NCBI GenBank assembly: GCA_028283245.1
Contig: JAPYNU010000086.1
Location: forward strand, 8-64,007
DNA: 64,000 nt
Direction of reading: 5' to 3'
From: Candidatus Aldehydirespirator catecholifindens
GTDB lineage: Bacteria > Actinomycetota > Acidimicrobiia > Acidimicrobiales > Aldehydirespiratoraceae
The notes below the pieces were generated by a model. It worked only from the letters and a program-made list of their open reading frames with translations. It was not told the origin of the DNA and made no database searches. Positions 1 to 64,000 of this stretch are shown here, piece after piece (position 1 is the first letter of the stretch; each line of letters starts with the position of its first letter). A program made the translations under genes and the position numbers.

Positions 1-25
1 ACATAGCGACTATCGTAGGCTTGCA

Positions 26-1339
26 ATGACGACAAATCCCACCGACGGGAACAGTCAGAGGTTCCTCGGAACTGTTGAAGAGAATTATTTGCCCAGGGTC
101 GTGGACTCAGAGATGAGAGAAGTCCTGAGCGCTTCACCGGCGATGCTCATCGAAGGCCCGAGAGGTTGCGGGAAGACTTGGACGGGACGCCGCTTCGCCG
201 CGTCGGAGATCCTCATTGATACGACAATTCGAGCCCGACTCGCTGCCAATGCTGACCCGGCCGTGCTGCTAGAGGGGCCTGCGCCTTTGTTGGTGGACGA
301 GTGGCAGTTGGCACCCGACATTTGGAATCCGTTGCGGCGTGCCTGCGACGATCGGCAGCGGCCTGGACAGTTCATACTCACCGGCTCAGCCGATCCGCCC
401 GATGACACCACACGACACTCTGGTGCTGGCAGGGTTTTGCGGGTGAGGATGCGACCGATGAGTCTCTACGAGTCAAACGACTCCGAGGGCAGCATTTCTT
501 TGATGGGGCTCTTTGAGTCGGGCAAGTACACCGCCCGCGACAGCGGGCACCATTTGAATGACATCGTGGCTTTGGCCTGTCGCGGCGGCTGGCCCAACCT
601 GGTCGCCACACAAGCGAGTTCAGCTGCGGCCTTGCGAGTGCTCAGGGGTTATCTCGAAGAGATCAGCCGCACTGATGTGGCCCGTGTGGATGGCGTGTCG
701 CGCAATCCTGTAGGTGTGCGACGCTTGTTGGAGTCGCTGGCGCGAAATGTTGCGACCGAGGCGAGTTACTCAACTCTGGCCAATGATACCTCCGGCACCG
801 AAGCAGGAATAGACCGCAGAACCGTAGCAGCTTACCTAACTGCACTGAACCGTCTGTTCGTGGTGGAGGATCTGCCTGCCTGGCGACCCCACATCATGTC
901 GCGTTCTGCGCTTCGAAAAACTCCCAAGCGCCATTTCGTTGATCCTTCGCTGGCTGCTGCGGCTCTGGGGCTTATGCCCGACGCAGTTATGGCAGACCTC
1001 AAATACGCGGGCTTGTTGTTTGAGTCAATGGCCGTGCGCGACCTTCGTGTCTATGCCCAAGCTAACGGATGCAATATTTCGCATTACCGAGACAGTGACG
1101 GCTTAGAGGTTGATGCTGTTGTGAGTCGATCTGACGGTGCCTGGATCGCTATTGAAGTCAAGTTGGGCGGAGAGGTACCAATAGCCAAGGGGGTGCGCAC
1201 TCTGCGGCGCCTACACGAGCGAGTAGATCCAGACCGTACCGGCAAACCTGCCCGGTTGGTGGTGCTGACCGCAGGCGGATACGGCTATGAGCATCCCGAC
1301 GGCGTGACAGTAGTTCCAATAACCGCTCTAGGGCCCTGA
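26..1339 (+). CDS. AAA+ ATPase, AAA_14/DUF4143-type ATP-binding protein
   Basis: 437 aa ORF. Walker A GPRGCGKTW near the N-terminus and Walker B-like LLVDEWQ. Overall layout matches the widespread DUF4143 ATPase family. Confidence 0.7.
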   Translation: MTTNPTDGNSQRFLGTVEENYLPRVVDSEMREVLSASPAMLIEGPRGCGKTWTGRRFAASEILIDTTIRARLAANADPAVLLEGPAPLLVDEWQLAPDIWNPLRRACDDRQRPGQFILTGSADPPDDTTRHSGAGRVLRVRMRPMSLYESNDSEGSISLMGLFESGKYTARDSGHHLNDIVALACRGGWPNLVATQASSAAALRVLRGYLEEISRTDVARVDGVSRNPVGVRRLLESLARNVATEASYSTLANDTSGTEAGIDRRTVAAYLTALNRLFVVEDLPAWRPHIMSRSALRKTPKRHFVDPSLAAAALGLMPDAVMADLKYAGLLFESMAVRDLRVYAQANGCNISHYRDSDGLEVDAVVSRSDGAWIAIEVKLGGEVPIAKGVRTLRRLHERVDPDRTGKPARLVVLTAGGYGYEHPDGVTVVPITALGP

Positions 1340-1433
1340 CAGCGCACCAACTCGCCCGAACTGCGCTTCGAGCGCCGCTTTAACTACAAGCCAAGCGCCT
1401 GAACCACAACAACATCTCGAAAATCCCCCTCGT

Positions 1434-1883
1434 TTAGAAGCCGGTTGAGCCGAAACCGCGGCTGCCCCGCGACGAATCGTTGAGGCTGTCCACCACCACC
1501 AAACGCACTTGATCTGCGGCCATTATCACCAGCTGCGCGATGCGGTCGCCGCGCTGCACTGTGAACGGCTCGGCGGGGTCGGTGTTCACTAAGAGCACCT
1601 TGATCTCGCCGCGATAACCCGAGTCGATGAGTCCGGGCGTGTTTAGGCAAGTCACGCCATGTCGCAAAGCCAGCCCGCTGCGAGGCAGCACGAAACCGGC
1701 ATAACCCTGAGGTAGCGCCACAGCTACGCCGGTAGGCACTAACTCACGACCTCCCGCCGGGGCCAGCACTGCGGCACTACGAGCGGGCAAGTCAATGCCC
1801 GCGTCACCCGGCCGTGCATAACCCGGAAGATCAAGATCAGGATCAAGTCGCTGTATTAGAACCTCAAGCATCGGCAGCGACAC
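1434..1883 (-). CDS. dut: dUTP diphosphatase
   Basis: 149 aa. dUTPase motifs AGIDL, PRSGLALRHG, GLIDSGYRGEI and C-terminal RGSRGFGSTG. Confidence 0.9.
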   Translation of the reverse strand: MSLPMLEVLIQRLDPDLDLPGYARPGDAGIDLPARSAAVLAPAGGRELVPTGVAVALPQGYAGFVLPRSGLALRHGVTCLNTPGLIDSGYRGEIKVLLVNTDPAEPFTVQRGDRIAQLVIMAADQVRLVVVDSLNDSSRGSRGFGSTGF

Positions 1884-1992
1884 TAGCGCGAAGGGTGCCT
1901 GCGTCTGTCGAACATACGAACATCAAAGCAACGCAGCCACTACGAGATACGTTCTCACCTGTGGGCGCAACCTGTTGGTTATCCTGCCTGCG

Positions 1993-2532
1993 ATGCTTGC
2001 GTGGATGGACTTGGAGATGACCGGGCTTGATCCTCAGCTGCATTGCATTGTTGAGATTGCCGTGCTGGTTACCGACAACGACTTGGAGCTGATAGCCACC
2101 GGGCCTGACCTAGTGATCCATCAGCCTGTCGAGGCGCTCAACCGTATGGACGACACGGTGCGAACCATGCACACCTCCAGCGGTCTGTTAGCCCAGATTG
2201 AGGCATCGACGGTGACCCTTCAGGAGGCTGGTGAACAGACCTTGGCGTTCCTTGCTGAACATATCAAAGAGCCCCGCAGCGTGCCTCTGTGCGGTAACTC
2301 AATCGGTGTCGACAGGCGCTTCTTGGCTAGGCATTTGCCACAGATTGAAGAGTTTCTGCATTACCGCTCGATTGATGTGTCCACCGTGAAGGAGCTGGCA
2401 CGTCGCTGGCAGCCGGAGATGTATCAGGCTGCGCCCGTCAAGAACAAGGGTCATCGCGCCCTTGACGACATACTCGAAAGCCTCGAAGAACTGCGCTGGT
2501 ATCGCGACTGCGGTTTCTTGGCGGGATCTTGA
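1993..2532 (+). CDS. orn: oligoribonuclease
   Basis: DEDDh exonuclease motifs WMDLEMTGLD and HRALDDILESLEELRWYR. I chose the start at MLAWMDLE inside the longer ORF 1975..2532. Confidence 0.88.
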   Translation: MLAWMDLEMTGLDPQLHCIVEIAVLVTDNDLELIATGPDLVIHQPVEALNRMDDTVRTMHTSSGLLAQIEASTVTLQEAGEQTLAFLAEHIKEPRSVPLCGNSIGVDRRFLARHLPQIEEFLHYRSIDVSTVKELARRWQPEMYQAAPVKNKGHRALDDILESLEELRWYRDCGFLAGS

Positions 2533-2539
2533 ATGGTTC

Positions 2540-3664
2540 ATGATCACCATCATGGACACCGTCTACACACGACAAGAGCAAGAGCCAGCATCAAGCGAAG
2601 TGACCGAAGTCGCGCCCGGCGTGTTGCGGATGCAGCTGCCGATCAGCCTGCCAGGGCTCGGCCATGTCAACTGCTATGCCCTTGTTGACGACGATGGGGT
2701 TGCTCTGGTAGATCCTGGACTGCCGGGAGAGACATCCTGGACGGCTTTGGGCGACCGGCTCAAGCAAGCAGGCATCCCGCTGCGTCGTGTGCATACCGCT
2801 GTAGTTACCCACTCGCATCCCGACCACTTCGGCGGGAGTCATCAACTGCGCGACGAGGTCGGTGCTGCGGTGCTGGCTCACAGTGATTTCAGTTTCAACT
2901 CTGCGGCCGAGGCTGCCAACGCTGACCTTGATTTGGAACTGTTAGACCTTGAACCCGAAGCCTTGATCGAACTCTGGAAGGCGAAGCTGGCCGAGCAAGG
3001 CGATACGCCTTGGGGCACGACCCGTCAACCTCCGAGTGATGCAATGATCGAAAAGTTCATTCAGACCAACCAGGTCGGGCTTCCGCAGCGTTTCCGGGTG
3101 CCGCAGCCATCAATACGCGTCAACGACGGCGAAAGCGTGCGGCTAGCAGGACGCGACTGGTTTGCGGTGCATACTCCCGGCCATACTCACGATCATCTGT
3201 GCCTATGGGATCCTGCTGAGGGGGTGCTGTTGTCAGGTGATCATGTGCTGCCGACTATCACACCGCACATTGCGGGTTCGAACGATCTCAGCGATCCACT
3301 TGCAGCTTTCTTTGAGTCGCTGCAACGAGTCGGCGGTTTCGACGGGGTGAAAGTGTGTCTGCCTGCTCATGGGCATCCCTTCAGCGATCTGCGAACCCGC
3401 ACCGATGCCATCCGTGAGCATCACTGCGAACGCCTCGACAAGTTGCGCGCCGCGGCTGATGCCCTAGGCGACGCTCCAGTAGAGGCATACATGCAAGAAC
3501 TGTTTGCGCAACGGTCTTGGGGGTATATGGCTGCCAGCGAAACGTTCGCTCATTTGGAGCACTTACACAAAATTGGTACCCTAGACAGCAGCCGTAACAG
3601 CGATGGCCTGTTGCATTACCGGCCTAAGCCTTCCCAACAACTTGAGTCAAGCCCTGCCGCCTGA
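2540..3664 (+). CDS. MBL-fold metallo-hydrolase
   Basis: Metallo-beta-lactamase motif THSHPDHFGG plus downstream HTPGHTHDH. The start is placed after the orn stop (MITIMDTV); ORF track 2462..3664. Confidence 0.8.
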   Translation: MITIMDTVYTRQEQEPASSEVTEVAPGVLRMQLPISLPGLGHVNCYALVDDDGVALVDPGLPGETSWTALGDRLKQAGIPLRRVHTAVVTHSHPDHFGGSHQLRDEVGAAVLAHSDFSFNSAAEAANADLDLELLDLEPEALIELWKAKLAEQGDTPWGTTRQPPSDAMIEKFIQTNQVGLPQRFRVPQPSIRVNDGESVRLAGRDWFAVHTPGHTHDHLCLWDPAEGVLLSGDHVLPTITPHIAGSNDLSDPLAAFFESLQRVGGFDGVKVCLPAHGHPFSDLRTRTDAIREHHCERLDKLRAAADALGDAPVEAYMQELFAQRSWGYMAASETFAHLEHLHKIGTLDSSRNSDGLLHYRPKPSQQLESSPAA

Positions 3665-4379
3665 GCATCGCAGCGCTGACACGCCGTCTGCCTCTGATCC
3701 CGAGGCAGCAACCCGCAAGTTGCTGTCAACAATCAGCGCACGCGTTGTTGCTGGGGTCGCATTGGTTGTTGCAGCCACTCTGATCGCTTTAGTGGCCGGA
3801 TCGGTGCTAGAGATCGGAGACTCTGACCAAGATGAGAGCTATCTGAACGTTTCGGAACTGAGCTTCGACAGCCTTGTTGTCACATACGACAATGACAGCT
3901 CGGCCAGTTCAATCAGCCCAGACAACCCAGACATTCCAGACAGCCCAGACATTCCAGACAACCCAGAAAACGTCAGCAACGCCAGCAGCTCAGGTTTCGT
4001 TGATCGCAAGCTTGGCGAATACGGCGGCAAGCCGCTCGTCGTGAATTTTTTCGCTTCGTGGTGCCCGCCTTGCGTTCGAGAGATGCCTGAGTTTCAGCGA
4101 GTGTTCGAGAAACTCAACGGGCGTGTGGCTTTTTTGGGGTTATCGCAAGATCGCACCGCGCAAGACGCTCTGGACTTGGTAGCGGCTACTGGCGTAACCT
4201 ATGACGTGGGCTGGGACCTTGACCTTGAGATTTATCAGGCAACCGAAAGCATCGCCATGCCTACCACTGCATTCGTTTCGCCCGAAGGCGACTTGCTCGA
4301 CACTTTCGCCGGGCTGCTCAACGAAGAGGCTCTGAACGAGCGAATCCGCAGCTTGTTCAACATTGCAATCGAAAGCTGA
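3603..4379 (+). CDS. TlpA/ResA-like thiol-disulfide oxidoreductase (membrane-anchored thioredoxin fold)
   Basis: N-terminal TM segment, CxxC motif FFASWCPPCVREMPEF, followed by ccdA. The start is uncertain because the ATG at 3603 overlaps the upstream gene by 62 nt. Confidence 0.8.
   Translation: MACCITGLSLPNNLSQALPPEHRSADTPSASDPEAATRKLLSTISARVVAGVALVVAATLIALVAGSVLEIGDSDQDESYLNVSELSFDSLVVTYDNDSSASSISPDNPDIPDSPDIPDNPENVSNASSSGFVDRKLGEYGGKPLVVNFFASWCPPCVREMPEFQRVFEKLNGRVAFLGLSQDRTAQDALDLVAATGVTYDVGWDLDLEIYQATESIAMPTTAFVSPEGDLLDTFAGLLNEEALNERIRSLFNIAIES
3918..3971 (+). repeat. In-frame 9-bp tandem repeat (ccagacNNN x6) encoding PDN-PDI-PDS-PDI-PDN-PEN
   Basis: Direct reading of ccagacaac ccagacatt ccagacagc ccagacatt ccagacaac ccagaaaac, in the linker of the TlpA-like protein. 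Confidence 0.85.
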
Positions 4380-4385
4380 CACGAA

Positions 4386-5528
4386 ATGGACTGGGCATCA
4401 CTGAGTTACCCGTTTTCGTTGGGGTTGGTAGCAGCGTTCAACCCTTGCGGCTTTGCTTTGCTGCCAGCCTACCTCGGCTATTTCATTGGCGCGGAAGGTG
4501 CCACCAAGCCGTCATCAGGCGGACAATCGCTGCGGGCGATGTTTCGGGCGATGGCAGTGGCGTTGACGCTCACAGCGGGGTTCGTTGTCGTGTTCGGGGC
4601 TTTTGGTGCCTTGTTTGAAACGGTGCTCAACCAGGGCGCTGTGCTTGAGAACATCGGCTATATCACCATCGTCATTGGTGTGATCATGGCAGCACTGGGC
4701 TTGTGGATGCTGGCAGGCAAGACCATCAACCTGCGCTTGCCGAAGCTCAATCTGGGCGGCGATAGCCGAGGCCTGAGATCGGTGTTCATGTTCGGAGTTA
4801 GCTATGCAGTGGTATCGCTTTCATGCACCATCGGCCTGTTCATTGCTGCGGTGGCGACTAGCTTCTCAGCCGACGGAATAGCTGATGGTGCTGGTAACTT
4901 CATCGCCTACGGCCTTGGCATGGGCGCGGTGATCACGTTTCTTACGATGTCTCTGGCGTTGGCTCGCAACAGTGTCGTGCAAGCAATGCGCAAAGTGTTC
5001 CGCTGGATCAATCCGATCTCGGGCCTAGTGCTACTCGCTTCTGGTGTCTACTTGGTTAACTATGGCTGGTGGGAACTCCAGATCATTGATGATCCCAGAG
5101 CCCACAACGCGCTAGTCGACAGATTCACCGAGTTTCAAAGCGCCGTCACCAACTGGATCGACTCAGTTGGCAGTGAGCGTCTGGGGGTGGTGTGTACCTT
5201 GGGTGTGCTGGGCACTCTCGTGTTCGGCTGGCGTCAAGGTGCTACCAACGTGCTGGCACGCCGACTGGTGACAGCCGCTTACGCACTGGTTTATTTAGTG
5301 GTGGAGTTCGTCTTCAATCAGGGCGAGTTCGTGCTGTTGCCAGTGTTGCGTTTCGCTGCTGGCTGGCCGCAGCGTTGGGGCCGATGGTTCACCGAGCCGC
5401 TTCGGTTCGGGGTGCTGCTGGAGGTCGTGTTAGTGGCCTTGGTGTTGTGGATCATTTCACGCATGCTTCTCAGAATCCGTCGGCAACCTAGTTCTAGTCC
5501 CACAGCCGAAAACGTGACATCAAGCTAA
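4386..5528 (+). CDS. ccdA: cytochrome c biogenesis protein CcdA (DsbD family) with C-terminal membrane extension
   Basis: N-terminal AFNPCGFALLP and second Cys motif VSLSCTIG, multi-TM, adjacent to the thioredoxin-like gene. At 380 aa it is about 140 aa longer than the CcdA sizes I recall. Confidence 0.8.
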   Translation: MDWASLSYPFSLGLVAAFNPCGFALLPAYLGYFIGAEGATKPSSGGQSLRAMFRAMAVALTLTAGFVVVFGAFGALFETVLNQGAVLENIGYITIVIGVIMAALGLWMLAGKTINLRLPKLNLGGDSRGLRSVFMFGVSYAVVSLSCTIGLFIAAVATSFSADGIADGAGNFIAYGLGMGAVITFLTMSLALARNSVVQAMRKVFRWINPISGLVLLASGVYLVNYGWWELQIIDDPRAHNALVDRFTEFQSAVTNWIDSVGSERLGVVCTLGVLGTLVFGWRQGATNVLARRLVTAAYALVYLVVEFVFNQGEFVLLPVLRFAAGWPQRWGRWFTEPLRFGVLLEVVLVALVLWIISRMLLRIRRQPSSSPTAENVTSS

Positions 5529-6178
5529 GGAGCGAGACGCTCCAGTCGCCATCTGGCTTTGGCCTCGTTGGCTGAATCCTCGAGCACGAAGCGCAGCCGG
5601 TCATGCAAGCGGTTACGGCGGCCTTGCCAGAACTCAACCAGTTGAGGGCGCACCAAGTAGCCGCCCCAATGCTGGGGCCGTGGTACGTCAACACCTTCAT
5701 AGCTGGCCTCTGTCTGCGAGACAAGACGATCTAGTTCGCTGCGGTTACTGATCGGCTGTGATTGCGGGGAGGCGCAGGCAGCGATCTGCGAACCGCGAGG
5801 TCTTGACGCGAAATAAGCATCGCTTTCGGCGTTGGGCAGATGCTCCGCTGAGCCCACCACACGTACTTGGCGCTCCAGCGGATGCCACAGAAAGCACAGC
5901 GCAGCGCGGCCGTTGAGTTCTAGGTCTGAGCCTTTAGCTGAGCGACGGTTGGTGTAAAACACGAAACCGCGTGCGTCGAAGCCTTTGAGCAGCACCGCCC
6001 GCGCTGATGGCCAGCCATCAGCATCAACGGTTGCCACTATGCAAGCGTTGGCATCGTAAGGCTCAGTCGCCACCCACGCCTTGAACCATGCCTCGAACTG
6101 CAGCATCGGATCATTAGCCACATCGGCTTCGCTGAGCCCCACCTCGGAATAGTGCTCACGCATTTGAGCCAGATCCAT
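5525..6178 (-). CDS. pdxH: pyridoxamine 5'-phosphate oxidase
   Basis: 217 aa with motifs YFASRPRGSQIAACASPQSQPI and EFWQGRRNRLHDR. Confidence 0.9.
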   Translation of the reverse strand: MDLAQMREHYSEVGLSEADVANDPMLQFEAWFKAWVATEPYDANACIVATVDADGWPSARAVLLKGFDARGFVFYTNRRSAKGSDLELNGRAALCFLWHPLERQVRVVGSAEHLPNAESDAYFASRPRGSQIAACASPQSQPISNRSELDRLVSQTEASYEGVDVPRPQHWGGYLVRPQLVEFWQGRRNRLHDRLRFVLEDSANEAKARWRLERLAP

Positions 6179-6195
6179 GAGCTTGCGGCTGCGGC

Positions 6196-7482
6196 TCAGC
6201 TAGCTGTGATCGACGTGATGCCGCCCATGTAAGGCAGCAGCGCTTCGGGGATTGTTATCGAGCCGTCGGGTTGACGGTAGGTTTCCACCAAAGCCACCCA
6301 CACTCGAGGCACCGCCAGTCCCGAACCGTTGAGGCTGTGAAGCATTTGCGTGCGTCCATCAGATGCCCGACGGTATCGGACGTTGGCTCGACGAGCCTGA
6401 TAGTCGCGACACCAAGAGATGCTCGACACCTCCAGCCAACGATCCACACCCGGTGCATAAACCTCAATATCAAAGGTTCGTGCCGAGGCGGCACCCAGAT
6501 CAGCGCTACACAGATCCAGCACCCGATAAGCCAGCCCTAGGTCTGCGATGGCACTCTCAGCTCTGTGCAGAATCTCATGGTGCATGTCCTGAGCCTGTTC
6601 AGGCGTGCAGAACCCGTAGAGCTCCACCTTGTCGAACTCGTGCAGCCGTAACAGCCCGCGAGTGTCACGGCCAGCTGATCCCGCCTCCCGCCGAAAGCAA
6701 GACGTGTGACTCATGAGCCTCATCGGCAAGTTGTCTTCATCGACGATCTCACCCGCCAAAAGCGAAGTCAGCGGCACTTCTGCGGTTGGTATAGCCCACA
6801 GCCCATCACGCTCGAGCAGGTAGGCATCATCAGAGAATTTCGGTAGATGACCAGTGCTGGTCATGGTCTCGGTGCGTACCAGAGTTGGCGGACGGATCTC
6901 TTCATAGAGGTCACGGTTGCGATCCAGCCCGTAGTCAATAAGCGCTCGCACCAGCCGTGCGCCAAGGCCGCGATACATAGCGAACATCGCGCCCGACATG
7001 CGCACCGCTCTCTGCAGATCAAGAATGCCCAGTACAGCACCGATGTCGGTGTGCTCGCTTCTTTGATGATCGCCGTAAGAGTCTGGGTCATATCCAACGG
7101 TGCGCAAAGTCACGTTGTCGCTTGGCCCAGATCCGTTAGGGCAGTCGTCGGCAACCATGTTGGGCACATACAACAAGATGCGGCGAATCCATTCCGCAAG
7201 CTGCTCGGCTTCGGTGGAGAGCTCGTCGATGCGTTCGGTGAGTTCACGGCTGCGGGCTCGCAGCTCTTCGGCTTCATCGGCTCGGTCTTGACGGAACAGT
7301 GCCCCTACCGACGCTGAGATCTTCTTGACCTCGGCCCGGAGTTCGTCGGCTTCGCTAACCAAACGACGCTGACGCTCATCATGGGTGATCACCTCGTCAA
7401 GCGGTGCGGTGGGCTCGCCGCGGCGAGCAACCGCGGCTTTGACTTTTTCGGGTTCGGCTCGAAGCAGCCGCAGGTCAAGCAC
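6196..7482 (-). CDS. serS: serine--tRNA ligase
   Basis: 428 aa. N-terminal coiled-coil arm MLDLRLLR... and class II core motifs (FRREAGSAGRDTRGLLRLHEF, GSGLAVPR). Confidence 0.95.
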   Translation of the reverse strand: MLDLRLLRAEPEKVKAAVARRGEPTAPLDEVITHDERQRRLVSEADELRAEVKKISASVGALFRQDRADEAEELRARSRELTERIDELSTEAEQLAEWIRRILLYVPNMVADDCPNGSGPSDNVTLRTVGYDPDSYGDHQRSEHTDIGAVLGILDLQRAVRMSGAMFAMYRGLGARLVRALIDYGLDRNRDLYEEIRPPTLVRTETMTSTGHLPKFSDDAYLLERDGLWAIPTAEVPLTSLLAGEIVDEDNLPMRLMSHTSCFRREAGSAGRDTRGLLRLHEFDKVELYGFCTPEQAQDMHHEILHRAESAIADLGLAYRVLDLCSADLGAASARTFDIEVYAPGVDRWLEVSSISWCRDYQARRANVRYRRASDGRTQMLHSLNGSGLAVPRVWVALVETYRQPDGSITIPEALLPYMGGITSITAS

Positions 7483-7558
7483 GACAGTGACGGTACCGCG
7501 TCAAAGCGCAAGCGACGTAACTCTTAGCCCGCTGCCCACAGATCGCAGAGGTTTGCGT

Positions 7559-7586
7559 AATCCACAGTTTTGCACAACTGTGGATT
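7559..7586. promoter_or_regulatory. Perfect 11-bp inverted repeat (aatccacagtt-N6-aactgtggatt) in the divergent serS / kamA-like intergenic region
   Basis: Read directly from the sequence. It lies between divergent start codons at 7482 and 7712. Candidate operator or 5'-UTR hairpin. Confidence 0.35.
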
Positions 7587-7711
7587 ATCTGGCACACTAA
7601 CGAACAGACCCCGAAGTGTTAGTGACAGCGTTGACGGCTACGGCTGCACCTGTCTAAGCCAACTCACCGGGCTCAGCCTCGCTCGTAGTCAGCGACGGAA
7701 CGGACGTTTTT

Positions 7712-9307
7712 ATGACCATCACAAGCAAACATCAACGCAAACCGAAGTATCAACCCAACGACAGGGAACGACTAGTTCTTGATCAGGTTGAGAACCCGCG
7801 TTACGACCGCCAGATCATCAACGGGCTCGACCCGTTCATCAACGCCACGGCACCAGAGGAAATGCAAGGCTTCTACTCGGCTGACGAACTCAAAGAGCTG
7901 CAACAGCTGGCTGCTACCGAGCGTGATGTAGAGGCGAGAATGCCGGTCAAGATCACACGCCATTACTTCGAGATGGCTCGCAGCAGTCGTGCCTTACAGC
8001 GACTCGTCAAGGCATCGCCTGCTGAAACCGCCAACCTTGATGGCGACGAAGACCCGTCAGGACAACTCGACTACAGCCCGGTTGAGGGTCTGCTGCACAA
8101 ATACGAGATGGCTTTGCTGTATGTAATCTCCACCTGCTCAGCACACTGCCGATTCTGTTATCGCGAAGAACTCATCGCCCGCAAAGATGTCGCCCACACA
8201 GACGGAACCGTCAAAAAGAAAGGCTTGGCGCAACTTGGCGAGGTGACCGACTACGTCAGAGCCCACAACGCCGCAGTCGCAGCCAACGACGGCAAACATC
8301 CTGAGACTGGTCGGCCCAAGCTGCGCGAGGTCTTGCTCTCGGGCGGTGATCCGATGGTGTTGCCCAACTCCAAGCTGGCGGGCTGGCTGACAGCCTTAGC
8401 TGAGGCTGACGTTGAGGTGATCAGGATCGGCACTAAAGAACTCGCCTTCTATCCCCAGCGATTTGACACGTCGCTGCTGTCGATGCTTGATCGTTTCCAT
8501 GAGATCTACCCAGATGTGGCGCTGCGTTTCATGGTGCATTTCAATCATCCTGATGAGCTTCTTGATACCGATACCGACGGCAACTACATCGCTGGCGAGA
8601 ATGGTCGGTTGAAATGGAATCACAGCGTGGCACAAGCCGTGGAGCAGATCACCGCAAGAGGCTGGATCAGCGTCGAGAACCAGTCGCCGATCATTCGTGG
8701 CGTCAATGACGACCCCGATGCCTTGAGGATCCTGCAGCGAACCCTGAAATCCGCTGGCATCGAGAACCACTACTTCTTCGGCGGGCGCAACATTGTGGCC
8801 TACAAGGCGTTCAATGTGCCTGTTGAAACTGCCTGGCAGATCCTCAACGAGTCACAACAGGGTCTTTCGGGAGTGGAAGCCCACGCCCGGTTGGCTCTGG
8901 TGCATTTCAAAGGCAAAACCGAGGTCGCGACGGTCACCGACGAACCGATCCCTGGCGTGGCTGGCACTGAGAACGGTGTAGTGGTTTTCAAGGTGCTGCG
9001 CAGTCCCCAAGATGCCAGCAGCCGAGGCCTCACAGCGATCGTGGGACGCAACCCCGAGGCTTTGTGGTTCGACGACTATGACGACAGAGTGATCATTGAT
9101 GAGGCTGGATTGTTTAACTTCAAACGGCCACAGCGTGTGCCGATCCCTGTCAGCACCGAGACATCGCAGGTGTCTCACCAAGCGTTAAGCCAGCAAAGCG
9201 CGGGTTCCAATCGTGCCAAAGCTCGCCTCACAACGGCGCAGCGCAAGCGCTACGAGGAACTCCACAAACACCGAACCGCATCCACAAGCCACAATTCCCC
9301 CGGTTGA
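7712..9307 (+). CDS. KamA-family radical SAM protein (lysine 2,3-aminomutase-like)
   Basis: CxxxCxxC cluster motif CSAHCRFCYRE, LLSGGDP motif, and KamA-type N-terminal region. 531 aa with a basic C-terminal tail. Confidence 0.8.
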   Translation: MTITSKHQRKPKYQPNDRERLVLDQVENPRYDRQIINGLDPFINATAPEEMQGFYSADELKELQQLAATERDVEARMPVKITRHYFEMARSSRALQRLVKASPAETANLDGDEDPSGQLDYSPVEGLLHKYEMALLYVISTCSAHCRFCYREELIARKDVAHTDGTVKKKGLAQLGEVTDYVRAHNAAVAANDGKHPETGRPKLREVLLSGGDPMVLPNSKLAGWLTALAEADVEVIRIGTKELAFYPQRFDTSLLSMLDRFHEIYPDVALRFMVHFNHPDELLDTDTDGNYIAGENGRLKWNHSVAQAVEQITARGWISVENQSPIIRGVNDDPDALRILQRTLKSAGIENHYFFGGRNIVAYKAFNVPVETAWQILNESQQGLSGVEAHARLALVHFKGKTEVATVTDEPIPGVAGTENGVVVFKVLRSPQDASSRGLTAIVGRNPEALWFDDYDDRVIIDEAGLFNFKRPQRVPIPVSTETSQVSHQALSQQSAGSNRAKARLTTAQRKRYEELHKHRTASTSHNSPG

Positions 9308-9411
9308 GGGTCTGCCTACTAGCCCACGACGCGCCCAAGCGACCGAGGGTTCGCCCACTAACTGAAGGAGCCGCTCTGGTGTTGGGGGCTAAGCCGTTTT
9401 GAGGTTGACTA

Positions 9412-10308
9412 CTAAACGCGGGGCTCAGCAGGTGGCGGGCCTAGGCGTTCGAATTCGGCTGCCACATCGGCTGTGGTGAGGGTGTCGTCTTTGAAGCGGC
9501 GTCGGCGTTCGGCGGCATCGGTTTGGCGTTGCGCAGCCGAAAAGCGAAAGAACTTGATGGCGATGAGCGTCCACAGATAGAGGCCTCCCAGCACTTTCAT
9601 CACTGCGCCCGCTGCTTGCTGGTCGGCCGTCACAGAAATGCCCCACAGCCGCTGGGCGTGGTCATAAATCGGGTAAACCGAGCCTTCAGCGAAAGTAAGC
9701 CATCCGGCGGGCACAGTAGGCACGATCGACATGGCAAACAGGTAGAGCATCTTTACAGGCTCAGAGAGTTGCATCTCTTTGATCGGTGAAACCACCGGCG
9801 TCCACATCGCCAAAGCACTGGCAAACATCAGCAGGTGCATTGAGTAGTGGAAGGCACCGTTTCGCACCGACAGATCCACCAGAGCGCTCCAATGCATCAA
9901 CCCTTGCAAGGCGTTGAAGATCACTCCAGCTGCTACAGGATGCGTCATCCGGCGGATTATGCGAGCCGCTCGTGACCCTTCCATCAGAATCAGTCGAGCC
10001 AACCATTCAGGCACGGCCATCACCATCAACGGCGGCACCACGAAACTGATCAGCAGATGCTGCAACATATGCACCGAATACAGGTAGTCCTCAGCGATGT
10101 CATGCATGGGCCAATCGGCTGATATCCACAACAGCAGCACTCCAACAACAAAACACAGCCGCTGTCGGCGTGTGACTACGGCACCGGCTGGTGCCGCTAC
10201 GGGCGCTACCACACGCACTACGTAGTAGCCGAGACCGACGATAGCGGCGATCATCAGCCACACCTCTGGATGGAACTGGAATTGCCAAGCGTCAGCGACG
10301 GCCAACAT
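9412..10308 (-). CDS. cytochrome c oxidase assembly factor, CtaG-like (caa3_CtaG type) membrane protein
   Basis: 298 aa polytopic membrane protein, last gene of the cta operon. The layout resembles Bacillus-type CtaG. Confidence 0.65.
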   Translation of the reverse strand: MLAVADAWQFQFHPEVWLMIAAIVGLGYYVVRVVAPVAAPAGAVVTRRQRLCFVVGVLLLWISADWPMHDIAEDYLYSVHMLQHLLISFVVPPLMVMAVPEWLARLILMEGSRAARIIRRMTHPVAAGVIFNALQGLMHWSALVDLSVRNGAFHYSMHLLMFASALAMWTPVVSPIKEMQLSEPVKMLYLFAMSIVPTVPAGWLTFAEGSVYPIYDHAQRLWGISVTADQQAAGAVMKVLGGLYLWTLIAIKFFRFSAAQRQTDAAERRRRFKDDTLTTADVAAEFERLGPPPAEPRV

Positions 10309-10357
10309 GCGACAGAAACCCTTTTGTAGAGGCAGCTAACTCGGTTGCTGCAGGCTT

Positions 10358-10735
10358 TTAGGCGAAAAACTCAAAGACTGTCAACGTCGCTACATAGACG
10401 CCCACAGCAAGCAGCAGCCCTGTGGTGAACATCCGACCGAACAGTTTGCTGTCGAAACGCAGATGCATGAACCAGGTAGCCACCAGATAAAACTTGACGA
10501 TCATCATAAAGATCAACGACGGCACCAGCGCCACACCCCAGTCGAGCACCGACTCAAAGTAGGTGAACACTTCCAGCGCCGTGATCACTGCAAGCGCCAA
10601 AGCGATCTTGACGTAAGCCCAATCTGAGGGATGGGCGTGGTCTTCGCTCGGGGCATCTGATTCGTGCGAAGCTGTCGCTGCGTGCTCGTCGACGTTGCCG
10701 GTGTTTGCTGCGGTTGGGGTGGTTGTGTCGCTCAT
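10358..10735 (-). CDS. ctaF: cytochrome c oxidase subunit IV (small prokaryotic COX4-type)
   Basis: 125 aa, three predicted TM helices, immediately downstream of subunit III. Has a His/Asp/Glu-rich N-terminal extension. Confidence 0.6.
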   Translation of the reverse strand: MSDTTTPTAANTGNVDEHAATASHESDAPSEDHAHPSDWAYVKIALALAVITALEVFTYFESVLDWGVALVPSLIFMMIVKFYLVATWFMHLRFDSKLFGRMFTTGLLLAVGVYVATLTVFEFFA

Positions 10736-10774
10736 TTTGTGGTGACCTTGCTCAAGGATGATGATTCGACGAGG

Positions 10775-11431
10775 TCAGTTGACGGGGATCAGATAGATGA
10801 CGGTGAAGATAAAGATCCACACGATGTCAACGAAATGCCAGTAAAGGCCGACGATCTCTACGGTCTCAGAGTTGCGTTGGTTAAGGTTCCCATTGACGGA
10901 TCTTATGAACAGCGACATCAGCATGACGATGCCTATGGCCACATGCACTCCGTGGAAACCGGTCAGCGTGAAGAATGCGCTGCTAGCTGGACTGGTGGTA
11001 AATCCCACGCCCTCACGCACGAAAGCCGTGAATTCGTAAACTTGGCCGCCGAGGAACACCGCTCCGAGCAATGCTGTAGCCAAGAGCCAGGCACGGCCAG
11101 CCTCTGCTTCGCCGCGATTCACGGCCGACAGAGCCAGCACCATCGTGAGCGAACTCATCAACAGCACAAAAGAACTCACCGATGTGAACGGAATGTCGAA
11201 CACGTCCGCAGGGAGCGTGCGTCCGTTGCCGCGAGTGGAATAAAGCAGATATGTGGAGATCAACCCGCCGAACAGCAGGCATTCCGAACCGAGGAACACC
11301 CACATGGCGAGCTTGGTGTTTGACAGACCTGTGGAAGTTGCGTGCGAGGCGTGACCATGATCTTCGCCGTGGTTATCGGCATCAACCGTCGACGTAGTCA
11401 CTGAACCGGCTGTCGCTGTTTCGGCGCTCAT
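10775..11431 (-). CDS. ctaE: cytochrome c oxidase subunit III
   Basis: 218 aa with motifs FFTLTGFHGVHV and GLYWHFVDIVW. Confidence 0.9.
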   Translation of the reverse strand: MSAETATAGSVTTSTVDADNHGEDHGHASHATSTGLSNTKLAMWVFLGSECLLFGGLISTYLLYSTRGNGRTLPADVFDIPFTSVSSFVLLMSSLTMVLALSAVNRGEAEAGRAWLLATALLGAVFLGGQVYEFTAFVREGVGFTTSPASSAFFTLTGFHGVHVAIGIVMLMSLFIRSVNGNLNQRNSETVEIVGLYWHFVDIVWIFIFTVIYLIPVN

Positions 11432-13437
11432 GGTGTCGCCTCATTTGAGTCGCTGTTGTCGACAGCGCGGTCGTTGGAGCCGTCGTCGTGATCGTCGTGA
11501 TCGTCGTGATCGTCGTGGGCGGCGTCGGGATCATCAACCGGTTCTAAAGCCCATGAATACAGCGAACCGATTGTCACCAGCGCACCAATCAGCGCAAACC
11601 AGAGATTGAAGATCAAGCCATAGCCGATCAGTGGCAGCCCCAAAGCCACAGACAACGGCCAGAAAGACGGCGAAGGCAGATGCACTCCTGTGGCCTCACC
11701 GGTCTGAGCAGCCTCTTGCGCTGTGGCTACTTGCACCACTTTGCCAGTGGAGTCTTCACCGTATTTGGTGTGCCACCAGTCGTCACGGCTGCGGATCTGC
11801 GGCACTGTGTCGAAGTTGTGTACCGGCACTGGTGAAGGCACCGACCATTCCAGACTTCGGGCATCCCAGGGATCTGGGCCCGGTGGCGGCAGATAGGGAG
11901 CATCTCGCCTGGACTTGAAAACATTCCACAGGAACAATGCCGTGGCTGCCGCTATCAAAAACGAGCCGATCGTGGCGGTCAAGTTCCAGAACTCAAAGCC
12001 GTAACCGCGGGCGTAGCTGTCAATGCGACGTGACATTCCTTGCAAACCAAGAATGTGCATCGGGCCGAAGGTCAAGTTGAAGCCCACCAGCGTCAACCAG
12101 AAATGCCAGTTGCCCACTCGTTCGCTGAGGAAATGCCCCCAGATCTTGGGCCACCAGAAATAGAGACCAGCGAACAGTCCGAGCACACCACCACCAAAGA
12201 TCACATAATGGAAATGCGCCACGATGTAGTAAGTGTCGGTTTGTTGAGTGTTGGCTGGTGCCACCGAATGGGTCACCCCCGACAATCCCCCGATAGTGAA
12301 CATCGCCACTGTTGCCACCGCGAACTTCATAGCCACTGTGAACCTGATCTTGCCACCCCACATCGTGGCCAGCCAGTTGAGCACTTTCACTCCTGTAGGC
12401 ACCGCAATGAACATGGTCGACAAAGAGAACGCCGCTACAGATATGGGTCCCATCCCCGACACGAACATGTGGTGAGCCCACACACCCCAGCCCATGAAAC
12501 CGATAGCGATGCCTGAGAACACCATGAACTCATAACCGAACAAAGGCTTGCGGCTAAAAGTGGGGATCACTTCGGATACCACCCCGAAGGCGGGCAAAAC
12601 GATGATATAAACCTCGGGATGCCCAAAAATCCAGAAGAGATGTTGCCACAGCAGCGGATCGGCACCGGCATCAACGTTGAAGAACTGAGCATCAAAAACC
12701 CGGTCGAACATCAACAAGAACAGCGCCACGGTGATCACCGGAAGAGCGAACAGCAATAGGAACTGTGTTATTAGCAGCATCCAAGTGAATATCGGCATAC
12801 GCATCAAGGTCATGCCGGGAGCACGCATGTTGAGACAGGTGACGATCAGGTTGACCGCCGACACTAAAGAGGCAAGCCCCAAGATTTGCAGTCCGATGGC
12901 GTAGAAGTCCACGCCATGGCTCGGCGAGAAAGCCACTCCGCTGTTGGGCGCATAGCAGAACCAGCCGCAATCTGCCCCTCCGCCGGCCACAATCCAAGAC
13001 GTGTTCAAGAAGATCGCGCCTGATAGCCACACCCAAAAAGACAAAGCATTGAGTCGCGGGAAAGCCACATCGCGTGCGCCGATTTGCAAAGGAATGAAGT
13101 AGTTCGCGAATGCTGCAGCGAGAGGCATGATGAACAAAAACACCATGGTGACGCCGTGCATGGTGTAAACCTGGTTGTAGACATCGGCGCTGAGCACAGA
13201 TCCGTCGGGCACAGCCAACTGCAGGCGGATCAGCAGAGCTTGGACGCCTCCCACCAAGAAAAAGAACATGGCAGAAACGCCGTAGAGGATCCCGATGCGT
13301 TTGTGGTCAACGGTGCTGAGCCAGTCGCGCCAGCCGCGCCCACCTTGCGGGCGCGTGAACACGCCGAGAGGTTTCTCGGCGTAACTGACGGTGTCGGCGG
13401 TGCCGAGTTCTAGCGGCTGCTTTTCAACTATTGCCAT
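11428..13437 (-). CDS. ctaD: cytochrome c oxidase subunit I with C-terminal extension
   Basis: All canonical ligand motifs are present: YTMHG, WIFGHPEVY, WAHHMF, VAHFHYV. The 669 aa include a two-TM extension and a DDH-repeat tail. Confidence 0.95.
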   Translation of the reverse strand: MAIVEKQPLELGTADTVSYAEKPLGVFTRPQGGRGWRDWLSTVDHKRIGILYGVSAMFFFLVGGVQALLIRLQLAVPDGSVLSADVYNQVYTMHGVTMVFLFIMPLAAAFANYFIPLQIGARDVAFPRLNALSFWVWLSGAIFLNTSWIVAGGGADCGWFCYAPNSGVAFSPSHGVDFYAIGLQILGLASLVSAVNLIVTCLNMRAPGMTLMRMPIFTWMLLITQFLLLFALPVITVALFLLMFDRVFDAQFFNVDAGADPLLWQHLFWIFGHPEVYIIVLPAFGVVSEVIPTFSRKPLFGYEFMVFSGIAIGFMGWGVWAHHMFVSGMGPISVAAFSLSTMFIAVPTGVKVLNWLATMWGGKIRFTVAMKFAVATVAMFTIGGLSGVTHSVAPANTQQTDTYYIVAHFHYVIFGGGVLGLFAGLYFWWPKIWGHFLSERVGNWHFWLTLVGFNLTFGPMHILGLQGMSRRIDSYARGYGFEFWNLTATIGSFLIAAATALFLWNVFKSRRDAPYLPPPGPDPWDARSLEWSVPSPVPVHNFDTVPQIRSRDDWWHTKYGEDSTGKVVQVATAQEAAQTGEATGVHLPSPSFWPLSVALGLPLIGYGLIFNLWFALIGALVTIGSLYSWALEPVDDPDAAHDDHDDHDDHDDGSNDRAVDNSDSNEATP
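11482..11517 (-). repeat. 9-bp tandem repeat x4 (plus-strand (g/a)tcgtcgtg) encoding the (DDH)n tail of subunit I
   Basis: Plus strand reads gtcgtcgtg atcgtcgtg atcgtcgtg atcgtcgtg. It translates on the minus strand to HDDHDDHDDHDD. Confidence 0.85.
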
Positions 13438-13438
13438 T

Positions 13439-14779
13439 TCAGTCCACCTGGGTTGCTTCGATTATCCACCCAGCAGGTTTGGCACCAAGACCTGCAAGGT
13501 AGGCCACCAACTGGTCGATCTGTGCTTCGTTGAGATCGAGATTAGGCATACCTCGATACTGCTCGCCAGGCACTATGTAGTTGGCCTTGAGTTCGCTCGG
13601 GTTGCGTAGCCAGGCCTCCAAAACGGTGCGGTTTAGTGAACCGTCAGCGTTGTAACTGTTGAAGATCCCGCCAGCGAAAGTGCTGCGGTTGGCGAAGTGA
13701 GTGAGGTTCGGAGCAGCACCTGATGCCTGATCGGCGCGCTCAAAGACATCGTCGTTGAGCCCTTCGACCACATGACAAGAAGTGCATATCCCTGCGAAGA
13801 CTTCCTGCCCAGCGAGCGCTTCAGGGTCGACAGGTTCGACTGCGTCAAGGCTGGTGTTGTTCACCCAAGCTTGGAAATCGGCAGGATCAAGCGCCACGGT
13901 TTGCATTCTCATGCGTGAGTGCGACAAGCCGCAGAACTCGGTGCATTGCCCGAAATACAAGCCTGGACTTGATGCTTGGATTTTCCACGGCGAGAAGCGG
14001 TTGGGGACGGCGTCTCGTTTGCCGTTGAGTGCCGGTATCCAAAACGAATGGATCACGTCACGTGAGGTGACGATCAGTTCGATCTCTTCACCGGTGGGGA
14101 TGATCATCTGTCCAGAGGTGACAATGTCAGCCGGTGGCAGCGTCTTGGCATCTCCATGGGCCCGTAGTTCAGCAAGGTCAACCTGATCTGAGAAGTAGTA
14201 GCGGAACTCCCACCACCATTGGTTGCCGACCACCACGACTGTGGGTTCCCAGTCGACGCTGCGCCCGTCGATTTCAACGGCCATCGTGTTGTCTTCGGTG
14301 GCGTTGACGGTGGGAAGCGACCAGAGCATCAAAGCAGCTACTGCCGCCATAGTCAGAAAGAACCCGACAGTCCAGCCGACTTCTAGAGGAACGTGGCCGT
14401 GAGTTTGTGAGGGCCATTCGTCGTCGGTGTCGTAGTTTTTGACTCGGTTGCGCCAGATCAGATAGATCATGGCGATGCTGATACCTACTAACACCACAGC
14501 AGCAATCCAAAACACCGGCAGCACCCCGCGGTTGTGCAGTTCTTCGGAGATGGGGCCTTGAGGAGCGAAAGTGTCGAGTTCGGCATCGGATGCACAGCCT
14601 GCGGCGATTAACACCCCCATAGCAGTGAGCAGCAATCCGCCGCTGCGTCGCAGTGCCGCGACGGGCTTCACAATCCTGCCGGTCGTCACGACAGTCCTGT
14701 TCGGCTTAGCCGTTTCAGCCAAAATTTTCTCCTTCGCTCGGCTCGCTAGAAGATTCATACGATTCTTCATTGTGGTCAT
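13439..14779 (-). CDS. ctaC: cytochrome c oxidase subunit II with fused cytochrome c domain (caa3-type)
   Basis: CuA motif CTEFCGLSHSRM and haem c motif CTSCHVV in the C-terminal domain. Lipobox-like LIAAGC. The start is uncertain: a GTG near 14689 would give a normal signal peptide and avoid overlapping the upstream gene. Confidence 0.9.
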   Translation of the reverse strand: MTTMKNRMNLLASRAKEKILAETAKPNRTVVTTGRIVKPVAALRRSGGLLLTAMGVLIAAGCASDAELDTFAPQGPISEELHNRGVLPVFWIAAVVLVGISIAMIYLIWRNRVKNYDTDDEWPSQTHGHVPLEVGWTVGFFLTMAAVAALMLWSLPTVNATEDNTMAVEIDGRSVDWEPTVVVVGNQWWWEFRYYFSDQVDLAELRAHGDAKTLPPADIVTSGQMIIPTGEEIELIVTSRDVIHSFWIPALNGKRDAVPNRFSPWKIQASSPGLYFGQCTEFCGLSHSRMRMQTVALDPADFQAWVNNTSLDAVEPVDPEALAGQEVFAGICTSCHVVEGLNDDVFERADQASGAAPNLTHFANRSTFAGGIFNSYNADGSLNRTVLEAWLRNPSELKANYIVPGEQYRGMPNLDLNEAQIDQLVAYLAGLGAKPAGWIIEATQVD

Positions 14780-15527
14780 CGCTGTGATGATGCTCAAAGT
14801 CCCGTTCACCAGCAACCGCAGCCAGCACCCCTCCAAGCAACAGTCCTAGCGCCGCTACTGCACCCAGCACACGCACCAGACGACGGCTTTGACCAGGTCG
14901 AGCCACATAAAGCCATGCGCCTGCAAGGATCAGCGCCGATACCACGCCAGCAACCGTCACTGCTTGCAGTTGTGACACATTCAACAAGATCCGTGACGCT
15001 GCTATCACCACCACACCGATAGCCAAAGCGCCAAAGATTGGTATCTCCAAAGGTGCCATGATGCGGTTGCGTAGTGCGCGGTTGGCCTCTGTGTCGCCGG
15101 TGGCACGATCAGCCCAAGCGTCAATAGTCCACTCAATCAGTGACAACACAACAAGTGCTAGTCCCAGAATGAACACCAGCGGATGTAGCACCAGTCCCAG
15201 CACAGCAGCACCAACCCCGAATGAGGCCGACACCGGCCAAAAACTGGCGGTGACTGTGGAGTCGGTTGGCACTTCCGCCAAGTTCTGCAAGCGGGCTTGG
15301 GCGTCAGCGTCGGCATCGCGGTAAGAAACCAACACCACACTGATCATCAACGACGCAGTCGCCAACGCCAGCAGCAGGCCGTAGCCGATGTGATCGCCCA
15401 CTGCGCCCTTCCAGCCCAGCGACAACGGCCCGACAGAGTCGCCACCGGTGGAGTATCCGTAGATGAGCGCAGCCACAACGAACGCGCCGAAAAGCCCGAA
15501 GAAGAGTTTGAAGCCGGTGGTGAACAT
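14715..15527 (-). CDS. polytopic membrane protein of unknown function, His/acidic C-terminal tail
   Basis: 270 aa with about 7 hydrophobic segments. The tail reads ERDFEHHHSDDHNEESYESSSEPSEGENFG. Embedded in the cta operon. Confidence 0.5.
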   Translation of the reverse strand: MFTTGFKLFFGLFGAFVVAALIYGYSTGGDSVGPLSLGWKGAVGDHIGYGLLLALATASLMISVVLVSYRDADADAQARLQNLAEVPTDSTVTASFWPVSASFGVGAAVLGLVLHPLVFILGLALVVLSLIEWTIDAWADRATGDTEANRALRNRIMAPLEIPIFGALAIGVVVIAASRILLNVSQLQAVTVAGVVSALILAGAWLYVARPGQSRRLVRVLGAVAALGLLLGGVLAAVAGERDFEHHHSDDHNEESYESSSEPSEGENFG

Positions 15528-15542
15528 CGTTGTGAAGATCCG

Positions 15543-16127
15543 CTACTTATTGATGAACACGACGTACCAGACAATGAAGTAGCACAGCACGCACATGTGC
15601 CAGTAGATCGCAGCGGCTTGCACCGTATGCGCTAGGTCGCGCCCCGGTGATCCCATCAAGGCACGGATGGTTGTGACGGTGAACATCGCCAAACCTGCGA
15701 GCAGCATGGCGATGAACGAACCTGTCACCACATAGAAGAGCAGTTGTGCGACACCGTCGTCAATAGCGAAGGCTGTGTCGGCGTAGACGAACCAGAACTG
15801 ATTGATTACCGCTGCACCGAACAGCAAGGTGACCGCCAACGCAATGAAGCCATGCGGGCGATCTTCAGTGCGTGCCGCTTGCACCGCCCATTGTACCGTC
15901 ACCATTGACAGCACTAGTGTCATCATCATCATCCCAGCAGGGCCTAGCTCCACGCTGCCTTCGGGGAACCATTCCTGGCCCGTAGCCCGAGCGTGCTGAC
16001 GCTGCTGCACATAGATCACTACCAAGCCAGCAAAAGCTATAAAGGCGGCACCGGTGGCTAGCAGTGATCCAACAGCGACGGTACGCGGTCGCGTTGCGAC
16101 TGGTGCGGGCAGAGCTGTGGTTCTCAT
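15543..16127 (-). CDS. haem-copper oxidase subunit III-like protein (divergent paralogue)
   Basis: 194 aa. AAAIYWHMCVLCYFIVW aligns to GLYWHFVDIVWIFIF of ctaE, and FYVVTGSFIAML aligns to FFTLTGFHGVHV. Confidence 0.6.
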   Translation of the reverse strand: MRTTALPAPVATRPRTVAVGSLLATGAAFIAFAGLVVIYVQQRQHARATGQEWFPEGSVELGPAGMMMMTLVLSMVTVQWAVQAARTEDRPHGFIALAVTLLFGAAVINQFWFVYADTAFAIDDGVAQLLFYVVTGSFIAMLLAGLAMFTVTTIRALMGSPGRDLAHTVQAAAIYWHMCVLCYFIVWYVVFINK

Positions 16128-17671
16128 GCTGTGCTGGCTTGCAGTGTGGCTTCAGCTGCTTCCCTGACCCGCATTGCCTGAGCCACTGCGGCCACTATGG
16201 CGGCGATTCCTAAGGCGAATGTCACAGATCCCACGAAGTTCAAAACGTTAAGCAACACGCTTCCGTCCAATGCCAAGGCCATAATGTCAGATTCTTCAGA
16301 TATGAAGCCGGAGACCAAATCGGACAGCACCAGCAGTCCGCCTCCTGCTCCTACTAGCAGCACGCTAGCGCCGCTGGCTCGTTTCGATACTGATGCATCG
16401 AATAACTCACTTGACCAGTGAACCATCGAAACAACGGCTGCTATGAACACCGCCGTGACTACGCCATGGAATACTGCCCAAGTGGCGGAGCTTTCCAGCA
16501 GATCAAGAGGCTCAATCACTCGCAACGCTCCCACCACGGTTGCAGCCCCCAGAACAAGTAAAGCTGCCGCAGCACCGATCATGCGTGTGTCAATCAACTG
16601 CTGCGGCTTCAGCGGGTTTTGTGTTGCTTGCATACCCAACGCGCCTATCAGGGCTGCGACCGGCACAACCGCGGCAAGACCAAACGCCACGTAGACCAGC
16701 CCGTCGCGCAGATCTTGAGGAGCTGTGAAATAGTCTTGCGACCAGCCGCCGACAGCCAGCAATGCGAATATGCCCACTATTGCGGCGATGGCCTCGGGAC
16801 GGCCAAAACGGGTGCCGAGCACTGCGCTGACAGCTTCGGCAGCGATGCCCAGCACTGGTACTGCCATGAGATACACGGCTGGCTGCTCAAACAGCCAGTC
16901 AAGCTGTAGCCAGATGTCAGGGCTTTCGGCTCGCCCGAAAGCAATCGCCGCACGGCCACGCAAATCCGCATACACCACAACAATGTTGGCGATAGCGATC
17001 GGCAGAGTAAAAAGCCATACTGCCGATGCCACAAGCATCGACCAAGCAAAAGGCGGCACATCCAAGAGGCTGGTTTCGGCGTCTCGCAGAGCGATTACTG
17101 TCGCCGCCAGCGACAGTGTGCCCATGAGCAGAGCCACGATCACTAGACCGGTGCCGAGCAGGGTCAACGCCATGGCATCGCCCTCGTTGCGAGTCACTCC
17201 GTCTAGTGCGCCCCAACCACCCCCGGCGAGCACTGACACCACCATGATTACAGAGCCGATCAGCCAAGACCAAAACGCTGCCAAAGCAGCCCGAGGAAAG
17301 GCCAGGTTCGCTGCTCCCACCTGTCGCGGCACTACAACCATGGCCACACCCAACAGCAGCGGCAGCAGCACCAGCAGCATCAGCGACACTCGATACAGAG
17401 TCCACATGCGGAAGTAGGCGTTGAGACCCGCAAAGACTTCGGCGGGTTCGACAGCGTCGCTGCGACCGAAGGCGACAAGCGCTCCGATGACCGCAGCGAA
17501 CATCGCCCAGAGCAGCGAAACCATCACGAACAATCGGCCGATGGCAGATCCGTCGCTGGTGACGAACGGCTGAGCCAGTGTCTGTGTCTCAGAGCCTGGT
17601 GTTGAGGTAGTTACGGCTGTTGCAGCGGACGCGACCTGAGGGTCTGCTGTGGCCGATTCGGTCAGCGTCAT
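16124..17671 (-). CDS. haem-copper oxidase subunit I-like protein lacking most metal-ligand histidines
   Basis: 515 aa, at least 12 TM. LAFPRAALAAFWSWLIG aligns to VAFPRLNALSFWVWLSG of ctaD. The ligand motifs read TLYRV, EQPAVY, SQDYF and VFHGV in place of TMHGV, GHPEVY, AHHMF and HFHYV. Confidence 0.65.
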   Translation of the reverse strand: MTLTESATADPQVASAATAVTTSTPGSETQTLAQPFVTSDGSAIGRLFVMVSLLWAMFAAVIGALVAFGRSDAVEPAEVFAGLNAYFRMWTLYRVSLMLLVLLPLLLGVAMVVVPRQVGAANLAFPRAALAAFWSWLIGSVIMVVSVLAGGGWGALDGVTRNEGDAMALTLLGTGLVIVALLMGTLSLAATVIALRDAETSLLDVPPFAWSMLVASAVWLFTLPIAIANIVVVYADLRGRAAIAFGRAESPDIWLQLDWLFEQPAVYLMAVPVLGIAAEAVSAVLGTRFGRPEAIAAIVGIFALLAVGGWSQDYFTAPQDLRDGLVYVAFGLAAVVPVAALIGALGMQATQNPLKPQQLIDTRMIGAAAALLVLGAATVVGALRVIEPLDLLESSATWAVFHGVVTAVFIAAVVSMVHWSSELFDASVSKRASGASVLLVGAGGGLLVLSDLVSGFISEESDIMALALDGSVLLNVLNFVGSVTFALGIAAIVAAVAQAMRVREAAEATLQASTA

Positions 17672-17683
17672 CGTGAAGCGATG

Positions 17684-18583
17684 CTACACAATGAGCACAT
17701 CAGCCGCGACCGCGCCGAACAAAATCATGACATAAACGTTGGACCAGCCGAACAGCCGCAGCGACCGTGTGGGTTCGGGATTGCGCATTACATCAACGGC
17801 CAGACCAATGAAGCCAGCCCCCGCAACACTCGCCGCCAGCAAATAAACAATGCCCATGTCGGCAACCGGCACCAGCAGCAACGATAACGCCACCAGCACC
17901 ACCGTGTAGGCCACGATGCGATGAGCGGTGGCTTTGAGACTCATCACCGCTGGCAGCATGGGCACATCAGCAGCCTGATAGTCGCTGCGGTAGCGGATCG
18001 CCAGCGCCCAGAAGTGCGGCGGTGTCCAATAGAAGATCACTGCGAACAGCACCAGCGGCGGCCAATCAAGAGAGCCTGTGACCGCGGCCCAGCCCACCAA
18101 TGTCGGCATTGCGCCAGCGGCACCACCGATCACAATGTTGCGTACCGAAGTGCGTTTCAGCCACAGCGAATACACGAATACATAGAAGGCGGCCGCAGCA
18201 GTGGCTAGTGTCGCAGCCAGCAGGTTCGCGAAGGCCCAAAGCCACACGAACGACACCGCTATCAGCGCCGACGCGAACACCGCCGCCTCAACGGGTCTCA
18301 CCGTACCGGTTACCAAAGGTCGATTGCGGGTGCGGTGCATCAACTTGTCAATGTCACGATCGATGTACATGTTCAAGGCGTTAGCACCGCCAGCCGACAT
18401 AGCACCGCCTATCACGGTGGCTGCGATGAGCCACAACGACGGCAGGCCGCCTTGCGCCAGGATCATTGACGGAACGGTGGTGACCAGCAGCAGTTCAACG
18501 ATTCGAGGCTTTGTCAAAGCGACGAAAGCTGCGGCTCGGGCACGGCGTGGTGAGCGCATCGTTGCGGTCACGGTTTCGGTCAC
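17684..18583 (-). CDS. ctaB: protohaem IX farnesyltransferase (haem O synthase)
   Basis: 299 aa UbiA-family protein with LTKPRIVELLL, NMYIDRDIDKLMHRTRNRPL and PPHFWALA. Confidence 0.9.
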   Translation of the reverse strand: MTETVTATMRSPRRARAAAFVALTKPRIVELLLVTTVPSMILAQGGLPSLWLIAATVIGGAMSAGGANALNMYIDRDIDKLMHRTRNRPLVTGTVRPVEAAVFASALIAVSFVWLWAFANLLAATLATAAAAFYVFVYSLWLKRTSVRNIVIGGAAGAMPTLVGWAAVTGSLDWPPLVLFAVIFYWTPPHFWALAIRYRSDYQAADVPMLPAVMSLKATAHRIVAYTVVLVALSLLLVPVADMGIVYLLAASVAGAGFIGLAVDVMRNPEPTRSLRLFGWSNVYVMILFGAVAADVLIV

Positions 18584-18667
18584 GGTTGCAGGCTAGAAGA
18601 TCGCGCCGCTCATCTGACCAGCGACACGATCTAGAACTATCAAATACCGCCGCGCTGCTGGGGGCGC

Positions 18668-19663
18668 TTGAGACGCAGCGGGCTCTACCATCGAAGTGTG
18701 ACCCCGACTGCTTATACCCGGCTCACTCGGTTTGCTCTTTGGGCACTTGCAGCGATCGTCGTGACTGGAGTTTCGGTGCGACTCACTGGATCGGGACTGG
18801 GATGCGAGGACTGGCCCACCTGTTCGGAAGACCGTTTTGTAGCGGATCTTGAGTTCCATGCTCTGGTTGAGTTCGTGAATCGACTCTTCACCGGTGTCGT
18901 GGCTGTTGCTGTGATCGCAGCCGTGCTGGGCTCTTGGTGGAGACGACCGCGCCGCACCGATCTGGTGTGGTTATCGCTGGGGTTGGTGGTTGGCGTGCTT
19001 GCCCAGGTCGGGCTAGGGGCTTTGTTGGTTTTGTCAGAGCTTGATCCTCGTTTCACGATGGGGCACTTCTTGTTGTCGATGGTGCTGCTGTGGAATGCGG
19101 CTGTGCTTGACGTGCAAGCTCGAGACCTTGACAACCCAGTCGGTACCGCACACAGACGCAAAGCCAGCGCAAATACAAATACCATGACCCAGATAGCTCT
19201 ATGGGCTGTGGTGATCGTCGCTACAGCGTTGTTGTTCAGCGGCACTCTGGTCACTGGCGCGGGCCCACACGCCGGTGACAGTCGGGCCGAGCGGTTGCCA
19301 CTGCTGGTGCGTGAAGTGGCACGAATCCACAGCATCATCGCGATTGCTTTGCTGGCTCTGGTGATCTGGGCTTATTGGCGGCTTCGGGTATCTGGATCAA
19401 CTAAACAAGTCCGCATGCGAAGGATCGCAGAACTGTTAATCGTGCAGGGTGCCATTGGCTATGCACAGTATTTTCTAGGTGTACCAGTGCTTCTTGTAGG
19501 GATTCATGTTACTCTGGCATCGATCACTTGGATTCAGATAATCAAGGTGGCCTACGAGCCAGCAACGCCCAGCGGGGCAGCCTTGAGCCGCGGCTTCACA
19601 AACAACAGACCGGGTGGCTACAGACCCACGGATAGCGAAGCTCTGCTTGGATCGCAGCCATGA
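18668..19663 (+). CDS. ctaA: haem A synthase (COX15/CtaA)
   Basis: [15 protein letters not shown] motif, 8 TM, conserved His in TM segments. Divergent from ctaB, as in the Bacillus arrangement. Confidence 0.85.
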
Positions 19664-19980
19664 CCAAACTTGATTTCGCTGTGCTGGGTTCGGCCTCTCC
19701 GGTCACCGCTCCTGTGAAAGACCCGGTTGACGAAACCAGCCGGCGACCTGATCTGCCTTGGAAAGTGATCGTTCTTGATGACCCGGTGAACTTGATGTCA
19801 TATGTGGTCTACGTGTTTCGCAAGCTGTTCGGATATTCCGCAGCGAAAGCGCATCGGCTGATGATGCAAGTTCACACCGAAGGCAAAGCAGTGGTGGCAT
19901 CGGGGCCTCGAGAAAAAGCTGAGTTCGATGTCTACCGTCTCCACGAACACGGCCTTTGGGCTGTGCTCGAACAGGACTAA
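19660..19980 (+). CDS. clpS: ATP-dependent Clp protease adaptor ClpS
   Basis: 106 aa, with [26 protein letters not shown]...[16 protein letters not shown] overlap with the ctaA stop. Confidence 0.9.
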
Positions 19981-19990
19981 ACGCAGCGCA

Positions 19991-20494
19991 ATGGCGATGG
20001 CACGACGCAAGTTCCGCTCTGGACCCGACGGCATCACCGCGAACTTCAATAGCGAGGAACGCTCCAGTTTGGCGACAGTGCTTCAACATTTCAGAGATTT
20101 GCTTGTCGAAGGCAACGATGCTTCTATGCTGCGTTTTCAGCCGCCTGTGCATATTCAAAACGAGCACGCTTCTGAAGAGTTTTGGGAGATGGCCGCAGTG
20201 CCTTTGCTGAGACATCGCTTAGAGGCCATTGATGTTGTTGAGGCCGGTCTGGAAGGGGTTGCCCTTGACGACGAGGCGGTTTCTGCCTGGTTGCAGACTC
20301 TCAACAGCTTGCGCCTGTATTTGGGCAACACTCTAGAAGTGGGCACGGCATCGTTTGATCCAGCGGCTCTTGACGATGAACGACACGACGTGGCTCGCTA
20401 CATGCTTTATGAATGGCTCGGCGGGATACTTGACCAGCTTGTGGAGACCGCAGCCGAGACTCTCCCATCCGGCGACAGCGATGGACGGCCTTGA
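19991..20494 (+). CDS. DUF2017 domain protein (actinobacterial ClpS partner)
   Basis: Position directly after clpS. Acidic ~167 aa protein; start taken at MAMARRKF after the clpS stop. Confidence 0.65.
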   Translation: MAMARRKFRSGPDGITANFNSEERSSLATVLQHFRDLLVEGNDASMLRFQPPVHIQNEHASEEFWEMAAVPLLRHRLEAIDVVEAGLEGVALDDEAVSAWLQTLNSLRLYLGNTLEVGTASFDPAALDDERHDVARYMLYEWLGGILDQLVETAAETLPSGDSDGRP

Positions 20495-20522
20495 TAACCA
20501 CGTCTGCTAATGTGAGGATCTT

Positions 20523-22946
20523 GTGAACAGTTTGCTCCAATGGTTCAGCCAGCTGGTAACTGCTCGGCCAAAAGTCACGCTGATCGTTCTGGCATTCCTC
20601 ACCGTTGTGATGGTCGCAGGAATAGGGCAGCGCGAGCCATCCATTGACGGCACCACAGTGGGCCTGGTACCGGTAGACCACCCGGTACGCCTCGCGATCG
20701 AAGAACTTGATGAGTTGTTCGACGAGAGCGACGCTGCTTTAACCACGGTGTTGTTTCGCGGTCAGGCGGGTCTGCCTGAAGGTCTCGCCGAACTTGAGGT
20801 GCGCTCACCCGAAGCGTTCGCTCAGATGGATGCCCTCACCGACGCGATCCTGGCGGATCAGGAGCTGGCGCGGCTGTTGGCGCGGACCGATCCGATCATC
20901 TCGCCGTCCCTAGTGGCCGCAGGCATCAACAGCGTGGCAGCGACTTCTGAGGATCTCGGATCAAGCAACAACCTCGACCAGATAGAAGCCGTGCTTGACT
21001 CTCTGACTGGTATCGACGAAAGCGGTACTCCTGTTGCGGTTGTCATAGTTCGCTTGAACAACACAGACGAAGAAGTAGTCCAATCCGCCGAGCGGAAAAT
21101 CGACGATCTGGCTGCCTTTTCTGAGGGGCCGTTGCGTGTCAGCAGCGTGTCGTTGACAGTGATCGAAGACGAATACCGACGTGCCACTGAAGAAGGCGTA
21201 GCACCGCTGATCGGGCTGGCGTTGCTGTTGATTGCGGGTTTGATTCTGCTGTTCATGCGCACCGGCACGGATCTGATGCTGACCGTTGTGGGTCTAGTCC
21301 TTTCGTTGATCTGGGTGCTGGGTGTGGAGGGATGGCTCGGGCCCAGCGGTTTGAGTTTTATCGGCCCGCCGAGTGCGGTCTCGGCCTCGGTGCCGATCAT
21401 CCTGATCAGCCTCACGGTCGACTACTCAATACAGATCTTGTCGCACTATCGCGAGAAGCGAGTTGAAGGCGAACCGGTGCTAGAAGCGGTTCGGAACGGT
21501 TTGAGTACGGTCGGTGTTCCGATCGCGTTGGCGGCACTCACCACCATGGGCAGTTTCTTGTCGATCCTGTTTTCGCCTGTTGATCCGATCGGCGACTTCG
21601 GTGTGGTCACAGCGCTGGGTGTGGGGCTGAGTTTTCTGATAATGATGTCGCTGATTCCAGCTGGACGAACCATCATCGACCAACGACGCGAAGCTCGCGG
21701 CACGCTCAAGGAACCGCGGCTTGTCTCGGGCGCGCTGCCAGGCATTGAAAGAGCTGCGGAAGTGGTCGGCACCGCAGTATCACGTCGGCCAGCACCGTAT
21801 CTGATCGTCGTGCTGGCGATCACGGCTCTGTTCGGTTTCTCGGCTGCGGGACTGGAATCCGGGTTCGCGATCCGCGATATTCTGCCTCGCGACGGCAGTG
21901 TCACCAAAGATCTTGAGACCCTTGATGCAGCGGTGGGCGGATCCACCGAACAGGCTCGAATACTCATAAAAGCCGAGGCGACCGAGGCCCGCACACTGCT
22001 GAACATTCGAGACTTGACCAACTCTTTCGCTGATGAGCAGCAGCGGCCTCAGAGTGCGGTTGGGCCTCTGGAACCCACTTACGTCGACCTAGTCGCGGAT
22101 GCGCCAGCGGAAGTGCAACTCAACCCGGCGCTGATGCAAGACCTGCTCAACAACATCGAAATCGCCAATCCCGACCTGAGAAGCATCCTAGTCAACAACC
22201 CAGACGGCGAGGATGCTATCTTGCTGCGATTTTCTTCACTCAACGACGACCCGACCAACGCTGTGCTTCAGCAAGAAATAGAGGAACTCTGGGACGGCGA
22301 CGACGGTGCCATCACGGTCACCTCCGAAAGCGTCTTGGCTTCAGCGATAAACGAACTGATCACCGACGGGCAGACCGAATCAATATCCACCACAGTCCTT
22401 GTGGCTACCACCATCCTTGCGATCTTCTTCTGGGCGACGCTGCGCCGTCCGATGTTGTCCGTGCTGGCAGTGGGTCCGATCGTGCTGGTTCTGATCTGGG
22501 TGATGGGCACGATGGCGCTTCTAGGGATTTCCTACTCGCTGCTGACTGCCAACATCGTTGCACTGTCGGTCGGTATCGGCGTGGACTACACGATTCACAT
22601 AATACATCGCTACCGAGAAGAGTTCGCACGAGTGCGCAAACCTGAGACTGCTGCCATTCGGGCGCTTTCCGCTAGCGGCTCAGCGCTGCTGGCCTCGGCG
22701 ATGACAACAGCGTTCGGTTTCGGTGTGCTGATTTTGGCACCGCTTGACGGTTTTCGGCAGTTCGGCATCGTTGCGGCGATATCGATCGGCTATTCACTGC
22801 TTGTGGCGGTGTTGGTAGTACCGCCCGCTATGACGATCTGGGGTGCCTACGAGAACATGCGCTTGCGTTCAACGGTGCAGCGACTCTGGGATGATATTGA
22901 CGTGGCCGCCGATGAGATCTATCAACGCAACGAGCAAACCCGCTAG
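20523..22946 (+). CDS. MMPL/RND-superfamily membrane transporter
   Basis: 807 aa. Two repeated halves, each a large extracytoplasmic loop followed by a cluster of TM helices. GVDYTIHIIHRYREE-type motif in the second half. Confidence 0.85.
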   Translation: MNSLLQWFSQLVTARPKVTLIVLAFLTVVMVAGIGQREPSIDGTTVGLVPVDHPVRLAIEELDELFDESDAALTTVLFRGQAGLPEGLAELEVRSPEAFAQMDALTDAILADQELARLLARTDPIISPSLVAAGINSVAATSEDLGSSNNLDQIEAVLDSLTGIDESGTPVAVVIVRLNNTDEEVVQSAERKIDDLAAFSEGPLRVSSVSLTVIEDEYRRATEEGVAPLIGLALLLIAGLILLFMRTGTDLMLTVVGLVLSLIWVLGVEGWLGPSGLSFIGPPSAVSASVPIILISLTVDYSIQILSHYREKRVEGEPVLEAVRNGLSTVGVPIALAALTTMGSFLSILFSPVDPIGDFGVVTALGVGLSFLIMMSLIPAGRTIIDQRREARGTLKEPRLVSGALPGIERAAEVVGTAVSRRPAPYLIVVLAITALFGFSAAGLESGFAIRDILPRDGSVTKDLETLDAAVGGSTEQARILIKAEATEARTLLNIRDLTNSFADEQQRPQSAVGPLEPTYVDLVADAPAEVQLNPALMQDLLNNIEIANPDLRSILVNNPDGEDAILLRFSSLNDDPTNAVLQQEIEELWDGDDGAITVTSESVLASAINELITDGQTESISTTVLVATTILAIFFWATLRRPMLSVLAVGPIVLVLIWVMGTMALLGISYSLLTANIVALSVGIGVDYTIHIIHRYREEFARVRKPETAAIRALSASGSALLASAMTTAFGFGVLILAPLDGFRQFGIVAAISIGYSLLVAVLVVPPAMTIWGAYENMRLRSTVQRLWDDIDVAADEIYQRNEQTR

Positions 22947-25057
22947 GGCTTGGTTAATTCGTGGCGACGCGCGACGAAGCGGGCTTTGATTTTCTTTTTC
23001 ACTGCCAAGCCCGGCACGGGCAACATATTCATCTTGAGTTCGGATTTCTTGTTGACTAGTTGCATTTCAAAGTAATGCGACAACATCAGGGTGTTCATTA
23101 CTAATTGCAGAGAAACTATACGCTGACCAAGACAGCTATGAGTACCGAGCCCAAACGGGGAATATCCGGTGCCGAGATGTTCTTTACGCGGAGGCTTGTA
23201 CCTGTCAATGTCAAACTTCATTGGCTCTGGGAATTGATCGTTTAGATAGTGAGTAACTGTTGTCAGGACCCAAACTCGATCTCCTACCGATATTTGATGT
23301 CCACCGATAAAGCAGCTATTTATCGCATGGCGGAATGATGAGAATATCGTGGGATACATGCGCAAAGTTTCAGTGACCACCCGTTGAGTTGTATCAGTTG
23401 CTGGGCCGGTGAAAGCTTCAAAATCAACCTTGCCGTCTTTACCGAATACTGCATCAGCCTCGGCGGTGACTTGCTGATAAACTTCAGGATGCGACAGCAT
23501 TGAGTACATTACGGTCGACATCTGCTGCCCAAGGTATATGGAATTTATTAAGGCGGTAACAACCGCTAAGCTCATGTTGGCCTGGGGCATCAGTTGGCGG
23601 TCGTTGGTGTTAAAGCTCAACAGATCGTCAGTGTAATCTCTGGAGCAACCGGCTCGTTGAGCAGCTGTGTGACCAGCCAAGACCTGATCCACAAGCTCAT
23701 TAAGGCGTTTCGTTCGACGTCGCATCGCAGGAGTTTTAAGCATGAAGTTGGGGAAGTAGCCAGCAATATGCGTTATCATAATTCGTTTTATAAGTTTACC
23801 CAAATCATCAAAGCTGTCCTGAGTGTCAGTATTCAACAGCAACGGCGACATCTGCGAGTTACATACCCGATGTCCAAGTTCTATTAACGGAACCTCACTG
23901 CCGATTTCCAGGTTGGAGATATAGTCGCGACCATAATTGAGCATTTCATCAGATCGTTCCACGAGTCTAGTGCGCGAAAAAGATGGTTGAAAAGACTTGC
24001 GAGACTTGAAGTGATCGGCACCATCAAGCGAGGACACAAATCCCCTTGCACCTAAAGCTTCCTCAAAATTATCAAGATAATGCCGTGATGACAGGTACAG
24101 TCGACCGTAGCGGTGAACCCACGCATTGACTTCGGGACCGGCTACGCAGGTAAAATCCTGCTGAAATGGCTGCCTGAGCTTGAAGACAGGGCCGTATTTG
24201 TTGTAAAGCTCAGTGAAGAACGCCGGAATATTACCATTGCGAGCGTTTGAGCTGCGGATCATGTCAATCAGCTTCACCGTGGGAATCTGCTTGGAGAGCG
24301 AGGAGGAGATCGACGGTGCCGCGGCGATGTTCTCGCGAACTGCTTCGGCAATGGCGCGCCCGATCAGGTCCATCTTGCAGATGTCAGCCACCCTCTGCTC
24401 AGTTGCTTCGTCAAGCTCGAAGATGAAATGCATCACATCGCAAACATCAATGAGGCAGATGATGATCACATCCACAGGCGACGGGATCTCGTCGGTGAAG
24501 ATAGCTCTGCTGATGCGAGTCTTGACGAACTCCGTGCTGATTGGATCAACATCACTTACCTGGCCTTGGGCACCTTTAGCGGATACGTCTGCTTCACCCC
24601 AGACGATCTTCGCTAGCGACCAGAAGTCCCCGTCGTGATGCCGCAGAATGTTCATCTCAGTCAAACGCTCAAGAGTCGCATCAATAATCGGCTCAGCCCG
24701 CGGCAAAAGTTTCTCAATCCAATACTGAGCGTTGTACTGGCCGGTTGAAGCTCCGATCTTCTCAAGCAGAGGATCCAGCGTCGGGTCACCAGTCGGTGTG
24801 CCATCCACGAAGATCAACGAGTTGGTATCGGTATCGATGCGGCCCCGCAGCGACAGTTCAGCCAGAGCACCGCCAACAACGGCGCAGTTGAGATTCCAGC
24901 CCGGCACCTGGCGGAAATAGCCGGACTCCTCATTAAGAAGGCTCAACACCAGCTCATCAATCAGCGTCAAGGGACTGTTGTGATCGGCGCTTACAGTTGC
25001 AACTTCGCGATCAATAACCGTCATCACGAATCCTTTCGTCTTTGCTGTCGCCAGCAT
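22943..25057 (-). CDS. GPP34 (GOLPH3-like) domain fused to cytochrome P450
   Basis: N-terminal ~230 aa carry GPP34 motifs (LIDELVLSLLNEESGYF, GGALAELSLRGRI, DGTPTGDPTLDPLLEKI). C-terminal ~450 aa carry P450 ExxR (ETLRMYP) and the Cys-ligand loop FGLGTHSCLGQRI. By eye it is clearly more AT-rich than its neighbours. Confidence 0.75.
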   Translation of the reverse strand: MLATAKTKGFVMTVIDREVATVSADHNSPLTLIDELVLSLLNEESGYFRQVPGWNLNCAVVGGALAELSLRGRIDTDTNSLIFVDGTPTGDPTLDPLLEKIGASTGQYNAQYWIEKLLPRAEPIIDATLERLTEMNILRHHDGDFWSLAKIVWGEADVSAKGAQGQVSDVDPISTEFVKTRISRAIFTDEIPSPVDVIIICLIDVCDVMHFIFELDEATEQRVADICKMDLIGRAIAEAVRENIAAAPSISSSLSKQIPTVKLIDMIRSSNARNGNIPAFFTELYNKYGPVFKLRQPFQQDFTCVAGPEVNAWVHRYGRLYLSSRHYLDNFEEALGARGFVSSLDGADHFKSRKSFQPSFSRTRLVERSDEMLNYGRDYISNLEIGSEVPLIELGHRVCNSQMSPLLLNTDTQDSFDDLGKLIKRIMITHIAGYFPNFMLKTPAMRRRTKRLNELVDQVLAGHTAAQRAGCSRDYTDDLLSFNTNDRQLMPQANMSLAVVTALINSIYLGQQMSTVMYSMLSHPEVYQQVTAEADAVFGKDGKVDFEAFTGPATDTTQRVVTETLRMYPTIFSSFRHAINSCFIGGHQISVGDRVWVLTTVTHYLNDQFPEPMKFDIDRYKPPRKEHLGTGYSPFGLGTHSCLGQRIVSLQLVMNTLMLSHYFEMQLVNKKSELKMNMLPVPGLAVKKKIKARFVARRHELTKP

Positions 25058-25186
25058 TTCAGCCTAGCTTGGTGCCCGACAGTGTAGCGCTAACCGGCGA
25101 TACCGCTATCTAGCGCAGGCCGCTATTTCTCAAGCTGGCGCAGCCTCGCACAGCGCTGTGGGCGCTGTCATGCCTGAGCAAGTCGG

Positions 25187-28100
25187 ATGTCGCCGTATGC
25201 TCGACGAGTGCCTGCTGGCCCGCAGATCACGCTGGAGGACCTGAAGCCCGACGTTCAGGTGATCGGCATCCACTTCGACGGGCCGGTGACGGTTGTACGG
25301 GCGCAATGGCACGGCTCACAAGCAGTGACTCTCACGTATCGCTGCGAAGACGGCACCGTGCAAGAGCAGATGATCTTCCGAGACGACGAGCCGAACCTCA
25401 ACGTTCTGACACCATCGCAACAGCGGTTCAGCTTCCGCGGCGACGGGCGGCTCTTTCGGCTTGCTGCGGAGGCGCGACGTATCCGTTTGGCTCATCTGTT
25501 TGACCCATATCTGGCTTTGTCATCAAGTCAGGTAAGACCGCTTCCTCATCAGATTGAGGCTGTCTACGGCTCATTGCTGCCTCGACGGCCGCTGCGTTTC
25601 CTGCTCGCTGATGATCCTGGTGCTGGCAAGACGATCATGGCTGGTCTCTACATCAAAGAGATGATGATCCGCGGCGCGTTGGAACGCTGCCTAGTGGTCG
25701 CGCCGGGCAGCTTGAGCGTCCAATGGCAAGAGGAACTGCAAGACAAGTTCGGTTTGACCTTCGAGATCGTCACAAAGCAAGACCTTGACAGCATCAACAC
25801 CGTGAACTTGTTCGAGCGCAAACCGCTACTAATAGCCCGCATTGACCAGCTCGCTCGCCGCCAAGAACAGCTGGGTCCGGCGTTGCGGCAGGCCGAGTGG
25901 GATCTGGTGGTGGTTGATGAAGCCCACCGGATGGCCGCGCATTTCTGGGGTGACGAGATCCGCAAGACGATGCGCTATCAACTCGGCGAAACGCTTGGTG
26001 CCTCAGCAGAGCATTTGCTGCTGATGACGGCGACACCGCATAACGGCAAAGAAGAGGACTTTCAGCTGTTTTGTGCCTTGCTTGACAGCGATCAGTTCGC
26101 TGGACGTTTCCGCGACGGGGTGAACGTTGCTGACCGGTCGTCGTTGATGCGTCGCATGGTGAAGGAGCGTCTGCTGACGTTCGAAGGGAGACCGCTGTTC
26201 CCAGAACGTCGTTCGGTGACGGCCGTCTATGAACTCTCTCCCGATGAGATGATCCTTTACGGCGAGGTCTCTGAGTATGTGCGAGATCAAATGAACGCCG
26301 CTGATCGGCTGCGCGATGCTGGCGACGGACGGCGCGGCAACACTGTCGGCTTCGCGTTGACCATCCTGCAGCGCCGTCTGGCATCATCTCCCGAAGCGAT
26401 TTACCAGTCACTGCGGCGTCGCAGGCAGCGTCTTGAGCAGCGAGTCGCTGACGAACTTCGCTCGGCGCGTGCGGCGCTTAGAGGGCTGACAGGCCAACAA
26501 GAACGCTTGTCTCGTTTGCTGCAAGCCGACCCGGCCGAAATACGGGCCTCTTCGGGCGAGCAAGACGAAAACCCAAATAATCAGAACCCTCTCGCGGGTT
26601 TAGACATGGACACCTACGACGAACTCGACTCTGAGGAGCAAGCCGAGATCGATGCCGAGGTGGTTGACGCAGCCACAGCTGCCGAGACGATCTCAGAGTT
26701 GGAGAGCGAGATCGTCACGCTCAAACGACTCCAGAAAATGGCTTTCGATCTGCGTAAAGCGGGAACTGACACCAAATGGCAGCAGCTTTCTGACACATTG
26801 TCTGATGCCCCCGAGATGCATACGCCAGCCGGAGACCGTCGCAAACTGATCGTTTTCACCGAGCATCGCGACACTCTCAACTATCTAGTTGACCGGTTAC
26901 GCACTTTTTTCGGCAGCCACGATGCAGTAGTGCATATCTCTGGTAGCACTCGCAGAGACGACCGCCGGACGGTGCAGCACCGCTTCACTCAGGATCCGGG
27001 CGTGCTGGTGCTGGTTGCCACCGACGCAGCTGGCGAAGGCATCAACTTGCAGCAGGCGCACTTGGTGGTGAACTACGACCTGCCTTGGAACCCGAACCGC
27101 ATTGAGCAGCGCTTCGGGCGGGTTCATCGCATAGGCCAAACTGAGGTCTGCCACATGTGGAATCTGGTGGCCGACAACACTCGCGAGGCTCAGGTGTATC
27201 TAAGGCTTCTTGAAAAGATTGAAGAAATGTGCAAAGCCTTCGACGGTCAGGTCTATGACGTTGTCGGTGAGGTGCTTTCAGGTCGCGAACTCCGGCAGCT
27301 ACTGCTTGATGCCATTCGCTACGGAGACCGTCCCGAGGTGCGCCGCCGCCTTGATCAGGTCATCGACACTGACGTGCCCGAACGGGTGACTGCTGCTATC
27401 AAAGACCCTGTGCTAGCGGCTGACACCATCGGCTACTCCGAGGTGGACCGCATCCGACGCGACATGGACGAAGCTGCGCTGCGACGTATTCAGCCTCACT
27501 ACATTCAAGCTTTTTTTGATGCCGCTTTCACACAACTGGAAGGACGACTGCGGGAGCGGGAGCCGGGCCGCTATCAGATTGACCGGGTGCCGCTAGTGGT
27601 ACGCAACCGAAGCCGCGCGATAGGTAGAGGCACCGGCCCGCCACTACTTGATCGCTACTCTCGGATCACTTTCGACAAAGACCTCACCGAGGTTAAAGGC
27701 TCACCTGACGCGGATCTGGTGGCCCCAGGCCACCGGCTGCTTGACACTGTGGTTGATCTCACGTTTGAGCATCATGGCCATCACATCACCTCAGGCGTGA
27801 TTTTGGCCGACGACTCCGACGACGGAACCGAAGCTCGGGTGATGGTGATGCTGGAGCACGAAGTGGTCGACGCAAGACCTACCCGAAGCACGTCGCACAC
27901 AACTGTCAGTCGCCGCTTCGAGTTTGTGGAGATCACTCGACACGGTGACGCATCTAGTTCTTCGCATGCCCGCTACCTCGACTACCGCCCGTTGGCAGAG
28001 CACGAGCAGGAAGCCGCCGAAGCGCTCCTTGATGACGGCTGGCTGAAGCGTGACCTGACTAGGCAAAGCTTGGACTATGCCATTGAGGTGTCGGTTCCTG

Positions 28101-28870
28101 ACCATCTCGCCGAGGTGAGAGCCCGCACGCTGCGTCGAGTGTCCACCACCCGCAAAGTGGTGCATGAACGCTTGACCACCGAGATCAACCATTGGGATAA
28201 TCGGGCTGCACAACTCCAACTTGATGTGGAAGCGGGTGCCACGCCTCGCATGAACGTTGACAGTGCCCGTCGCCGAGCCGAGGAATACGCTCGTCGTTTG
28301 AAACTCCGGCTCGCCGAGCTAGATCGAGAGAGCAAATTGAAAGCATTGCCGCCCCGTGTGGTTGGTGGCGCGTTGGTGCTGCCCGCTGGCCTGCTGAGTC
28401 GCCTGCGCGGTGAGAGACCCGAGATCGACAACGCTGCCGACACCTTGTCGAAGCGCGAAGTTGAACGGCGTGCCATTAGTGCTGTGATTCGCTGCGAAGG
28501 CGAAGCGGGCTGGCTGACAGAAGACCTCAACGAGACGCAACCAAACCATCCCGGTTACGACATTCTCTCAACACGCCGCGACAGCAGCAACAGCACCGTG
28601 TTGCAGTATCGCTATATCGAAGTCAAGGGTCGGGTCAGCGGTGCCGACGTGGTTACGGTATCTCGCAACGAGATCCTCACCAGCCTTAACGAGCCCGACC
28701 GCTGGCTGCTAGCCCTAGTTGAAGTGCGTCCAACCGGCGGTGAAGAAGTCCGTTATCTGCACCGCCCCTTCGAGGATGCCAGCCGTGACTTCCTCTTCGA
28801 CACGACCAGTGTCAACTTCGATTGGGATGCCCTGTGGGCCCGTGGACTACACCCGCAAGACTGCACCTAA
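25187..28870 (+). CDS. SNF2-family helicase with C-terminal DUF3883 (restriction-endonuclease-like) domain
   Basis: Motif I LLADDPGAGKTIMAG, motif II VVVDEAHRM, motif III LLMTATPHNG. C-lobe ATDAAGEGINLQ and WNPNRIEQRFGRVHRIGQ. Tail carries GYDIL...YIEVKGR. Confidence 0.85.
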   Translation: MSPYARRVPAGPQITLEDLKPDVQVIGIHFDGPVTVVRAQWHGSQAVTLTYRCEDGTVQEQMIFRDDEPNLNVLTPSQQRFSFRGDGRLFRLAAEARRIRLAHLFDPYLALSSSQVRPLPHQIEAVYGSLLPRRPLRFLLADDPGAGKTIMAGLYIKEMMIRGALERCLVVAPGSLSVQWQEELQDKFGLTFEIVTKQDLDSINTVNLFERKPLLIARIDQLARRQEQLGPALRQAEWDLVVVDEAHRMAAHFWGDEIRKTMRYQLGETLGASAEHLLLMTATPHNGKEEDFQLFCALLDSDQFAGRFRDGVNVADRSSLMRRMVKERLLTFEGRPLFPERRSVTAVYELSPDEMILYGEVSEYVRDQMNAADRLRDAGDGRRGNTVGFALTILQRRLASSPEAIYQSLRRRRQRLEQRVADELRSARAALRGLTGQQERLSRLLQADPAEIRASSGEQDENPNNQNPLAGLDMDTYDELDSEEQAEIDAEVVDAATAAETISELESEIVTLKRLQKMAFDLRKAGTDTKWQQLSDTLSDAPEMHTPAGDRRKLIVFTEHRDTLNYLVDRLRTFFGSHDAVVHISGSTRRDDRRTVQHRFTQDPGVLVLVATDAAGEGINLQQAHLVVNYDLPWNPNRIEQRFGRVHRIGQTEVCHMWNLVADNTREAQVYLRLLEKIEEMCKAFDGQVYDVVGEVLSGRELRQLLLDAIRYGDRPEVRRRLDQVIDTDVPERVTAAIKDPVLAADTIGYSEVDRIRRDMDEAALRRIQPHYIQAFFDAAFTQLEGRLREREPGRYQIDRVPLVVRNRSRAIGRGTGPPLLDRYSRITFDKDLTEVKGSPDADLVAPGHRLLDTVVDLTFEHHGHHITSGVILADDSDDGTEARVMVMLEHEVVDARPTRSTSHTTVSRRFEFVEITRHGDASSSSHARYLDYRPLAEHEQEAAEALLDDGWLKRDLTRQSLDYAIEVSVPDHLAEVRARTLRRVSTTRKVVHERLTTEINHWDNRAAQLQLDVEAGATPRMNVDSARRRAEEYARRLKLRLAELDRESKLKALPPRVVGGALVLPAGLLSRLRGERPEIDNAADTLSKREVERRAISAVIRCEGEAGWLTEDLNETQPNHPGYDILSTRRDSSNSTVLQYRYIEVKGRVSGADVVTVSRNEILTSLNEPDRWLLALVEVRPTGGEEVRYLHRPFEDASRDFLFDTTSVNFDWDALWARGLHPQDCT

Positions 28871-28920
28871 CCAGCGATGAGGTTGGCAGCAAGTCCGCAG
28901 GTCGCGTAACGTTGAGATGC

Positions 28921-29073
28921 ATGAACGAACAGTTGAGTTCTCGCAGCACTTTCTTGTTTGCGCGTCCTCAAGCGCTTCACGGTGGCACCCGTCTGTTTGA
29001 CTTCTTCGGCACCTACGAAAACTACAACACTTCACCGCCACCACAAGAAGCTAATTTGCTCGCAGTGTTTTAG
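28921..29073 (+). CDS. small hypothetical ORF (50 aa) ending at an in-frame TAG; the frame stays open for 32 more codons
   Basis: The ATG at 28921 gives MNEQLSSRSTFLFARPQALHGGTRLFDFFGTYENYNTSPPPQEANLLAVF. TAG is at 29071-29073, and the same frame continues DWLAVEDDTKKVLASHKLL... to the TGA at 29170-29172. Confidence 0.25.
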   Translation: MNEQLSSRSTFLFARPQALHGGTRLFDFFGTYENYNTSPPPQEANLLAVF

Positions 29074-29248
29074 GACTGGCTCGCCGTTGAGGACGACACA
29101 AAGAAGGTACTGGCCTCCCACAAGCTGCTTCCGTCGAATGAGTTCACTGGACTCCGAAGGCCAACTTCCTGACCATCAGCATCACAACGCTGAAGCCGAC
29201 GATTAATACCACGGTTAGTTGCGCTGAAGGAGTCAATCGGGGCAACCG

Positions 29249-32017
29249 ATGACAGAACGTAAGAAGCTCATAGAGGTGGCGTTGCCGCTTGATGCGATCA
29301 ACGCCGCAGCAGCTAGAGAGAAGTCAATCTTCTTCGGTCATCCCTCTGCGCTGCACCTGTGGTGGTCACGCAAACCCCTTGCGGCGTGTCGGGCGGTGCT
29401 CTTAGCGCAGTTGCTGGACGATCCCTCAGCATACCCAGAAATTTTTTCTACCGAAACTGAGCAGCGCCGCGAGCGTGAGCGTCTGTTTGAGCTCATCAAA
29501 AACTATGCGAAATGGGAGACCTCTGGCAAGGAGGAGTTCTTAACGCCGCTACGCCACGAGATCATGCGATCCTGCGACGGCGAAACTCCGACCGTGCTTG
29601 ACCCTTTCGCAGGTGGAGGAGCTATCCCGCTTGAAGCGCAACGTCTCGGCCTCACAGCTCAAGCTTCGGATCTGAATCCGGTGGCTGTGCTCATCAACAA
29701 GGCTTTGATCGAAATTCCGCCAAGGTTCGCTGGACTTAAGCCGATACATCCCGAAGCCGAAATGAGAACCAGATGGCAGGGCGCAGAAGGACTGGCCGAG
29801 GATGTTCGCCGCTACGGGCGCTGGATGCGTGAGCGCGCTTTCGAGCGAATCGGTCATCTCTACCCCAAAGCAGAGTTACCTGTTGAACACGGTGGCATGT
29901 CGGCCAGCGTCATTGCCTGGATTTGGACTCGCACCATTGCTTGCGCCAACCCAGCTTGCGGTATTGAGATGCCTCTGACGGGCTCGTGGCGACTCTCAAC
30001 CAAGACGGGACGAGAGGCCTGGGTTCAGCCAACAACTCAGGATGTCTCGGGATCACGATGTGTCACATTTGAGGTGCGCCAAAGCAACGAAGAACCGCCG
30101 GATCCTCCTAAGTTCGGAAAGGCCAAGTTCCGCTGCACAAGCTGCGGCGAAACTACGCCCGACAACTACGTCAAAGCTGAAGCTCAAGCTGGCCGTATGA
30201 GTGCCAAGATGATGGCGGTTGTTGCCGCGGGCGACCGAAAGCGGGTCTATCTGGATGCTGATGAGCTTCAAGTGCAGGCATCCCAGGCAGCGCCACCACT
30301 GGACGCACCCTCGGCAGATATGGCTCACGACCCGCGTGCCATCATACCGCCGAACTGGGGCATGCAGAAATGGACTGATCTCTTCACCGCCCGGCAACTG
30401 ACAGCGGTGAGCGTGTTTTGTGACCTTGTCGCCGAAGCACGAGCGGTGATCCTTGAGGAGGCACAGGCCGCAGGACTTGATGACGACGAGGTGCCTTTGA
30501 GAGATGCAGGTGCCGGAGCGCGCGCCTACGCCGAAGCAGTTTCGGTGTACTTGGCTTTCGCAGTGTCAAAGTGTGCCGACTACTGGTCCACAATATGCGT
30601 CTGGGACAGGAAGGGTGAGAAGATGGGGCATACCTTTCCGCAGCAGACCTTGCAGATGAGTTGGGATTTTGCGGAGGCTAACCCGTTCAGTTCTTCCACT
30701 GGCAACTGGCAATCAATGCTGAACCGAGTAGCCGAGAGCCTGTCACGCCTGCCCGCTGAGATGCCTGGCATTGTTACTACATGCGATGCCAGTGACGTGG
30801 AGGCATCCTCGGCGGTGCTGTCGACCGATCCGCCGTATTACGACAACATCGGATACTCCGACCTTTCGGACTTCTTCTACATCTGGTTGAGGCGCTCGCT
30901 CCGCGACGTGTTCCCAGACGTTTGTTCCACACTGCTCGCTCCTAAATCACAGGAGTTGATAGCAGTGCCGCATCGCCACGATGGAGACAAGACTGCCGCA
31001 AACGCTCACTTCGAGCACGGTCTTAAGTCAGTCTTCACAGCGTTACGGCAAGGTGCTAATAGGCGTTTCCCAATGGCCGTCTACTATGCCTTCAAACAGT
31101 CTGAGAGTTCTGCCGAAGGCACTGCCTCGACCGGCTGGTCAACGATGCTCGAAGGTCTCATAGCCGCAGGATGGATGGTTACCGCCACTCAGCCGCTACG
31201 CACGGAACGCTCCAGCCGTGTCCGCTCTTTGGACAGCAACGCTTTGGCATCATCGATCGTGCTCGCCTGTAGGCCTCGACCTGAGAGCGCAAGTATCATC
31301 GACCGGCGGGGACTGCTATCAGAGTTGCGCAACGAGATGCCTCAACCAATCCGAGAGTTGCAGGCCTCAGCTGTTGCACCGGTCGACCTGCGGCAAGCAG
31401 CAATCGGGCCCGGCATGGCGGTTTTCTCGAAGTACTCAAGGGTTGTTGAGGCCGACGGGACTCCCATGCGGGTGCATACCGCTCTGGGACTGATCAACCA
31501 AGTGCTTGAATCTCTTCTAGGCGAAGCCGATGCCGACCTAGATCCCGAGACTCGCTGGGCGGTTGCCTGGTTTTCGCAACACTTCGAAGACGAAGGCCCC
31601 TACGGCATCGCAGAACAACTCGCAGTGTCCATGAACGTGGCGGTCGAATCCCTAGCAAAGTCTGGGATCATCACAGCGGGGGGAGGCAAGGTACGTCTGC
31701 TTCCAAGTGCCGAGATGGCTGCTGACTGGGAACCCCGAGAAGGCGACACTACGTCGATCTGGAAGGGCACTCAGCATTTGGTGCGCCGACTCGAAGAGGG
31801 TGAGGCCGCCACAGGAGCATTACTGGCTCAACTTGATATGCGAGCCGATGCTTGCAGAGCGCTCGCTTACCGTCTCTACACCATCTGTGAGAAGGCTCAG
31901 CCTCACCTCGCTGGGCCGTATAACGCTCTGGCTGCCTCTTGGCCTGAGATTCGCCGCCATTCGACTCAAACAGAACAACCGCTCCAAGCGACAGAAGCCC
32001 CTCTCTTCAGCTCATGA
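29249..32017 (+). CDS. DUF1156-type DNA methyltransferase (amino-MTase with Zn ribbon)
   Basis: DUF1156 N-terminus ALPLDAINAAAAREKSIFFGHPSALHLWWSRKPLAACRAV. SAM motif I DPFAGGGAIPLEA. Cys pairs CANPAC...CTSCG. Catalytic motif IV STDPPYYDNIGYSDLSDFFYIW. Confidence 0.85.
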   Translation: MTERKKLIEVALPLDAINAAAAREKSIFFGHPSALHLWWSRKPLAACRAVLLAQLLDDPSAYPEIFSTETEQRRERERLFELIKNYAKWETSGKEEFLTPLRHEIMRSCDGETPTVLDPFAGGGAIPLEAQRLGLTAQASDLNPVAVLINKALIEIPPRFAGLKPIHPEAEMRTRWQGAEGLAEDVRRYGRWMRERAFERIGHLYPKAELPVEHGGMSASVIAWIWTRTIACANPACGIEMPLTGSWRLSTKTGREAWVQPTTQDVSGSRCVTFEVRQSNEEPPDPPKFGKAKFRCTSCGETTPDNYVKAEAQAGRMSAKMMAVVAAGDRKRVYLDADELQVQASQAAPPLDAPSADMAHDPRAIIPPNWGMQKWTDLFTARQLTAVSVFCDLVAEARAVILEEAQAAGLDDDEVPLRDAGAGARAYAEAVSVYLAFAVSKCADYWSTICVWDRKGEKMGHTFPQQTLQMSWDFAEANPFSSSTGNWQSMLNRVAESLSRLPAEMPGIVTTCDASDVEASSAVLSTDPPYYDNIGYSDLSDFFYIWLRRSLRDVFPDVCSTLLAPKSQELIAVPHRHDGDKTAANAHFEHGLKSVFTALRQGANRRFPMAVYYAFKQSESSAEGTASTGWSTMLEGLIAAGWMVTATQPLRTERSSRVRSLDSNALASSIVLACRPRPESASIIDRRGLLSELRNEMPQPIRELQASAVAPVDLRQAAIGPGMAVFSKYSRVVEADGTPMRVHTALGLINQVLESLLGEADADLDPETRWAVAWFSQHFEDEGPYGIAEQLAVSMNVAVESLAKSGIITAGGGKVRLLPSAEMAADWEPREGDTTSIWKGTQHLVRRLEEGEAATGALLAQLDMRADACRALAYRLYTICEKAQPHLAGPYNALAASWPEIRRHSTQTEQPLQATEAPLFSS

Positions 32018-32283
32018 CTCGCCGGTGTCAGTGGATAGATGTAGCGTGTAGTCAGACCACATTTCAAAAAGGATCACCACTAATGACTTACGAACTGCCT
32101 TTCATTCCCGAGGCACGAAAAGACGACGAGACCCTGCAAGACCGCGTCGCCCGAGCCCGCAAAGCCCGCGAAGATGCCGCCGCGCGAGTAGCAGAGCGCT
32201 ACGCCAACATTAAGCCCGACGAGCGCAGATGGCGAACCCGAGAGCCGCTGATAATACCGTCGGAGCCTCTGCGTGTCCTCTGA
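32014..32283 (+). CDS. small hypothetical protein (66-89 aa), translationally coupled within the module
   Basis: The ATG at 32014 overlaps the MTase TGA (ATGA). An alternative ATG at 32084 has aagga upstream. The ORF's 3' end overlaps the next GTG start by 11 nt. Charged, Arg/Glu-rich; no family recognised. Confidence 0.4.
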   Translation: MTRRCQWIDVACSQTTFQKGSPLMTYELPFIPEARKDDETLQDRVARARKAREDAAARVAERYANIKPDERRWRTREPLIIPSEPLRVL

Positions 32284-33147
32284 GACTCATACTTCCAAGC
32301 TTGAAACTCCCACCCAAAGTCCTCTTTTCCGCGCCGTTGAGTCAGACCGCTATGGCCGTCAGGCAGGCATACGAAACTATGAGGAGTTCACCGGACGCTC
32401 ATTGATTGTTTTCTATGGCAAGATCAACCACAGCGTCATAACTCCATTCGCCGATGCTGTTGGAGATGTTGGGCAGGGTCAACCTCTTGACCTAATGCTT
32501 ACATCGCCAGGTGGCGATGCTGAGACGGCTGTCAGACTTGCGAGAATGTGTCACGCAGAGCGTCAGGACTTCCGGGTCATAGTTCCCGACACGGCCGCAT
32601 CGGCGGCGACGCTGCTTGCGCTGGCCGCTGAATCCGTCGTGATGAGCAACTCGTCAGCCCTCGGTCCGATAGATCCCCAAGTGCCAATGGCGACAAGGCG
32701 CACCTACATTCCTGCAAAGGACATCTTGGAAATCGTTGACGACCTAGAGACTCGTACTACTACCAATCCAGAAGCATTTGAGCTTTACGCTGCTTTGTTG
32801 GCTGATATTGACGCTGTGGTCTATCAGATTGCTAAGGCTGCTATTGGCGAACGACGGAACTGGTGCCTGAAGTGCTGAGTTTGCGTCAAAATCCTCCCTC
32901 ACTAGAGGAAACCGCCAAAATCGCAAGGGGTCTACAGAGCAGCCATGCGATGCATTCGGCAGCTATAGGCTACGAGCAAGCCAAGTCTCTGGGAATACCG
33001 GCTGCATACTTGTCACCTCAGTCGCCAGAATGGGATGCCTTATGGCGACTCCACACCCTCTACATCGTTTTGCTGGGATTGCGCTTCGAGGAGGCTCTAA
33101 TTGAAGGGCGCAGAGTCTCATTTCGTTTTTTGCCGGACGCTCTCTAA
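32273..33147 (+). pseudogene. Clp-fold serine protease (SDH / S49-like family), split by a frameshift
   Basis: ORF 32273..32878 carries the ClpP-fold core (LMLTSPGGDAETAVRLARM, VPDTAASAATLLALAAE). ORF 32863..33147, in another frame, looks like the family's C-terminal region (HSAAIGYEQAKSLGIPAAYL). Together they total about 290 aa. The frame change appears to be near 32845-32865. Confidence 0.55.
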
Positions 33148-33174
33148 CTTTCGCTACGACACGAATTTCTGGCG

Positions 33175-36100
33175 ATGGCTGAGGTTAGTAATCGGGCTCG
33201 GGTGGGGGATGCGTTTGATCTGTTGGCGCAATGCTTGAAACCGTTCGTGTCAAAGCACATGACAAGAACAGTCAGCCGTGGACAGGACTGGGCTGAAGTT
33301 TTTGCAGCCAGTGCTAGGCCACCCATTGGCGACTACTCCACTGACGATCCGGTCTTTCTGCTGCGGGTGATCGGCGACTGCTGGCGCGACACTTTTGATC
33401 GTCAACTGCCGCGAGGTACCCGCAATCTGGTCTTCACACTGCGCGACAAGCGCAACGAATGGGCGCACAACCGCCAGATCAAACTCCACGATGCCCTTTA
33501 CACACTCAGTGGCATTGTCACACTCGTCGAAGCGGTGGACTCCGCAGCCGCCGAACCGGTGCGTGCCATGCTCGACGATTTGCGTCTCACGCATTTCGAG
33601 CGTTCAAGCAGCAGCGACCGCTCACCGACCCTCAACGTCTTTGATGCTCCCAGGGCCGGGCTTAAACCATGGCGCGAGGTGATCCATCCTCACCCCGATG
33701 TCCATTCGTCGGATTTCGGGGCCGCCGCTTTCGCTGCCGACCTTGAGATGGTGCGGCGCGGTGAAGGTGCTGTCGAGTACGCCGATCCCAAGCTCTTCTT
33801 TGAACGCAGCTATCTGACAGCCGGGCTACGCGACCTTCTAACCCTCGCGGTCGAGCGGGTTGCCGGTCAAGGCGGACAGCCTGTGATTAGCTGTCAAACC
33901 AACTTCGGTGGCGGCAAAACGCACAGCCTTATCGCCCTCTATCACCTTCTATCGGGGATCCCGGTAACGGATCTTCCCGAAGAAGTGGCGGCCCTAGTGC
34001 GCGACGCTGGCGTGAACGAACTACCGAAGGTCAACCGTGCGGTGATAGTAGGCAACCGCTTCGGCGCAGGCGAGACACACCCCAAAACCAACGGCATCAC
34101 GATCAACACGATCTGGGGTGAAATCGCTTGGCAGCTAGGTGGTGCCGATGCCTACGAACTCATTGTTGACAGCGACCGCAATCGTACCAACCCCGGCGAT
34201 GCCATCCGTGACGTTCTCACCGTGTGCTCCCCGTGCCTAGTGCTCATCGACGAATGGGTCGCTTATGCACGCGAACTTTATGAGAAACCCGACCTGCCAG
34301 GCGGCAGCTTCGATTCTCAGTTCAGCTTTGCACAGACCCTTTCAGAGGCGGTCAAAGGCACCCCTGGAGCGATTTTTGTGGTGTCGATCCCCGCCTCCGA
34401 GGGCACAGAAACAAGCGAAGAAGCTGCTGCGTCCAGCCTCGAAGTCGGCGGAGTAGCCGGGAGAGAGGCACTAAAACGTCTCACCAACGTGACCAGTCGC
34501 CTAGCGGAGACATGGCAGCCCGCTACCGGCGACGAGAGCTATGAGATCGTTCGCAGACGGCTGTTTCAGCCGCTGTCGGAGTCCGCTGTCGGCGACCGTG
34601 ATAGCACCGCAGAAGCTTTCGGGAAGCTTTACCGGTCGCAGCGCTCGGAGTTCCCTGCAGAATGCTCAGAGATCGCCTACGAGGCACGCATCAAAGCCGC
34701 ATATCCGATCCATCCCGAGGTTTTTGACCGACTCTACCAAGACTGGTCGGCCATTGACCGCTTCCAGCGCACCCGCGGCGTGCTGCGCCTCATGGCCGCA
34801 ACCATCGACTCGTTGTTACACAGCGAAGATAGCTCTCCGCTGATTATGCCTTGCTCAATCCCACTAGGAGATCCACGAGTCACCAGCGAACTCGCTGGCA
34901 GGCTCCCCGACTACTGGCACCCAGTGATTGATGCAGATGTTGACGGCCACAACTCCTCATCTTTCAAGATCGATCGCGAGACACCTCACCTAGGAGCGCT
35001 GCATGCCACTCGGCGGGTGGCTCGCACCATATTCGTCGGTGCTACCCCCAACGTCGGTGCCACGAACCAAGGTTTGGAGGTGCGCCGCGTGCGGCTCGGT
35101 TCGACTTTCGCGGGCGACAAATCCGGACCGATCTCCGACGCACTTAACCGGCTGGCAGCCACAGCCCCGCACCTATACGTTGACCGTGACCGTTACTGGT
35201 TCGACCGGCGACAAAACGTTACCCGCACCGCCCGCGATGATGCTGAGCGCCTACTTGATGGCGACCGTCACGAAGTCCGTGAAGAAATCGTGCAGCGACT
35301 GCGGACCCAGCCTCGCACTAACAGCGAGTTCGCCAGCGTTCACTATGCGCCAGCCAGCGGAGCAGACGTAGCCGACGAAGCCCGCGCTCGTCTAGTCGTT
35401 CTCGAACCCGATGCCGCCCATATCGCCAAATCTTCAGAATCACCGGCGCTGGCATTGGCGAGAGAGATTCTCAACATCAGAGGTTCGGGCCCGCGCCAGT
35501 ATCGCAACATGCTTCTATTCGCAGCAGCGGAGCAACGCGGTACGGAAGCTCTGGAGCAGGCGGTTGCGGAGTATTTGGCATGGTCGGGCATCTGCGAAAG
35601 AAGCGAAGAGTTGAACCTGGACGCTCAGCAGAGTCGCCTGGCTAAAGCCCAGCGCAACCGCGCCGATCAATCCGTGGAACTTCGCATGACTGAGGCTTAC
35701 AAGTTCGTTCTCGTCCCTCGTCAGGATGATCCAAGTGACGAGATCAGTTTCGATGTGGTCACCTTGAACTCAGACGGGTCTCTGGTTGAAAGAGTCAGCC
35801 AAAAGATGATCAACGACGGTGCTCTGGCTACGCGTTTCCCGCCAGTGCTTTTGCGCCAACGTCTTGATGGTGTGCTGCAAAGCCGTTGGCGTGACGGTCA
35901 TGTGCAACTGCTGACACTCTGGGAAGATTTTGCTCGCTACGTCTATCTGCCGCGACTGCAAGATCAGTCGGTCTTGACCGCAACCGTGACTGCGGGGCCG
36001 GTCGGGTTCGCCTGGACCGCAGAAGGTTTCGCTGTGGCGACAGACTTCGATGATGCCACCGGCAGATACTTGGGACTAGCAGCGCAGGGAATCTCTCCGA

Positions 36101-36498
36101 ATGCGGTGACTCCGACCTCGCTGGTAGTGCAACCCGATCGTGCGCTGGAACAGATTGAGGCCGAGAAGCCCCAGATCGACAACACCGTTGAACCCGACAT
36201 CTCCGACGTGGCGAAGCCTGCGCCCGCCGACATTGAGGCACCAGCGACTGCTCGTGTGAAGCTCACCACGTTCCGGGGTTCGGTCAAGCTTGACCCGGCC
36301 CGACCCACCAAAGCGTTCACAACGATTAACGCAGAGATTCTCACCCACCTCCTCAACCAGATCGACACTGAGGCCGAAGTGCGACTGGAAGTTGAGATCT
36401 ACAACGCTGAAGGGTTCTCCGAGCACATCATCAGAACAGTCAACGAGAACACCCGAACCCTTCAATTCGAAGAAGGTAGCGGCTTCTCGCAGAGCTAA
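33175..36498 (+). CDS. DUF499 (BrxC/PglY-like) P-loop ATPase with N-terminal Swt1-like HEPN domain
   Basis: HEPN Rx4H motif RNEWAH at 33451-33468. Walker A NFGGGKTHSLIALYHL and Walker B CLVLIDEWVAY. 1107 aa, the typical size for DUF499 proteins. Confidence 0.85.
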   Translation: MAEVSNRARVGDAFDLLAQCLKPFVSKHMTRTVSRGQDWAEVFAASARPPIGDYSTDDPVFLLRVIGDCWRDTFDRQLPRGTRNLVFTLRDKRNEWAHNRQIKLHDALYTLSGIVTLVEAVDSAAAEPVRAMLDDLRLTHFERSSSSDRSPTLNVFDAPRAGLKPWREVIHPHPDVHSSDFGAAAFAADLEMVRRGEGAVEYADPKLFFERSYLTAGLRDLLTLAVERVAGQGGQPVISCQTNFGGGKTHSLIALYHLLSGIPVTDLPEEVAALVRDAGVNELPKVNRAVIVGNRFGAGETHPKTNGITINTIWGEIAWQLGGADAYELIVDSDRNRTNPGDAIRDVLTVCSPCLVLIDEWVAYARELYEKPDLPGGSFDSQFSFAQTLSEAVKGTPGAIFVVSIPASEGTETSEEAAASSLEVGGVAGREALKRLTNVTSRLAETWQPATGDESYEIVRRRLFQPLSESAVGDRDSTAEAFGKLYRSQRSEFPAECSEIAYEARIKAAYPIHPEVFDRLYQDWSAIDRFQRTRGVLRLMAATIDSLLHSEDSSPLIMPCSIPLGDPRVTSELAGRLPDYWHPVIDADVDGHNSSSFKIDRETPHLGALHATRRVARTIFVGATPNVGATNQGLEVRRVRLGSTFAGDKSGPISDALNRLAATAPHLYVDRDRYWFDRRQNVTRTARDDAERLLDGDRHEVREEIVQRLRTQPRTNSEFASVHYAPASGADVADEARARLVVLEPDAAHIAKSSESPALALAREILNIRGSGPRQYRNMLLFAAAEQRGTEALEQAVAEYLAWSGICERSEELNLDAQQSRLAKAQRNRADQSVELRMTEAYKFVLVPRQDDPSDEISFDVVTLNSDGSLVERVSQKMINDGALATRFPPVLLRQRLDGVLQSRWRDGHVQLLTLWEDFARYVYLPRLQDQSVLTATVTAGPVGFAWTAEGFAVATDFDDATGRYLGLAAQGISPNAVTPTSLVVQPDRALEQIEAEKPQIDNTVEPDISDVAKPAPADIEAPATARVKLTTFRGSVKLDPARPTKAFTTINAEILTHLLNQIDTEAEVRLEVEIYNAEGFSEHIIRTVNENTRTLQFEEGSGFSQS

Positions 36499-36607
36499 CC
36501 GTCGGGGTAGAGTTCGGGGTCTAGCCTTGAGCTTTGGCATTGCAATCCGCTGCTAGGGAAACGGCTGTTGCCGGTAGACTGGCTGGTTCAGCGGCTAGTG
36601 CCAGCAG

Positions 36608-36680
36608 GCCCCCATCGTCCAGCGGCCTAGGACGCCGGCCTTTCACGCCGGAAACACGGGTTCAAATCCCGTTGGGGGTG
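36608..36680 (+). tRNA. tRNA-Glu (anticodon TTC)
   Basis: Manual cloverleaf: acceptor GCCCCCA/TGGGGGT, D arm GTCC-AGCGGCCTA-GGAC, anticodon arm CCGGC-CTTTCAC-GCCGG, T arm ACGGG-TTCAAAT-CCCGT. No encoded CCA. Confidence 0.9.
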
Positions 36681-36759
36681 CAAATTTGCATATCCGCTGG
36701 GCCGGGATACCCAGCCCTACAGTATGCTCTCAATCTGACATCAGTATTGGACCCAACCG

Positions 36760-37020
36760 ATGGCAACAATCAACGTGCGGCAACTTGATGACGAAGTCGT
36801 TAACCGCCTAAAGCTCCGTGCCTCGTCGCATAGTCGCTCCCTTGAAGGTGAAGTGCGACACATTCTCGAATGTGTCGCCGACGACGACATGGCGGCAAAG
36901 CGCGCCAGGTTCTTGGAGGCTTCACGCCGACTGCGGGAAAAGACCAAAGGTCGCAAGCACACCCCGGCGGAAGTGCTGATCCGCGCAGACCGCGACCGCG
37001 GCCACCGCGATGACTTCTGA
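36760..37020 (+). CDS. vapB: ribbon-helix-helix antitoxin (FitA/VapB-like)
   Basis: 86 aa starting MATINVRQLDDEVVNRLKLRASSHSRSLEGEVRHILE. Its stop overlaps the PIN gene start (TGATG). Confidence 0.75.
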   Translation: MATINVRQLDDEVVNRLKLRASSHSRSLEGEVRHILECVADDDMAAKRARFLEASRRLREKTKGRKHTPAEVLIRADRDRGHRDDF

Positions 37021-37448
37021 TGCGCCTAGTTGTCGACGCGAGTGTGGCAGTTAAGTGGTTGGTCGCCGAAGAAAATACCGACATTGCCGACCATCTGGCC
37101 GCACACGAGCAGGAGCTTCACGCGCCGCGCCTGATGGCTTCCGAGACTGCCAATGCTCTTTGGCGCAAGGCGCTAATGGGTCAGATTGAGCGCACCGAAG
37201 CCAGCACCGCCATGAGGCTTCTTACCGACATGCCGGTGAACTGGAACGACGATGAGGCCGTCGGCGCAGACGCTGTTCGTTTGGCGTTGGCCCTCGACCA
37301 CCCGGTTTACGACTGCGTATATCTCGCGCTCGCTCACCGTATCGGCGGAGTAGTAGTGACAGCAGACCGTCGATTCAAGACAGCAGTGGCATCGACTGAG
37401 CACAGCGGATCAGTTCTGACACTGGCCGATTACACACAAACGCAATGA
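37020..37448 (+). CDS. vapC: PIN-domain ribonuclease toxin VapC
   Basis: 142 aa. N-terminal LVVDASVAVKW, with conserved acidic residues (D at position 6 and an ...YDCVYLALA...TADRRF pattern). Confidence 0.85.
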   Translation: MRLVVDASVAVKWLVAEENTDIADHLAAHEQELHAPRLMASETANALWRKALMGQIERTEASTAMRLLTDMPVNWNDDEAVGADAVRLALALDHPVYDCVYLALAHRIGGVVVTADRRFKTAVASTEHSGSVLTLADYTQTQ

Positions 37449-37478
37449 GCAATACAAAGATTTCGATCTGAAGGCGTA

Positions 37479-37545
37479 TCAAATCAGAGTTGGGGGGTGC
37501 GAGCAGTCCAGCGGTTCGCTAACGTTTCAAGATCCGCACGCTCGT
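37479..37545 (+). repeat. tRNA-Glu-derived fragments (3'-end-like tcaaatc..gttggggggtgc, then D-arm-like gtccagcgg...tttca)
   Basis: 37479-37500 tcaaatcagagttggggggtgc compares with the tRNA-Glu 3' end tcaaatcccgttgggggtgc. 37507-37515 gtccagcgg is identical to the tRNA-Glu D arm. Confidence 0.5.
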
Positions 37546-37554
37546 CGTGCGCTA

Positions 37555-37629
37555 GGTCCTGTAGATCAGTCTGGAGTGATCGCCACCCTGTCAAGGTGGA
37601 GGCCGCGGGTTCAAATCCCGTCAGGACCG
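37555..37629 (+). tRNA. tRNA-Asp (anticodon GTC)
   Basis: Manual cloverleaf: acceptor GGTCCTG/CAGGACC, anticodon arm CCACC-CTGTCAA-GGTGG, T arm GCGGG-TTCAAAT-CCCGT. Confidence 0.9.
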
Positions 37630-37661
37630 CGTTGCTGGCCCGCTAGGGCTGTCAACTACCC

Positions 37662-37734
37662 GGTCGGGTAGCTCAGTTGGCAGAGCGTCCGCCTGAAAAG
37701 CGGAAGGTCCGCGGATCGACGCCGCGCCCGACCA
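37662..37734 (+). tRNA. tRNA-Phe (anticodon GAA)
   Basis: Manual cloverleaf: acceptor GGTCGGG/CCCGACC, D arm GCTC-AGTTGGCA-GAGC, anticodon arm TCCGC-CTGAAAA-GCGGA, T arm CGCGG-ATCGACG-CCGCG. The T loop starts with A rather than T. Confidence 0.88.
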
Positions 37735-37824
37735 CAACGCAACGAGACCAGCAGCGCTGCGCCTCGCATCCCTAGCCGCGGCATCCCATCCCTGCCGCGG
37801 TGATGACTTGCTTAGACTGCCGCC

Positions 37825-39171
37825 ATGACCTGTGACACGCCGGACACGTCCGCCGACCCAGACGCAGCAGGCGCGCCGCTCACGACTGCCAAACCGCCGC
37901 CAGCGCAAGAACCGGATGCCAGCAACCCGATCCACAACGCTTTCTGGACACGGCATCGCAGTGAGATCGAAGTCGACCTCCAAACACTGCGCTCAGAGCC
38001 GCTCACTTTCTTCCCCGGCTTCGCTTTCGCTGGGGCGCTAGCGGACATTCACACACCGGGTGCCTGGGTCGTCACGCGTCATGCGACGATCCTTGAGATC
38101 TCACGCAAATCTGAGATCTTCTCTTCGGCCCGGGGGGTAACCGTCAACGACCTCACTGTTGAGTTCAACGAGTACTTCAACTCAATCATCACCATGGACG
38201 ACCCGCGCCATGCCCGGCTGCGGCGGCTCGTATCGGCCGGATTCACGCCCAGGATGCTGGCACAGCTCGACGACTCGATAACCGGCCAAGCCCGGATGAT
38301 CGTCGACGAAATCTGCGAACGGGGCAGCTGCGACTTCGTCACCGACGTGGCCGCTCGCCTACCGCTGCGAATCGTGTGCGATCTCATGGGCATCCCGGCC
38401 TCGTATCACGACTTCGCGTTCGATCGGTCGAACGTGATCCTCGGCGCAGCCGACGAAGAGTACGTCCCCGACCTCGACGGCATCACCGCCATTCTCACCG
38501 CGGGCGAGGATTTGACCCGGCTCATGGACGATGTGGCCGACTCCAAAGTCGGCAGCGACGACGAGGACCTGACCAGCGTGCTTGTCAACGCCGAAGTCGA
38601 CGGCGAGCGACTGACCCGCTCCGAGCTGTCCAGCTTCTTCATCCTGCTGCTGGTGGCTGGAAACGAGACGACTCGCAACTCGATCAGCTGGGCTCTCGTC
38701 TACCTCACCGACCATCCCGATCAGCGCCGAATCTGGGCCGCCGACTTCGAGAGCGTCGCCACCACCGCAGTTGAAGAGATCGTGCGTATCGCCAGCCCGG
38801 TCACTTACATGCGCCGCACCGCGCTGCGCGACACCACCCTTGAGGGTGTCACGATCAGCGAGGGCGACATGGTGACCATGAACTACCTGAGCGCCAACCG
38901 CGACGAGTCAGTGTTCGATGATCCGCTCGCCTTTAATGTGCGTCGCGACCCGAACCCGCATGTCGGCTTCGGAGGCCCCGGCCCGCATTTCTGCCTAGGG
39001 GCGCATTTGGCACGCCGCCAGATCAAGGTGATGTACCGCGAGTTGCTCTCGCGCCTTGGCGACATAGAAGCCGTCGGCGAGCCCGAGCTGCTCTCGTCGG
39101 CGTTCATACACGGCATCAAACACCTGCCCGCCGAGTTCACTGCGTCCAAGCCTTTGGGAACAGTCGCCTAA
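37825..39171 (+). CDS. cytochrome P450 (canonical)
   Basis: I-helix LLVAGNETTRN, ExxR EEIVRIASP, haem loop FGGPGPHFCLGAHLA. Confidence 0.9.
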   Translation: MTCDTPDTSADPDAAGAPLTTAKPPPAQEPDASNPIHNAFWTRHRSEIEVDLQTLRSEPLTFFPGFAFAGALADIHTPGAWVVTRHATILEISRKSEIFSSARGVTVNDLTVEFNEYFNSIITMDDPRHARLRRLVSAGFTPRMLAQLDDSITGQARMIVDEICERGSCDFVTDVAARLPLRIVCDLMGIPASYHDFAFDRSNVILGAADEEYVPDLDGITAILTAGEDLTRLMDDVADSKVGSDDEDLTSVLVNAEVDGERLTRSELSSFFILLLVAGNETTRNSISWALVYLTDHPDQRRIWAADFESVATTAVEEIVRIASPVTYMRRTALRDTTLEGVTISEGDMVTMNYLSANRDESVFDDPLAFNVRRDPNPHVGFGGPGPHFCLGAHLARRQIKVMYRELLSRLGDIEAVGEPELLSSAFIHGIKHLPAEFTASKPLGTVA

Positions 39172-39238
39172 ACTCGTTCAGTCCCAGCTTGGTGCCAGCT
39201 TGATGTCTAGGTGCTTAGGTGTCTTAGTGTCTAGGTTT

Positions 39239-40339
39239 TTAATTGGAGCGCAGCGCCTCGCCGGTCTGTTGGTCAAAGATGTGAACGGCGCTGACATCGA
39301 AGCCGATACCAACAGTTGCCTTAGGTGGCGGTGCTCCAGCAGGATCGACAGTGGCTACGAAAGCGCTGTCATCGCCAGCGAGGACTTTGACATCAATGTC
39401 TAGATGGACTTGTGCCTCTTTGCCGAGGTGCTCAACCAGCGCTACCTCACCCGCGATCAAAGCGTTGGGGCTGTCGGCCTCAACAATCTGGACGTGTTCA
39501 GGCCTAGCACCCAACAACACGTCGCCGTTGGGTAAGGCACGATCGGCTTGCGAATCTGCCAGCACACGCCCTCCGACACTCAAGGTACCGCTTTTCGCAG
39601 AGGCCTGTAAGAGGTTCATCGTCGGCGCGCCGATGAACCTAGCGACGAAAACGTTGGCTGGCCGCTCGTAAAGTTCGGCCGGGGCTGCCACCTGCTGCAC
39701 AACACCGCGGTCAAGCACGACCACCCGGTCACCCATCGTCATGGCTTCAGTCTGGTCGTGGGTGACGTAGATGGTGGTCGCGGCTAAGGCTTTCTGAAGA
39801 CGAGAAATCTCGGCTCGCATCTCCACCCGAAGCTTGGCATCAAGATTTGAAAGCGGCTCGTCCATCAGGAACACCGCAGGATCGCGCACTATGGCTCGAC
39901 CCATCGCCACCCTCTGTCGCTGGCCGCCAGATAACTCACCGGGACGACGCTCTAAGAACTCCTCAAGCCCTAAGAGTCGGGCCGCTTCAGCCACCTTCGG
40001 TCGTCTCTCAGCCTTTGAGGTGCCTCGAATGCGCAACCCGAAGCCGATGTTCTCAGCCACTGTAAGGTGCGGAAACAGCGCATAGTTCTGAAACACCATG
40101 GCGATGTTGCGGTCACCGGGGCTGACGCTAGAGATGTCGGCCCTGTCAAGAAGGACGCGCCCCTCAGTGGCAGATTCAAGCCCTGCCACTATCCGCAGCA
40201 ACGTGGTCTTGCCGCAGCCGCTCGGACCGACAAGAACGATGAACTCGCCCTCGGCTATGTCCAAGCTCACCGTTGACAGCGCCTCGGGGCTGTCAACGTC
40301 GAAACGCTTCGATATCGCTTCCAGAGTCACTGATGCCAT
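39239..40339 (-). CDS. sugar ABC transporter ATP-binding protein (MalK/UgpC-like)
   Basis: Walker A GPSGCGKTT, signature LSGGQRQR, Walker B FLMDEPLSNLD, and a C-terminal TOBE-like regulatory domain. Confidence 0.9.
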   Translation of the reverse strand: MASVTLEAISKRFDVDSPEALSTVSLDIAEGEFIVLVGPSGCGKTTLLRIVAGLESATEGRVLLDRADISSVSPGDRNIAMVFQNYALFPHLTVAENIGFGLRIRGTSKAERRPKVAEAARLLGLEEFLERRPGELSGGQRQRVAMGRAIVRDPAVFLMDEPLSNLDAKLRVEMRAEISRLQKALAATTIYVTHDQTEAMTMGDRVVVLDRGVVQQVAAPAELYERPANVFVARFIGAPTMNLLQASAKSGTLSVGGRVLADSQADRALPNGDVLLGARPEHVQIVEADSPNALIAGEVALVEHLGKEAQVHLDIDVKVLAGDDSAFVATVDPAGAPPPKATVGIGFDVSAVHIFDQQTGEALRSN

Positions 40340-40354
40340 AGCACCCTCCTAGTC

Positions 40355-41227
40355 CTACTTCGAGGCTCCAACCGTGAGGCCCTCAATGATTCGACGCGAC
40401 ATCCAGGCATATAGCACCATTAGCGGCAACAACATAATGACGACCGCCGCGAACAGGCCGACCCAGTTTGAGGTGTATCTCATGGCACCATAAGTGTTGA
40501 GGAGCCCCACTCCGAGCGTTCTCTTGTCTTCATCGAAGGTGAGCGTCAAAGCCAGCAGAAACTCGTTCCACAGGCCGACAGCCACGATGATCGAAGTTGC
40601 GACCATGCCCGGTCTCGCCAAGGGCAGCATCACCGACACGAAAACCCGCACCGGTCCGGCACCCTCCATAGTCGCGGCCTCTTCCAGTTCGGTCGGCAGC
40701 GACCTGAAGAAGCCTGTCATCAAGAAGACCGCAAACGGAACTGATACACCTACATAAGCAAGGGTTAGACCGAACAGGCTGTTGGACAGCCCCGTGTCTG
40801 AGAGACCAATGAACAGAGGAATGATGATCGAATGCACCGGAACGCTTATCCCGAGCGCGAAAAACGCAGTGAGTGCATTCGCACCCCAGAAGCGGATGCG
40901 GCTCAACGCATAAGCAGCCGGAGCTGCCAAAGCCATCGTCACGAAGGTCCCAATTCCTACGGTCAGCAGCGTGTTCAACGATGTGCGAGTTAGGTTGAGC
41001 AGGTCCCAGGCATCGCCGAAATTCCCTAAGTTGAGGCTTCTTGGAGGAGCAAAGAGTTCTTGGAACACTGTGTCGTTGCGTTTGAAGGCCGCGACCACAA
41101 TCCACATAAGAATCGCAAAACTGAACAGCACCCACCACCACACGAAGACATTCCCTGCGACGCGCGTCAACATGCGCCGCGCCTCCATCAACGGCTTGGC
41201 TGCAAATCGCCCAGACACTTCAGACAT
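40355..41227 (-). CDS. carbohydrate ABC transporter permease
   Basis: EAA loop ELEEAATMEGAGPVRVFVSVMLPLARPG. Start taken at MSEVSGRF (41227), directly after the upstream permease stop; the track ORF extends to 41392. Confidence 0.85.
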   Translation of the reverse strand: MSEVSGRFAAKPLMEARRMLTRVAGNVFVWWWVLFSFAILMWIVVAAFKRNDTVFQELFAPPRSLNLGNFGDAWDLLNLTRTSLNTLLTVGIGTFVTMALAAPAAYALSRIRFWGANALTAFFALGISVPVHSIIIPLFIGLSDTGLSNSLFGLTLAYVGVSVPFAVFLMTGFFRSLPTELEEAATMEGAGPVRVFVSVMLPLARPGMVATSIIVAVGLWNEFLLALTLTFDEDKRTLGVGLLNTYGAMRYTSNWVGLFAAVVIMLLPLMVLYAWMSRRIIEGLTVGASK

Positions 41228-41229
41228 GG

Positions 41230-42174
41230 TCAGAACTCCACAACTGCTCGTCGCATGATGCGTCGTGTCAGCACGATCAGCACTCCCACGAGAGCCACCA
41301 TCATGACTGCGATGGCGCTGCCTTGACCTAGTGCGTAGATCGGGCTGCGGTTGCCGAGAGCTACCACATATAAGTGAACTGGTAGTGTCCACGAAGCCAC
41401 AGAAGGATCGGTGCCTGCACCGCCGAGCGCGTATATGAACTCAAAGGTCTTGATCGCAACTATCACCCACAACACTGCGGCCACACTGAGCACGTCCCAC
41501 GTCAGCGGGATAGTCACGCGGGTGAGTTTCTGCCGCGGCGAGGCACCCTCAAGATCGGCTGCCTCGTAGTAGTAGGCCGGAATGCGGTCCACTCCGGCCA
41601 TCAAAATGGTGGTGAACAGACCTGTGTAGATCCATACCAAGCCTGCGACGATGGACGTGAAAATGAGGTCGGGTCCCAGCCACGTTTGGGTAATCGCCGA
41701 CAATCCAACAGCATCAAGAGACCCGTTCAACAGCCCGTTGCGGGGTGCCAGTAGCACGCCCCAAGCGATAGCCAGCGCCACCGGCGGGACCACGTTTGGA
41801 AAGAAGATCACCGCGCGGATGAACCGTTTCGCCCGCATCTCTCGAATCAACATGGTGAACATGAACCCGCAGACGAACACTGCTGCGCCACCAGCCACGA
41901 GAACTAAAAGCGTCCGCTCAAAAGAATCCCGGAAGACTTCGTTACGCCACAGTTGCGAGTAGTTGTCGATCCCCACCCACTGGGCTTCGTCGCCGATCCC
42001 TTTCCATTTGGTGAAGCTGATCCACAGAGTTCCGATAGCGGGAGCAACGATGATTAGAAGATAGATGGCCAAGGCCGGAGCGATAAAAGCAGCGGCGAGG
42101 CGACCGGACTTGCCGCGCAGCGAAATGCGCGGCCAGTCAAGCAGCGGTTTCGTGCTGGCTCCAGCCTTGGCCAT
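41230..42174 (-). CDS. carbohydrate ABC transporter permease
   Basis: EAA loop YYEAADLEGASPRQKLTRVTIPL, six TM segments. Confidence 0.85.
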   Translation of the reverse strand: MAKAGASTKPLLDWPRISLRGKSGRLAAAFIAPALAIYLLIIVAPAIGTLWISFTKWKGIGDEAQWVGIDNYSQLWRNEVFRDSFERTLLVLVAGGAAVFVCGFMFTMLIREMRAKRFIRAVIFFPNVVPPVALAIAWGVLLAPRNGLLNGSLDAVGLSAITQTWLGPDLIFTSIVAGLVWIYTGLFTTILMAGVDRIPAYYYEAADLEGASPRQKLTRVTIPLTWDVLSVAAVLWVIVAIKTFEFIYALGGAGTDPSVASWTLPVHLYVVALGNRSPIYALGQGSAIAVMMVALVGVLIVLTRRIMRRAVVEF

Positions 42175-42221
42175 CGGTGTAGCGGACTAGTTTCGCTAGC
42201 CGCTTTGAGGAACTTTCTGCA

Positions 42222-43886
42222 CTACTGGTTAGCCCAGAATTCTGCGGTGTTGTCCGCGATGCGATCAATGAATTCATCGCCGCTGATCTGTCCGAAGAAG
42301 AGTTGGTCGCTTACAGGCAAAAACACCGTCGACCAGTACTCAGGGAAGTCGCCAGGCACTCCGTCATAGGGGCGATGCACCTCGGGATTAGACGCAAAGA
42401 TCGCAGCCGCGTCCGTGATATCTGGCGGCACGCCGATATCGCTTCTGGGTGTGAGATTCTTGGCGACTAAAGCAATGCCAGCCAAGCGGTCTCGCTGCAC
42501 TGCGTAAGCAATGAACTGCTTAGCCACCTCGGGATTGGCGGAGGCAGTCGGGATAGCCCAACCGATCTGGTAGAGCTCAGCGGAGTCGTAACCGCTTTCG
42601 ACGGTTGGGAACGAAAGCATCCGGTATTCGAATTCCGAAGGCGTGTAACTCGAAGTTTCATCGGCCAGCCAAGTCCCGTTGATGTTGAACGTCCCATCAC
42701 CAGCGGCCCATGCCTGCTGCGAAATCGGCCAATTGCTTCCCTCATAGCCGTCGGCCATAGCCCCCGACTCAACTAGTTCTACCAAGTCAGCGACAGCTTC
42801 TTGGATCGGCGCAGAACGCCAGCCTTCACCGGTCGGATCTGATGCCGCGTTGTGGAACGTGCCGGGACCGCCGTGGCGTACCATCAGCCAGTACAGCCAG
42901 TAGGCGTTGTAGAAGTTGACGAGCCCATCGTGTTGGACGGAGTTGTCACCAGTGGATGTAGCGACTGTGATGAATTCGTCCCAAGTGGCGGGAGGGTCAA
43001 TCCCGAACTCGGCTAGACGCGCGCCGTTGTAGTGAATTCCCGAAGAGATGATCTCATAAGGAATCATGTAAGGCTCGCCGTTGATGGCATATACATCAAG
43101 GAACTCCGACGGGATTACCTCTCCGACCGTGGCATCCTCACCTGGGATAGACATATCAAGCACATCTGCGAGCGAGATCGTTTCTCCTGTGTTGACCAGC
43201 GCTCCGATCCCAGCTTCGCCATCCAGATCGACAAGATCGACCGAATCGCCAGCCGAGACAGCGGCTCTGACAGTCGTGAGCACATCACGTCCTGACCACT
43301 GCACATCCACAGTGTGACCGGTGGCCGCCTCAAAGGACTCAATCATTCCTTTCAGCACCAACTGCTGGGACTCGCCTTCACGCCACATCGAAAAATAATT
43401 GATCGTCTGCGGATCCGACGAGAGCATCGACATTTCAGCCATTTCAGCCATCTCAGCAGCTTCAGCCGCTGCTGCAGCCGCCTCAGCTCGAGCGGCTTCG
43501 GCCTCAGCTGCGGCCGCCTCAGCCTCAGCCTGGGCCTCAGCCAGCGCAGCCTGCGCTGCAGCTTGCTGCTCAGCGCCAGCGGAAGCTGCGGCCGCCTCAG
43601 CTTCCGCAAGCTTCTCCGCAGCTTGTGCCGCTTCGGCCTGAGCTTGCTCAGCATCAGCCTCAGCCTGCGCGGCAGCGGCTTGAGCCTCCTCTGCAACAGC
43701 CTGCGACGCAGCAGCTTGTGCCTCGGCTTCGGCTCGGGCCGCTTCAGCTTCAGCCGCTGCGTCGACACTCGACTCATCTGACTCGTCGTCGCCGCAAGCA
43801 CCAGCTACCAGCACTGTTACAGCCAACACGGCCAAAAGTCGCCCGAGCGTCCCGCGTCTGCGCTTCCTCGCCATTCGTGATTTCAT
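42222..43886 (-). CDS. extracellular solute-binding lipoprotein (sugar ABC) with long Ala/Glu/Gln-rich linker
   Basis: Signal peptide with lipobox LVAGAC (Cys31). About 123 aa of low-complexity A/E/Q sequence, then a family-1 SBP-like domain. First transporter gene in the operon. Confidence 0.8.
   Translation of the reverse strand: MKSRMARKRRRGTLGRLLAVLAVTVLVAGACGDDESDESSVDAAAEAEAARAEAEAQAAASQAVAEEAQAAAAQAEADAEQAQAEAAQAAEKLAEAEAAAASAGAEQQAAAQAALAEAQAEAEAAAAEAEAARAEAAAAAAEAAEMAEMAEMSMLSSDPQTINYFSMWREGESQQLVLKGMIESFEAATGHTVDVQWSGRDVLTTVRAAVSAGDSVDLVDLDGEAGIGALVNTGETISLADVLDMSIPGEDATVGEVIPSEFLDVYAINGEPYMIPYEIISSGIHYNGARLAEFGIDPPATWDEFITVATSTGDNSVQHDGLVNFYNAYWLYWLMVRHGGPGTFHNAASDPTGEGWRSAPIQEAVADLVELVESGAMADGYEGSNWPISQQAWAAGDGTFNINGTWLADETSSYTPSEFEYRMLSFPTVESGYDSAELYQIGWAIPTASANPEVAKQFIAYAVQRDRLAGIALVAKNLTPRSDIGVPPDITDAAAIFASNPEVHRPYDGVPGDFPEYWSTVFLPVSDQLFFGQISGDEFIDRIADNTAEFWANQ
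43425..43793 (-). repeat. Low-complexity GC-rich coding repeat (gcN/gaR/caR codons) encoding the A/E/Q linker
   Basis: Direct reading. This region is also open in several other frames on both strands (spurious track ORFs 43314..43781, 43352..43801, 43399..43641, 43625..43918). Confidence 0.85.
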
Positions 43887-43959
43887 GGTTTTGTTTTCCT
43901 CTCTCTAGGGACACGTAAAGGGGTTTGCCCTGTACGAACATTGTTAGAAAGCAAAGAAG

Positions 43960-44826
43960 TCATCTCAGGATTACTGACCTCTCCAAGTGCCTGGGGTTGT
44001 CGGGATCGTTGTCGCTCGCTTCAGCTAGGTGCAGACCTAGGCGCTGAACCTCCACCAGCGCAGCCACTGGATCGCAGTCAGGCCAGTGAACGGTCGCACC
44101 CGTTGAGGCGACAGCATCTATTAGGGGCTCATCGCGTGCCCCAAATCCCCAAACGAGAGTTTCGGCACCAGCAGCGGAGATCGGGCCGTGCCGGTATTCC
44201 ATGGCCGGGTACGACTCTGCTCTAGCGTGAGCCATCTCCCGCAATTTGAGGGCTGCCTCGTTCGCAATTCCGTAAGTCCAGCCAGCACCAACGAACACGA
44301 AAAGCGACTTTCCGTCTACAACATCTGCGGGCAGTCCAGCAGCCCGTCTAGCCCCGTCATCCAGTGAACGGTGAATCGTGTAGTCAACGCTGGCCAGCAG
44401 CACCAAGAGAGCGGTCGTGGCAAAACGAGTCTGCACAACCGACTGCTCATCGGCAAAAGGAATCGCCAGCGTTACATCAACCTCATGGGCAATCGGGCTC
44501 TCCTCAGATGCGGTGAGCGCGATCTTCTTGCCAGCGCCCGATGCTTGGGCGACATCAATCACTTCGGTGGTAGTGCCCGACCGGGACAGCGCTATCAGAA
44601 AATCCCAGTCGCGTGACGGGGCCAGTGAAGCTGCAAACGCATCAGTCGTGCCGTGACCCGACTGCTCCCTGTAAGAAGCATAAGATTGAGCTATATATAA
44701 TGAAGTTCCACACCCTATGATGCCTACTCGTGTACCTGATCCAGGTAGTTGACCTGCGATTCTCAGTACATCGGGGTGTGCCCAGATTTCTGGCTGGCTG
44801 TCGATTTCTGCACGAGTATTAGTCAT
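43960..44826 (-). CDS. SIS-domain sugar-phosphate isomerase/deaminase (AgaS / GlmS-C-terminal-like)
   Basis: SIS motif VGIIGCGTSLYIAQSY and a second SIS half. Start taken at MTNTRAEIDSQPEIW; the track ORF extends to 44925 through AT-rich sequence. Confidence 0.8.
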   Translation of the reverse strand: MTNTRAEIDSQPEIWAHPDVLRIAGQLPGSGTRVGIIGCGTSLYIAQSYASYREQSGHGTTDAFAASLAPSRDWDFLIALSRSGTTTEVIDVAQASGAGKKIALTASEESPIAHEVDVTLAIPFADEQSVVQTRFATTALLVLLASVDYTIHRSLDDGARRAAGLPADVVDGKSLFVFVGAGWTYGIANEAALKLREMAHARAESYPAMEYRHGPISAAGAETLVWGFGARDEPLIDAVASTGATVHWPDCDPVAALVEVQRLGLHLAEASDNDPDNPRHLERSVILR

Positions 44827-45180
44827 TTCGATCACTGTATGAACAGAATCGTTTAATGTCAAGCTCAAACGCTCAATTATTAAAAAATTGGAGCGGGCAT
44901 GATCTACAGACTCCACCACCGCCATCGACTAGGCATAGGTGCTACGCCAGATGACAGCGCAAGCGCAGCAAACTAAAGCAGATGGCGTGCGTCCACAGAC
45001 TCCTTGACTTGGCTGCTTTTCGCATAAGGAGACAAGAAATCCGGCTCGCTGAGGCTTACGCTGCGTTTTGCATAGCCCCGACGTGGCCGTAGTGTGACCA
45101 ATCGTGGACACACAAGAGTGGCCCCGTTACAGCCAGAAAAAGCCTGTTGAGATCATGCCACCAACAAGGGAATCCCGTAT

Positions 45181-45933
45181 ATGAAGGGTGTGCGTCAGCG
45201 GGCTCTGCAAGCTTTGTTGCGAGAGCACGGGCAGATGACTGTGAGACAACTCGCCGAGAGTCTCAAGGTGAGCGAAGCCACCATACGACGCGATCTCCGC
45301 GAGTTGAGCGGCGCTTCTGGGATTGAACGCATGCACGGAGGCGTGACCTTCAGCAACGACAGTGAACCGCCAGTGATCGCACGCCGACGCCAGAACGCTG
45401 AGATCAAGATGGCGCTGGCCAGACGAGCCGCTGAGGAGATCTATCTTGGCGCAACAATATTCATCGGCAGTGGCTCCACCATGACCTGCCTTGCCGAATG
45501 CCTTCGTGGCGACCTTGAACTGACTGTCATAACTAACGCTCACAACATTGCGTCGGAGCTTGCCGCTACCACAGGCATCAACATAGTGATGACGGGCGGC
45601 GCTTTCCGCAAAGGTGAAATGTCGCTGATCGGTCCGATCACTGAGAGCAGTCTCAGGCAGCTTCCTTTTGAAGTTGCGTTCATAAGCGCGCAGGGCCTCT
45701 CGGCCGACCTGGGACTGTCCAACGCGTTCGCTCCTGAGGCCACCACTGATCGCGTTGTGGTGGAGTTGGCACCCCGGCTGGTGGTAGTGGCCGAGGCCTA
45801 CAAACTTGGGCGCGCCGCACCCATCTCTATTGGTGCTGCATCCGCGGTTGATCTGCTAGTCACTGATGCAGAGCCCGAGAACGAAGAACTCCGTCAGCTC
45901 CAGTCTCTGGGTGTCTCGGTTGTGCATCCATAG
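45181..45933 (+). CDS. DeoR-family transcriptional regulator
   Basis: N-terminal HTH MTVRQLAESLKVSEATIRRDLRELS and a C-terminal DeoR sugar-phosphate sensor domain. Confidence 0.9.
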   Translation: MKGVRQRALQALLREHGQMTVRQLAESLKVSEATIRRDLRELSGASGIERMHGGVTFSNDSEPPVIARRRQNAEIKMALARRAAEEIYLGATIFIGSGSTMTCLAECLRGDLELTVITNAHNIASELAATTGINIVMTGGAFRKGEMSLIGPITESSLRQLPFEVAFISAQGLSADLGLSNAFAPEATTDRVVVELAPRLVVVAEAYKLGRAAPISIGAASAVDLLVTDAEPENEELRQLQSLGVSVVHP

Positions 45934-46084
45934 TCAAGTCCCCAAAGTCCCCTTTAGCCACCCGAATTGTTCTATAAGGGGTCAAGCAAGGCACCACAAC
46001 GCTGTGCTTAAATCACTAGTTCTAAACAGCTACACGCCAACCTCATGGGGGGTGCTCCCAGCGCCGCTACAATTACGGTCGGAT

Positions 46085-47023
46085 ATGAGCACAAACGTGC
46101 ATATGTGTGCAGTACGGAAGCCGTTTTGTATGATGGCATTTGATCATCGCAACAGTTTTGAGCGCGATCTTGATCGAATAGGTGCTCTCTCAAACTCAGC
46201 ACGACGCGCGGAACTCAAGTTGATGATCTGGCAGTCCGTTCGAGAAACCCTGCCGCGCTTGCCAACCGAGGCCTCAGCTGCGGTACTGGTTGACCACAGC
46301 CATGACCGTGTCGTGTCGGAGGCGGTCGCTGCTGGGGTGACCATAGCAATCGCTCTTGAGGCATCTGGACAGCGGGCACTGATACCTGATGCAACACCTG
46401 CAGTCCTCAGCCGAGACCTGCGGGCCACTAACGGTGGGCTCGGCAAGGTGTTGATTCGCTGGTTTCCTGACGACGCTGCAAGCGAAAGGCAGCAGCGGCT
46501 CGCCGAACTCCGCCAACTTGATCAGCTTGTCTCTGATGCAGGCAGCGATCTGCTGCTTGAATTGCTGGTGCCACCAGCCGACGGTGAGGCCTTGAACCCT
46601 TCCGCTAGACAGCGTTGGGAAGAGACCGTGCTGCCCATCCGTCAGCGTGAAGCGGTTGATGAAATCCTTAACTATGGCTTGGCGCCAGCAGTCTGGAAGA
46701 TCGAAGGCCATCCTGATTCTGATGCTGCCACCGACCTGTCAAACCTTGTTGGATCGGCTCGGCCCGATGCCTCTATTTTGGTGCTCGGTGGAGGCGCGAA
46801 GATCGGCGACCTGCGCCGAATCTTCTCTGGTGGTGCTCACATCGGCCGCTTTGCAGGCTTTGCGGTGGGTAGATCCATCTGGTGGCAGCCCGTGGCAGCG
46901 TTGTGCTTAGAACAGGTTGACGAATCAAGCGCTCGTCGTGCCATTAGCGACAACTTCTTGGCCGTCTTGGACATATTCAACTCCGCCACTCATGCGACAC
47001 GCCAGACCAAGCAATACAGCTGA
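46085..47023 (+). CDS. class I aldolase-like protein (DUF2090 / tagatose-bisphosphate-aldolase-like)
   Basis: MMAFDHRNSFERDL N-terminal motif typical of this aldolase-like fold, in a sugar-locus context. The start is uncertain (ATGs at 46085, 46103 and 46130). Confidence 0.55.
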   Translation: MSTNVHMCAVRKPFCMMAFDHRNSFERDLDRIGALSNSARRAELKLMIWQSVRETLPRLPTEASAAVLVDHSHDRVVSEAVAAGVTIAIALEASGQRALIPDATPAVLSRDLRATNGGLGKVLIRWFPDDAASERQQRLAELRQLDQLVSDAGSDLLLELLVPPADGEALNPSARQRWEETVLPIRQREAVDEILNYGLAPAVWKIEGHPDSDAATDLSNLVGSARPDASILVLGGGAKIGDLRRIFSGGAHIGRFAGFAVGRSIWWQPVAALCLEQVDESSARRAISDNFLAVLDIFNSATHATRQTKQYS

Positions 47024-47061
47024 TCTGGTGCCGGGAAAACCGTTGTAGGAAGCCCAGAAGC

Positions 47062-49215
47062 GTGCAGATCGTTGCAATGATGCCGAACGGTCGAGGCGGT
47101 TTGTGCCGAGCCCGTATCACTATCACCAACGATCGGATCAACGAGGTGGTCGCTTTCCCTGCGGGTCGTGATGTTGATCACGAAGACATTGACTTATCGC
47201 CGCATGTCGTTCTTCCTGGGTTCATTGATCTTCAGCTCAACGGTGCCTTCGGTCATGACATAACAGCCGAGCCCGAGAAGCTATGGACGATCGGAGCGCA
47301 GTTGCCGCGCCTAGGCATCACGGCATTTCTTCCCACTGTGATCACTTCAGAAGCGCATCAGCGGCAGGCGGCTTACGCCGCAATCCAGGCACGACCAGAC
47401 GGCTATAAGGGAGCGGTGCCGCTGGGCCTGCATATTGAGGGGCCCGCACTCTCAGCAGCTCGCGCTGGCACCCATCCCTGTGACCAACTAATCGCTGATG
47501 CTGCACCTCTAGCTGACGAACTGACTGCGGTCGCCGAGGCGGTGGCGCTCGTCACCATCGCGCCCGAGACCGTTAACGCGATCCGATCCATCGAAAGAAT
47601 TGCGTCATCTGGGATAGTTGTGTCATTAGGGCACACCGAGGCCAGCGCATCTCAGACCGTGGAAGCTCTGAAAGCGGGAGCGTCCGCATTCACACATCTC
47701 TTCAACGGGATGGGTCCGATACACCATCGAGAACTGGGTGCAGCGGGAACTGCACTGCTGCACCCCAAGGCCTATATCTCTTTGATTGCCGACGGCCACC
47801 ACCTAGCTAACGACACGATTCTGCTGATCTGGCGACTGGCCGGGCCGGGCCGCATCTGTCTGGTCACCGATGCTGTTGCTGGTATGGGTGCTCAGCCAGG
47901 TGTTCACCGCATCGGGGCCGTAGAAATTCGTTGCGAAGATGCGCCTCGCAATGACAACGGAGGCCTTGCTGGAGCGCTGGTGACCATGCCAGAAGCGGCA
48001 CGCCGACTGCGTGATGTTACTGGTGCTACCTGGGACGAAGTCATGGCAGTGACCTCATCAAATCAGGCGGCTCTGCTTGGCGATGCTGAACGTGGCAGGC
48101 TTGATGCCGGTCTTCGGGCGGATCTCGTTGTGGTTGACTCGCAACTGCAACCCGTTGCCACTTTCATCGCGGGTGAACTCGCTTGGTGGCGCGCTGAGAC
48201 TGCGATCACCTCACAGACGGCCATAAAAGCTCGCCACGGCTCAAGCGCAGGCGGCACAGACCGTCCTCAAGAGCACAGCGCTTTACCTAAGCATCTCAAC
48301 CCGCCCGAAGCTGTCCGCGACGGCGCTTTGGCCGCAATCGGCGTGGACATAGGCGGAACCTCCTTCAAAGCCGCGATATTCGACGGGATTGCCTTAGGCC
48401 CGGTGCACAGCGGTGCGACAGGCATGCACCGTCCGGCTTCAGAGGTGTTAGCCGAGATTCGCGACACGATCGAGGAGTTAACTGCGACCACCCAACTCGA
48501 ACTTCAAGGTGTTGGCATCGCCTGCACAGGGATCGTGGATCCTGTGTCTGGCACTGCCGTTCGTGGGGCGGGGTTGGGCTGGCACAATGTTGACGTGCTC
48601 GCTGCGCTGCGCGGTGAGCATGGGCTTCATCTCAAACTTGAACATGATGTCTACTTGGCTGCGCTCGCCGAATGGGAGACGGGCGCAGGTGTCGGCAGCG
48701 GATCAATGCTCTATGTCTCAATCGGCACTGGTATCGCTGCGCGAATGGTCTCTGAGCACGGCATTGAGCGGGGCCACGGCAACCTTGCAGGCGAGATGGG
48801 TTTCATGCCAGTCGGCAAAGACGGTCACCGACTTGAGTCGATTGCATCAGGACGCGCTATGTCCGATGTCTACCGCCGCTTGACCGCTAGATCGCTGACC
48901 GTAGAGCAGATCCTTACCGAAGCAGAGCAAGGCGACCCAGTTGCGGCTCAAGTCTGGGACGAGGCTATGAGCGCTCTCGCTCAAGGCATCACTGCTGCGG
49001 TCTGTCTGCAGGATCCCGAGATCGTGGTGATCGGCGGTGGTGTGTCCGCAGCCGGACAATCGCTTCTTGATGGCATCAAACCGAGAATCAAAACACTCAT
49101 AGATTCGCTGCGGGTGCCTCCTGCGGTTGTGCTGGCCGCCCATGGTGCCCACAGCGGCATCGTCGGCGCTGCACTATTAGGCGCTCGCAGTGTCTCTTTT
49201 GTGGTTTGGTCCTGA
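47062..49215 (+). CDS. fusion protein: N-acetylglucosamine-6-phosphate deacetylase (NagA) + ROK-like sugar kinase
   Basis: NagA motifs PGFIDLQLNGAFGHD, LGLHIEGP, THLFNGM. After a ~50 aa linker comes the ROK/ASKHA N-terminus IGVDIGGTSFKAA and later LAGEMGF. No CxCGxxGC zinc motif is visible. Confidence 0.8.
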   Translation: MQIVAMMPNGRGGLCRARITITNDRINEVVAFPAGRDVDHEDIDLSPHVVLPGFIDLQLNGAFGHDITAEPEKLWTIGAQLPRLGITAFLPTVITSEAHQRQAAYAAIQARPDGYKGAVPLGLHIEGPALSAARAGTHPCDQLIADAAPLADELTAVAEAVALVTIAPETVNAIRSIERIASSGIVVSLGHTEASASQTVEALKAGASAFTHLFNGMGPIHHRELGAAGTALLHPKAYISLIADGHHLANDTILLIWRLAGPGRICLVTDAVAGMGAQPGVHRIGAVEIRCEDAPRNDNGGLAGALVTMPEAARRLRDVTGATWDEVMAVTSSNQAALLGDAERGRLDAGLRADLVVVDSQLQPVATFIAGELAWWRAETAITSQTAIKARHGSSAGGTDRPQEHSALPKHLNPPEAVRDGALAAIGVDIGGTSFKAAIFDGIALGPVHSGATGMHRPASEVLAEIRDTIEELTATTQLELQGVGIACTGIVDPVSGTAVRGAGLGWHNVDVLAALRGEHGLHLKLEHDVYLAALAEWETGAGVGSGSMLYVSIGTGIAARMVSEHGIERGHGNLAGEMGFMPVGKDGHRLESIASGRAMSDVYRRLTARSLTVEQILTEAEQGDPVAAQVWDEAMSALAQGITAAVCLQDPEIVVIGGGVSAAGQSLLDGIKPRIKTLIDSLRVPPAVVLAAHGAHSGIVGAALLGARSVSFVVWS

Positions 49216-49307
49216 TTTGTGGTTTGAACCTGGTTATTGATTTGAGCCTGGTTGATATAGACAAGCTGGTTTGGGCTTTGCGGGTTATGGCTCGGTAGTG
49301 TTGCGCT

Positions 49308-51161
49308 ATGCCACAGCTCAGATCTCACACCACCACCCAGGGTCGCAACATGGCTGGAGCACGAGCCCTCTGGCGAGCCACCGGCATGACCGACGACGAC
49401 TTCGACAAACCGATAGTGGCCGTCGCTAACTCGTTTACCCAGTTCGTGCCCGGACATGTGCATCTGCGCAATCTCGGCAAACTAGTAGCAGACGAGATCG
49501 CTGCTGCTGGTGGCGTAGCTAAAGAGTTCAACACCATCGCAGTTGACGACGGCATTGCTATGGGTCATAGCGGGATGCTTTACAGCCTGCCGAGTCGTGA
49601 CCTTATTGCCGACTCGGTTGAGTACATGGTCAACGCTCACTGCGCTGACGCGCTGGTTTGCATCTCTAACTGCGACAAGATCACTCCAGGCATGTTGATA
49701 GCAGCAATGCGGCTCAACGTGCCGACCGTGTTCGTTTCGGGCGGCCCAATGGAAGCAGGCAAAACCAAACTGGCTGGGGTCAGCGTAAAACTGGATTTGA
49801 TCAACCCGATGATCTCCGCTGGAGACCCGTCGGTGAGCGACGCAGAACTACTGGAAATGGAACGAGCCGCGTGCCCTACCTGCGGGTCGTGTTCGGGCAT
49901 GTTCACCGCTAACTCCATGAACTGCCTTACCGAAGCATTGGGGTTATCACTGCCAGGCAATGGCACCACGTTGGCCACTCACAGCGACCGACGAGAACTG
50001 TTCTGTCAGGCTGGACGGCTTGTGGTTGATTTGGCTCAGCGCTACTACAGCAAAGACGACGAGTCGGTGCTGCCTCGCTCAATTGCCACCAAGACAGCCT
50101 TCGACAACGCCATGCGCCTTGATATTGCCATGGGTGGATCCACCAACACTGTGCTGCACATCTTGGCCGCAGCGCGAGAAGGTGGCGTGGACTTCACTAT
50201 GTCCGACATTGACCGGCTCAGCCGCAGCACTCCAAATATTTGCAAAGTGGCACCATCAAGCGAAGAGTTCCATGTGGAAGATGTGCATCGTGCTGGAGGA
50301 ATCATGGGCATCCTCGCAGAACTTGACCGAGGCGGCCTGCTTGACACGTCGGTAAGCACGGTTCATTCGGCCACGTTGGCGGATGCTTTGGCGGTATGGG
50401 ACGTGATGCGTGATCCCGCGGCCGGGGTCGTTGAGTTCTTCAAGGCGGGCCCAGCAGGCATTCCCACCCAGGAACCGTTCAGTCAGTCAAGCAGATGGCC
50501 TTCTCTTGACACTGACCGTAACAGTGGCTGCATCCGCACGGTTGCCGATCCCTACAACGCCGATGGTGGGCTCGCAGTGCTTTTCGGGAATATCGCCATC
50601 GACGGCTGCATTGTCAAAACTGCTGGCGTGGATTCTTCGATTCTGAGATTCTCAGGCCCGGCGAGAGTGTTTGAGAGCCAAGAGGAAGCATGCGATGGGA
50701 TCCTTGACACCGACAACGGGATACAACCCGGCGATGTGGTGATCGTGCGATATGAAGGCCCGCGCGGTGGGCCTGGGATGCAAGAAATGCTTTATCCCAC
50801 GTCATACATCAAGTCACGGGGGCTCGGCAAAGAGTGCGCTCTGTTCACCGACGGTCGCTTCTCGGGGGGAACTTCGGGATTGTCGATTGGTCATGCATCC
50901 CCAGAAGCTGCCGAAGGCGGAGCAATAGCTCTAATCCGCGACGGTGACATCATTGATATTGACATACCTGCGCGCACAATTAATGTGCGAGTAGACGACA
51001 GCGAACTACAGCGCCGCCGCGCCGAAGAAGATGCCCGCAGCGACGCTTGGACTCCGCAGTCACGTCAACGTCAAGTGTCGGCCGCGTTACAGGCTTACGC
51101 TGCCATGGCTACATCAGCAGACAAGGGCGCAGTGCGCGACGTAGCGCGTCTCAACATCTGA
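49308..51161 (+). CDS. ilvD: dihydroxy-acid dehydratase
   Basis: 617 aa with [27 protein letters not shown] and [20 protein letters not shown]. Confidence 0.95.
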
Positions 51162-51199
51162 GCAGAGCCACCGGTTTGTTCTCTGCCAGTTTTGTTTTG
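51162..51199 (+). terminator. weak candidate intrinsic terminator after ilvD
   Basis: 6-bp stem gcagag/ctctgc with a 13-nt loop, followed by cagttttgtttt. Short stem and large loop. Confidence 0.3.
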
Positions 51200-51228
51200 C
51201 CGCCGAAGGCGACGACTGCAATGACTGG

Positions 51229-52674
51229 CTAAAACCGCTCCGAAGGTGCTGGCGGCAAAGCCGGACGCACACATCCTTCGGTTGCGGCGCAGGCTGCCAC
51301 TGCGGCAGCCACACGAGCCGCGACCCGACGATCAAACACCGACGGCACGATGTGATTGCGATCTAAGTCTTCGGCCTCAACCACGTCGGCGATGGCAGTG
51401 GCTGCCGCTGCTTTCATTTGTTCGGTGATGCATGTGGCTCCAGCGTCAAGAGCCCCCCGGAACACACCAGGAAACGCCAAAACGTTGTTGATCTGATTAG
51501 GGAAATCGGATCTGCCGGTAGCCATAACCGCCACCATGCCATCGACTTGTTCGGGACGTATCTCGGGTTCGGGATTAGCCATCGCGAACACGATGGGATC
51601 GCGTGCCATGGAACCAACATCAGCGGGCGTGAGAACACCAGGTGCCGACACGCCGATAAACACATCGGCACCTTTGATCACATCGGAGAGCGGCCCGGTC
51701 TTGTTATGCGGATTGCTGTGATCAATGAACCATCGCTTCGAAACGTTCATCACTTTGCAGCCTGCATGCACGGCACCGTTGCGATCAACGCCGACCATCT
51801 CCCCGACACCCGCGTCATGCAGCATTTTGGCGACCGCCAGCCCTGCTGCGCCTGTGCCGCAAACCACCACAGAAATATCGCTGAGCTTTTTGTCGATCAG
51901 CTTCAAAGCATTGCGAAGCGCTGCGATGGTGACAATTGCCGTGCCGTGTTGATCATCATGGAATACAGGAATTTCTAGAGCGTCAATGAGACGCTCTTCA
52001 ATCTCGAAAGCTGCTGGAGCTGCGATGTCTTCGAGGTTCACTCCGCCAAACGCTGGTGACATGCGTACCACTGTCTCGACGAGTTCATCTGGGGTGGACA
52101 CATCTAGGCACACCGGGAACGCATCCACGCCAGCAAACTCTTTGAACAGCAGAGCCTTACCCTCCATAACCGGTAGCGCCGCCGCCGGACCGATGTTTCC
52201 TAAGCCCAGTACTGCGGTGCCGTCGGTGACTATGGCGACGCTGTTCTTGACGATTGTGTGGCTATAGCGCAGCATCGGTTCCTGTGCGATGGCGTTGCAC
52301 ACTCTTGCCACTCCCGGCGTGTAGGCCATCGCCAGATCATGCACATCCCCAACAGAACAAAGCGGGTTAACCTCAATTTTTCCGCCTTCGTGCAGCCTAA
52401 AAGTGCGGTCCCACCAGTCGACGACGGTCACCCCGTCAAGGTCGCTGACAGCCGACACGATGCGACGAGCGTGATTCGGCGACTCTGCCAACACATCAAT
52501 CTCTCGGATGATCACAAGCCCCTTGGCTTCAAAGCCTGGGATGGCTGCGATATTTCCGCCAGCCGCTCCGACCGCAGTGGCGAAACGTCCCAGAGTGCCG
52601 GGGCGATTGCCGAGAGACACCTTGATTGTGATTGAGTATGCAGGAGTAGGGGTTTCCATTGAATCACTCTCCAT
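51229..52674 (-). CDS. NAD(P)-dependent malic enzyme with N-terminal ACT-like domain
   Basis: Malic enzyme motifs MAYTPGVARV, FHDDQHGTAIV and VVCGTGAAGLA. The N-terminal ~90 aa are ACT-like. Confidence 0.9.
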   Translation of the reverse strand: MESDSMETPTPAYSITIKVSLGNRPGTLGRFATAVGAAGGNIAAIPGFEAKGLVIIREIDVLAESPNHARRIVSAVSDLDGVTVVDWWDRTFRLHEGGKIEVNPLCSVGDVHDLAMAYTPGVARVCNAIAQEPMLRYSHTIVKNSVAIVTDGTAVLGLGNIGPAAALPVMEGKALLFKEFAGVDAFPVCLDVSTPDELVETVVRMSPAFGGVNLEDIAAPAAFEIEERLIDALEIPVFHDDQHGTAIVTIAALRNALKLIDKKLSDISVVVCGTGAAGLAVAKMLHDAGVGEMVGVDRNGAVHAGCKVMNVSKRWFIDHSNPHNKTGPLSDVIKGADVFIGVSAPGVLTPADVGSMARDPIVFAMANPEPEIRPEQVDGMVAVMATGRSDFPNQINNVLAFPGVFRGALDAGATCITEQMKAAAATAIADVVEAEDLDRNHIVPSVFDRRVAARVAAAVAACAATEGCVRPALPPAPSERF

Positions 52675-52929
52675 AGTTCGCAGAGCATACGGGCAAGCTT
52701 GTTAAGGGCCTCAGCTTGTGAAGGGCCTCTCAGAGCAACTTGGGCAAGATACAGATACACGCAACGATAGTCGACTCTTGATGCTCAGCCGAGCGCACCG
52801 ACAGTTCATCGCCCAGCCCATCGCCAATATTATTATTTCGGTAGTTGGTGTCATTATGTCGCGAAAGCCCGATACTCTTGAGAATTGAATATTTTGTGCC
52901 AGCGAAAGGAAAAGTCATTGGTACGTTAC

Positions 52930-53316
52930 ATGTCAGATGAGCATCGAGCAGCTAATGCCAAAGCTCGTGAAGAGAACCGGACTGTAAGCGACTATCTCCA
53001 AGCAATTGAGTCGCACAAGCCGAAGCGGGGTCGCCAGCGCACCGCCGAATCCATCAGCAAGCGCCTAGACGCGATCAGCGAAGCTCTTGAATCTGCAACA
53101 CCGATTCGTCGTGTTCAGTTGATCCAAGAGCGCATTGATCTTGAGGGTGCCTTGTCTGCTCCTGAAGAAGTTGTCGACATCTCTGGGTTGGAAGACAATT
53201 TCGTTGCTGTTGCGGTGTCTTACAGTGGCCGTAAGGGCATCACTTACGCCGCTTGGCGTGAAGTGGGTGTTCCTGCTGCCACGTTGAAGCGCGCGGGTAT
53301 CAGCCGCGGCGCTTAG
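52930..53316 (+). CDS. small conserved-looking hypothetical protein with AT-hook-like KPKRGRQR motif
   Basis: ATG at 52930 preceded by aaaggaaaag. 128 aa. The KRGRQR motif and C-terminal YAAWREVGVPAATLKRAGI suggest nucleic-acid binding. Followed by a strong terminator. Confidence 0.5.
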   Translation: MSDEHRAANAKAREENRTVSDYLQAIESHKPKRGRQRTAESISKRLDAISEALESATPIRRVQLIQERIDLEGALSAPEEVVDISGLEDNFVAVAVSYSGRKGITYAAWREVGVPAATLKRAGISRGA

Positions 53317-53325
53317 AACTGCTAA

Positions 53326-53363
53326 CTGGTGCAGCAGGATTTAAATCCTGCTGCACCAGTTTT
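53326..53363 (+). terminator. Rho-independent terminator (15-bp perfect stem, 4-nt loop, T tract)
   Basis: ctggtgcagcaggat-ttaa-atcctgctgcaccag followed by tttt. Begins 10 nt after the stop of the 128 aa ORF. Confidence 0.7.
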
Positions 53364-53481
53364 GCAACAAAATCCCGTCGCGACCCAGTCGCAACCCAGT
53401 TGCACTGAAATCCGACTGAGCACCTGTGGTGGAGTCGGGCAGGTTAAAGCGGCCCACTTGAAAGCCTGAGGTTCGCTTGAG

Positions 53482-56204
<2,723 letters not shown>

Positions 56205-56231
56205 TTAAGTGCTGAGCGTTACCGGCTAAGC

Positions 56232-58826
56232 CTACTGTGTCTGCCGGGAACTTTCGCCGTAGTGCTCCTCTTTGATGGTGCCTACTCTGGTGTGCTCTGA
56301 TCTGGTGTGCTCTGTTCCAGTGTGGTCTGATCCGCTTCGCACAACCAGCTTTGTGTTCGGGGTCTCAGAATGATCAACATCCACCATCACAACATCGTTC
56401 TCGTCGAACTGGCCCTGTAGTAATCCCACAGCCAGCGGGTCACCCACACAGCGTTGTATGAGACGCTTCAACGGTCGAGCCCCGAACGCAGGGTCATAAC
56501 CGCTTTCAGCCAAAAATGCTTTGGCGGCATCGCTGACTTTTAGCCCGAGGCGCTGCTGCTGCAGTCGATCACTGAGCCCTCGCAGTTGAATCTCAACGAT
56601 CGCAACTAGATCTTCGGGGGTAAGCGACTCAAATCGCACGATGTCGTCTATGCGATTCACGAACTCGGGGCGGAAGAAGCTGCCCGGTTCGCCCTGCAGG
56701 TTGGAGGTCATGATCAATACCACATTGCTGAAATCAACGGTGCGGCCTTGACCGTCGGTGAGCCGCCCATCATCAAGCAGTTGCAGCAGCACGCCGAACA
56801 CTTCGGGGTGAGCTTTCTCGACTTCGTCAAGCAACACCACCGCATAAGGTCGCCGACGAACCGACTCGGTGAGCTGACCCCCTGAGTCGTAACCGACATA
56901 CCCAGGGGGTGCGCCGATTAGTCGCGACACTGAGTGTTTCTCCAGATACTCCGACATGTCAATACGCACCATGGCTTGTTCATCATCGAACAAGAACTCC
57001 GCTAAAGACCGTGCCAGTTCAGTTTTGCCAACTCCAGTGGGACCCAGAAAAAGAAAGCTTCCTATGGGCTTGTGCGGATCCGAAAGCCCTACACGGCTGC
57101 GACGAATGGCGTTAGCCACCACCGACACGGCCTGATCTTGACCCACGACCCGATCATGGAGATGCTCTTCTAAGCGGATCAGTTTGTCGGCTTCGCCTTC
57201 CATCAGCCGAGATACTGGCACTCCCGTTGAGCGGCTCACCACGACCGCAATGTGGTCGGTGTCGACTTCTTCGGTGAGCATCGATGAGTTCTGCTGCAGC
57301 TTTGCTAAACGACCTGTGGCTTCTTCGATACGACGTTCCGTCGCGGGAATGATCCCGAAGCGGATCTCTGCGGCGCGCTCCAGATCTGGTTCACGTTCTA
57401 GCTCTGAACGCTGAGCTTCTAATTCTTCTTTTAGCGAGCGGATCACACCAATGGCTTCTTTTTCGGCCTGCCAGCGAGCAGTCAACGAAGCAGATTCCTC
57501 GGATAGATCAGCAATCTCTCGCTCTAGGTCGCCGAGGCGCTCTTTGGAGGTGCTGTCACTTTCGTCCGATAGCGCGACGCGCTCCATTTCCAGTTGACGC
57601 AGCCTTCGCTGCACCACGTCAATCTCCGTAGGCACCGAGTCGATCTCAATGCGTAAAGAACTGGCTGCTTCATCAATCAAGTCGATGGCCTTGTCGGGAA
57701 GGAACCGACCGGTGATGTAACGATCCGACAGTTCGGCTGCTGCGATCAGCGCCGAGTCTTTGATGCGCACCCCGTGATGCACCTCATAGCGCTCGCGCAA
57801 GCCGCGCAGGATCGCAACTGTGGCCTCAACCGACGGCGGCTTCACCAGCACAGGCTGGAAGCGGCGCTCTAAGGCGGCATCGCTTTCCACATGCTTGCGG
57901 TATTCGTCTCCAGTGGTGGCACCCACCATCCGCAGCGTGCCACGGGCCAGCATCGGTTTGAGCTGGTTGGCGGCATCCATGGCACCCTCAGCACCGCCAG
58001 CACCGACCACGGTGTGCAGTTCATCAAGGAAGGTGATGATCTCACCGCCGGATTCCTCGATCTCTGTGAGCACTGCTTGCAGACGCTCCTCAAACTCGCC
58101 TCGATATTTGGTACCTGCCACCATGGCAGCCAGATCAAGCACCACTAAACGTTTGTTAGCCAGGCTGTCGGGAACGTCTCCGTCAACAATGCGCTGCGCT
58201 AAGCCCTCAACTATGGCCGTCTTGCCCACGCCGGGCTCGCCGATCAGCACCGGGTTGTTTTTGCGGCGACGTGCCAGAACCCTGATAACACGACGGATCT
58301 CATCGTCACGGCCGATCACCGGGTCAAGACTGCCTTGGCGCGCTTGTTCGGTGAGATCCAAGCCGTAACGTTCCAGCACCTGATAGGAATCTTCGGGGGT
58401 GGTGCTAGTCACCCGACGGCTGCCTCGTGCATCGCGCAGCACTTTCAACAGCAGTTCCTGATCTGTGCCCAAATGGTCGCTAAGGGCGAGGATCAAATGC
58501 TCGGTTGAGAGGTAATCATCGCCTAAGTCGCTGCGTAACCGGTCGGCTTCGCTGAGCGTGTCATGCAGTTCACGCGACAAGCCGACTTCTGAGCCATAGG
58601 CATGTGGTAGCTGAGCGAGGCGTTGGCGAGCCTGCTCCAAGGTGGCACCATGATCCACGCCCGCCGAATGCAGCATTGGTGCCACTAGGCCTTCACTTTG
58701 GCCCAGTAGAGCGATCAGCAGATGATCACCGGTGATCTCAGCATGCGAAGCTGCTCGGGCGGATTCGTTTGCTGCGGCGAATGCTTCGGTGGTTTTTTGT
58801 GTCCAGCGGTTGGGGTCTAAAGCCAT
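56232..58826 (-). CDS. clpB: ATP-dependent chaperone ClpB
   Basis: 864 aa. Clp N domain, two AAA modules ([18 protein letters not shown]), a middle coiled-coil, and a C-terminal tail with an EHTR repeat. Confidence 0.95.
56286..56330 (-). repeat. 15-bp imperfect tandem repeat x3 in the clpB 3' end
   Basis: Plus strand reads tctggtgtgctctga tctggtgtgctctgt tccagtgtggtctga. Encodes ...[15 protein letters not shown]... on the minus strand. Confidence 0.8.
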
Positions 58827-58828
58827 GT

Positions 58829-59302
58829 TTACTCGCTTTTGGGGGTGAACGGTTCAACGGGTTTGACCGGTTCAACGGGTTCTACGGGCTCGATCACCGA
58901 AGCTGGGCCGCGTGTGGCGCGGTAGAGCGTCACCGATGTGTCGCTGCGATTGGCTGGCATCAGCCGTCCGCGACCACGGAAACCGCTAGCCAGCAGTTCG
59001 GCTGCTTGACGTTGCTGAGTTCGGCGCACGTTGTCGAGTTCGTCTTGAAGCGCTGCAACGGTCTGCTCTAGCTCTAGAACCCGCTGCACTCCGGCAAGGT
59101 TGAGACCTGCTTCGCTGAGTTCGGTGATGCGTTGTAACAGCGCTACGTCAGCGTCGCTGTAGCGGCGGCTGCCCCCAGGGGTGCGCGCTGGCTCGAGCAG
59201 ACCTTTGCGTTCATAGATGCGCAGCGTCTGTGGATGCACTCCCGCCAGTTCGGCGGCCACCGAGATCACGTAGACGGCTTGATGGAAGCGTTTGTCATTC
59301 AT
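58829..59302 (-). CDS. hspR: MerR-family heat-shock repressor HspR
   Basis: N-terminal Mer[42 protein letters not shown]. Located after dnaJ, as in actinobacterial dnaK operons. Confidence 0.85.
58847..58895 (-). repeat. 9-bp tandem repeat encoding the (EPV)n-like tail of HspR
   Basis: Plus strand reads ...cggttcaac gggtttgac cggttcaac gggttctac gggctcgat. Encodes [15 protein letters not shown] on the minus strand. Boundaries are approximate. Confidence 0.7.
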
Positions 59303-60452
59303 CTTTGTTCTCCGTTCTGATATCTGTCGCTAGATGTAGATGAGCTCGCGGATTTTCGTCACTGGCATTAGCGAACGCCTCGACTGCGGCGCGCTGAGCC
59401 TCCGACAGTTCCTGAGGTATCACCACCTCAACTTCCACGATCAGGTCAGCTCCAGCAGTACCTGCGCCTGCCGGGATGCGGAGGCGTCGCCCTGTGGTTG
59501 TGCCTGCCGGGATGCGAATGGTCACCGAGGAGTCGTCGAGGGTGGGCACCGACACTTCGGCACCAAGCGCAGCCTCATCGAAGGTGATTGGCACTTTCAA
59601 GGTGAGGTTCTTGCCGGAGCGTCCAAAATGCTTATGCGGTTTGACGCGAACCCGCACATAAAGATCGCCGGATTTTGCCTTAGGCCCGCGACCAGCCGCT
59701 CCTCGGCCTGCAAGTTTGATGCGTTGCCCGTCACTAACACCTGCGGGTATGCGTGCCTTAGCGGTGCGGCGACGCTGTTCGGTGCCGTGGCCGCCACACA
59801 CATTGCAAGGATCATCAATAATTGAGCCTTGTCCTGAGCAGTTGCTGCAGGGTCTGCTAAAGGAGAACAAGCCCTGGTTCTCGTCGTTCAAGCCCGAACC
59901 CGAACACACTGCACACGTCCGTGGCGTAGATGACGGCTTGGCACCGCTGCCGTTGCAGGTTCCGCAGCGTGCTTCTCCTGTAACCGGCACCGACACGGTC
60001 ACGCCCGCCACAGCATCCGCAAAATCAATTTTCAGCTCGGTTTCGATGTCGGTGCCACGCTCAGCAGCTGCGGCGTGTCGTTGGCGACGCTGATTGAAGA
60101 AATCGCCGAACAGGTCGCCAATGTCGCTCATCTGCTCAAAGTTGAAGCCGCCAGCCGATCCAGTGCCACTGAAGCCTCCAGACGGTCCGGTGCCGCTGAA
60201 AGCACCCGGTATCGGACCCATCCGCCGCACCTCGTCATAGGACTTACGTTTGGCTTCGTCGCCGATCACGTCGTAAGCCGATGCCACCTCCTTAAAGCGC
60301 TCGTCGGCTGCGGCATCACCCGGGTTTGAGTCGGGATGCAGTTCCTTGGCGAGTCGGCGGTATGTCTTGGTGATCTCCCCGGCGGAAGCGTCGGAGGCCA
60401 CACCGAGGATCTTGTAGTAGTCCTTCTCAAACCATTCCCGCTGGGGATCCAT
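59295..60452 (-). CDS. dnaJ: molecular chaperone DnaJ
   Basis: J domain with HPD (KELHPDSNP), G/F region, and four CxxCxGxG zinc motifs. Confidence 0.95.
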   Translation of the reverse strand: MDPQREWFEKDYYKILGVASDASAGEITKTYRRLAKELHPDSNPGDAAADERFKEVASAYDVIGDEAKRKSYDEVRRMGPIPGAFSGTGPSGGFSGTGSAGGFNFEQMSDIGDLFGDFFNQRRQRHAAAAERGTDIETELKIDFADAVAGVTVSVPVTGEARCGTCNGSGAKPSSTPRTCAVCSGSGLNDENQGLFSFSRPCSNCSGQGSIIDDPCNVCGGHGTEQRRRTAKARIPAGVSDGQRIKLAGRGAAGRGPKAKSGDLYVRVRVKPHKHFGRSGKNLTLKVPITFDEAALGAEVSVPTLDDSSVTIRIPAGTTTGRRLRIPAGAGTAGADLIVEVEVVIPQELSEAQRAAVEAFANASDENPRAHLHLATDIRTENKDE

Positions 60453-60454
60453 GC

Positions 60455-61174
60455 TCAGCCACGCACTTTCACCATGGCCGGGCGTAGCACTCGACCGTTC
60501 CAGGCGTATCCAGTGCGAAACACTTCCGCCACTAGTTGCACCGACTGAGATTCGTCCGATGACGGCTCGGTTGTCACGGCTTCATGAAATTCAGGATCGA
60601 ACGGTTCGTCAGCTTGCCCGAGCACTGTGAGTCCCTCAGCGATGAGCACGCCGAGCAGTTGCGACTGCAACGGTTCGATCCCGGCAACGCCTTGACTGAC
60701 CGCTGCTTCGCATGCGTCAAGCACCACAAGCATCTTTTTGACCAACCCCGAAGCGGCTTGTGCCACTACGTCAGTGTTGCGCCTAGCGGTCTGGCGCTTG
60801 AAGTTAGCGAACTCTGCTGTCAGCCGCTGAAGATCCGCCAGATGAGCATCGCGCTGAGCGATGATCTCTGCAAGATCGGCTGCACCATTTTCAGCGGCAT
60901 CCTCAACGAAAGTCTCACCTGTCAAAGCATTCTCATCGGGCGTGTCGGCCTCACCCGGCGCGGCAGCCTCATTCGACGCGTCAGCTTCGCTTAGCACGTC
61001 GACTTCACTCTCACCCTTCGCAGGCTCAGGGCGAAACTTGAGGTTGGACTCAGCATCGGCGGCATTTTTGCCAGTGGCAGCGTCGACAGGCGGCTCACCC
61101 GCAGCTTCGAGGTTTTCGGTGTTGCCAGACACGAATTCATTCATGACTTCGCCAGATCTCGACTCGCTGTTCAC
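60455..61174 (-). CDS. grpE: nucleotide exchange factor GrpE
   Basis: 239 aa. Acidic N-terminus, coiled-coil, and C-terminal FDPEFHEAV...[18 protein letters not shown] overlap with the dnaK stop. Confidence 0.9.
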
Positions 61175-63018
61175 GCAGTCTTGCGTTCGTCGTCGTCAAC
61201 GATCTCAGCGTCAATCACGTCATCGTCATCAGCACCACTAGCAGCATCACTACCAGCAGCGTTCTCGCTGCGATCAGCCGCTGCTGCCGCGTCATACAAC
61301 CTTTGACCGAACTCTTGACTGGCAGTCATTAGCGCTTCGGTGGCCGACTTGATCGCTTCGGTATCTTCGCCGCCCAAGGCGCTGCGTAGCTCATCCAACT
61401 TCGATTTGATAGCCTCTTTCTCGTCGTCGGATGCTGTCTCGCCTTGATCGGACAGAAGCTTCTCAGTCTGATAGACGAGCGCGTCAGCATTGTTGCGGAT
61501 CTCGGCTTCCTTACGGCGCTGCGCGTCCTCAGCGGCGTGAGACTCAGCGTCGGACACCATCTGATTGATCACATCATCAGATAGCGATGACTGCCCTGTG
61601 ATCGTCATCGACTGCTCTTTGCCGGTGGCTTTGTCTTGAGCGCTGACATGCACGATGCCGTTGGCATCAATGTCGAAAGTCACCTCGATCTGAGGCACAT
61701 TGCGAGGCGCTGGCGGTAGATCAACAAGCTGGAACTTGCCCAAAGTCTTGTTGTAGTCGGCCATCTGGCGCTCGCCTTGCAGCACATGAATCTCCACCGA
61801 AGGCTGGCCGTCCTCAGCGGTAGTGAAGATCTCGCTTTTGCGGGTGGGGATAGTGGTGTTGCGCTCGATCAGGGTGGTCATCACACCGCCCTTGGTTTCG
61901 ATACCTAGCGACAGCGGAGTCACGTCAAGCAGCAGCACGTCTTTGACTTCGCCTTTGAGCACTCCCGCCTGAATGGCCGCACCGACAGCTACCACCTCAT
62001 CAGGGTTGACAGTCTTGTTGGGTTCACGACCGGTCATTTCCTGCACAAGTTCGGCTACTGCTGGCATTCGGGTGGATCCTCCAACTAGCACAACATGGTC
62101 AATGTCGCCTTTGGCAACACTGGCATCTGCGATCGCCCGCTCGAAGGGGCCACGGCAGCGGTCAAGCAGCTGCGCTGTTAGTTCCTGGAACTTGGCTCGG
62201 GTCAGTGTGTAGTCCAGATGCAGCGGGCCTTTGTCGGTGGCTGTCACGAAAGGCAGGTTGATCTGAGACGAAGGCGTCTGTGACAACTCGATCTTGGCTT
62301 TCTCGGCAGCCTCTTTGAGGCGCTGCATGGCCATGCCGTCGTTTGCCAGATCTACTCCGTGATCACCTTTGAAAGAGGCCACCAGCCAGTCGATCACGGC
62401 TGTATCCCAGTCGTCGCCGCCGAGTTTGGTGTCGCCCGCTGTGGACTTCACCTCGAACACGCCTTCACCAAGTTCCAGCACCGACACATCGAACGTGCCG
62501 CCACCAAGGTCGAACACCAAGATGGTCTGGTCAGCGGTTTCTTTGTCGAGCCCGTAGGCCAAAGCTGCTGCGGTGGGCTCGTTGATGATGCGCAGCACTT
62601 CGAGCCCGGCGATCTTGCCAGCCTCGCTGGTAGCGGTGCGTTGAGCGTCGTCGAAGTAGGCGGGCACAGTGACCACCGCTTGAGTGACCTTGTCGCCGAG
62701 ATACTCTTCTGCGTCTCGCTTCAGCTTCATCAGCACTCGCGCCGAGATCTCTTGCGAGGCGTAGCTCTTGTCGTCGATCTTGAATTCTTTGGATGTGCCC
62801 ATGTGGCGCTTGACCGAGCGGATCGTGCGATCGGGGTTGGTGATGGCTTGACGTTTGGCGACTTCGCCGACTAGCACTTCGCCGTCGCTAGCGAAGGCCA
62901 CGACGGACGGGGTGGTGCGTGATCCTTCGGCGTTGGCGATCACGACTGGATCACCGCCTTCGAGGACGCTCACCACTGAGTTGGTGGTTCCGAGATCAAT
63001 ACCTACAGCTTTGGCCAT
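61171..63018 (-). CDS. dnaK: molecular chaperone DnaK
   Basis: [16 protein letters not shown] start preceded by aaggagg. [10 protein letters not shown] motif. The track ORF extends upstream to 63123. Confidence 0.95.
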
Positions 63019-63155
63019 GATGGCTCCTCCTTGTTTTGCTTTCTTCTGTAGTTCGTTGCAGATCTGTCTGATCTGTCTGGTCCGTTCGGTTAGAGGACCT
63101 GATCGCAGACCTTGCAAAGCCATACTAGCAAAGTTCTACGACAACACCAACATAA

Positions 63156-63176
63156 CTTGAGTCGTTCATTGTCAAC
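63156..63176. promoter_or_regulatory. HAIR-like element (HspR operator candidate) overlapping a TTGACA -35-like hexamer upstream of dnaK
   Basis: cttgagt-N7-tgtcaac. One half matches the consensus CTTGAGT-N7-ACTCAAG perfectly and the other matches 4/7. On the dnaK strand it reads GTTGACA-N7-ACTCAAG. Confidence 0.4.
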
Positions 63177-63314
63177 TTTTCTTAGGCTTTCGATTGAATC
63201 TACCGTAGAGCGCCCTAGAAAGTTCACTTCCAAATCCCGAATCAACGCCCGTGTGGCGGCTTAGTCACGTTGCCTTTGGCCGGGGTTCTGCTGCGGGCGG
63301 GTATTTTGGCGTGT

Positions 63315-64000
63315 ATGGCTTGTGACCTGATCCTGTTGCGGCATGGACGCAGCACTTGGAACGACCAGAACCTCTTCACCGGCTGGTATGACTGCGACCT
63401 CAACGACACTGGCCGCGCCGAAGCCCAGCGCGCCGCGGCTCTGCTTAAGACGGCTGAGCTGATCCCCACCGCTGTGCATACGTCGGTGCTGCGCCGCGCC
63501 GTCGAAACCACACGGATCGTGCTGAGCGGTCTAGGCCTCGGCGAGCTCGCTGTGCAGCAGAGTTGGCGGCTCAACGAGCGGCACTACGGCGATCTGACCG
63601 GACTTGACAAGGCCGCTACCCGAGCAGCTCACGGTGATGAACAGTTGCAGCTTTGGCGGCGTAGTTATTCCACCGCCCCGCCACCAATCCGTGCCGACAA
63701 CGAGTTCAACCCCAACACTTCGCCGCTGTATGCCGAGTTGCCTGCGGAACTAGTGCCGCTTTGTGAAAGCCTCGCCGACGTTCAAAAACGCCTGCTGCCC
63801 TACTGGAGCGAGAACATTGTGGCAGACCTGCGTGCTGGTCACACAGTGCTGGTTTCAGCACACGGCAACAGCCTGCGTGCGCTTATCAAGCATCTAGACA
63901 AGATCTCCGACAGTGCCATCGGCGAACTCAACATCCCCACCGGAATGCCATTGCATTATGTGCTGGATTCAGACATGCACCTAGTCGAAACCAAGCCCCC
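63315..64000 (+). CDS. gpmA: 2,3-bisphosphoglycerate-dependent phosphoglycerate mutase (3'-partial, runs off the window)
   Basis: The ATG at 63315 gives MACDLILLRHGRSTWNDQNLFTGW...RLNERHYGDLTGL...SAHGNSLRAL. No stop before 64000. Confidence 0.9.
   Translation, partial: MACDLILLRHGRSTWNDQNLFTGWYDCDLNDTGRAEAQRAAALLKTAELIPTAVHTSVLRRAVETTRIVLSGLGLGELAVQQSWRLNERHYGDLTGLDKAATRAAHGDEQLQLWRRSYSTAPPPIRADNEFNPNTSPLYAELPAELVPLCESLADVQKRLLPYWSENIVADLRAGHTVLVSAHGNSLRALIKHLDKISDSAIGELNIPTGMPLHYVLDSDMHLVETKP

Follow-up and report, generated by a model that had tools for sequence, protein, structure and literature searches.

An intact, selected module of paralogues of oxidase subunits I, III and, tentatively, IV, predicted to lack cofactor sites, in a caa3 operon from a member of the Acidimicrobiales

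In this work we describe three genes inside a caa3 cytochrome oxidase operon, here called pI, pIII and pIV, which are intact, selected paralogues of the oxidase subunits I, III and, on a weak match, IV. The trio has a single origin at the base of the Acidimicrobiales and was afterwards inherited with the real ctaC-D-E-F-G genes. In the genome studied here the trio is predicted to lack a copper domain, the D and K proton paths and any usable site at which haem a, haem a3 or CuB could bind, which would make O2 reduction and proton pumping as in the real enzyme impossible. Its likeliest present role, to which we give a probability of about 0.5, is to partner the caa3 oxidase structurally, without redox activity. 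This is an inference, since no direct evidence shows that the trio and CtaCDEF associate physically.

Gene organisation of the operon

The window, meaning the whole stretch of DNA that was analysed, consists of 64,000 nt of Candidatus Aldehydirespirator catecholifindens (GCA_028283245.1 JAPYNU010000086.1:8-64007). The relevant genes are:

ctaA, 18668..19663, plus strand, haem A synthase, transcribed divergently from the cta operon
ctaB, 17684..18583, minus strand, haem O synthase of the UbiA family, first gene of the operon
pI, 16124..17671, minus strand, paralogue of subunit I (COX1), 515 aa, 12-TM fold
pIII, 15543..16127, minus strand, paralogue of subunit III (CtaE/COX3), 194 aa, five helices
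pIV, 14715..15527, minus strand, 7-TM protein of 270 aa
ctaC, 13439..14722, minus strand, genuine subunit II with CuA domain and fused cytochrome c
ctaD, 11428..13437, minus strand, genuine subunit I, 669 aa, in which no ligand, channel or Arg residue is missing
ctaE, 10775..11431, minus strand, genuine subunit III
ctaF, 10358..10735, minus strand, Bacillus-type subunit IV (COX4_pro)
ctaG, 9412..10308, minus strand, Caa3_CtaG assembly factor, last gene of the operon

The original prediction, made from the DNA of the window alone, was of three tightly packed genes between ctaB and ctaC, and the reading frames, spacers and overlaps bear this out. The inserted trio is tightly coupled: ctaB and pI are separated by 12 nt, pI and pIII share an ATGA overlap, 15 nt lie between pIII and pIV, and pIV overlaps ctaC. 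The ctaC reading frame is open from 14836 and its probable start is a TTG at 14722, which is preceded by AAGGAG and overlaps the end of pIV. Further along, ctaC and ctaD are 1 nt apart and ctaD and ctaE again overlap at ATGA. Natural fusions of pIII with pIV are present in two loci (L030 and L088). That the trio is co-expressed with the oxidase is deduced solely from how closely the genes are packed. The ctaD product carries a C-terminal CtaF-like extension of two helices. With one COX2 gene (ctaC) and two COX1-family genes, the genome has only one real oxidase.

pI keeps the fold of subunit I but not its ligands

Residues 44-464 of pI match PF00115 (E 2e-32; 113 bits, with the cut-off at 34.8). 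Residues 37-508 match TIGR02891, where the score of 146 bits is far below the equivalog cut-off of 671. Solved subunit I chains are matched in profile comparison. The AlphaFold model (pLDDT 85, pTM 0.88) has the complete 12-helix COX1 fold, and in Foldseek all 12 helices correspond to those of bovine, mycobacterial and Paracoccus COX1 with TM-scores of 0.76-0.80. By sequence and by fold, pI belongs to subunit I of the haem-copper oxidase superfamily (PF00115), a homologue over its full length as had been predicted. It falls in no other family, which removes the objection that it might be an unrelated transporter.

The best sequence matches of pI are in the A-family core of CtaD, CtaE and CtaF, represented by the structures from M. 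smegmatis (6ADQ/6HWH), C. glutamicum (7Q21) and B. subtilis aa3-600 (6KOB), with which it shares the 12-TM fold at a TM-score of about 0.78. Relatives of pI are named "cbb3-type subunit I" in public records. We rejected a CcoN identity: there is no TIGR00780 match at E <= 0.1, the best models are A-family, and where CcoO/CcoP would be expected next to CcoN, the genes beside pI are COX3-like and CtaF-like, with no ccoO among them.

Only one of the six haem and copper His is left in pI (H402), and Y93, Q263, Q312, D313 and V400 replace the other five. The helix II His position is Tyr93 (TLYRV). GHPEVY of the real oxidase becomes EQPAVY, with Gln263 for His and Tyr267 retained; HHM becomes Q312-D313-Y, and HFHY becomes V400-F-H402-G. 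The replacements originally read from the sequence (TLYRV, EQPAVY, QDYF and VFHG, with one His kept) are therefore all as described, and the alignment disposes of the possibility that the His are present but offset. Compared with the A-family core, pI has none of the three CuB His, no haem a3 His and one of the two haem a His. In the D and K channels, N, A, A and L stand at the positions equivalent to D132, N139, E286 and K362, and E-S takes the place of the haem-propionate Arg pair, whereas 89/89 true CtaD in the same alignment retain all of the channel and Arg residues. The trio also has no subunit II of its own. pI cannot be annotated as a functional haem-copper oxygen reductase (TIGR02891), since it fails on the six His as well as on the proton-pathway and Arg residues.

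The replacements are themselves conserved among close relatives. In 120 pI homologues the ligand columns hold Y in 113, Q in 119, Q in 120 and D in 114. Arg94 is invariant, and the haem a His at the H402 position is kept in 83, with Asn or another residue in the remaining 37. Y93, R94, D258, E262, Q263, Q312 and D313 are strongly conserved polar residues at the former metal sites in the window's own family, and Y267 and S311 also belong to the buried polar or charged residues conserved at the former binuclear site. Such residues could indicate a site-specific function and not the mere filling of a cavity. Across the order, this polar cluster is not conserved except for Gln312, and no haem ligand in pI is conserved at that depth, neither Tyr93 nor His402. 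What is conserved order-wide is mostly Pro, Gly and Trp together with the loop residues that define the COX1 fold.

pIII is a subunit III homologue and pIV is weakly CtaF-like

The second gene had been described as subunit III-like, in agreement with its match to PF00510 (E 8e-11, 42.7 bits against a cut-off of 23.8), by which pIII is a cytochrome oxidase subunit III homologue. The profile of its family matches solved COX3/CtaE chains with E-values of 1e-22 to 1e-20, and mycobacterial CtaE is covered full-length.

For the third gene, the original estimate of about seven TM segments agrees with the seven predicted helices of pIV, but the protein need not remain unassigned. Residues 1-140, a four-helix part, are weakly like actinobacterial CtaF (PF12270). 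The match of residues 7-135 is below the cut-off (17.2 bits, E 0.0055, cut-off 26.9); matches at E <= 0.05 are found in 5/16 members of the pIV family, and one longer relative exceeds the cut-off (P0168, 31.1 bits). No solved CtaF chain was found with the pIV family profile, and AlphaFold models pIV with a pLDDT of only 62, not good enough to search by fold. In residues 144-240 there is a 3-TM anchor, which is homologous to the one in oxidase-operon cupredoxins (hhalign probability 97.6%, E 3e-12). Residues 240-270 are a His-rich and acidic tail (GERDFEHHH...), predicted to face outward, in which at least one His follows an invariant G-E-R motif in nearly all loci.

A cupredoxin domain stands at the position of this tail in relatives. 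Four of them (P0127, P0187, P0235 and L099) have the domain with its His...Cys...His...Met ligands; among the best 150 representatives of the pIV family 47 have a length of at least 330 aa, and the domain was found in 7 of 10 scanned. A type-1 copper cupredoxin (PF13473 / PF00127) is absent from the window's pIV, which stops 30 residues after the last helix. Judged from these comparisons, pIV would combine a CtaF-like part with the anchor of a cupredoxin tied to the oxidase, the copper domain itself having been lost in this lineage.

Sulfocyanin of the Sulfolobus SoxM complex is an oxidase-linked, membrane-anchored blue-copper protein. AcoP of Acidithiobacillus is likewise a membrane-anchored blue-copper protein tied to a terminal oxidase (bioRxiv 10.1101/2022.03.21.484586). 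Relatives of pIV resemble both: they are encoded within a cytochrome oxidase operon, and their end is a type-1 copper cupredoxin located in the periplasm. From the window's pIV, in contrast, the copper domain has gone altogether. The pIV anchor also differs in having 7 TM including the CtaF-like part instead of a single helix, and contact with the oxidase has not been shown.

The module is maintained across the order

The order ctaA | ctaB-pI-pIII-pIV-ctaC-D-E-F-G is found in 80/80 related loci wherever the contig allows, and again in 18 loci from deeper in Acidimicrobiales, which represent 11 of the 13 families (f1-f13) sampled there. Every complete Acidimicrobiales locus examined has the trio in the identical operon slot, with reading frames intact in all loci across the order. 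The module is missing from the families f4, f5 and f10 of the same order. In other orders and classes of Actinomycetota a caa3 operon of this type is found without it, so in principle the oxidase needs no module.

pI is monophyletic and its tree mirrors that of ctaD, indicating co-inheritance, although the rooting of the pI tree depends on a long branch. In 12 close pairs, dN/dS is 0.11-0.34 for pI, 0.02-0.27 for pIII and 0.07-0.33 for pIV, compared with 0.11-0.29 for ctaC and 0.03-0.16 for ctaD. The values for the trio, about 0.1-0.2, are in the range of ctaC and ctaB, while pI evolves several times faster than ctaD. Over 24 independent locus pairs the rate of pI gave a rho of ~0.37 with pIII, ctaC and ctaB and of -0.35 with ctaD, a pattern that lends no clear support either way. 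Together with the ligand and channel columns, the fold, the fixed synteny and the co-inheritance, this purifying selection supports the earlier view of a catalytically dead but maintained pseudo-oxidase module, and the objection that the genes are decaying pseudogenes fails.

Cofactors were probably lost in steps

Early-branching relatives show what the module may have been. In modules with type-1 copper (n=6) both haem a His are kept in 6/6 and CuB His in 0/6, and the haem a3 His is sometimes also kept in pI of early-branching relatives. When the pI tree is rooted on its long branch, the ligand-bearing modules form a basal grade and the fully stripped modules, including the window's, form one derived clade. 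The window's module would accordingly mark the end of the degeneration of an oxidase-like paralogue fed by a cupredoxin, fully stripped after stepwise loss from a redox-active ancestor. This ancestor is inferred to have been a second oxidase-like electron-transfer unit, in which the cupredoxin of pIV was placed where the CuA domain of subunit II sits in a normal oxidase. Once the cofactors were gone, selection would have retained the membrane skeleton only.

Possible present roles

As a structural partner, the trio would most likely assemble into an I/III/IV-like core, which would then be positioned beside the real caa3 oxidase. Association with CtaCDEF is inferred here, and translational coupling could keep trio and oxidase in fixed proportion. 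The original prediction left the role open between scaffold or supercomplex subunit, assembly or haem-handling factor, and proton or other channel. Of these, the channel is weakened by the N, A, A and L at the pathway positions, and sequence alone cannot choose among the rest.

A working model is provided by CydAA' of cytochrome bd, in which CydA' is a demonstrated subunit of the purified enzyme, with a solved structure (bioRxiv 10.1101/2021.01.16.426971). In CydAA' and CydAB, as proposed for the trio, a partner subunit was duplicated from the catalytic subunit and its architecture was kept. The comparison has limits: cytochrome bd belongs to another superfamily with an unrelated fold, one subunit is duplicated there and three here, and association is demonstrated for CydA' but not for the trio.

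We further suggest, only tentatively, that the Acidimicrobiales caa3 oxidase is a pseudo-heterodimer, in which the active CtaCDEF is paired in stoichiometric amounts with a cofactor-free I'/III'/IV' unit that descends from it, and that the early-branching relatives are a separate redox enzyme of this superfamily. We found no published description of a cofactor-free pI/pIII/pIV module. If true, the pseudo-heterodimer would be an architecture undescribed for any haem-copper oxidase. The early-branching enzyme, in which IV' carries a fused type-1 copper cupredoxin and I' has haem a, alone or together with haem a3, but no CuB, would be undescribed as well.

The main rival, which we consider possible but rather doubtful, is that the I'/III'/IV' core is an assembly scaffold or chaperone, transient in oxidase biogenesis and absent from the mature enzyme. 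It might hold CtaC or new subunits, or transfer copper through the outward-facing tail of pIV, and the His retained there is in keeping with this. The location of the trio, with ctaB for haem O synthase on one side and ctaC on the other, near the divergent ctaA and in one operon with Caa3_CtaG, also fits such a role, as does the co-occurrence of the module with Surf1, since f4, f5 and f10 are without both. Nitrogenase offers a parallel in NifEN, the scaffold paralogue of NifDK, which still binds clusters and for which a role in maturation has been demonstrated. Like NifEN, the trio is a non-catalysing paralogue of a metalloenzyme core in the same gene cluster, but pI is without a conserved ligand and no maturation role has been shown. 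The absence of an order-wide haem ligand speaks against a scaffold, no assembly step is obviously unserved with Surf1, CtaA, CtaB and Caa3_CtaG all present, and lineages without the module assemble the oxidase of the same operon. Moreover, a set of 12-TM, 5-TM and 7-TM proteins translationally coupled to structural genes is large for a chaperone. A replacement of the haem a chaperone Surf1 was considered separately and finds no support. Surf1 (PF02104) is found in every module-bearing genome sampled, including the window's, so that the distributions are not complementary, and this co-presence and the joint absence weaken a simple replacement.

It is improbable that cofactors remain, with one haem in pI held by Tyr93 and His402 and copper on the pIV tail, so that the module carries or stores electrons, haem or metal. 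Tyr/His haem ligation is known in other proteins, Tyr93 and Arg94 are well kept among close homologues and His402 is present in the window's pI; in the early-branching relatives, moreover, the haem a sites are still bis-His and a type-1 copper site is retained. However, the H402 position is variable even among close homologues, neither residue is conserved order-wide, the propionate-binding Arg pair has given way to acidic residues, and the cupredoxin domain is wholly missing from the window's pIV.

An independent ion or proton channel or transporter, in which the emptied COX1 fold is reused, apart from the oxidase complex, as a conduit such as a proton leak or cation path, seems very improbable. 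Antiporter-like subunits occur in other respiratory complexes and offer a general precedent, and D258, E262, Q263, Y267, S311, Q312 and D313 are buried and conserved within the window's family. Yet the canonical proton-pathway residues are replaced, the polar cluster does not extend across the order apart from Gln312, and the strict linkage to the cta genes would remain unexplained.

Finally, the idea of a functionless remnant, decaying or retained by operon hitch-hiking alone, might draw on the fast evolution of pI and the stepwise loss of ligands, but is already contradicted by the intact loci across the order, the dN/dS values like those of ctaC and ctaB, the confident AlphaFold fold of pI and a pIV family which alone comprises 1152 clusters at 50% identity.

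Operon organisation

The three oxidase-subunit-like genes between ctaB and ctaC, here named pI, pIII and pIV and together called the module, are a real and conserved set of non-catalytic paralogues in a well-known enzyme family, and their function is inferred. They belong to a row of nine genes lying head to tail on the minus strand of the window, listed here with the divergent ctaA:

18668-19663, divergent from the operon, ctaA (Pfam and NCBIfam)
18583-17684, minus strand, ctaB (name confirmed by Pfam and NCBIfam)
17671-16124, minus strand, pI, open reading frame of 515 aa
16127-15543, minus strand, pIII, open reading frame of 194 aa
15527-14715, minus strand, pIV, open reading frame of 270 aa
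ending at 9412, minus strand, ctaC, ctaD, ctaE, ctaF and a Caa3-type ctaG (Pfam and NCBIfam)

The ctaB/pI spacer is 12 nt long, the pIII/pIV spacer 15 nt and the ctaC/ctaD spacer only 1 nt, while the pI/pIII and ctaD/ctaE junctions are ATGA overlaps. The ctaC gene overlaps pIV, its likely start being the TTG at 14722 with AAGGAG on the 5' side. Read from the sequence and without transcription data, this layout is that of a single translationally coupled operon. The source genome has one COX2 gene and no COX1 gene besides ctaD and pI.

Homology and ligand residues of pI and pIII

Homology places pI in the subunit I family, pIII in the subunit III family and pIV, weakly, in the subunit IV family. 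The PF00115 match of pI spans residues 44-464 (E 2e-32); its TIGR02891 match spans residues 37-508 and scores 146 bits, compared with 686 bits for the real CtaD and an equivalog cut-off of 671 bits. The subunit III-like character proposed for the second gene is borne out: pIII passes the COX3 Pfam cut-off, and its family profile matches solved COX3/CtaE chains with E-values of 1e-22 to 1e-20, covering mycobacterial CtaE over its full length.

The ligand substitutions in pI that the original prediction had listed were found again, with the same residues, when pI was aligned with HMMER against the CtaD of mycobacteria and the QoxB of B. subtilis. The helix II histidine is replaced by Tyr93, the first CuB histidine by Gln263, the histidine pair by Gln312 and Asp313, and the haem a3 histidine by Val400; the second haem a histidine (His402) and the cross-link tyrosine (Tyr267) are retained. 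At the equivalents of D132, N139, E286 and K362 we find Asn, Ala, Ala and Leu, and the haem-propionate arginine pair has become Glu-Ser. Every one of these channel and arginine residues is kept in the 89 genuine CtaD sequences aligned alongside pI (89/89). The module fails every defining functional test of a haem-copper oxygen reductase.

The fold of pI appears to be that of COX1. Its AlphaFold model, built with 65 homologues as input, is confident (pLDDT 85, pTM 0.88) and gives TM-scores of 0.76-0.80 over all twelve helices against the COX1 of cattle, yeast, Paracoccus and mycobacteria. A search of 5.8 billion proteins gave 256 relatives of pI, down to 43% identity. In 120 close homologues the former ligand columns are themselves conserved (Y in 113/120, Q in 119/120, Q in 120/120 and D in 114/120). 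The positions conserved across the whole order are almost all Pro, Gly and Trp together with loop residues common with real COX1, and Gln312 is the only former ligand position among them.

The third gene and its cupredoxin relatives

The third gene had been left unassigned as a protein of about seven transmembrane helices. Seven helices are indeed predicted for pIV, with the N-terminus inside and the C-terminal tail outside by the positive-inside rule, but the protein can now be partly assigned. Its first four helices weakly resemble actinobacterial CtaF; the window protein stays below the Pfam cut-off, which one longer relative passes. Residues 144-240 align with the three-helix anchor of a cupredoxin-domain protein whose gene directly follows ctaG in a different actinobacterial class (hhalign probability 97.6%, E 3e-12), and by this profile comparison they are clearly homologous to it. 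A search of the pIV profile against solved structures returned only noise (E of 0.1 or more), and the AlphaFold model of pIV is poor (pLDDT 62, pTM 0.36).

An exhaustive profile search gave 1152 representatives of the pIV family. Among the best 150 of these, 47 are at least 330 aa long. A C-terminal cupredoxin domain was found in 7/10 long relatives scanned, and the full type-1 copper motif (H...C-x-x-H-x-x-M) is present in seven of the 47, most others having lost it. The cupredoxin domain is gone from pIV in the window and in about 77 loci; the linker alone remains there, as a His/acidic tail (GERDFEHHH...).

Several observations concern neighbouring or joined genes. The genuine CtaD carries at its C-terminus a two-helix extension (11428-11700, minus strand) that resembles the second half of actinobacterial CtaF (PF12270 positions 74-125, E 6e-5). 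A DDH-repeat tail comes after it, and pIV helices 3-4 share with the extension the helix-pair motif S-F-W-P ... W..E. In-frame fusions were seen in three related loci, and sequencing errors in long-read MAGs are not excluded as their source:

L030, 11588-13060, plus strand, pIII fused to pIV
L088, 10842-12470, minus strand, pIII fused to pIV
L099, 6481-7512, minus strand, genuine ctaE fused to ctaF

In locus L157, where pIV has the type-1 copper form, an extra gene for a small cupredoxin lipoprotein with copper ligands lies between pIV and ctaC on the opposite strand (3683-4069, minus strand).

Taxonomic distribution and selection

All 80 loci fetched from reference genomes belong to Acidimicrobiales MAGs (Ca. 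Aldehydirespirator, Ca. Microthrix and others), and where the contig reaches far enough they share one gene arrangement, ctaA / ctaB-pI-pIII-pIV-ctaC-D-E-F-G. Among 200 genomes of the class, nearly every member of the same order has a pI-like gene some 4 kb away from ctaD; the exceptions are three anonymous families (f4, f5 and f10), whose oxidase is a different one. Ilumatobacteraceae have the module as well. Other orders and classes have a ctaC-D-E-F-G operon of the same type without the trio. In L144, a locus from a sister order of the class, the module is absent and a gene for a 274-aa lipoprotein separates ctaB from ctaC (12325-13149, minus strand). The lipoprotein has a C-terminal CxxxC motif and no Pfam match, and a Sco- or thioredoxin-like identity is possible.

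All pI sequences form a single clade (SH-aLRT 99) in a maximum-likelihood tree. The ctaD genes of the same loci branch in a matching pattern, with pI evolving at several times their rate. The tree points to a single origin of pI and its vertical inheritance together with ctaD. A long branch joins pI to the tree as the sister group of every actinobacterial A-type CtaD, and long-branch attraction is possible. The idea that pI descends from an older actinobacterial aa3 type and that the true ctaD was acquired is unsupported, as this placement cannot resolve it.

The module is conserved and not decaying. Over 12 close pairs, dN/dS is 0.11-0.34 for pI, 0.02-0.27 for pIII and 0.07-0.33 for pIV, compared with 0.11-0.29 for ctaC and 0.03-0.16 for ctaD. 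These values near that of ctaC, and the fixed synteny, go against the decaying pseudogenes that would have refuted the original prediction. No rate correlation between the module and the cta genes was significant in 24 phylogenetically independent locus pairs; rho was about 0.37 for pI with pIII, ctaC and ctaB and -0.35 with ctaD, values that are biased by relative-rate closure.

Graded loss of cofactors

The relatives of the module make up a graded series, with type-1 copper plus haem a and a3 at one end, haem a alone in the middle and no cofactor at the other end. Six intact type-1 copper modules could be read in their context (L099, L152, L154, L155, L156 and L157), all in the same operon slot. 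Their pI keeps both haem a histidines in every case (6/6) and the haem a3 histidine as well in half of them (3/6), and that of L152 also keeps the propionate arginine pair; none of the six keeps any CuB histidine. Type-1 copper is missing from some 90 further modules, and L089 alone among these has both haem a histidines. With genuine CtaD as the root of the pI tree, the modules that bear ligands branch off as a basal grade, and all fully stripped ones, including that of the window, fall in one derived clade (SH-aLRT 93), with L098 as one secondary loss outside it. The ctaD tree gives the same early position to L099 and to L089 and L098. Long-branch effects on the root of the pI tree are not excluded.

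Discussion

The original prediction was of a catalytically dead pseudo-oxidase module co-expressed with the real enzyme. The ligand loss holds, and the module is conserved and under selection; co-expression is still inferred from gene packing. We suggest that the trio is a non-redox structural partner of the caa3 oxidase, derived from a redox-active ancestor. This function is inferred and not shown, and we give it a probability of about one half. The ancestor would have been a second oxidase-like electron-transfer unit, in which the cupredoxin on pIV took the role of subunit II. Selection since then would have kept the membrane skeleton of the module, which may now act beside the oxidase without redox function. 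We propose this because the trio is a single ancient paralogue set with lost redox and proton-path residues, under selection, coupled to the cta genes and with pIII::pIV fusions among its relatives. In the window lineage every redox and proton-path residue is lost, and purifying selection on the fold continues. A precedent for a paralogue that partners a catalytic oxidase subunit is the partner subunit in CydAA' of cytochrome bd (bioRxiv 10.1101/2021.01.16.426971).

The main alternative is that the trio serves as a transient assembly scaffold for the oxidase. The position of the module beside ctaB and ctaA and the His-rich pIV tail, predicted to face outward, would fit this role, but the module has no conserved ligand and Surf1, CtaG, CtaA and CtaB are all present; we regard it as unlikely. 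Residual haem binding by the Tyr and His of pI, a channel, or a functionless remnant are less likely still.

Two narrower ideas were also considered. Replacement of the haem a chaperone Surf1 by the module is rejected, as the two co-occur. Docking to the actinobacterial bcc complex is weakened because the only cytochrome b of the genome is a split b6-type pair and not QcrCAB. The pair, on another contig of the source genome (C11, 814-2926, plus strand), consists of a 264-aa N-terminal part and a 272-aa subunit-IV-like part, with a 4Fe-4S dicluster ferredoxin-like gene directly upstream.

Haem-copper oxidases are among the best-studied membrane enzymes, and we know of no described instance of selection preserving an entire I/III/IV core copy without cofactors beside the working enzyme. 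The trio is apparently undescribed: in the full-text literature, which we covered incompletely, no account of it was found under haem-copper oxidases of ligand-less or pseudo type, the caa3 oxidase of Acidimicrobiia or the respiration of Microthrix. If the trio is a subunit of the mature complex, it would reveal non-catalytic roles of the oxidase scaffold, for instance in lipid or oxygen handling, in supercomplex docking or in stability. The graded relatives are a ready series in which to follow the loss of cofactors from a respiratory enzyme and its conversion into a structural protein.

Public databases label pI as "cbb3-type cytochrome c oxidase subunit I", "haem/copper-type oxidase subunit 1" or "hypothetical", of which the cbb3 name is incorrect. 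Seawater, fresh water, sponges, soil and activated sludge (Microthrix) all harbour abundant Acidimicrobiales. Labels of a second, "cbb3-type" oxidase on module genes are widespread, so the respiratory capacity inferred in metagenome studies is inflated. The nearest MAGs are assigned to Ca. Aldehydirespirator, a genus named in a paper that connects sponge symbiosis with the GPP34 proteins of Actinobacteriota (PMC11706023).

Other Actinomycetota have a second group of COX1-family proteins poor in ligands and unrelated to this one (loci L132-L137), for example:

L132, 5634-7037, plus strand, ligand-poor COX1-family protein (PF00115 match)
L137, 6511-8028, minus strand, ligand-poor COX1-family protein (PF00115 match)

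These proteins are 467-558 aa long, score 81-135 bits with PF00115 and, in a MAFFT alignment that is uncertain for so distant a family, have no histidine at the helix II, CuB and high-spin haem positions. They have a C-family/NOR-like GRLR motif in helix II, and in L132 and L137 the next downstream gene encodes a FixO/CcoO-like mono-haem cytochrome c.

Follow-up and report, generated by a model that had tools for sequence, protein, structure and literature searches.

A helicase, a methyltransferase and a P-loop ATPase are encoded together with a Clp-fold protease in a 64,000-nucleotide stretch of DNA (the window) from an uncultured Acidimicrobiia bacterium, the nearest relatives of which are MAGs with sponge-derived names. 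This raises the question of whether the protease is a working part of a new defence system or a passenger within a known one. All of the open reading frames listed in a first-pass annotation are present at the positions it gave them, and the SNF2, DUF1156 and DUF499 domains that it expected were each matched in Pfam with significant E-values. The three large genes, hmaA, hmaB and hmaC, follow one another in that order on the + strand between 25,187 and 36,498. A gap of 378 nt separates the first two, and an insert of 1.16 kb the last two.

The first gene, hmaA (25,187–28,870, + strand), is intact and encodes a 1227-aa SNF2-family helicase with a C-terminal NOV_C PD-(D/E)xK nuclease. Its product matches the PADLOC HmaA model PDLC00659 (E = 0, 1436 bits) with residues 14–1224 on profile positions 2–1173 of 1176, and is 80% identical over 1225 aa to its counterpart in the related locus L005. 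The Pfam matches are Helicase_C, SNF2-rel_dom, ResIII and NOV_C (4.8e-15), with the motifs GAGKT, DEAH and QRFGRVHRIGQ in the helicase and GYD...IEVK...SRNE in the nuclease tail. NOV_C is taken to be the DUF3883 tail of the first-pass annotation, since the Halomonas HmaA with a C-terminal NOV_C is annotated as a “DUF3883 domain-containing protein” (PMC11232893). The intact hmaB (29,249–32,017, + strand) encodes a 922-aa DUF1156 amino-methyltransferase, which matches the HmaB model PDLC00660 (E = 0, 1059 bits; residues 3–911 on profile positions 7–959 of 967) and Pfam DUF1156 (3.4e-28). It carries DPFAGGG (motif I), DPPY (motif IV) and two cysteine pairs, CANPAC and CTSC. The third gene, hmaC (33,175–36,498, + strand), is also intact. 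Its 1107-aa product is a DUF499 P-loop ATPase with an N-terminal HEPN domain and matches the HmaC model PDLC00662 (1.9e-270, 898 bits; residues 163–1100 on profile positions 3–936 of 941), as well as Pfam HEPN_Swt1 (2.4e-19, residues 13–122) and DUF499 (1e-29). The motifs GGGKT and LVLIDE belong to the ATPase and RNEWAH to the HEPN domain. Between the window and L005, dN/dS is 0.10 for hmaB and 0.08 for hmaC, indicating purifying selection on both.

From individual PADLOC profile matches, Pfam domains, motifs and gene order, the locus is identified as a predicted intact copy of the named anti-phage system Hma, or Type-1 BR, of the HEPN-fused kind. Hma (HmaA/HmaB/HmaC) was defined by Payne et al. 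2021 (PMC8565338); with its PADLOC models, it is the helicase-methylase-ATPase type of the defence catalogues to which the first pass had pointed. The system is widespread, occurring in 26 phyla, and was renamed “Type-1 BR” in 2026 as a DUF499-centred, BREX-related system (NAR 2026, PMC12839542). Studies of Halomonas meridiana have shown that HmaA gives approximately 100-fold protection against T4, for which the nickase activity is required (Microb Biotechnol 2024, PMC11232893), and that overexpression of HmaB leaves phage sensitivity unchanged (PMC11232893). Following the literature on the family, HmaB would methylate adenine in a host-specific motif and so mark self DNA, while HmaC, a BrxC-like ATPase, may sense or scan DNA. 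HmaA would translocate on foreign DNA and nick or cut it through its PD-(D/E)xK tail, with the HEPN domain acting as a putative back-up RNase. The HEPN fusion, which had been singled out as unrecognised, was first noted in 2013 by Anantharaman et al. and occurs in 1370 of the 2446 taxa with Type-1 BR systems (PMC12839542). An N-terminal HEPN match was also found in 79 of 80 metagenomic relatives of the window HmaC, the query itself being HEPN-bearing. The Hma core adds nothing new, being one more copy of a widespread system.

Insertions between hma genes have been reported in about two thirds of hma loci, with Septu, PARIS, Ppl, AAA_21 and GmrSD among the cargos, and the intergenic slots have been described as insertion hotspots. 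In the window, the 378-nt gap between hmaA and hmaB contains the remnant of a different two-gene cassette (28,876–29,202, + strand). The interrupted small reading frame noted here in the first pass is real: a 73-aa gene starting at 28,921 carries an in-frame CAG-to-TAG nonsense codon at 29,071–29,073, and intact 72–73-aa homologues (70–83% identity) read across this position. The partner gene of 163 aa, whose product is read as membrane-spanning because of its hydrophobic stretch, keeps just its first 22 codons (29,138–29,203). Intact pairs of 73 and 163 aa with a 4-nt overlap occur in L170, L172 and L173, and the remnant DNA is 81% identical over 328 nt to positions 6836–7163 of L170. The remnant has no match in Pfam or PADLOC, and L005 has no comparable hmaA–hmaB gap. 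Outside the operon, the MMPL gene named as its neighbour is present one gene further out, with a GPP34–P450 fusion on the minus strand lying directly upstream. As had been reported, no integrase or transposase was seen in the scanned flanking genes, nor in the syntenic annotated relative.

The slot between hmaB and hmaC holds a second cassette of two genes, separated from hmaB by 65 nt and from hmaC by 27 nt, with similarly tight spacing in L005. Its first gene (32,083–32,283, + strand) is intact and encodes a 66-aa protein. The family of this protein comprises at least 45 members; among the matches listed, 40 of 45 are exactly 66 aa long, the window’s own included, which places the start at 32,083 and not at 32,014. 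The ATGA coupling to the methylase stop described in the first pass is, in turn, probably an artefact of choosing the longest reading frame. The window’s 66-aa product is already in a database record. It consists of one long Arg/Ala-rich helix (residues 18–41, “RVARARKAREDAAARV”) with disordered tails, and its AF2 model is a single helix (mean pLDDT 77.5). With dN/dS values of 0.05–0.49 (median approximately 0.16, 28 pairs; 0.09 for the window against L002), the gene is under purifying selection. No match to the protein was found in Pfam, NCBIfam, PHROG or PADLOC.

The second gene of this cassette (32,273–33,147, + strand) encodes an SDH-type Clp-fold serine protease and overlaps the small gene by 11 nt, an overlap already reported in the first pass and also present in relatives with called genes (L001–L003, L084–L086). 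One nucleotide is deleted immediately behind the ATT codon at 32,843–32,845, as located from the sequence and by comparison with the intact homologue P0002, and the reading frame is thereby broken. This leaves fragments of 201 aa (32,273–32,878) and 94 aa (32,863–33,147, the C-terminus), where intact homologues measure 284–290 aa (371 homologues). The 201-aa fragment matches SDH_protease PF01972 (1.2e-15) over only profile positions 88–176 of 286, and P0002 matches it at 3.3e-18; their scores are 57.7 and 66.2 bits, respectively, against a Pfam gathering score of 31.3. Against NCBIfam NF047768, “SDH family Clp fold serine proteinase”, the protease reaches 80 bits versus an equivalog cut-off of 250 bits. 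SDH_protease, NfeD1b_N and CLP_protease are its only Pfam matches, and no PADLOC model matched it. By these comparisons, the protease is assigned to a divergent branch of PF01972.

The AF2 model of P0002 (alignment A1, pLDDT 88.7) adopts a ClpP/SppA fold, with which Foldseek retrieved SppA, ClpP and 1510-N at E values of approximately 1e-5. The predicted nucleophile is the serine of “AASAAT” (residue 110), aligned opposite the “AASAGT” serine of 1510-N in a PDB profile alignment. The deletion after 32,845 parts Ser110 from the invariant residues H227, W253, Y263 and E277. The 1-nt deletion that probably inactivates the window protease would be very recent, unless the assembly is in error. Both fragments retain dN/dS values of 0.05–0.18, with no relaxed selection, and an error of assembly could account for the frameshift. 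Records under NCBI, Logan and JGI/IMG all contain this 201-aa product.

We consider it likely that the locus is a standard intact Hma operon which has received two small foreign two-gene cassettes, one in each intergenic slot. The hmaA–hmaB slot would retain the dead remnant only, and the hmaB–hmaC slot the protease and, in translational coupling with it, the helical protein of 66 aa, this pair being an autonomous mobile passenger. The cassette is probably not a working part of Hma. Between unrelated contexts, homology of the cassette DNA starts approximately 0–20 nt from the start of the small gene and stops at the protease stop codon. The pair is kept in all 28 available loci of the close clade, and a match to the small-protein HMM lies upstream of every one of the 28 close-clade proteases. 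Copies outside any Hma operon are found in L006, L008/L084, L012, L016/L085, L017, L023, L086 and others. Analogous pairs, in which the upstream small protein carries “DWxxKIxxAKxxRxxAxxARxGKP”, occur in Dehalococcoidia, Eremiobacterota and other Actinomycetota.

By analogy, a pair built around a regulated protease is the best guess as to its function. The 66-aa protein, much of it disordered, may serve as an inhibitor, pseudo-substrate or adaptor, and the pair would work like an antitoxin–toxin or abortive-infection module. Several traits resemble those of type II toxin–antitoxin systems: a small upstream gene is coupled to a larger enzyme through the 11-nt overlap, and the pair is mobile and patchy in its distribution. 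No homology of either protein to known toxin or antitoxin families was found in Pfam, NCBIfam, PHROG or PADLOC. The cassette lies near defence or toxin–antitoxin genes in L084 (beside a PLD-SNF2 helicase with a methylase and Fic), L174 (beside Schlafen with a PIN pair) and L177 (beside a MORC-like ATPase with a C5-methylase and PemK). Distant protease homologues occupy moron-like positions in temperate phages and are carried on plasmids. It is possible, though tentatively so, that the 66-aa protein and the protease form an undescribed two-gene conflict module, transferred as one piece and with a preference for defence operons and islands as its sites of insertion. Bub ubiquitin-like operons would then have recruited a related branch of the protease, placed immediately behind DUF6527.

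The copies in L085 and L086 lie among ordinary metabolic genes and fit neither defence nor addiction well. Such copies, the absence of a match to any defence-catalogue model and the potential of the small protein to be a substrate would agree with a housekeeping or peptide-processing pair, precursor and peptidase, that is unrelated to conflict and was captured in a variable region. This appears rather unlikely given the patchy distribution, the precise boundaries and the exchange of copies, together with the recurrence beside defence and toxin–antitoxin genes (Hma, L084, L174, L177) and the phage and plasmid positions of the distant homologues.

The position of the cassette within Hma invites another reading. 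The same slot is occupied in L005, L009, L011, L018 and L021, as well as in L015, where additional DNA is present. Six other species of Acidimicrobiia thus have the cassette at this place in Hma, and its slot and orientation are kept across at least seven species in which HmaB is only 46–77% identical to that of the window. As a counterpoint to the passenger view, the shared slot, orientation and tight packing across species could equally mean long co-inheritance from serving Hma. The cassette would then be a functional addition to Hma that is specific to this lineage of sponge-associated Acidimicrobiia. It could regulate the system by processing or turning over one of its components, or supply a further effector that HmaC triggers, and the frameshift would be either an artefact of assembly or a loss of very recent date. 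The tight spacing suggests co-transcription, the fragments are free of relaxed selection, and the protease, HmaA and HmaC lose identity to their window counterparts at roughly the same pace (80/80/78% in L005; 60–64/68/65–66% in the L009 group). Other defence operons, such as the Bub operon of L089, also carry a related protease at the 3′ end.

An accessory role is nonetheless unlikely, as the sharply bounded cassette is found without Hma in many genomes. The copy in L012, outside Hma, is 90% identical to that in L009. L009 and L018 share Hma flanks that are 92–94% identical, while their cassettes have diverged, which indicates exchange between near-identical operons. In L001–L004, Hma is deleted down to fragments with the cassette intact, the reverse of the window, where Hma is intact and the protease broken. 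In the neighbourhood comparison proposed in the first pass, the cassette is present in none of the 80 more distant HEPN-HmaC loci. HmaB directly abuts HmaC in 51 of 63 distant loci, and the other 12 have GmrSD, AAA_21 + DUF4276 or Schlafen/DUF4062-HATPase genes in this slot, in agreement with the published insertion hotspot for unrelated defence genes.

The first-pass view of a new six-gene BREX-like architecture, with a Clp-fold protease replacing BrxL, is highly improbable: Hma is homologous to Type-3 BREX components (PMC12839542) and HmaA matches the PADLOC BrxHI/BrxHII models at 5.9e-94, but the domain content contradicts it and the protease belongs to a separable cassette that is broken in the window. 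The parallel to BREX stands as a published relationship lacking PglZ, and the protease in the position of BrxL does not. BrxL combines an MCM-type AAA+ ATPase with a Lon-like domain in which the catalytic residues are missing. The protease was rejected as its counterpart, being a stand-alone ClpP/SppA-fold peptidase of 290 aa with a conserved serine and neither AAA+ nor Lon domain, and forming part of a cassette also found outside Hma and frameshifted here. In Pfam and PADLOC, no PglZ or BrxL model matched any reading frame of the module. DISARM was likewise set aside: HmaA scores 375 bits against DrmD models versus 1436 bits against the HmaA model, and PADLOC gave no DrmB or DrmC match among the module’s reading frames.

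The undescribed part of the locus is only the small mobile two-gene protease cassette. The first pass had found this insert unfamiliar, and a protease is indeed mentioned neither in the two Hma/BR papers searched nor in the searched supplementary files of the 2026 one. Neither the novelty of the HEPN fusion nor the analogy with BrxL needs to be pursued further. In this locus the intergenic hotspots of hma can be seen at work in a clear natural case, with one slot holding a live cassette and the other a dead one, and its relatives document cassette exchange and reciprocal decay of host operon and passenger. The pair is well conserved, is absent from PADLOC v2, and neighbours defence and toxin–antitoxin genes. 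Should it turn out to act in defence or addiction, a protease-based two-gene system would be added to the catalogue, and the pair might also account for the extra peptidase in some Bub operons.

Among known systems, the protease resembles the S49/ClpP-clan peptidases (SppA, the 1510-N stomatin-specific protease, ClpP and phage prohead proteases) in its fold (Foldseek E approximately 1e-5, TM 0.4–0.65) and in its aligned nucleophile motif. It differs in having just 12–17% sequence identity to them, in a helical C-terminal extension of approximately 100 aa with an invariant His, and in its constant pairing with a small upstream helical protein, without a membrane or ATPase partner. Bub (6E/DUF6527) operons contain distant homologues of the protease (approximately 30% identity). 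In a Methylocystis plasmid operon that also encodes a multiubiquitin protein, E2 and E1, the homologue comes immediately after the DUF6527 (BubE) gene. Leifsonia, a Streptomyces plasmid and an Acidimicrobiaceae MAG likewise have one after a DUF6527 gene. The window cassette, in contrast, has no Ubl, E1, E2 or DUF6527, and the partner of its protease is a 66-aa helix in place of a beta-grasp protein.

With Type-3 BREX, the window system shares a homologous ATPase (HmaC with BrxC), methyltransferase (HmaB) and helicase (HmaA with BrxHII), PglZ being absent from Hma (PMC12839542). It differs in lacking PglZ and BrxA, in the DUF1156 N-terminus of its methyltransferase and in the predicted active nuclease tail of its helicase; in PADLOC, the ATPase matched only HmaC and generic DUF499 models, with no BrxC model among the matches listed. 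In composition, the system is like the HEPN-fused subtype of Type-1 BR, with its HEPN-DUF499 ATPase, DUF1156 N6-methyltransferase and helicase with a C-terminal PD-(D/E)xK REase, a combination reported in 1370 taxa (PMC12839542). The auxiliary or back-up effectors described for Type-1 BR are HNH, HKD, PD-(D/E)xK, TOPRIM/OLD, HEPN, PIN and Schlafen nucleases, with no peptidase found among them (PMC12839542). As in Hma, the A-B-C order is kept on a single strand, and each of the three PADLOC models is matched over its full length. The SNF2 motifs are present in HmaA, as are the D...ExK...E residues of NOV_C shown to be needed for defence against T4, and the operon carries insertions between its genes, like about two thirds of hma loci. 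It departs from Hma in the N-terminal HEPN domain of HmaC, which falls outside the PADLOC HmaC profile, and in its cargo, a cassette of a small protein and an SDH protease together with the dead remnant of another.

The co-directional open reading frames (ORFs) of the forward strand at 25187-36498 are present exactly as the first-pass annotation had them, and the Pfam and PADLOC profile searches that it called for gave significant SNF2-type, DUF1156, DUF499 and Hma matches. The 1227-aa HmaA carries Helicase_C, SNF2-rel_dom and ResIII domains with a C-terminal NOV_C domain. This is equated with the DUF3883 tail noted previously, as the C-terminal domain of Halomonas HmaA is called NOV_C while that protein is annotated as DUF3883 domain-containing (PMC11232893). 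Its motifs include GAGKT, DEAH and QRFGRVHRIGQ, with a nuclease tail of GYD...IEVK...SRNE. The 922-aa HmaB contains DUF1156 and a weak match to the D12-class methyltransferases, along with the motifs DPFAGGG and DPPY. The 1107-aa HmaC begins with a HEPN_Swt1 domain (residues 13-122; motif RNEWAH), followed by DUF499 with the motifs GGGKT and LVLIDE. The domain matches of these large proteins are far above chance, with E-values as low as 0. The helicase-methylase-ATPase name given at first pass was right, as the three proteins match the PADLOC-DB Hma models at 1436 (HmaA), 1059 (HmaB) and 898 bits (HmaC). The profiles are covered essentially end to end, and the scores greatly exceed the DrmD, BrxH, DpdE and ZorD matches of the same proteins. 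Compared with L005, a related locus whose HmaA is 80% identical, dN/dS is 0.10 for hmaB and 0.08 for hmaC. Judged from its sequence, the Hma operon is intact, with hmaB and hmaC under purifying selection.

Following the literature, HmaB would mark self DNA on adenine and HmaC would sense or scan DNA. HmaA would unwind and nick the DNA of the invader, with the HEPN domain as a possible back-up RNase. Experimental support within this mechanism is limited to the HmaA step, in another organism. Halomonas HmaA alone lowers the propagation of T4 in E. coli approximately 100-fold (PMC11232893).

Between hmaB and hmaC lies a cassette of two genes. The ATGA at 32014, where the longest small ORF starts, had been read as coupling to the methylase stop. 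The conserved start lies instead at 32083 (MTYELPF...), and the gene from this position encodes 66 aa. Exactly this length is found in 40 of the 45 listed proteins, that of the window included, and the window's own product is already recorded in databases. The dN/dS of the small gene (0.05-0.49, median of approximately 0.16 over 28 pairs) indicates purifying selection. The protein is predicted to form a single long helix, rich in Arg and Ala and flanked by disordered tails, and it has no match in Pfam, NCBIfam, PHROGs or PADLOC. Its last codons lie over the protease start in the 11-nt overlap described at first pass, and the overlap is the same in relatives with called genes. None of the longer homologues (P0067, P0035 and others) is a natural fusion of the small protein and the protease.

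The 201-aa ORF that follows matches PF01972, the ClpP-like SDH-type serine proteinases, across just the central third of that profile, and its homologues are 284-290 aa in length. Relative to P0002, an intact homologue with 87% identity, a single base has been lost directly behind the ATT codon (32843-32845). There, “att ggc gaa cga cgg” stands in place of the expected intact reading, “att Ngg cga acg acg”, where N is the extra base. Restoration of the frame yields I-R-R-T-T, at which point P0002 has I-R-R-T-R. Because of this loss and the homologue lengths, the 94-aa ORF at 32863-33147 is the displaced C-terminus of the protease. The first-pass annotation of a Clp-fold serine protease therefore stands as to family, through PF01972 and the modelled fold, but its 201-aa ORF is the front part of a single frameshifted gene. 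The AlphaFold model of P0002 (alignment A1; pLDDT 88.7) has matches in SppA, ClpP and 1510-N, an archaeal protease. In the profile alignment to 1510-N, the serine of “AASAAT” is placed opposite that of “AASAGT”.

The family-invariant residues H227, W253, Y263 and E277 all fall within the displaced C-terminus, which makes it very likely that the split protein has no activity. Programmed -1 frameshifting was rejected, as every homologue is a single ORF and no slippery heptamer was found around 32840-32878, which makes such a rescue implausible. An identical 201-aa product is recorded under NCBI, Logan and JGI/IMG, from assemblies that are possibly not independent. Both fragments show a dN/dS of 0.05-0.18 against relatives, a sign of strong purifying selection. 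As they are still under this selection, the frameshift is either a very recent lesion or an assembly error.

A total of 80 loci were fetched from species-representative genomes with the protease profile. The small gene is directly upstream of the protease in all 28 of the close-clade loci sampled. Copies from unrelated contexts are homologous at the DNA level from within approximately 0-20 nt of the small-gene start as far as the protease stop codon. With this end point and only 27 nt from the protease stop to hmaC, there is no room for an attC-like or inverted-repeat cassette end, which was ruled out.

The main rival to an autonomous role sees the cassette as a genuine accessory of Hma in this lineage. 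The slot is conserved, with the cassette between hmaB and hmaC in L005, L009, L011, L018 and L021, and likewise in L015 with extra DNA; the tight spacing also favours this explanation. The cassette is, however, distributed independently of Hma, with copies that belong to no Hma operon. In L084 (Ca. Poriferisodalis), it lies 3′ of genes for a PLD-SNF2 helicase, a methylase and Type_ISP_C and 5′ of a Fic gene, while metabolic genes surround it in L085 and L086. It adjoins Schlafen and PIN toxin-antitoxin genes in L174, and a MORC-like ATPase, a C5-methylase and PemK in L177. Exchange of the cassette also speaks against an accessory. The L009 cassette is 90% identical to that of L012, which is not within Hma. 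L009 and L018 are 92-94% identical in Hma genes and flanks, whereas their cassettes (9049-10894 and 9575-11068, respectively) are strongly diverged, with patches of 69-82% identity; this suggests allele exchange or fast divergence in the slot.

A third point against the accessory role is the reciprocal decay of Hma and cassette. The nearest relative of the window (L001-L004) is syntenic and has intact genes for the 66-aa protein and a 290-aa protease. Large deletions in its Hma operon (approximately 8950-11780, against window 25128-36498) have removed hmaB and left short pieces of hmaA and hmaC that are in part joined in an ORF of 272 aa. The window shows the opposite state, with Hma intact and the protease broken. 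The pair is thus a self-contained, mobile cassette. The preferred reading is that of an autonomous regulated-protease pair, on the basis of architecture, mobility and neighbours; the small disordered partner would inhibit, feed or target the peptidase.

Two further observations concern the slot in these relatives. The small ORF of L018 appears disrupted. In L015, from an Acidimicrobiales genome, 3.7 kb of fragmented ORFs (10856-14593) extend from the cassette to hmaC and may be decayed cargo genes.

The 378-nt gap between hmaA and hmaB is missing in L005. Within it, 328 nt (28876-29202) are 81% identical to another two-gene cassette, encoding proteins of 73 and 163 aa with a 4-nt overlap; a hydrophobic stretch in the larger reads as membrane-spanning. 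This second cassette is intact in L170 (6881-7590), L172 (8001-8710) and L173 (3589-4298), recurs in related metagenome contigs and has no match in Pfam or PADLOC. The interrupted small ORF seen here at first pass was correctly described, as CAG has become TAG at 29071-29073 in the window's 73-aa gene, in frame relative to intact homologues. With the partner reduced to 22 codons, the gap holds the dead remnant of a second passenger. An Rfam scan of 24900-38000 by E-value gave three tRNAs and no other structured RNA, and promoter and terminator counts over 24900-37900 were not above those of shuffled sequence.

A variable region extends from the DUF2017 gene as far as tRNA-Glu, and no integrase is seen in it. 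An MMPL gene and a GPP34-P450 fusion gene form a movable block (20523-25057), located upstream of Hma in the window and downstream in L005 (14634-18955); L002 lacks the MMPL gene. The GC content of the fusion-gene region is approximately 0.50-0.52, against approximately 0.58 in its surroundings. Between tRNA-Glu and tRNA-Asp, a FitA-like RHH antitoxin (86 aa, 1.3e-14) and a PIN toxin (142 aa, 3.5e-12) are encoded at 36760-37448 (+), the first ORF ending and the second starting on the shared base 37020. The syntenic L002 and L005 lack this insert of approximately 810 nt, and their two tRNA genes lie side by side.

Distant proteases (approximately 38% identity) from Dehalococcoidia, Eremiobacterota and other Actinomycetota also follow an ORF of 55-90 aa (L024-L066, approximately 9750-10000 of each locus). 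These ORFs share an Arg/Lys-rich motif resembling “DWxxKIxxAKxxRxxAxxARxGKP”, which suggests that the two-gene architecture is old and widespread. Another branch (approximately 30% identity) lies directly 3′ of the DUF6527 (BubE) gene in Bub-type ubiquitin-like operons (L058, L059 and L060, approximately 9535-10870; L089, Methylocystis iwaonis plasmid NZ_AP027146.1, 2593-5870). The L089 copy closes a multiubiquitin/E2/ThiF-E1/DUF6527 operon as its final gene. This SDH-type homologue is not Bub's own serine protease, which is DUF6527, and PMC11601596 makes no mention of an extra SDH-type peptidase in these operons. Homologues with 24-28% identity occupy moron-like positions in temperate phages (L088, Porphyromonas phage BK068108.1, 3652-4879; L087, Gordonia phage BeeGee, gene 31). 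One adjoins a HicAB pair and has a 112-aa ORF before the protease; the top PHROG hit (3.9e-33) is phrog_11747, a family of unknown function.

The name Hma, for “helicase, methylase, ATPase”, goes back to Payne et al. 2021, who reported 1,638 operons from 26 phyla (PMC8565338). A 2026 survey renamed these loci “Type-1 BR (BREX-related) systems”, all three genes being homologous to Type-3 BREX components (PMC12839542). The first-pass annotation did not recognise the HEPN-DUF499 fusion, which is the commoner described form, found in 1370 of 2446 taxa and credited there to Anantharaman et al. 2013 (PMC12839542). An N-terminal HEPN match is likewise present in 79 of 80 metagenomic relatives of the window HmaC (40-63% identity), a sample biased by the HEPN-containing query.

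The cassette is absent from all 80 more distant HEPN-HmaC loci. HmaB directly adjoins HmaC in 51 of the 63 that could be scored, and the other 12 hold inserts of 1.1-3.6 kb in that slot, encoding GmrSD-like, AAA_21+DUF4276, DUF4062- or Schlafen-HATPase_c_4 proteins. Such inserts fit published work in which hma is a hotspot at which other defence genes insert, AAA_21 and GmrSD being named specifically as cargo of the hmaB-hmaC slot. They also fit the Schlafen-type auxiliaries that BR systems are reported to have (PMC12839542). Neither the hotspot paper nor the 2026 survey with its supplementary files (PMC12839542) refers to a peptidase of the Clp or SDH type at such loci, and a literature search for SDH/PF01972 proteases in defence gave nothing relevant.

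The locus is not a BREX system, as it has neither PglZ nor a match to BrxC proper. The proposed analogy of the protease to BrxL was not borne out, since it lacks an AAA+ or Lon domain. Every sequence-level feature that defines Hma/Type-1 BR is found, which places the locus in that group. It is a known system carrying an uncatalogued passenger, the sole part with real novelty potential, and this potential reaches beyond the window to the distant clades with a small upstream ORF and to the branch in Bub-type operons.
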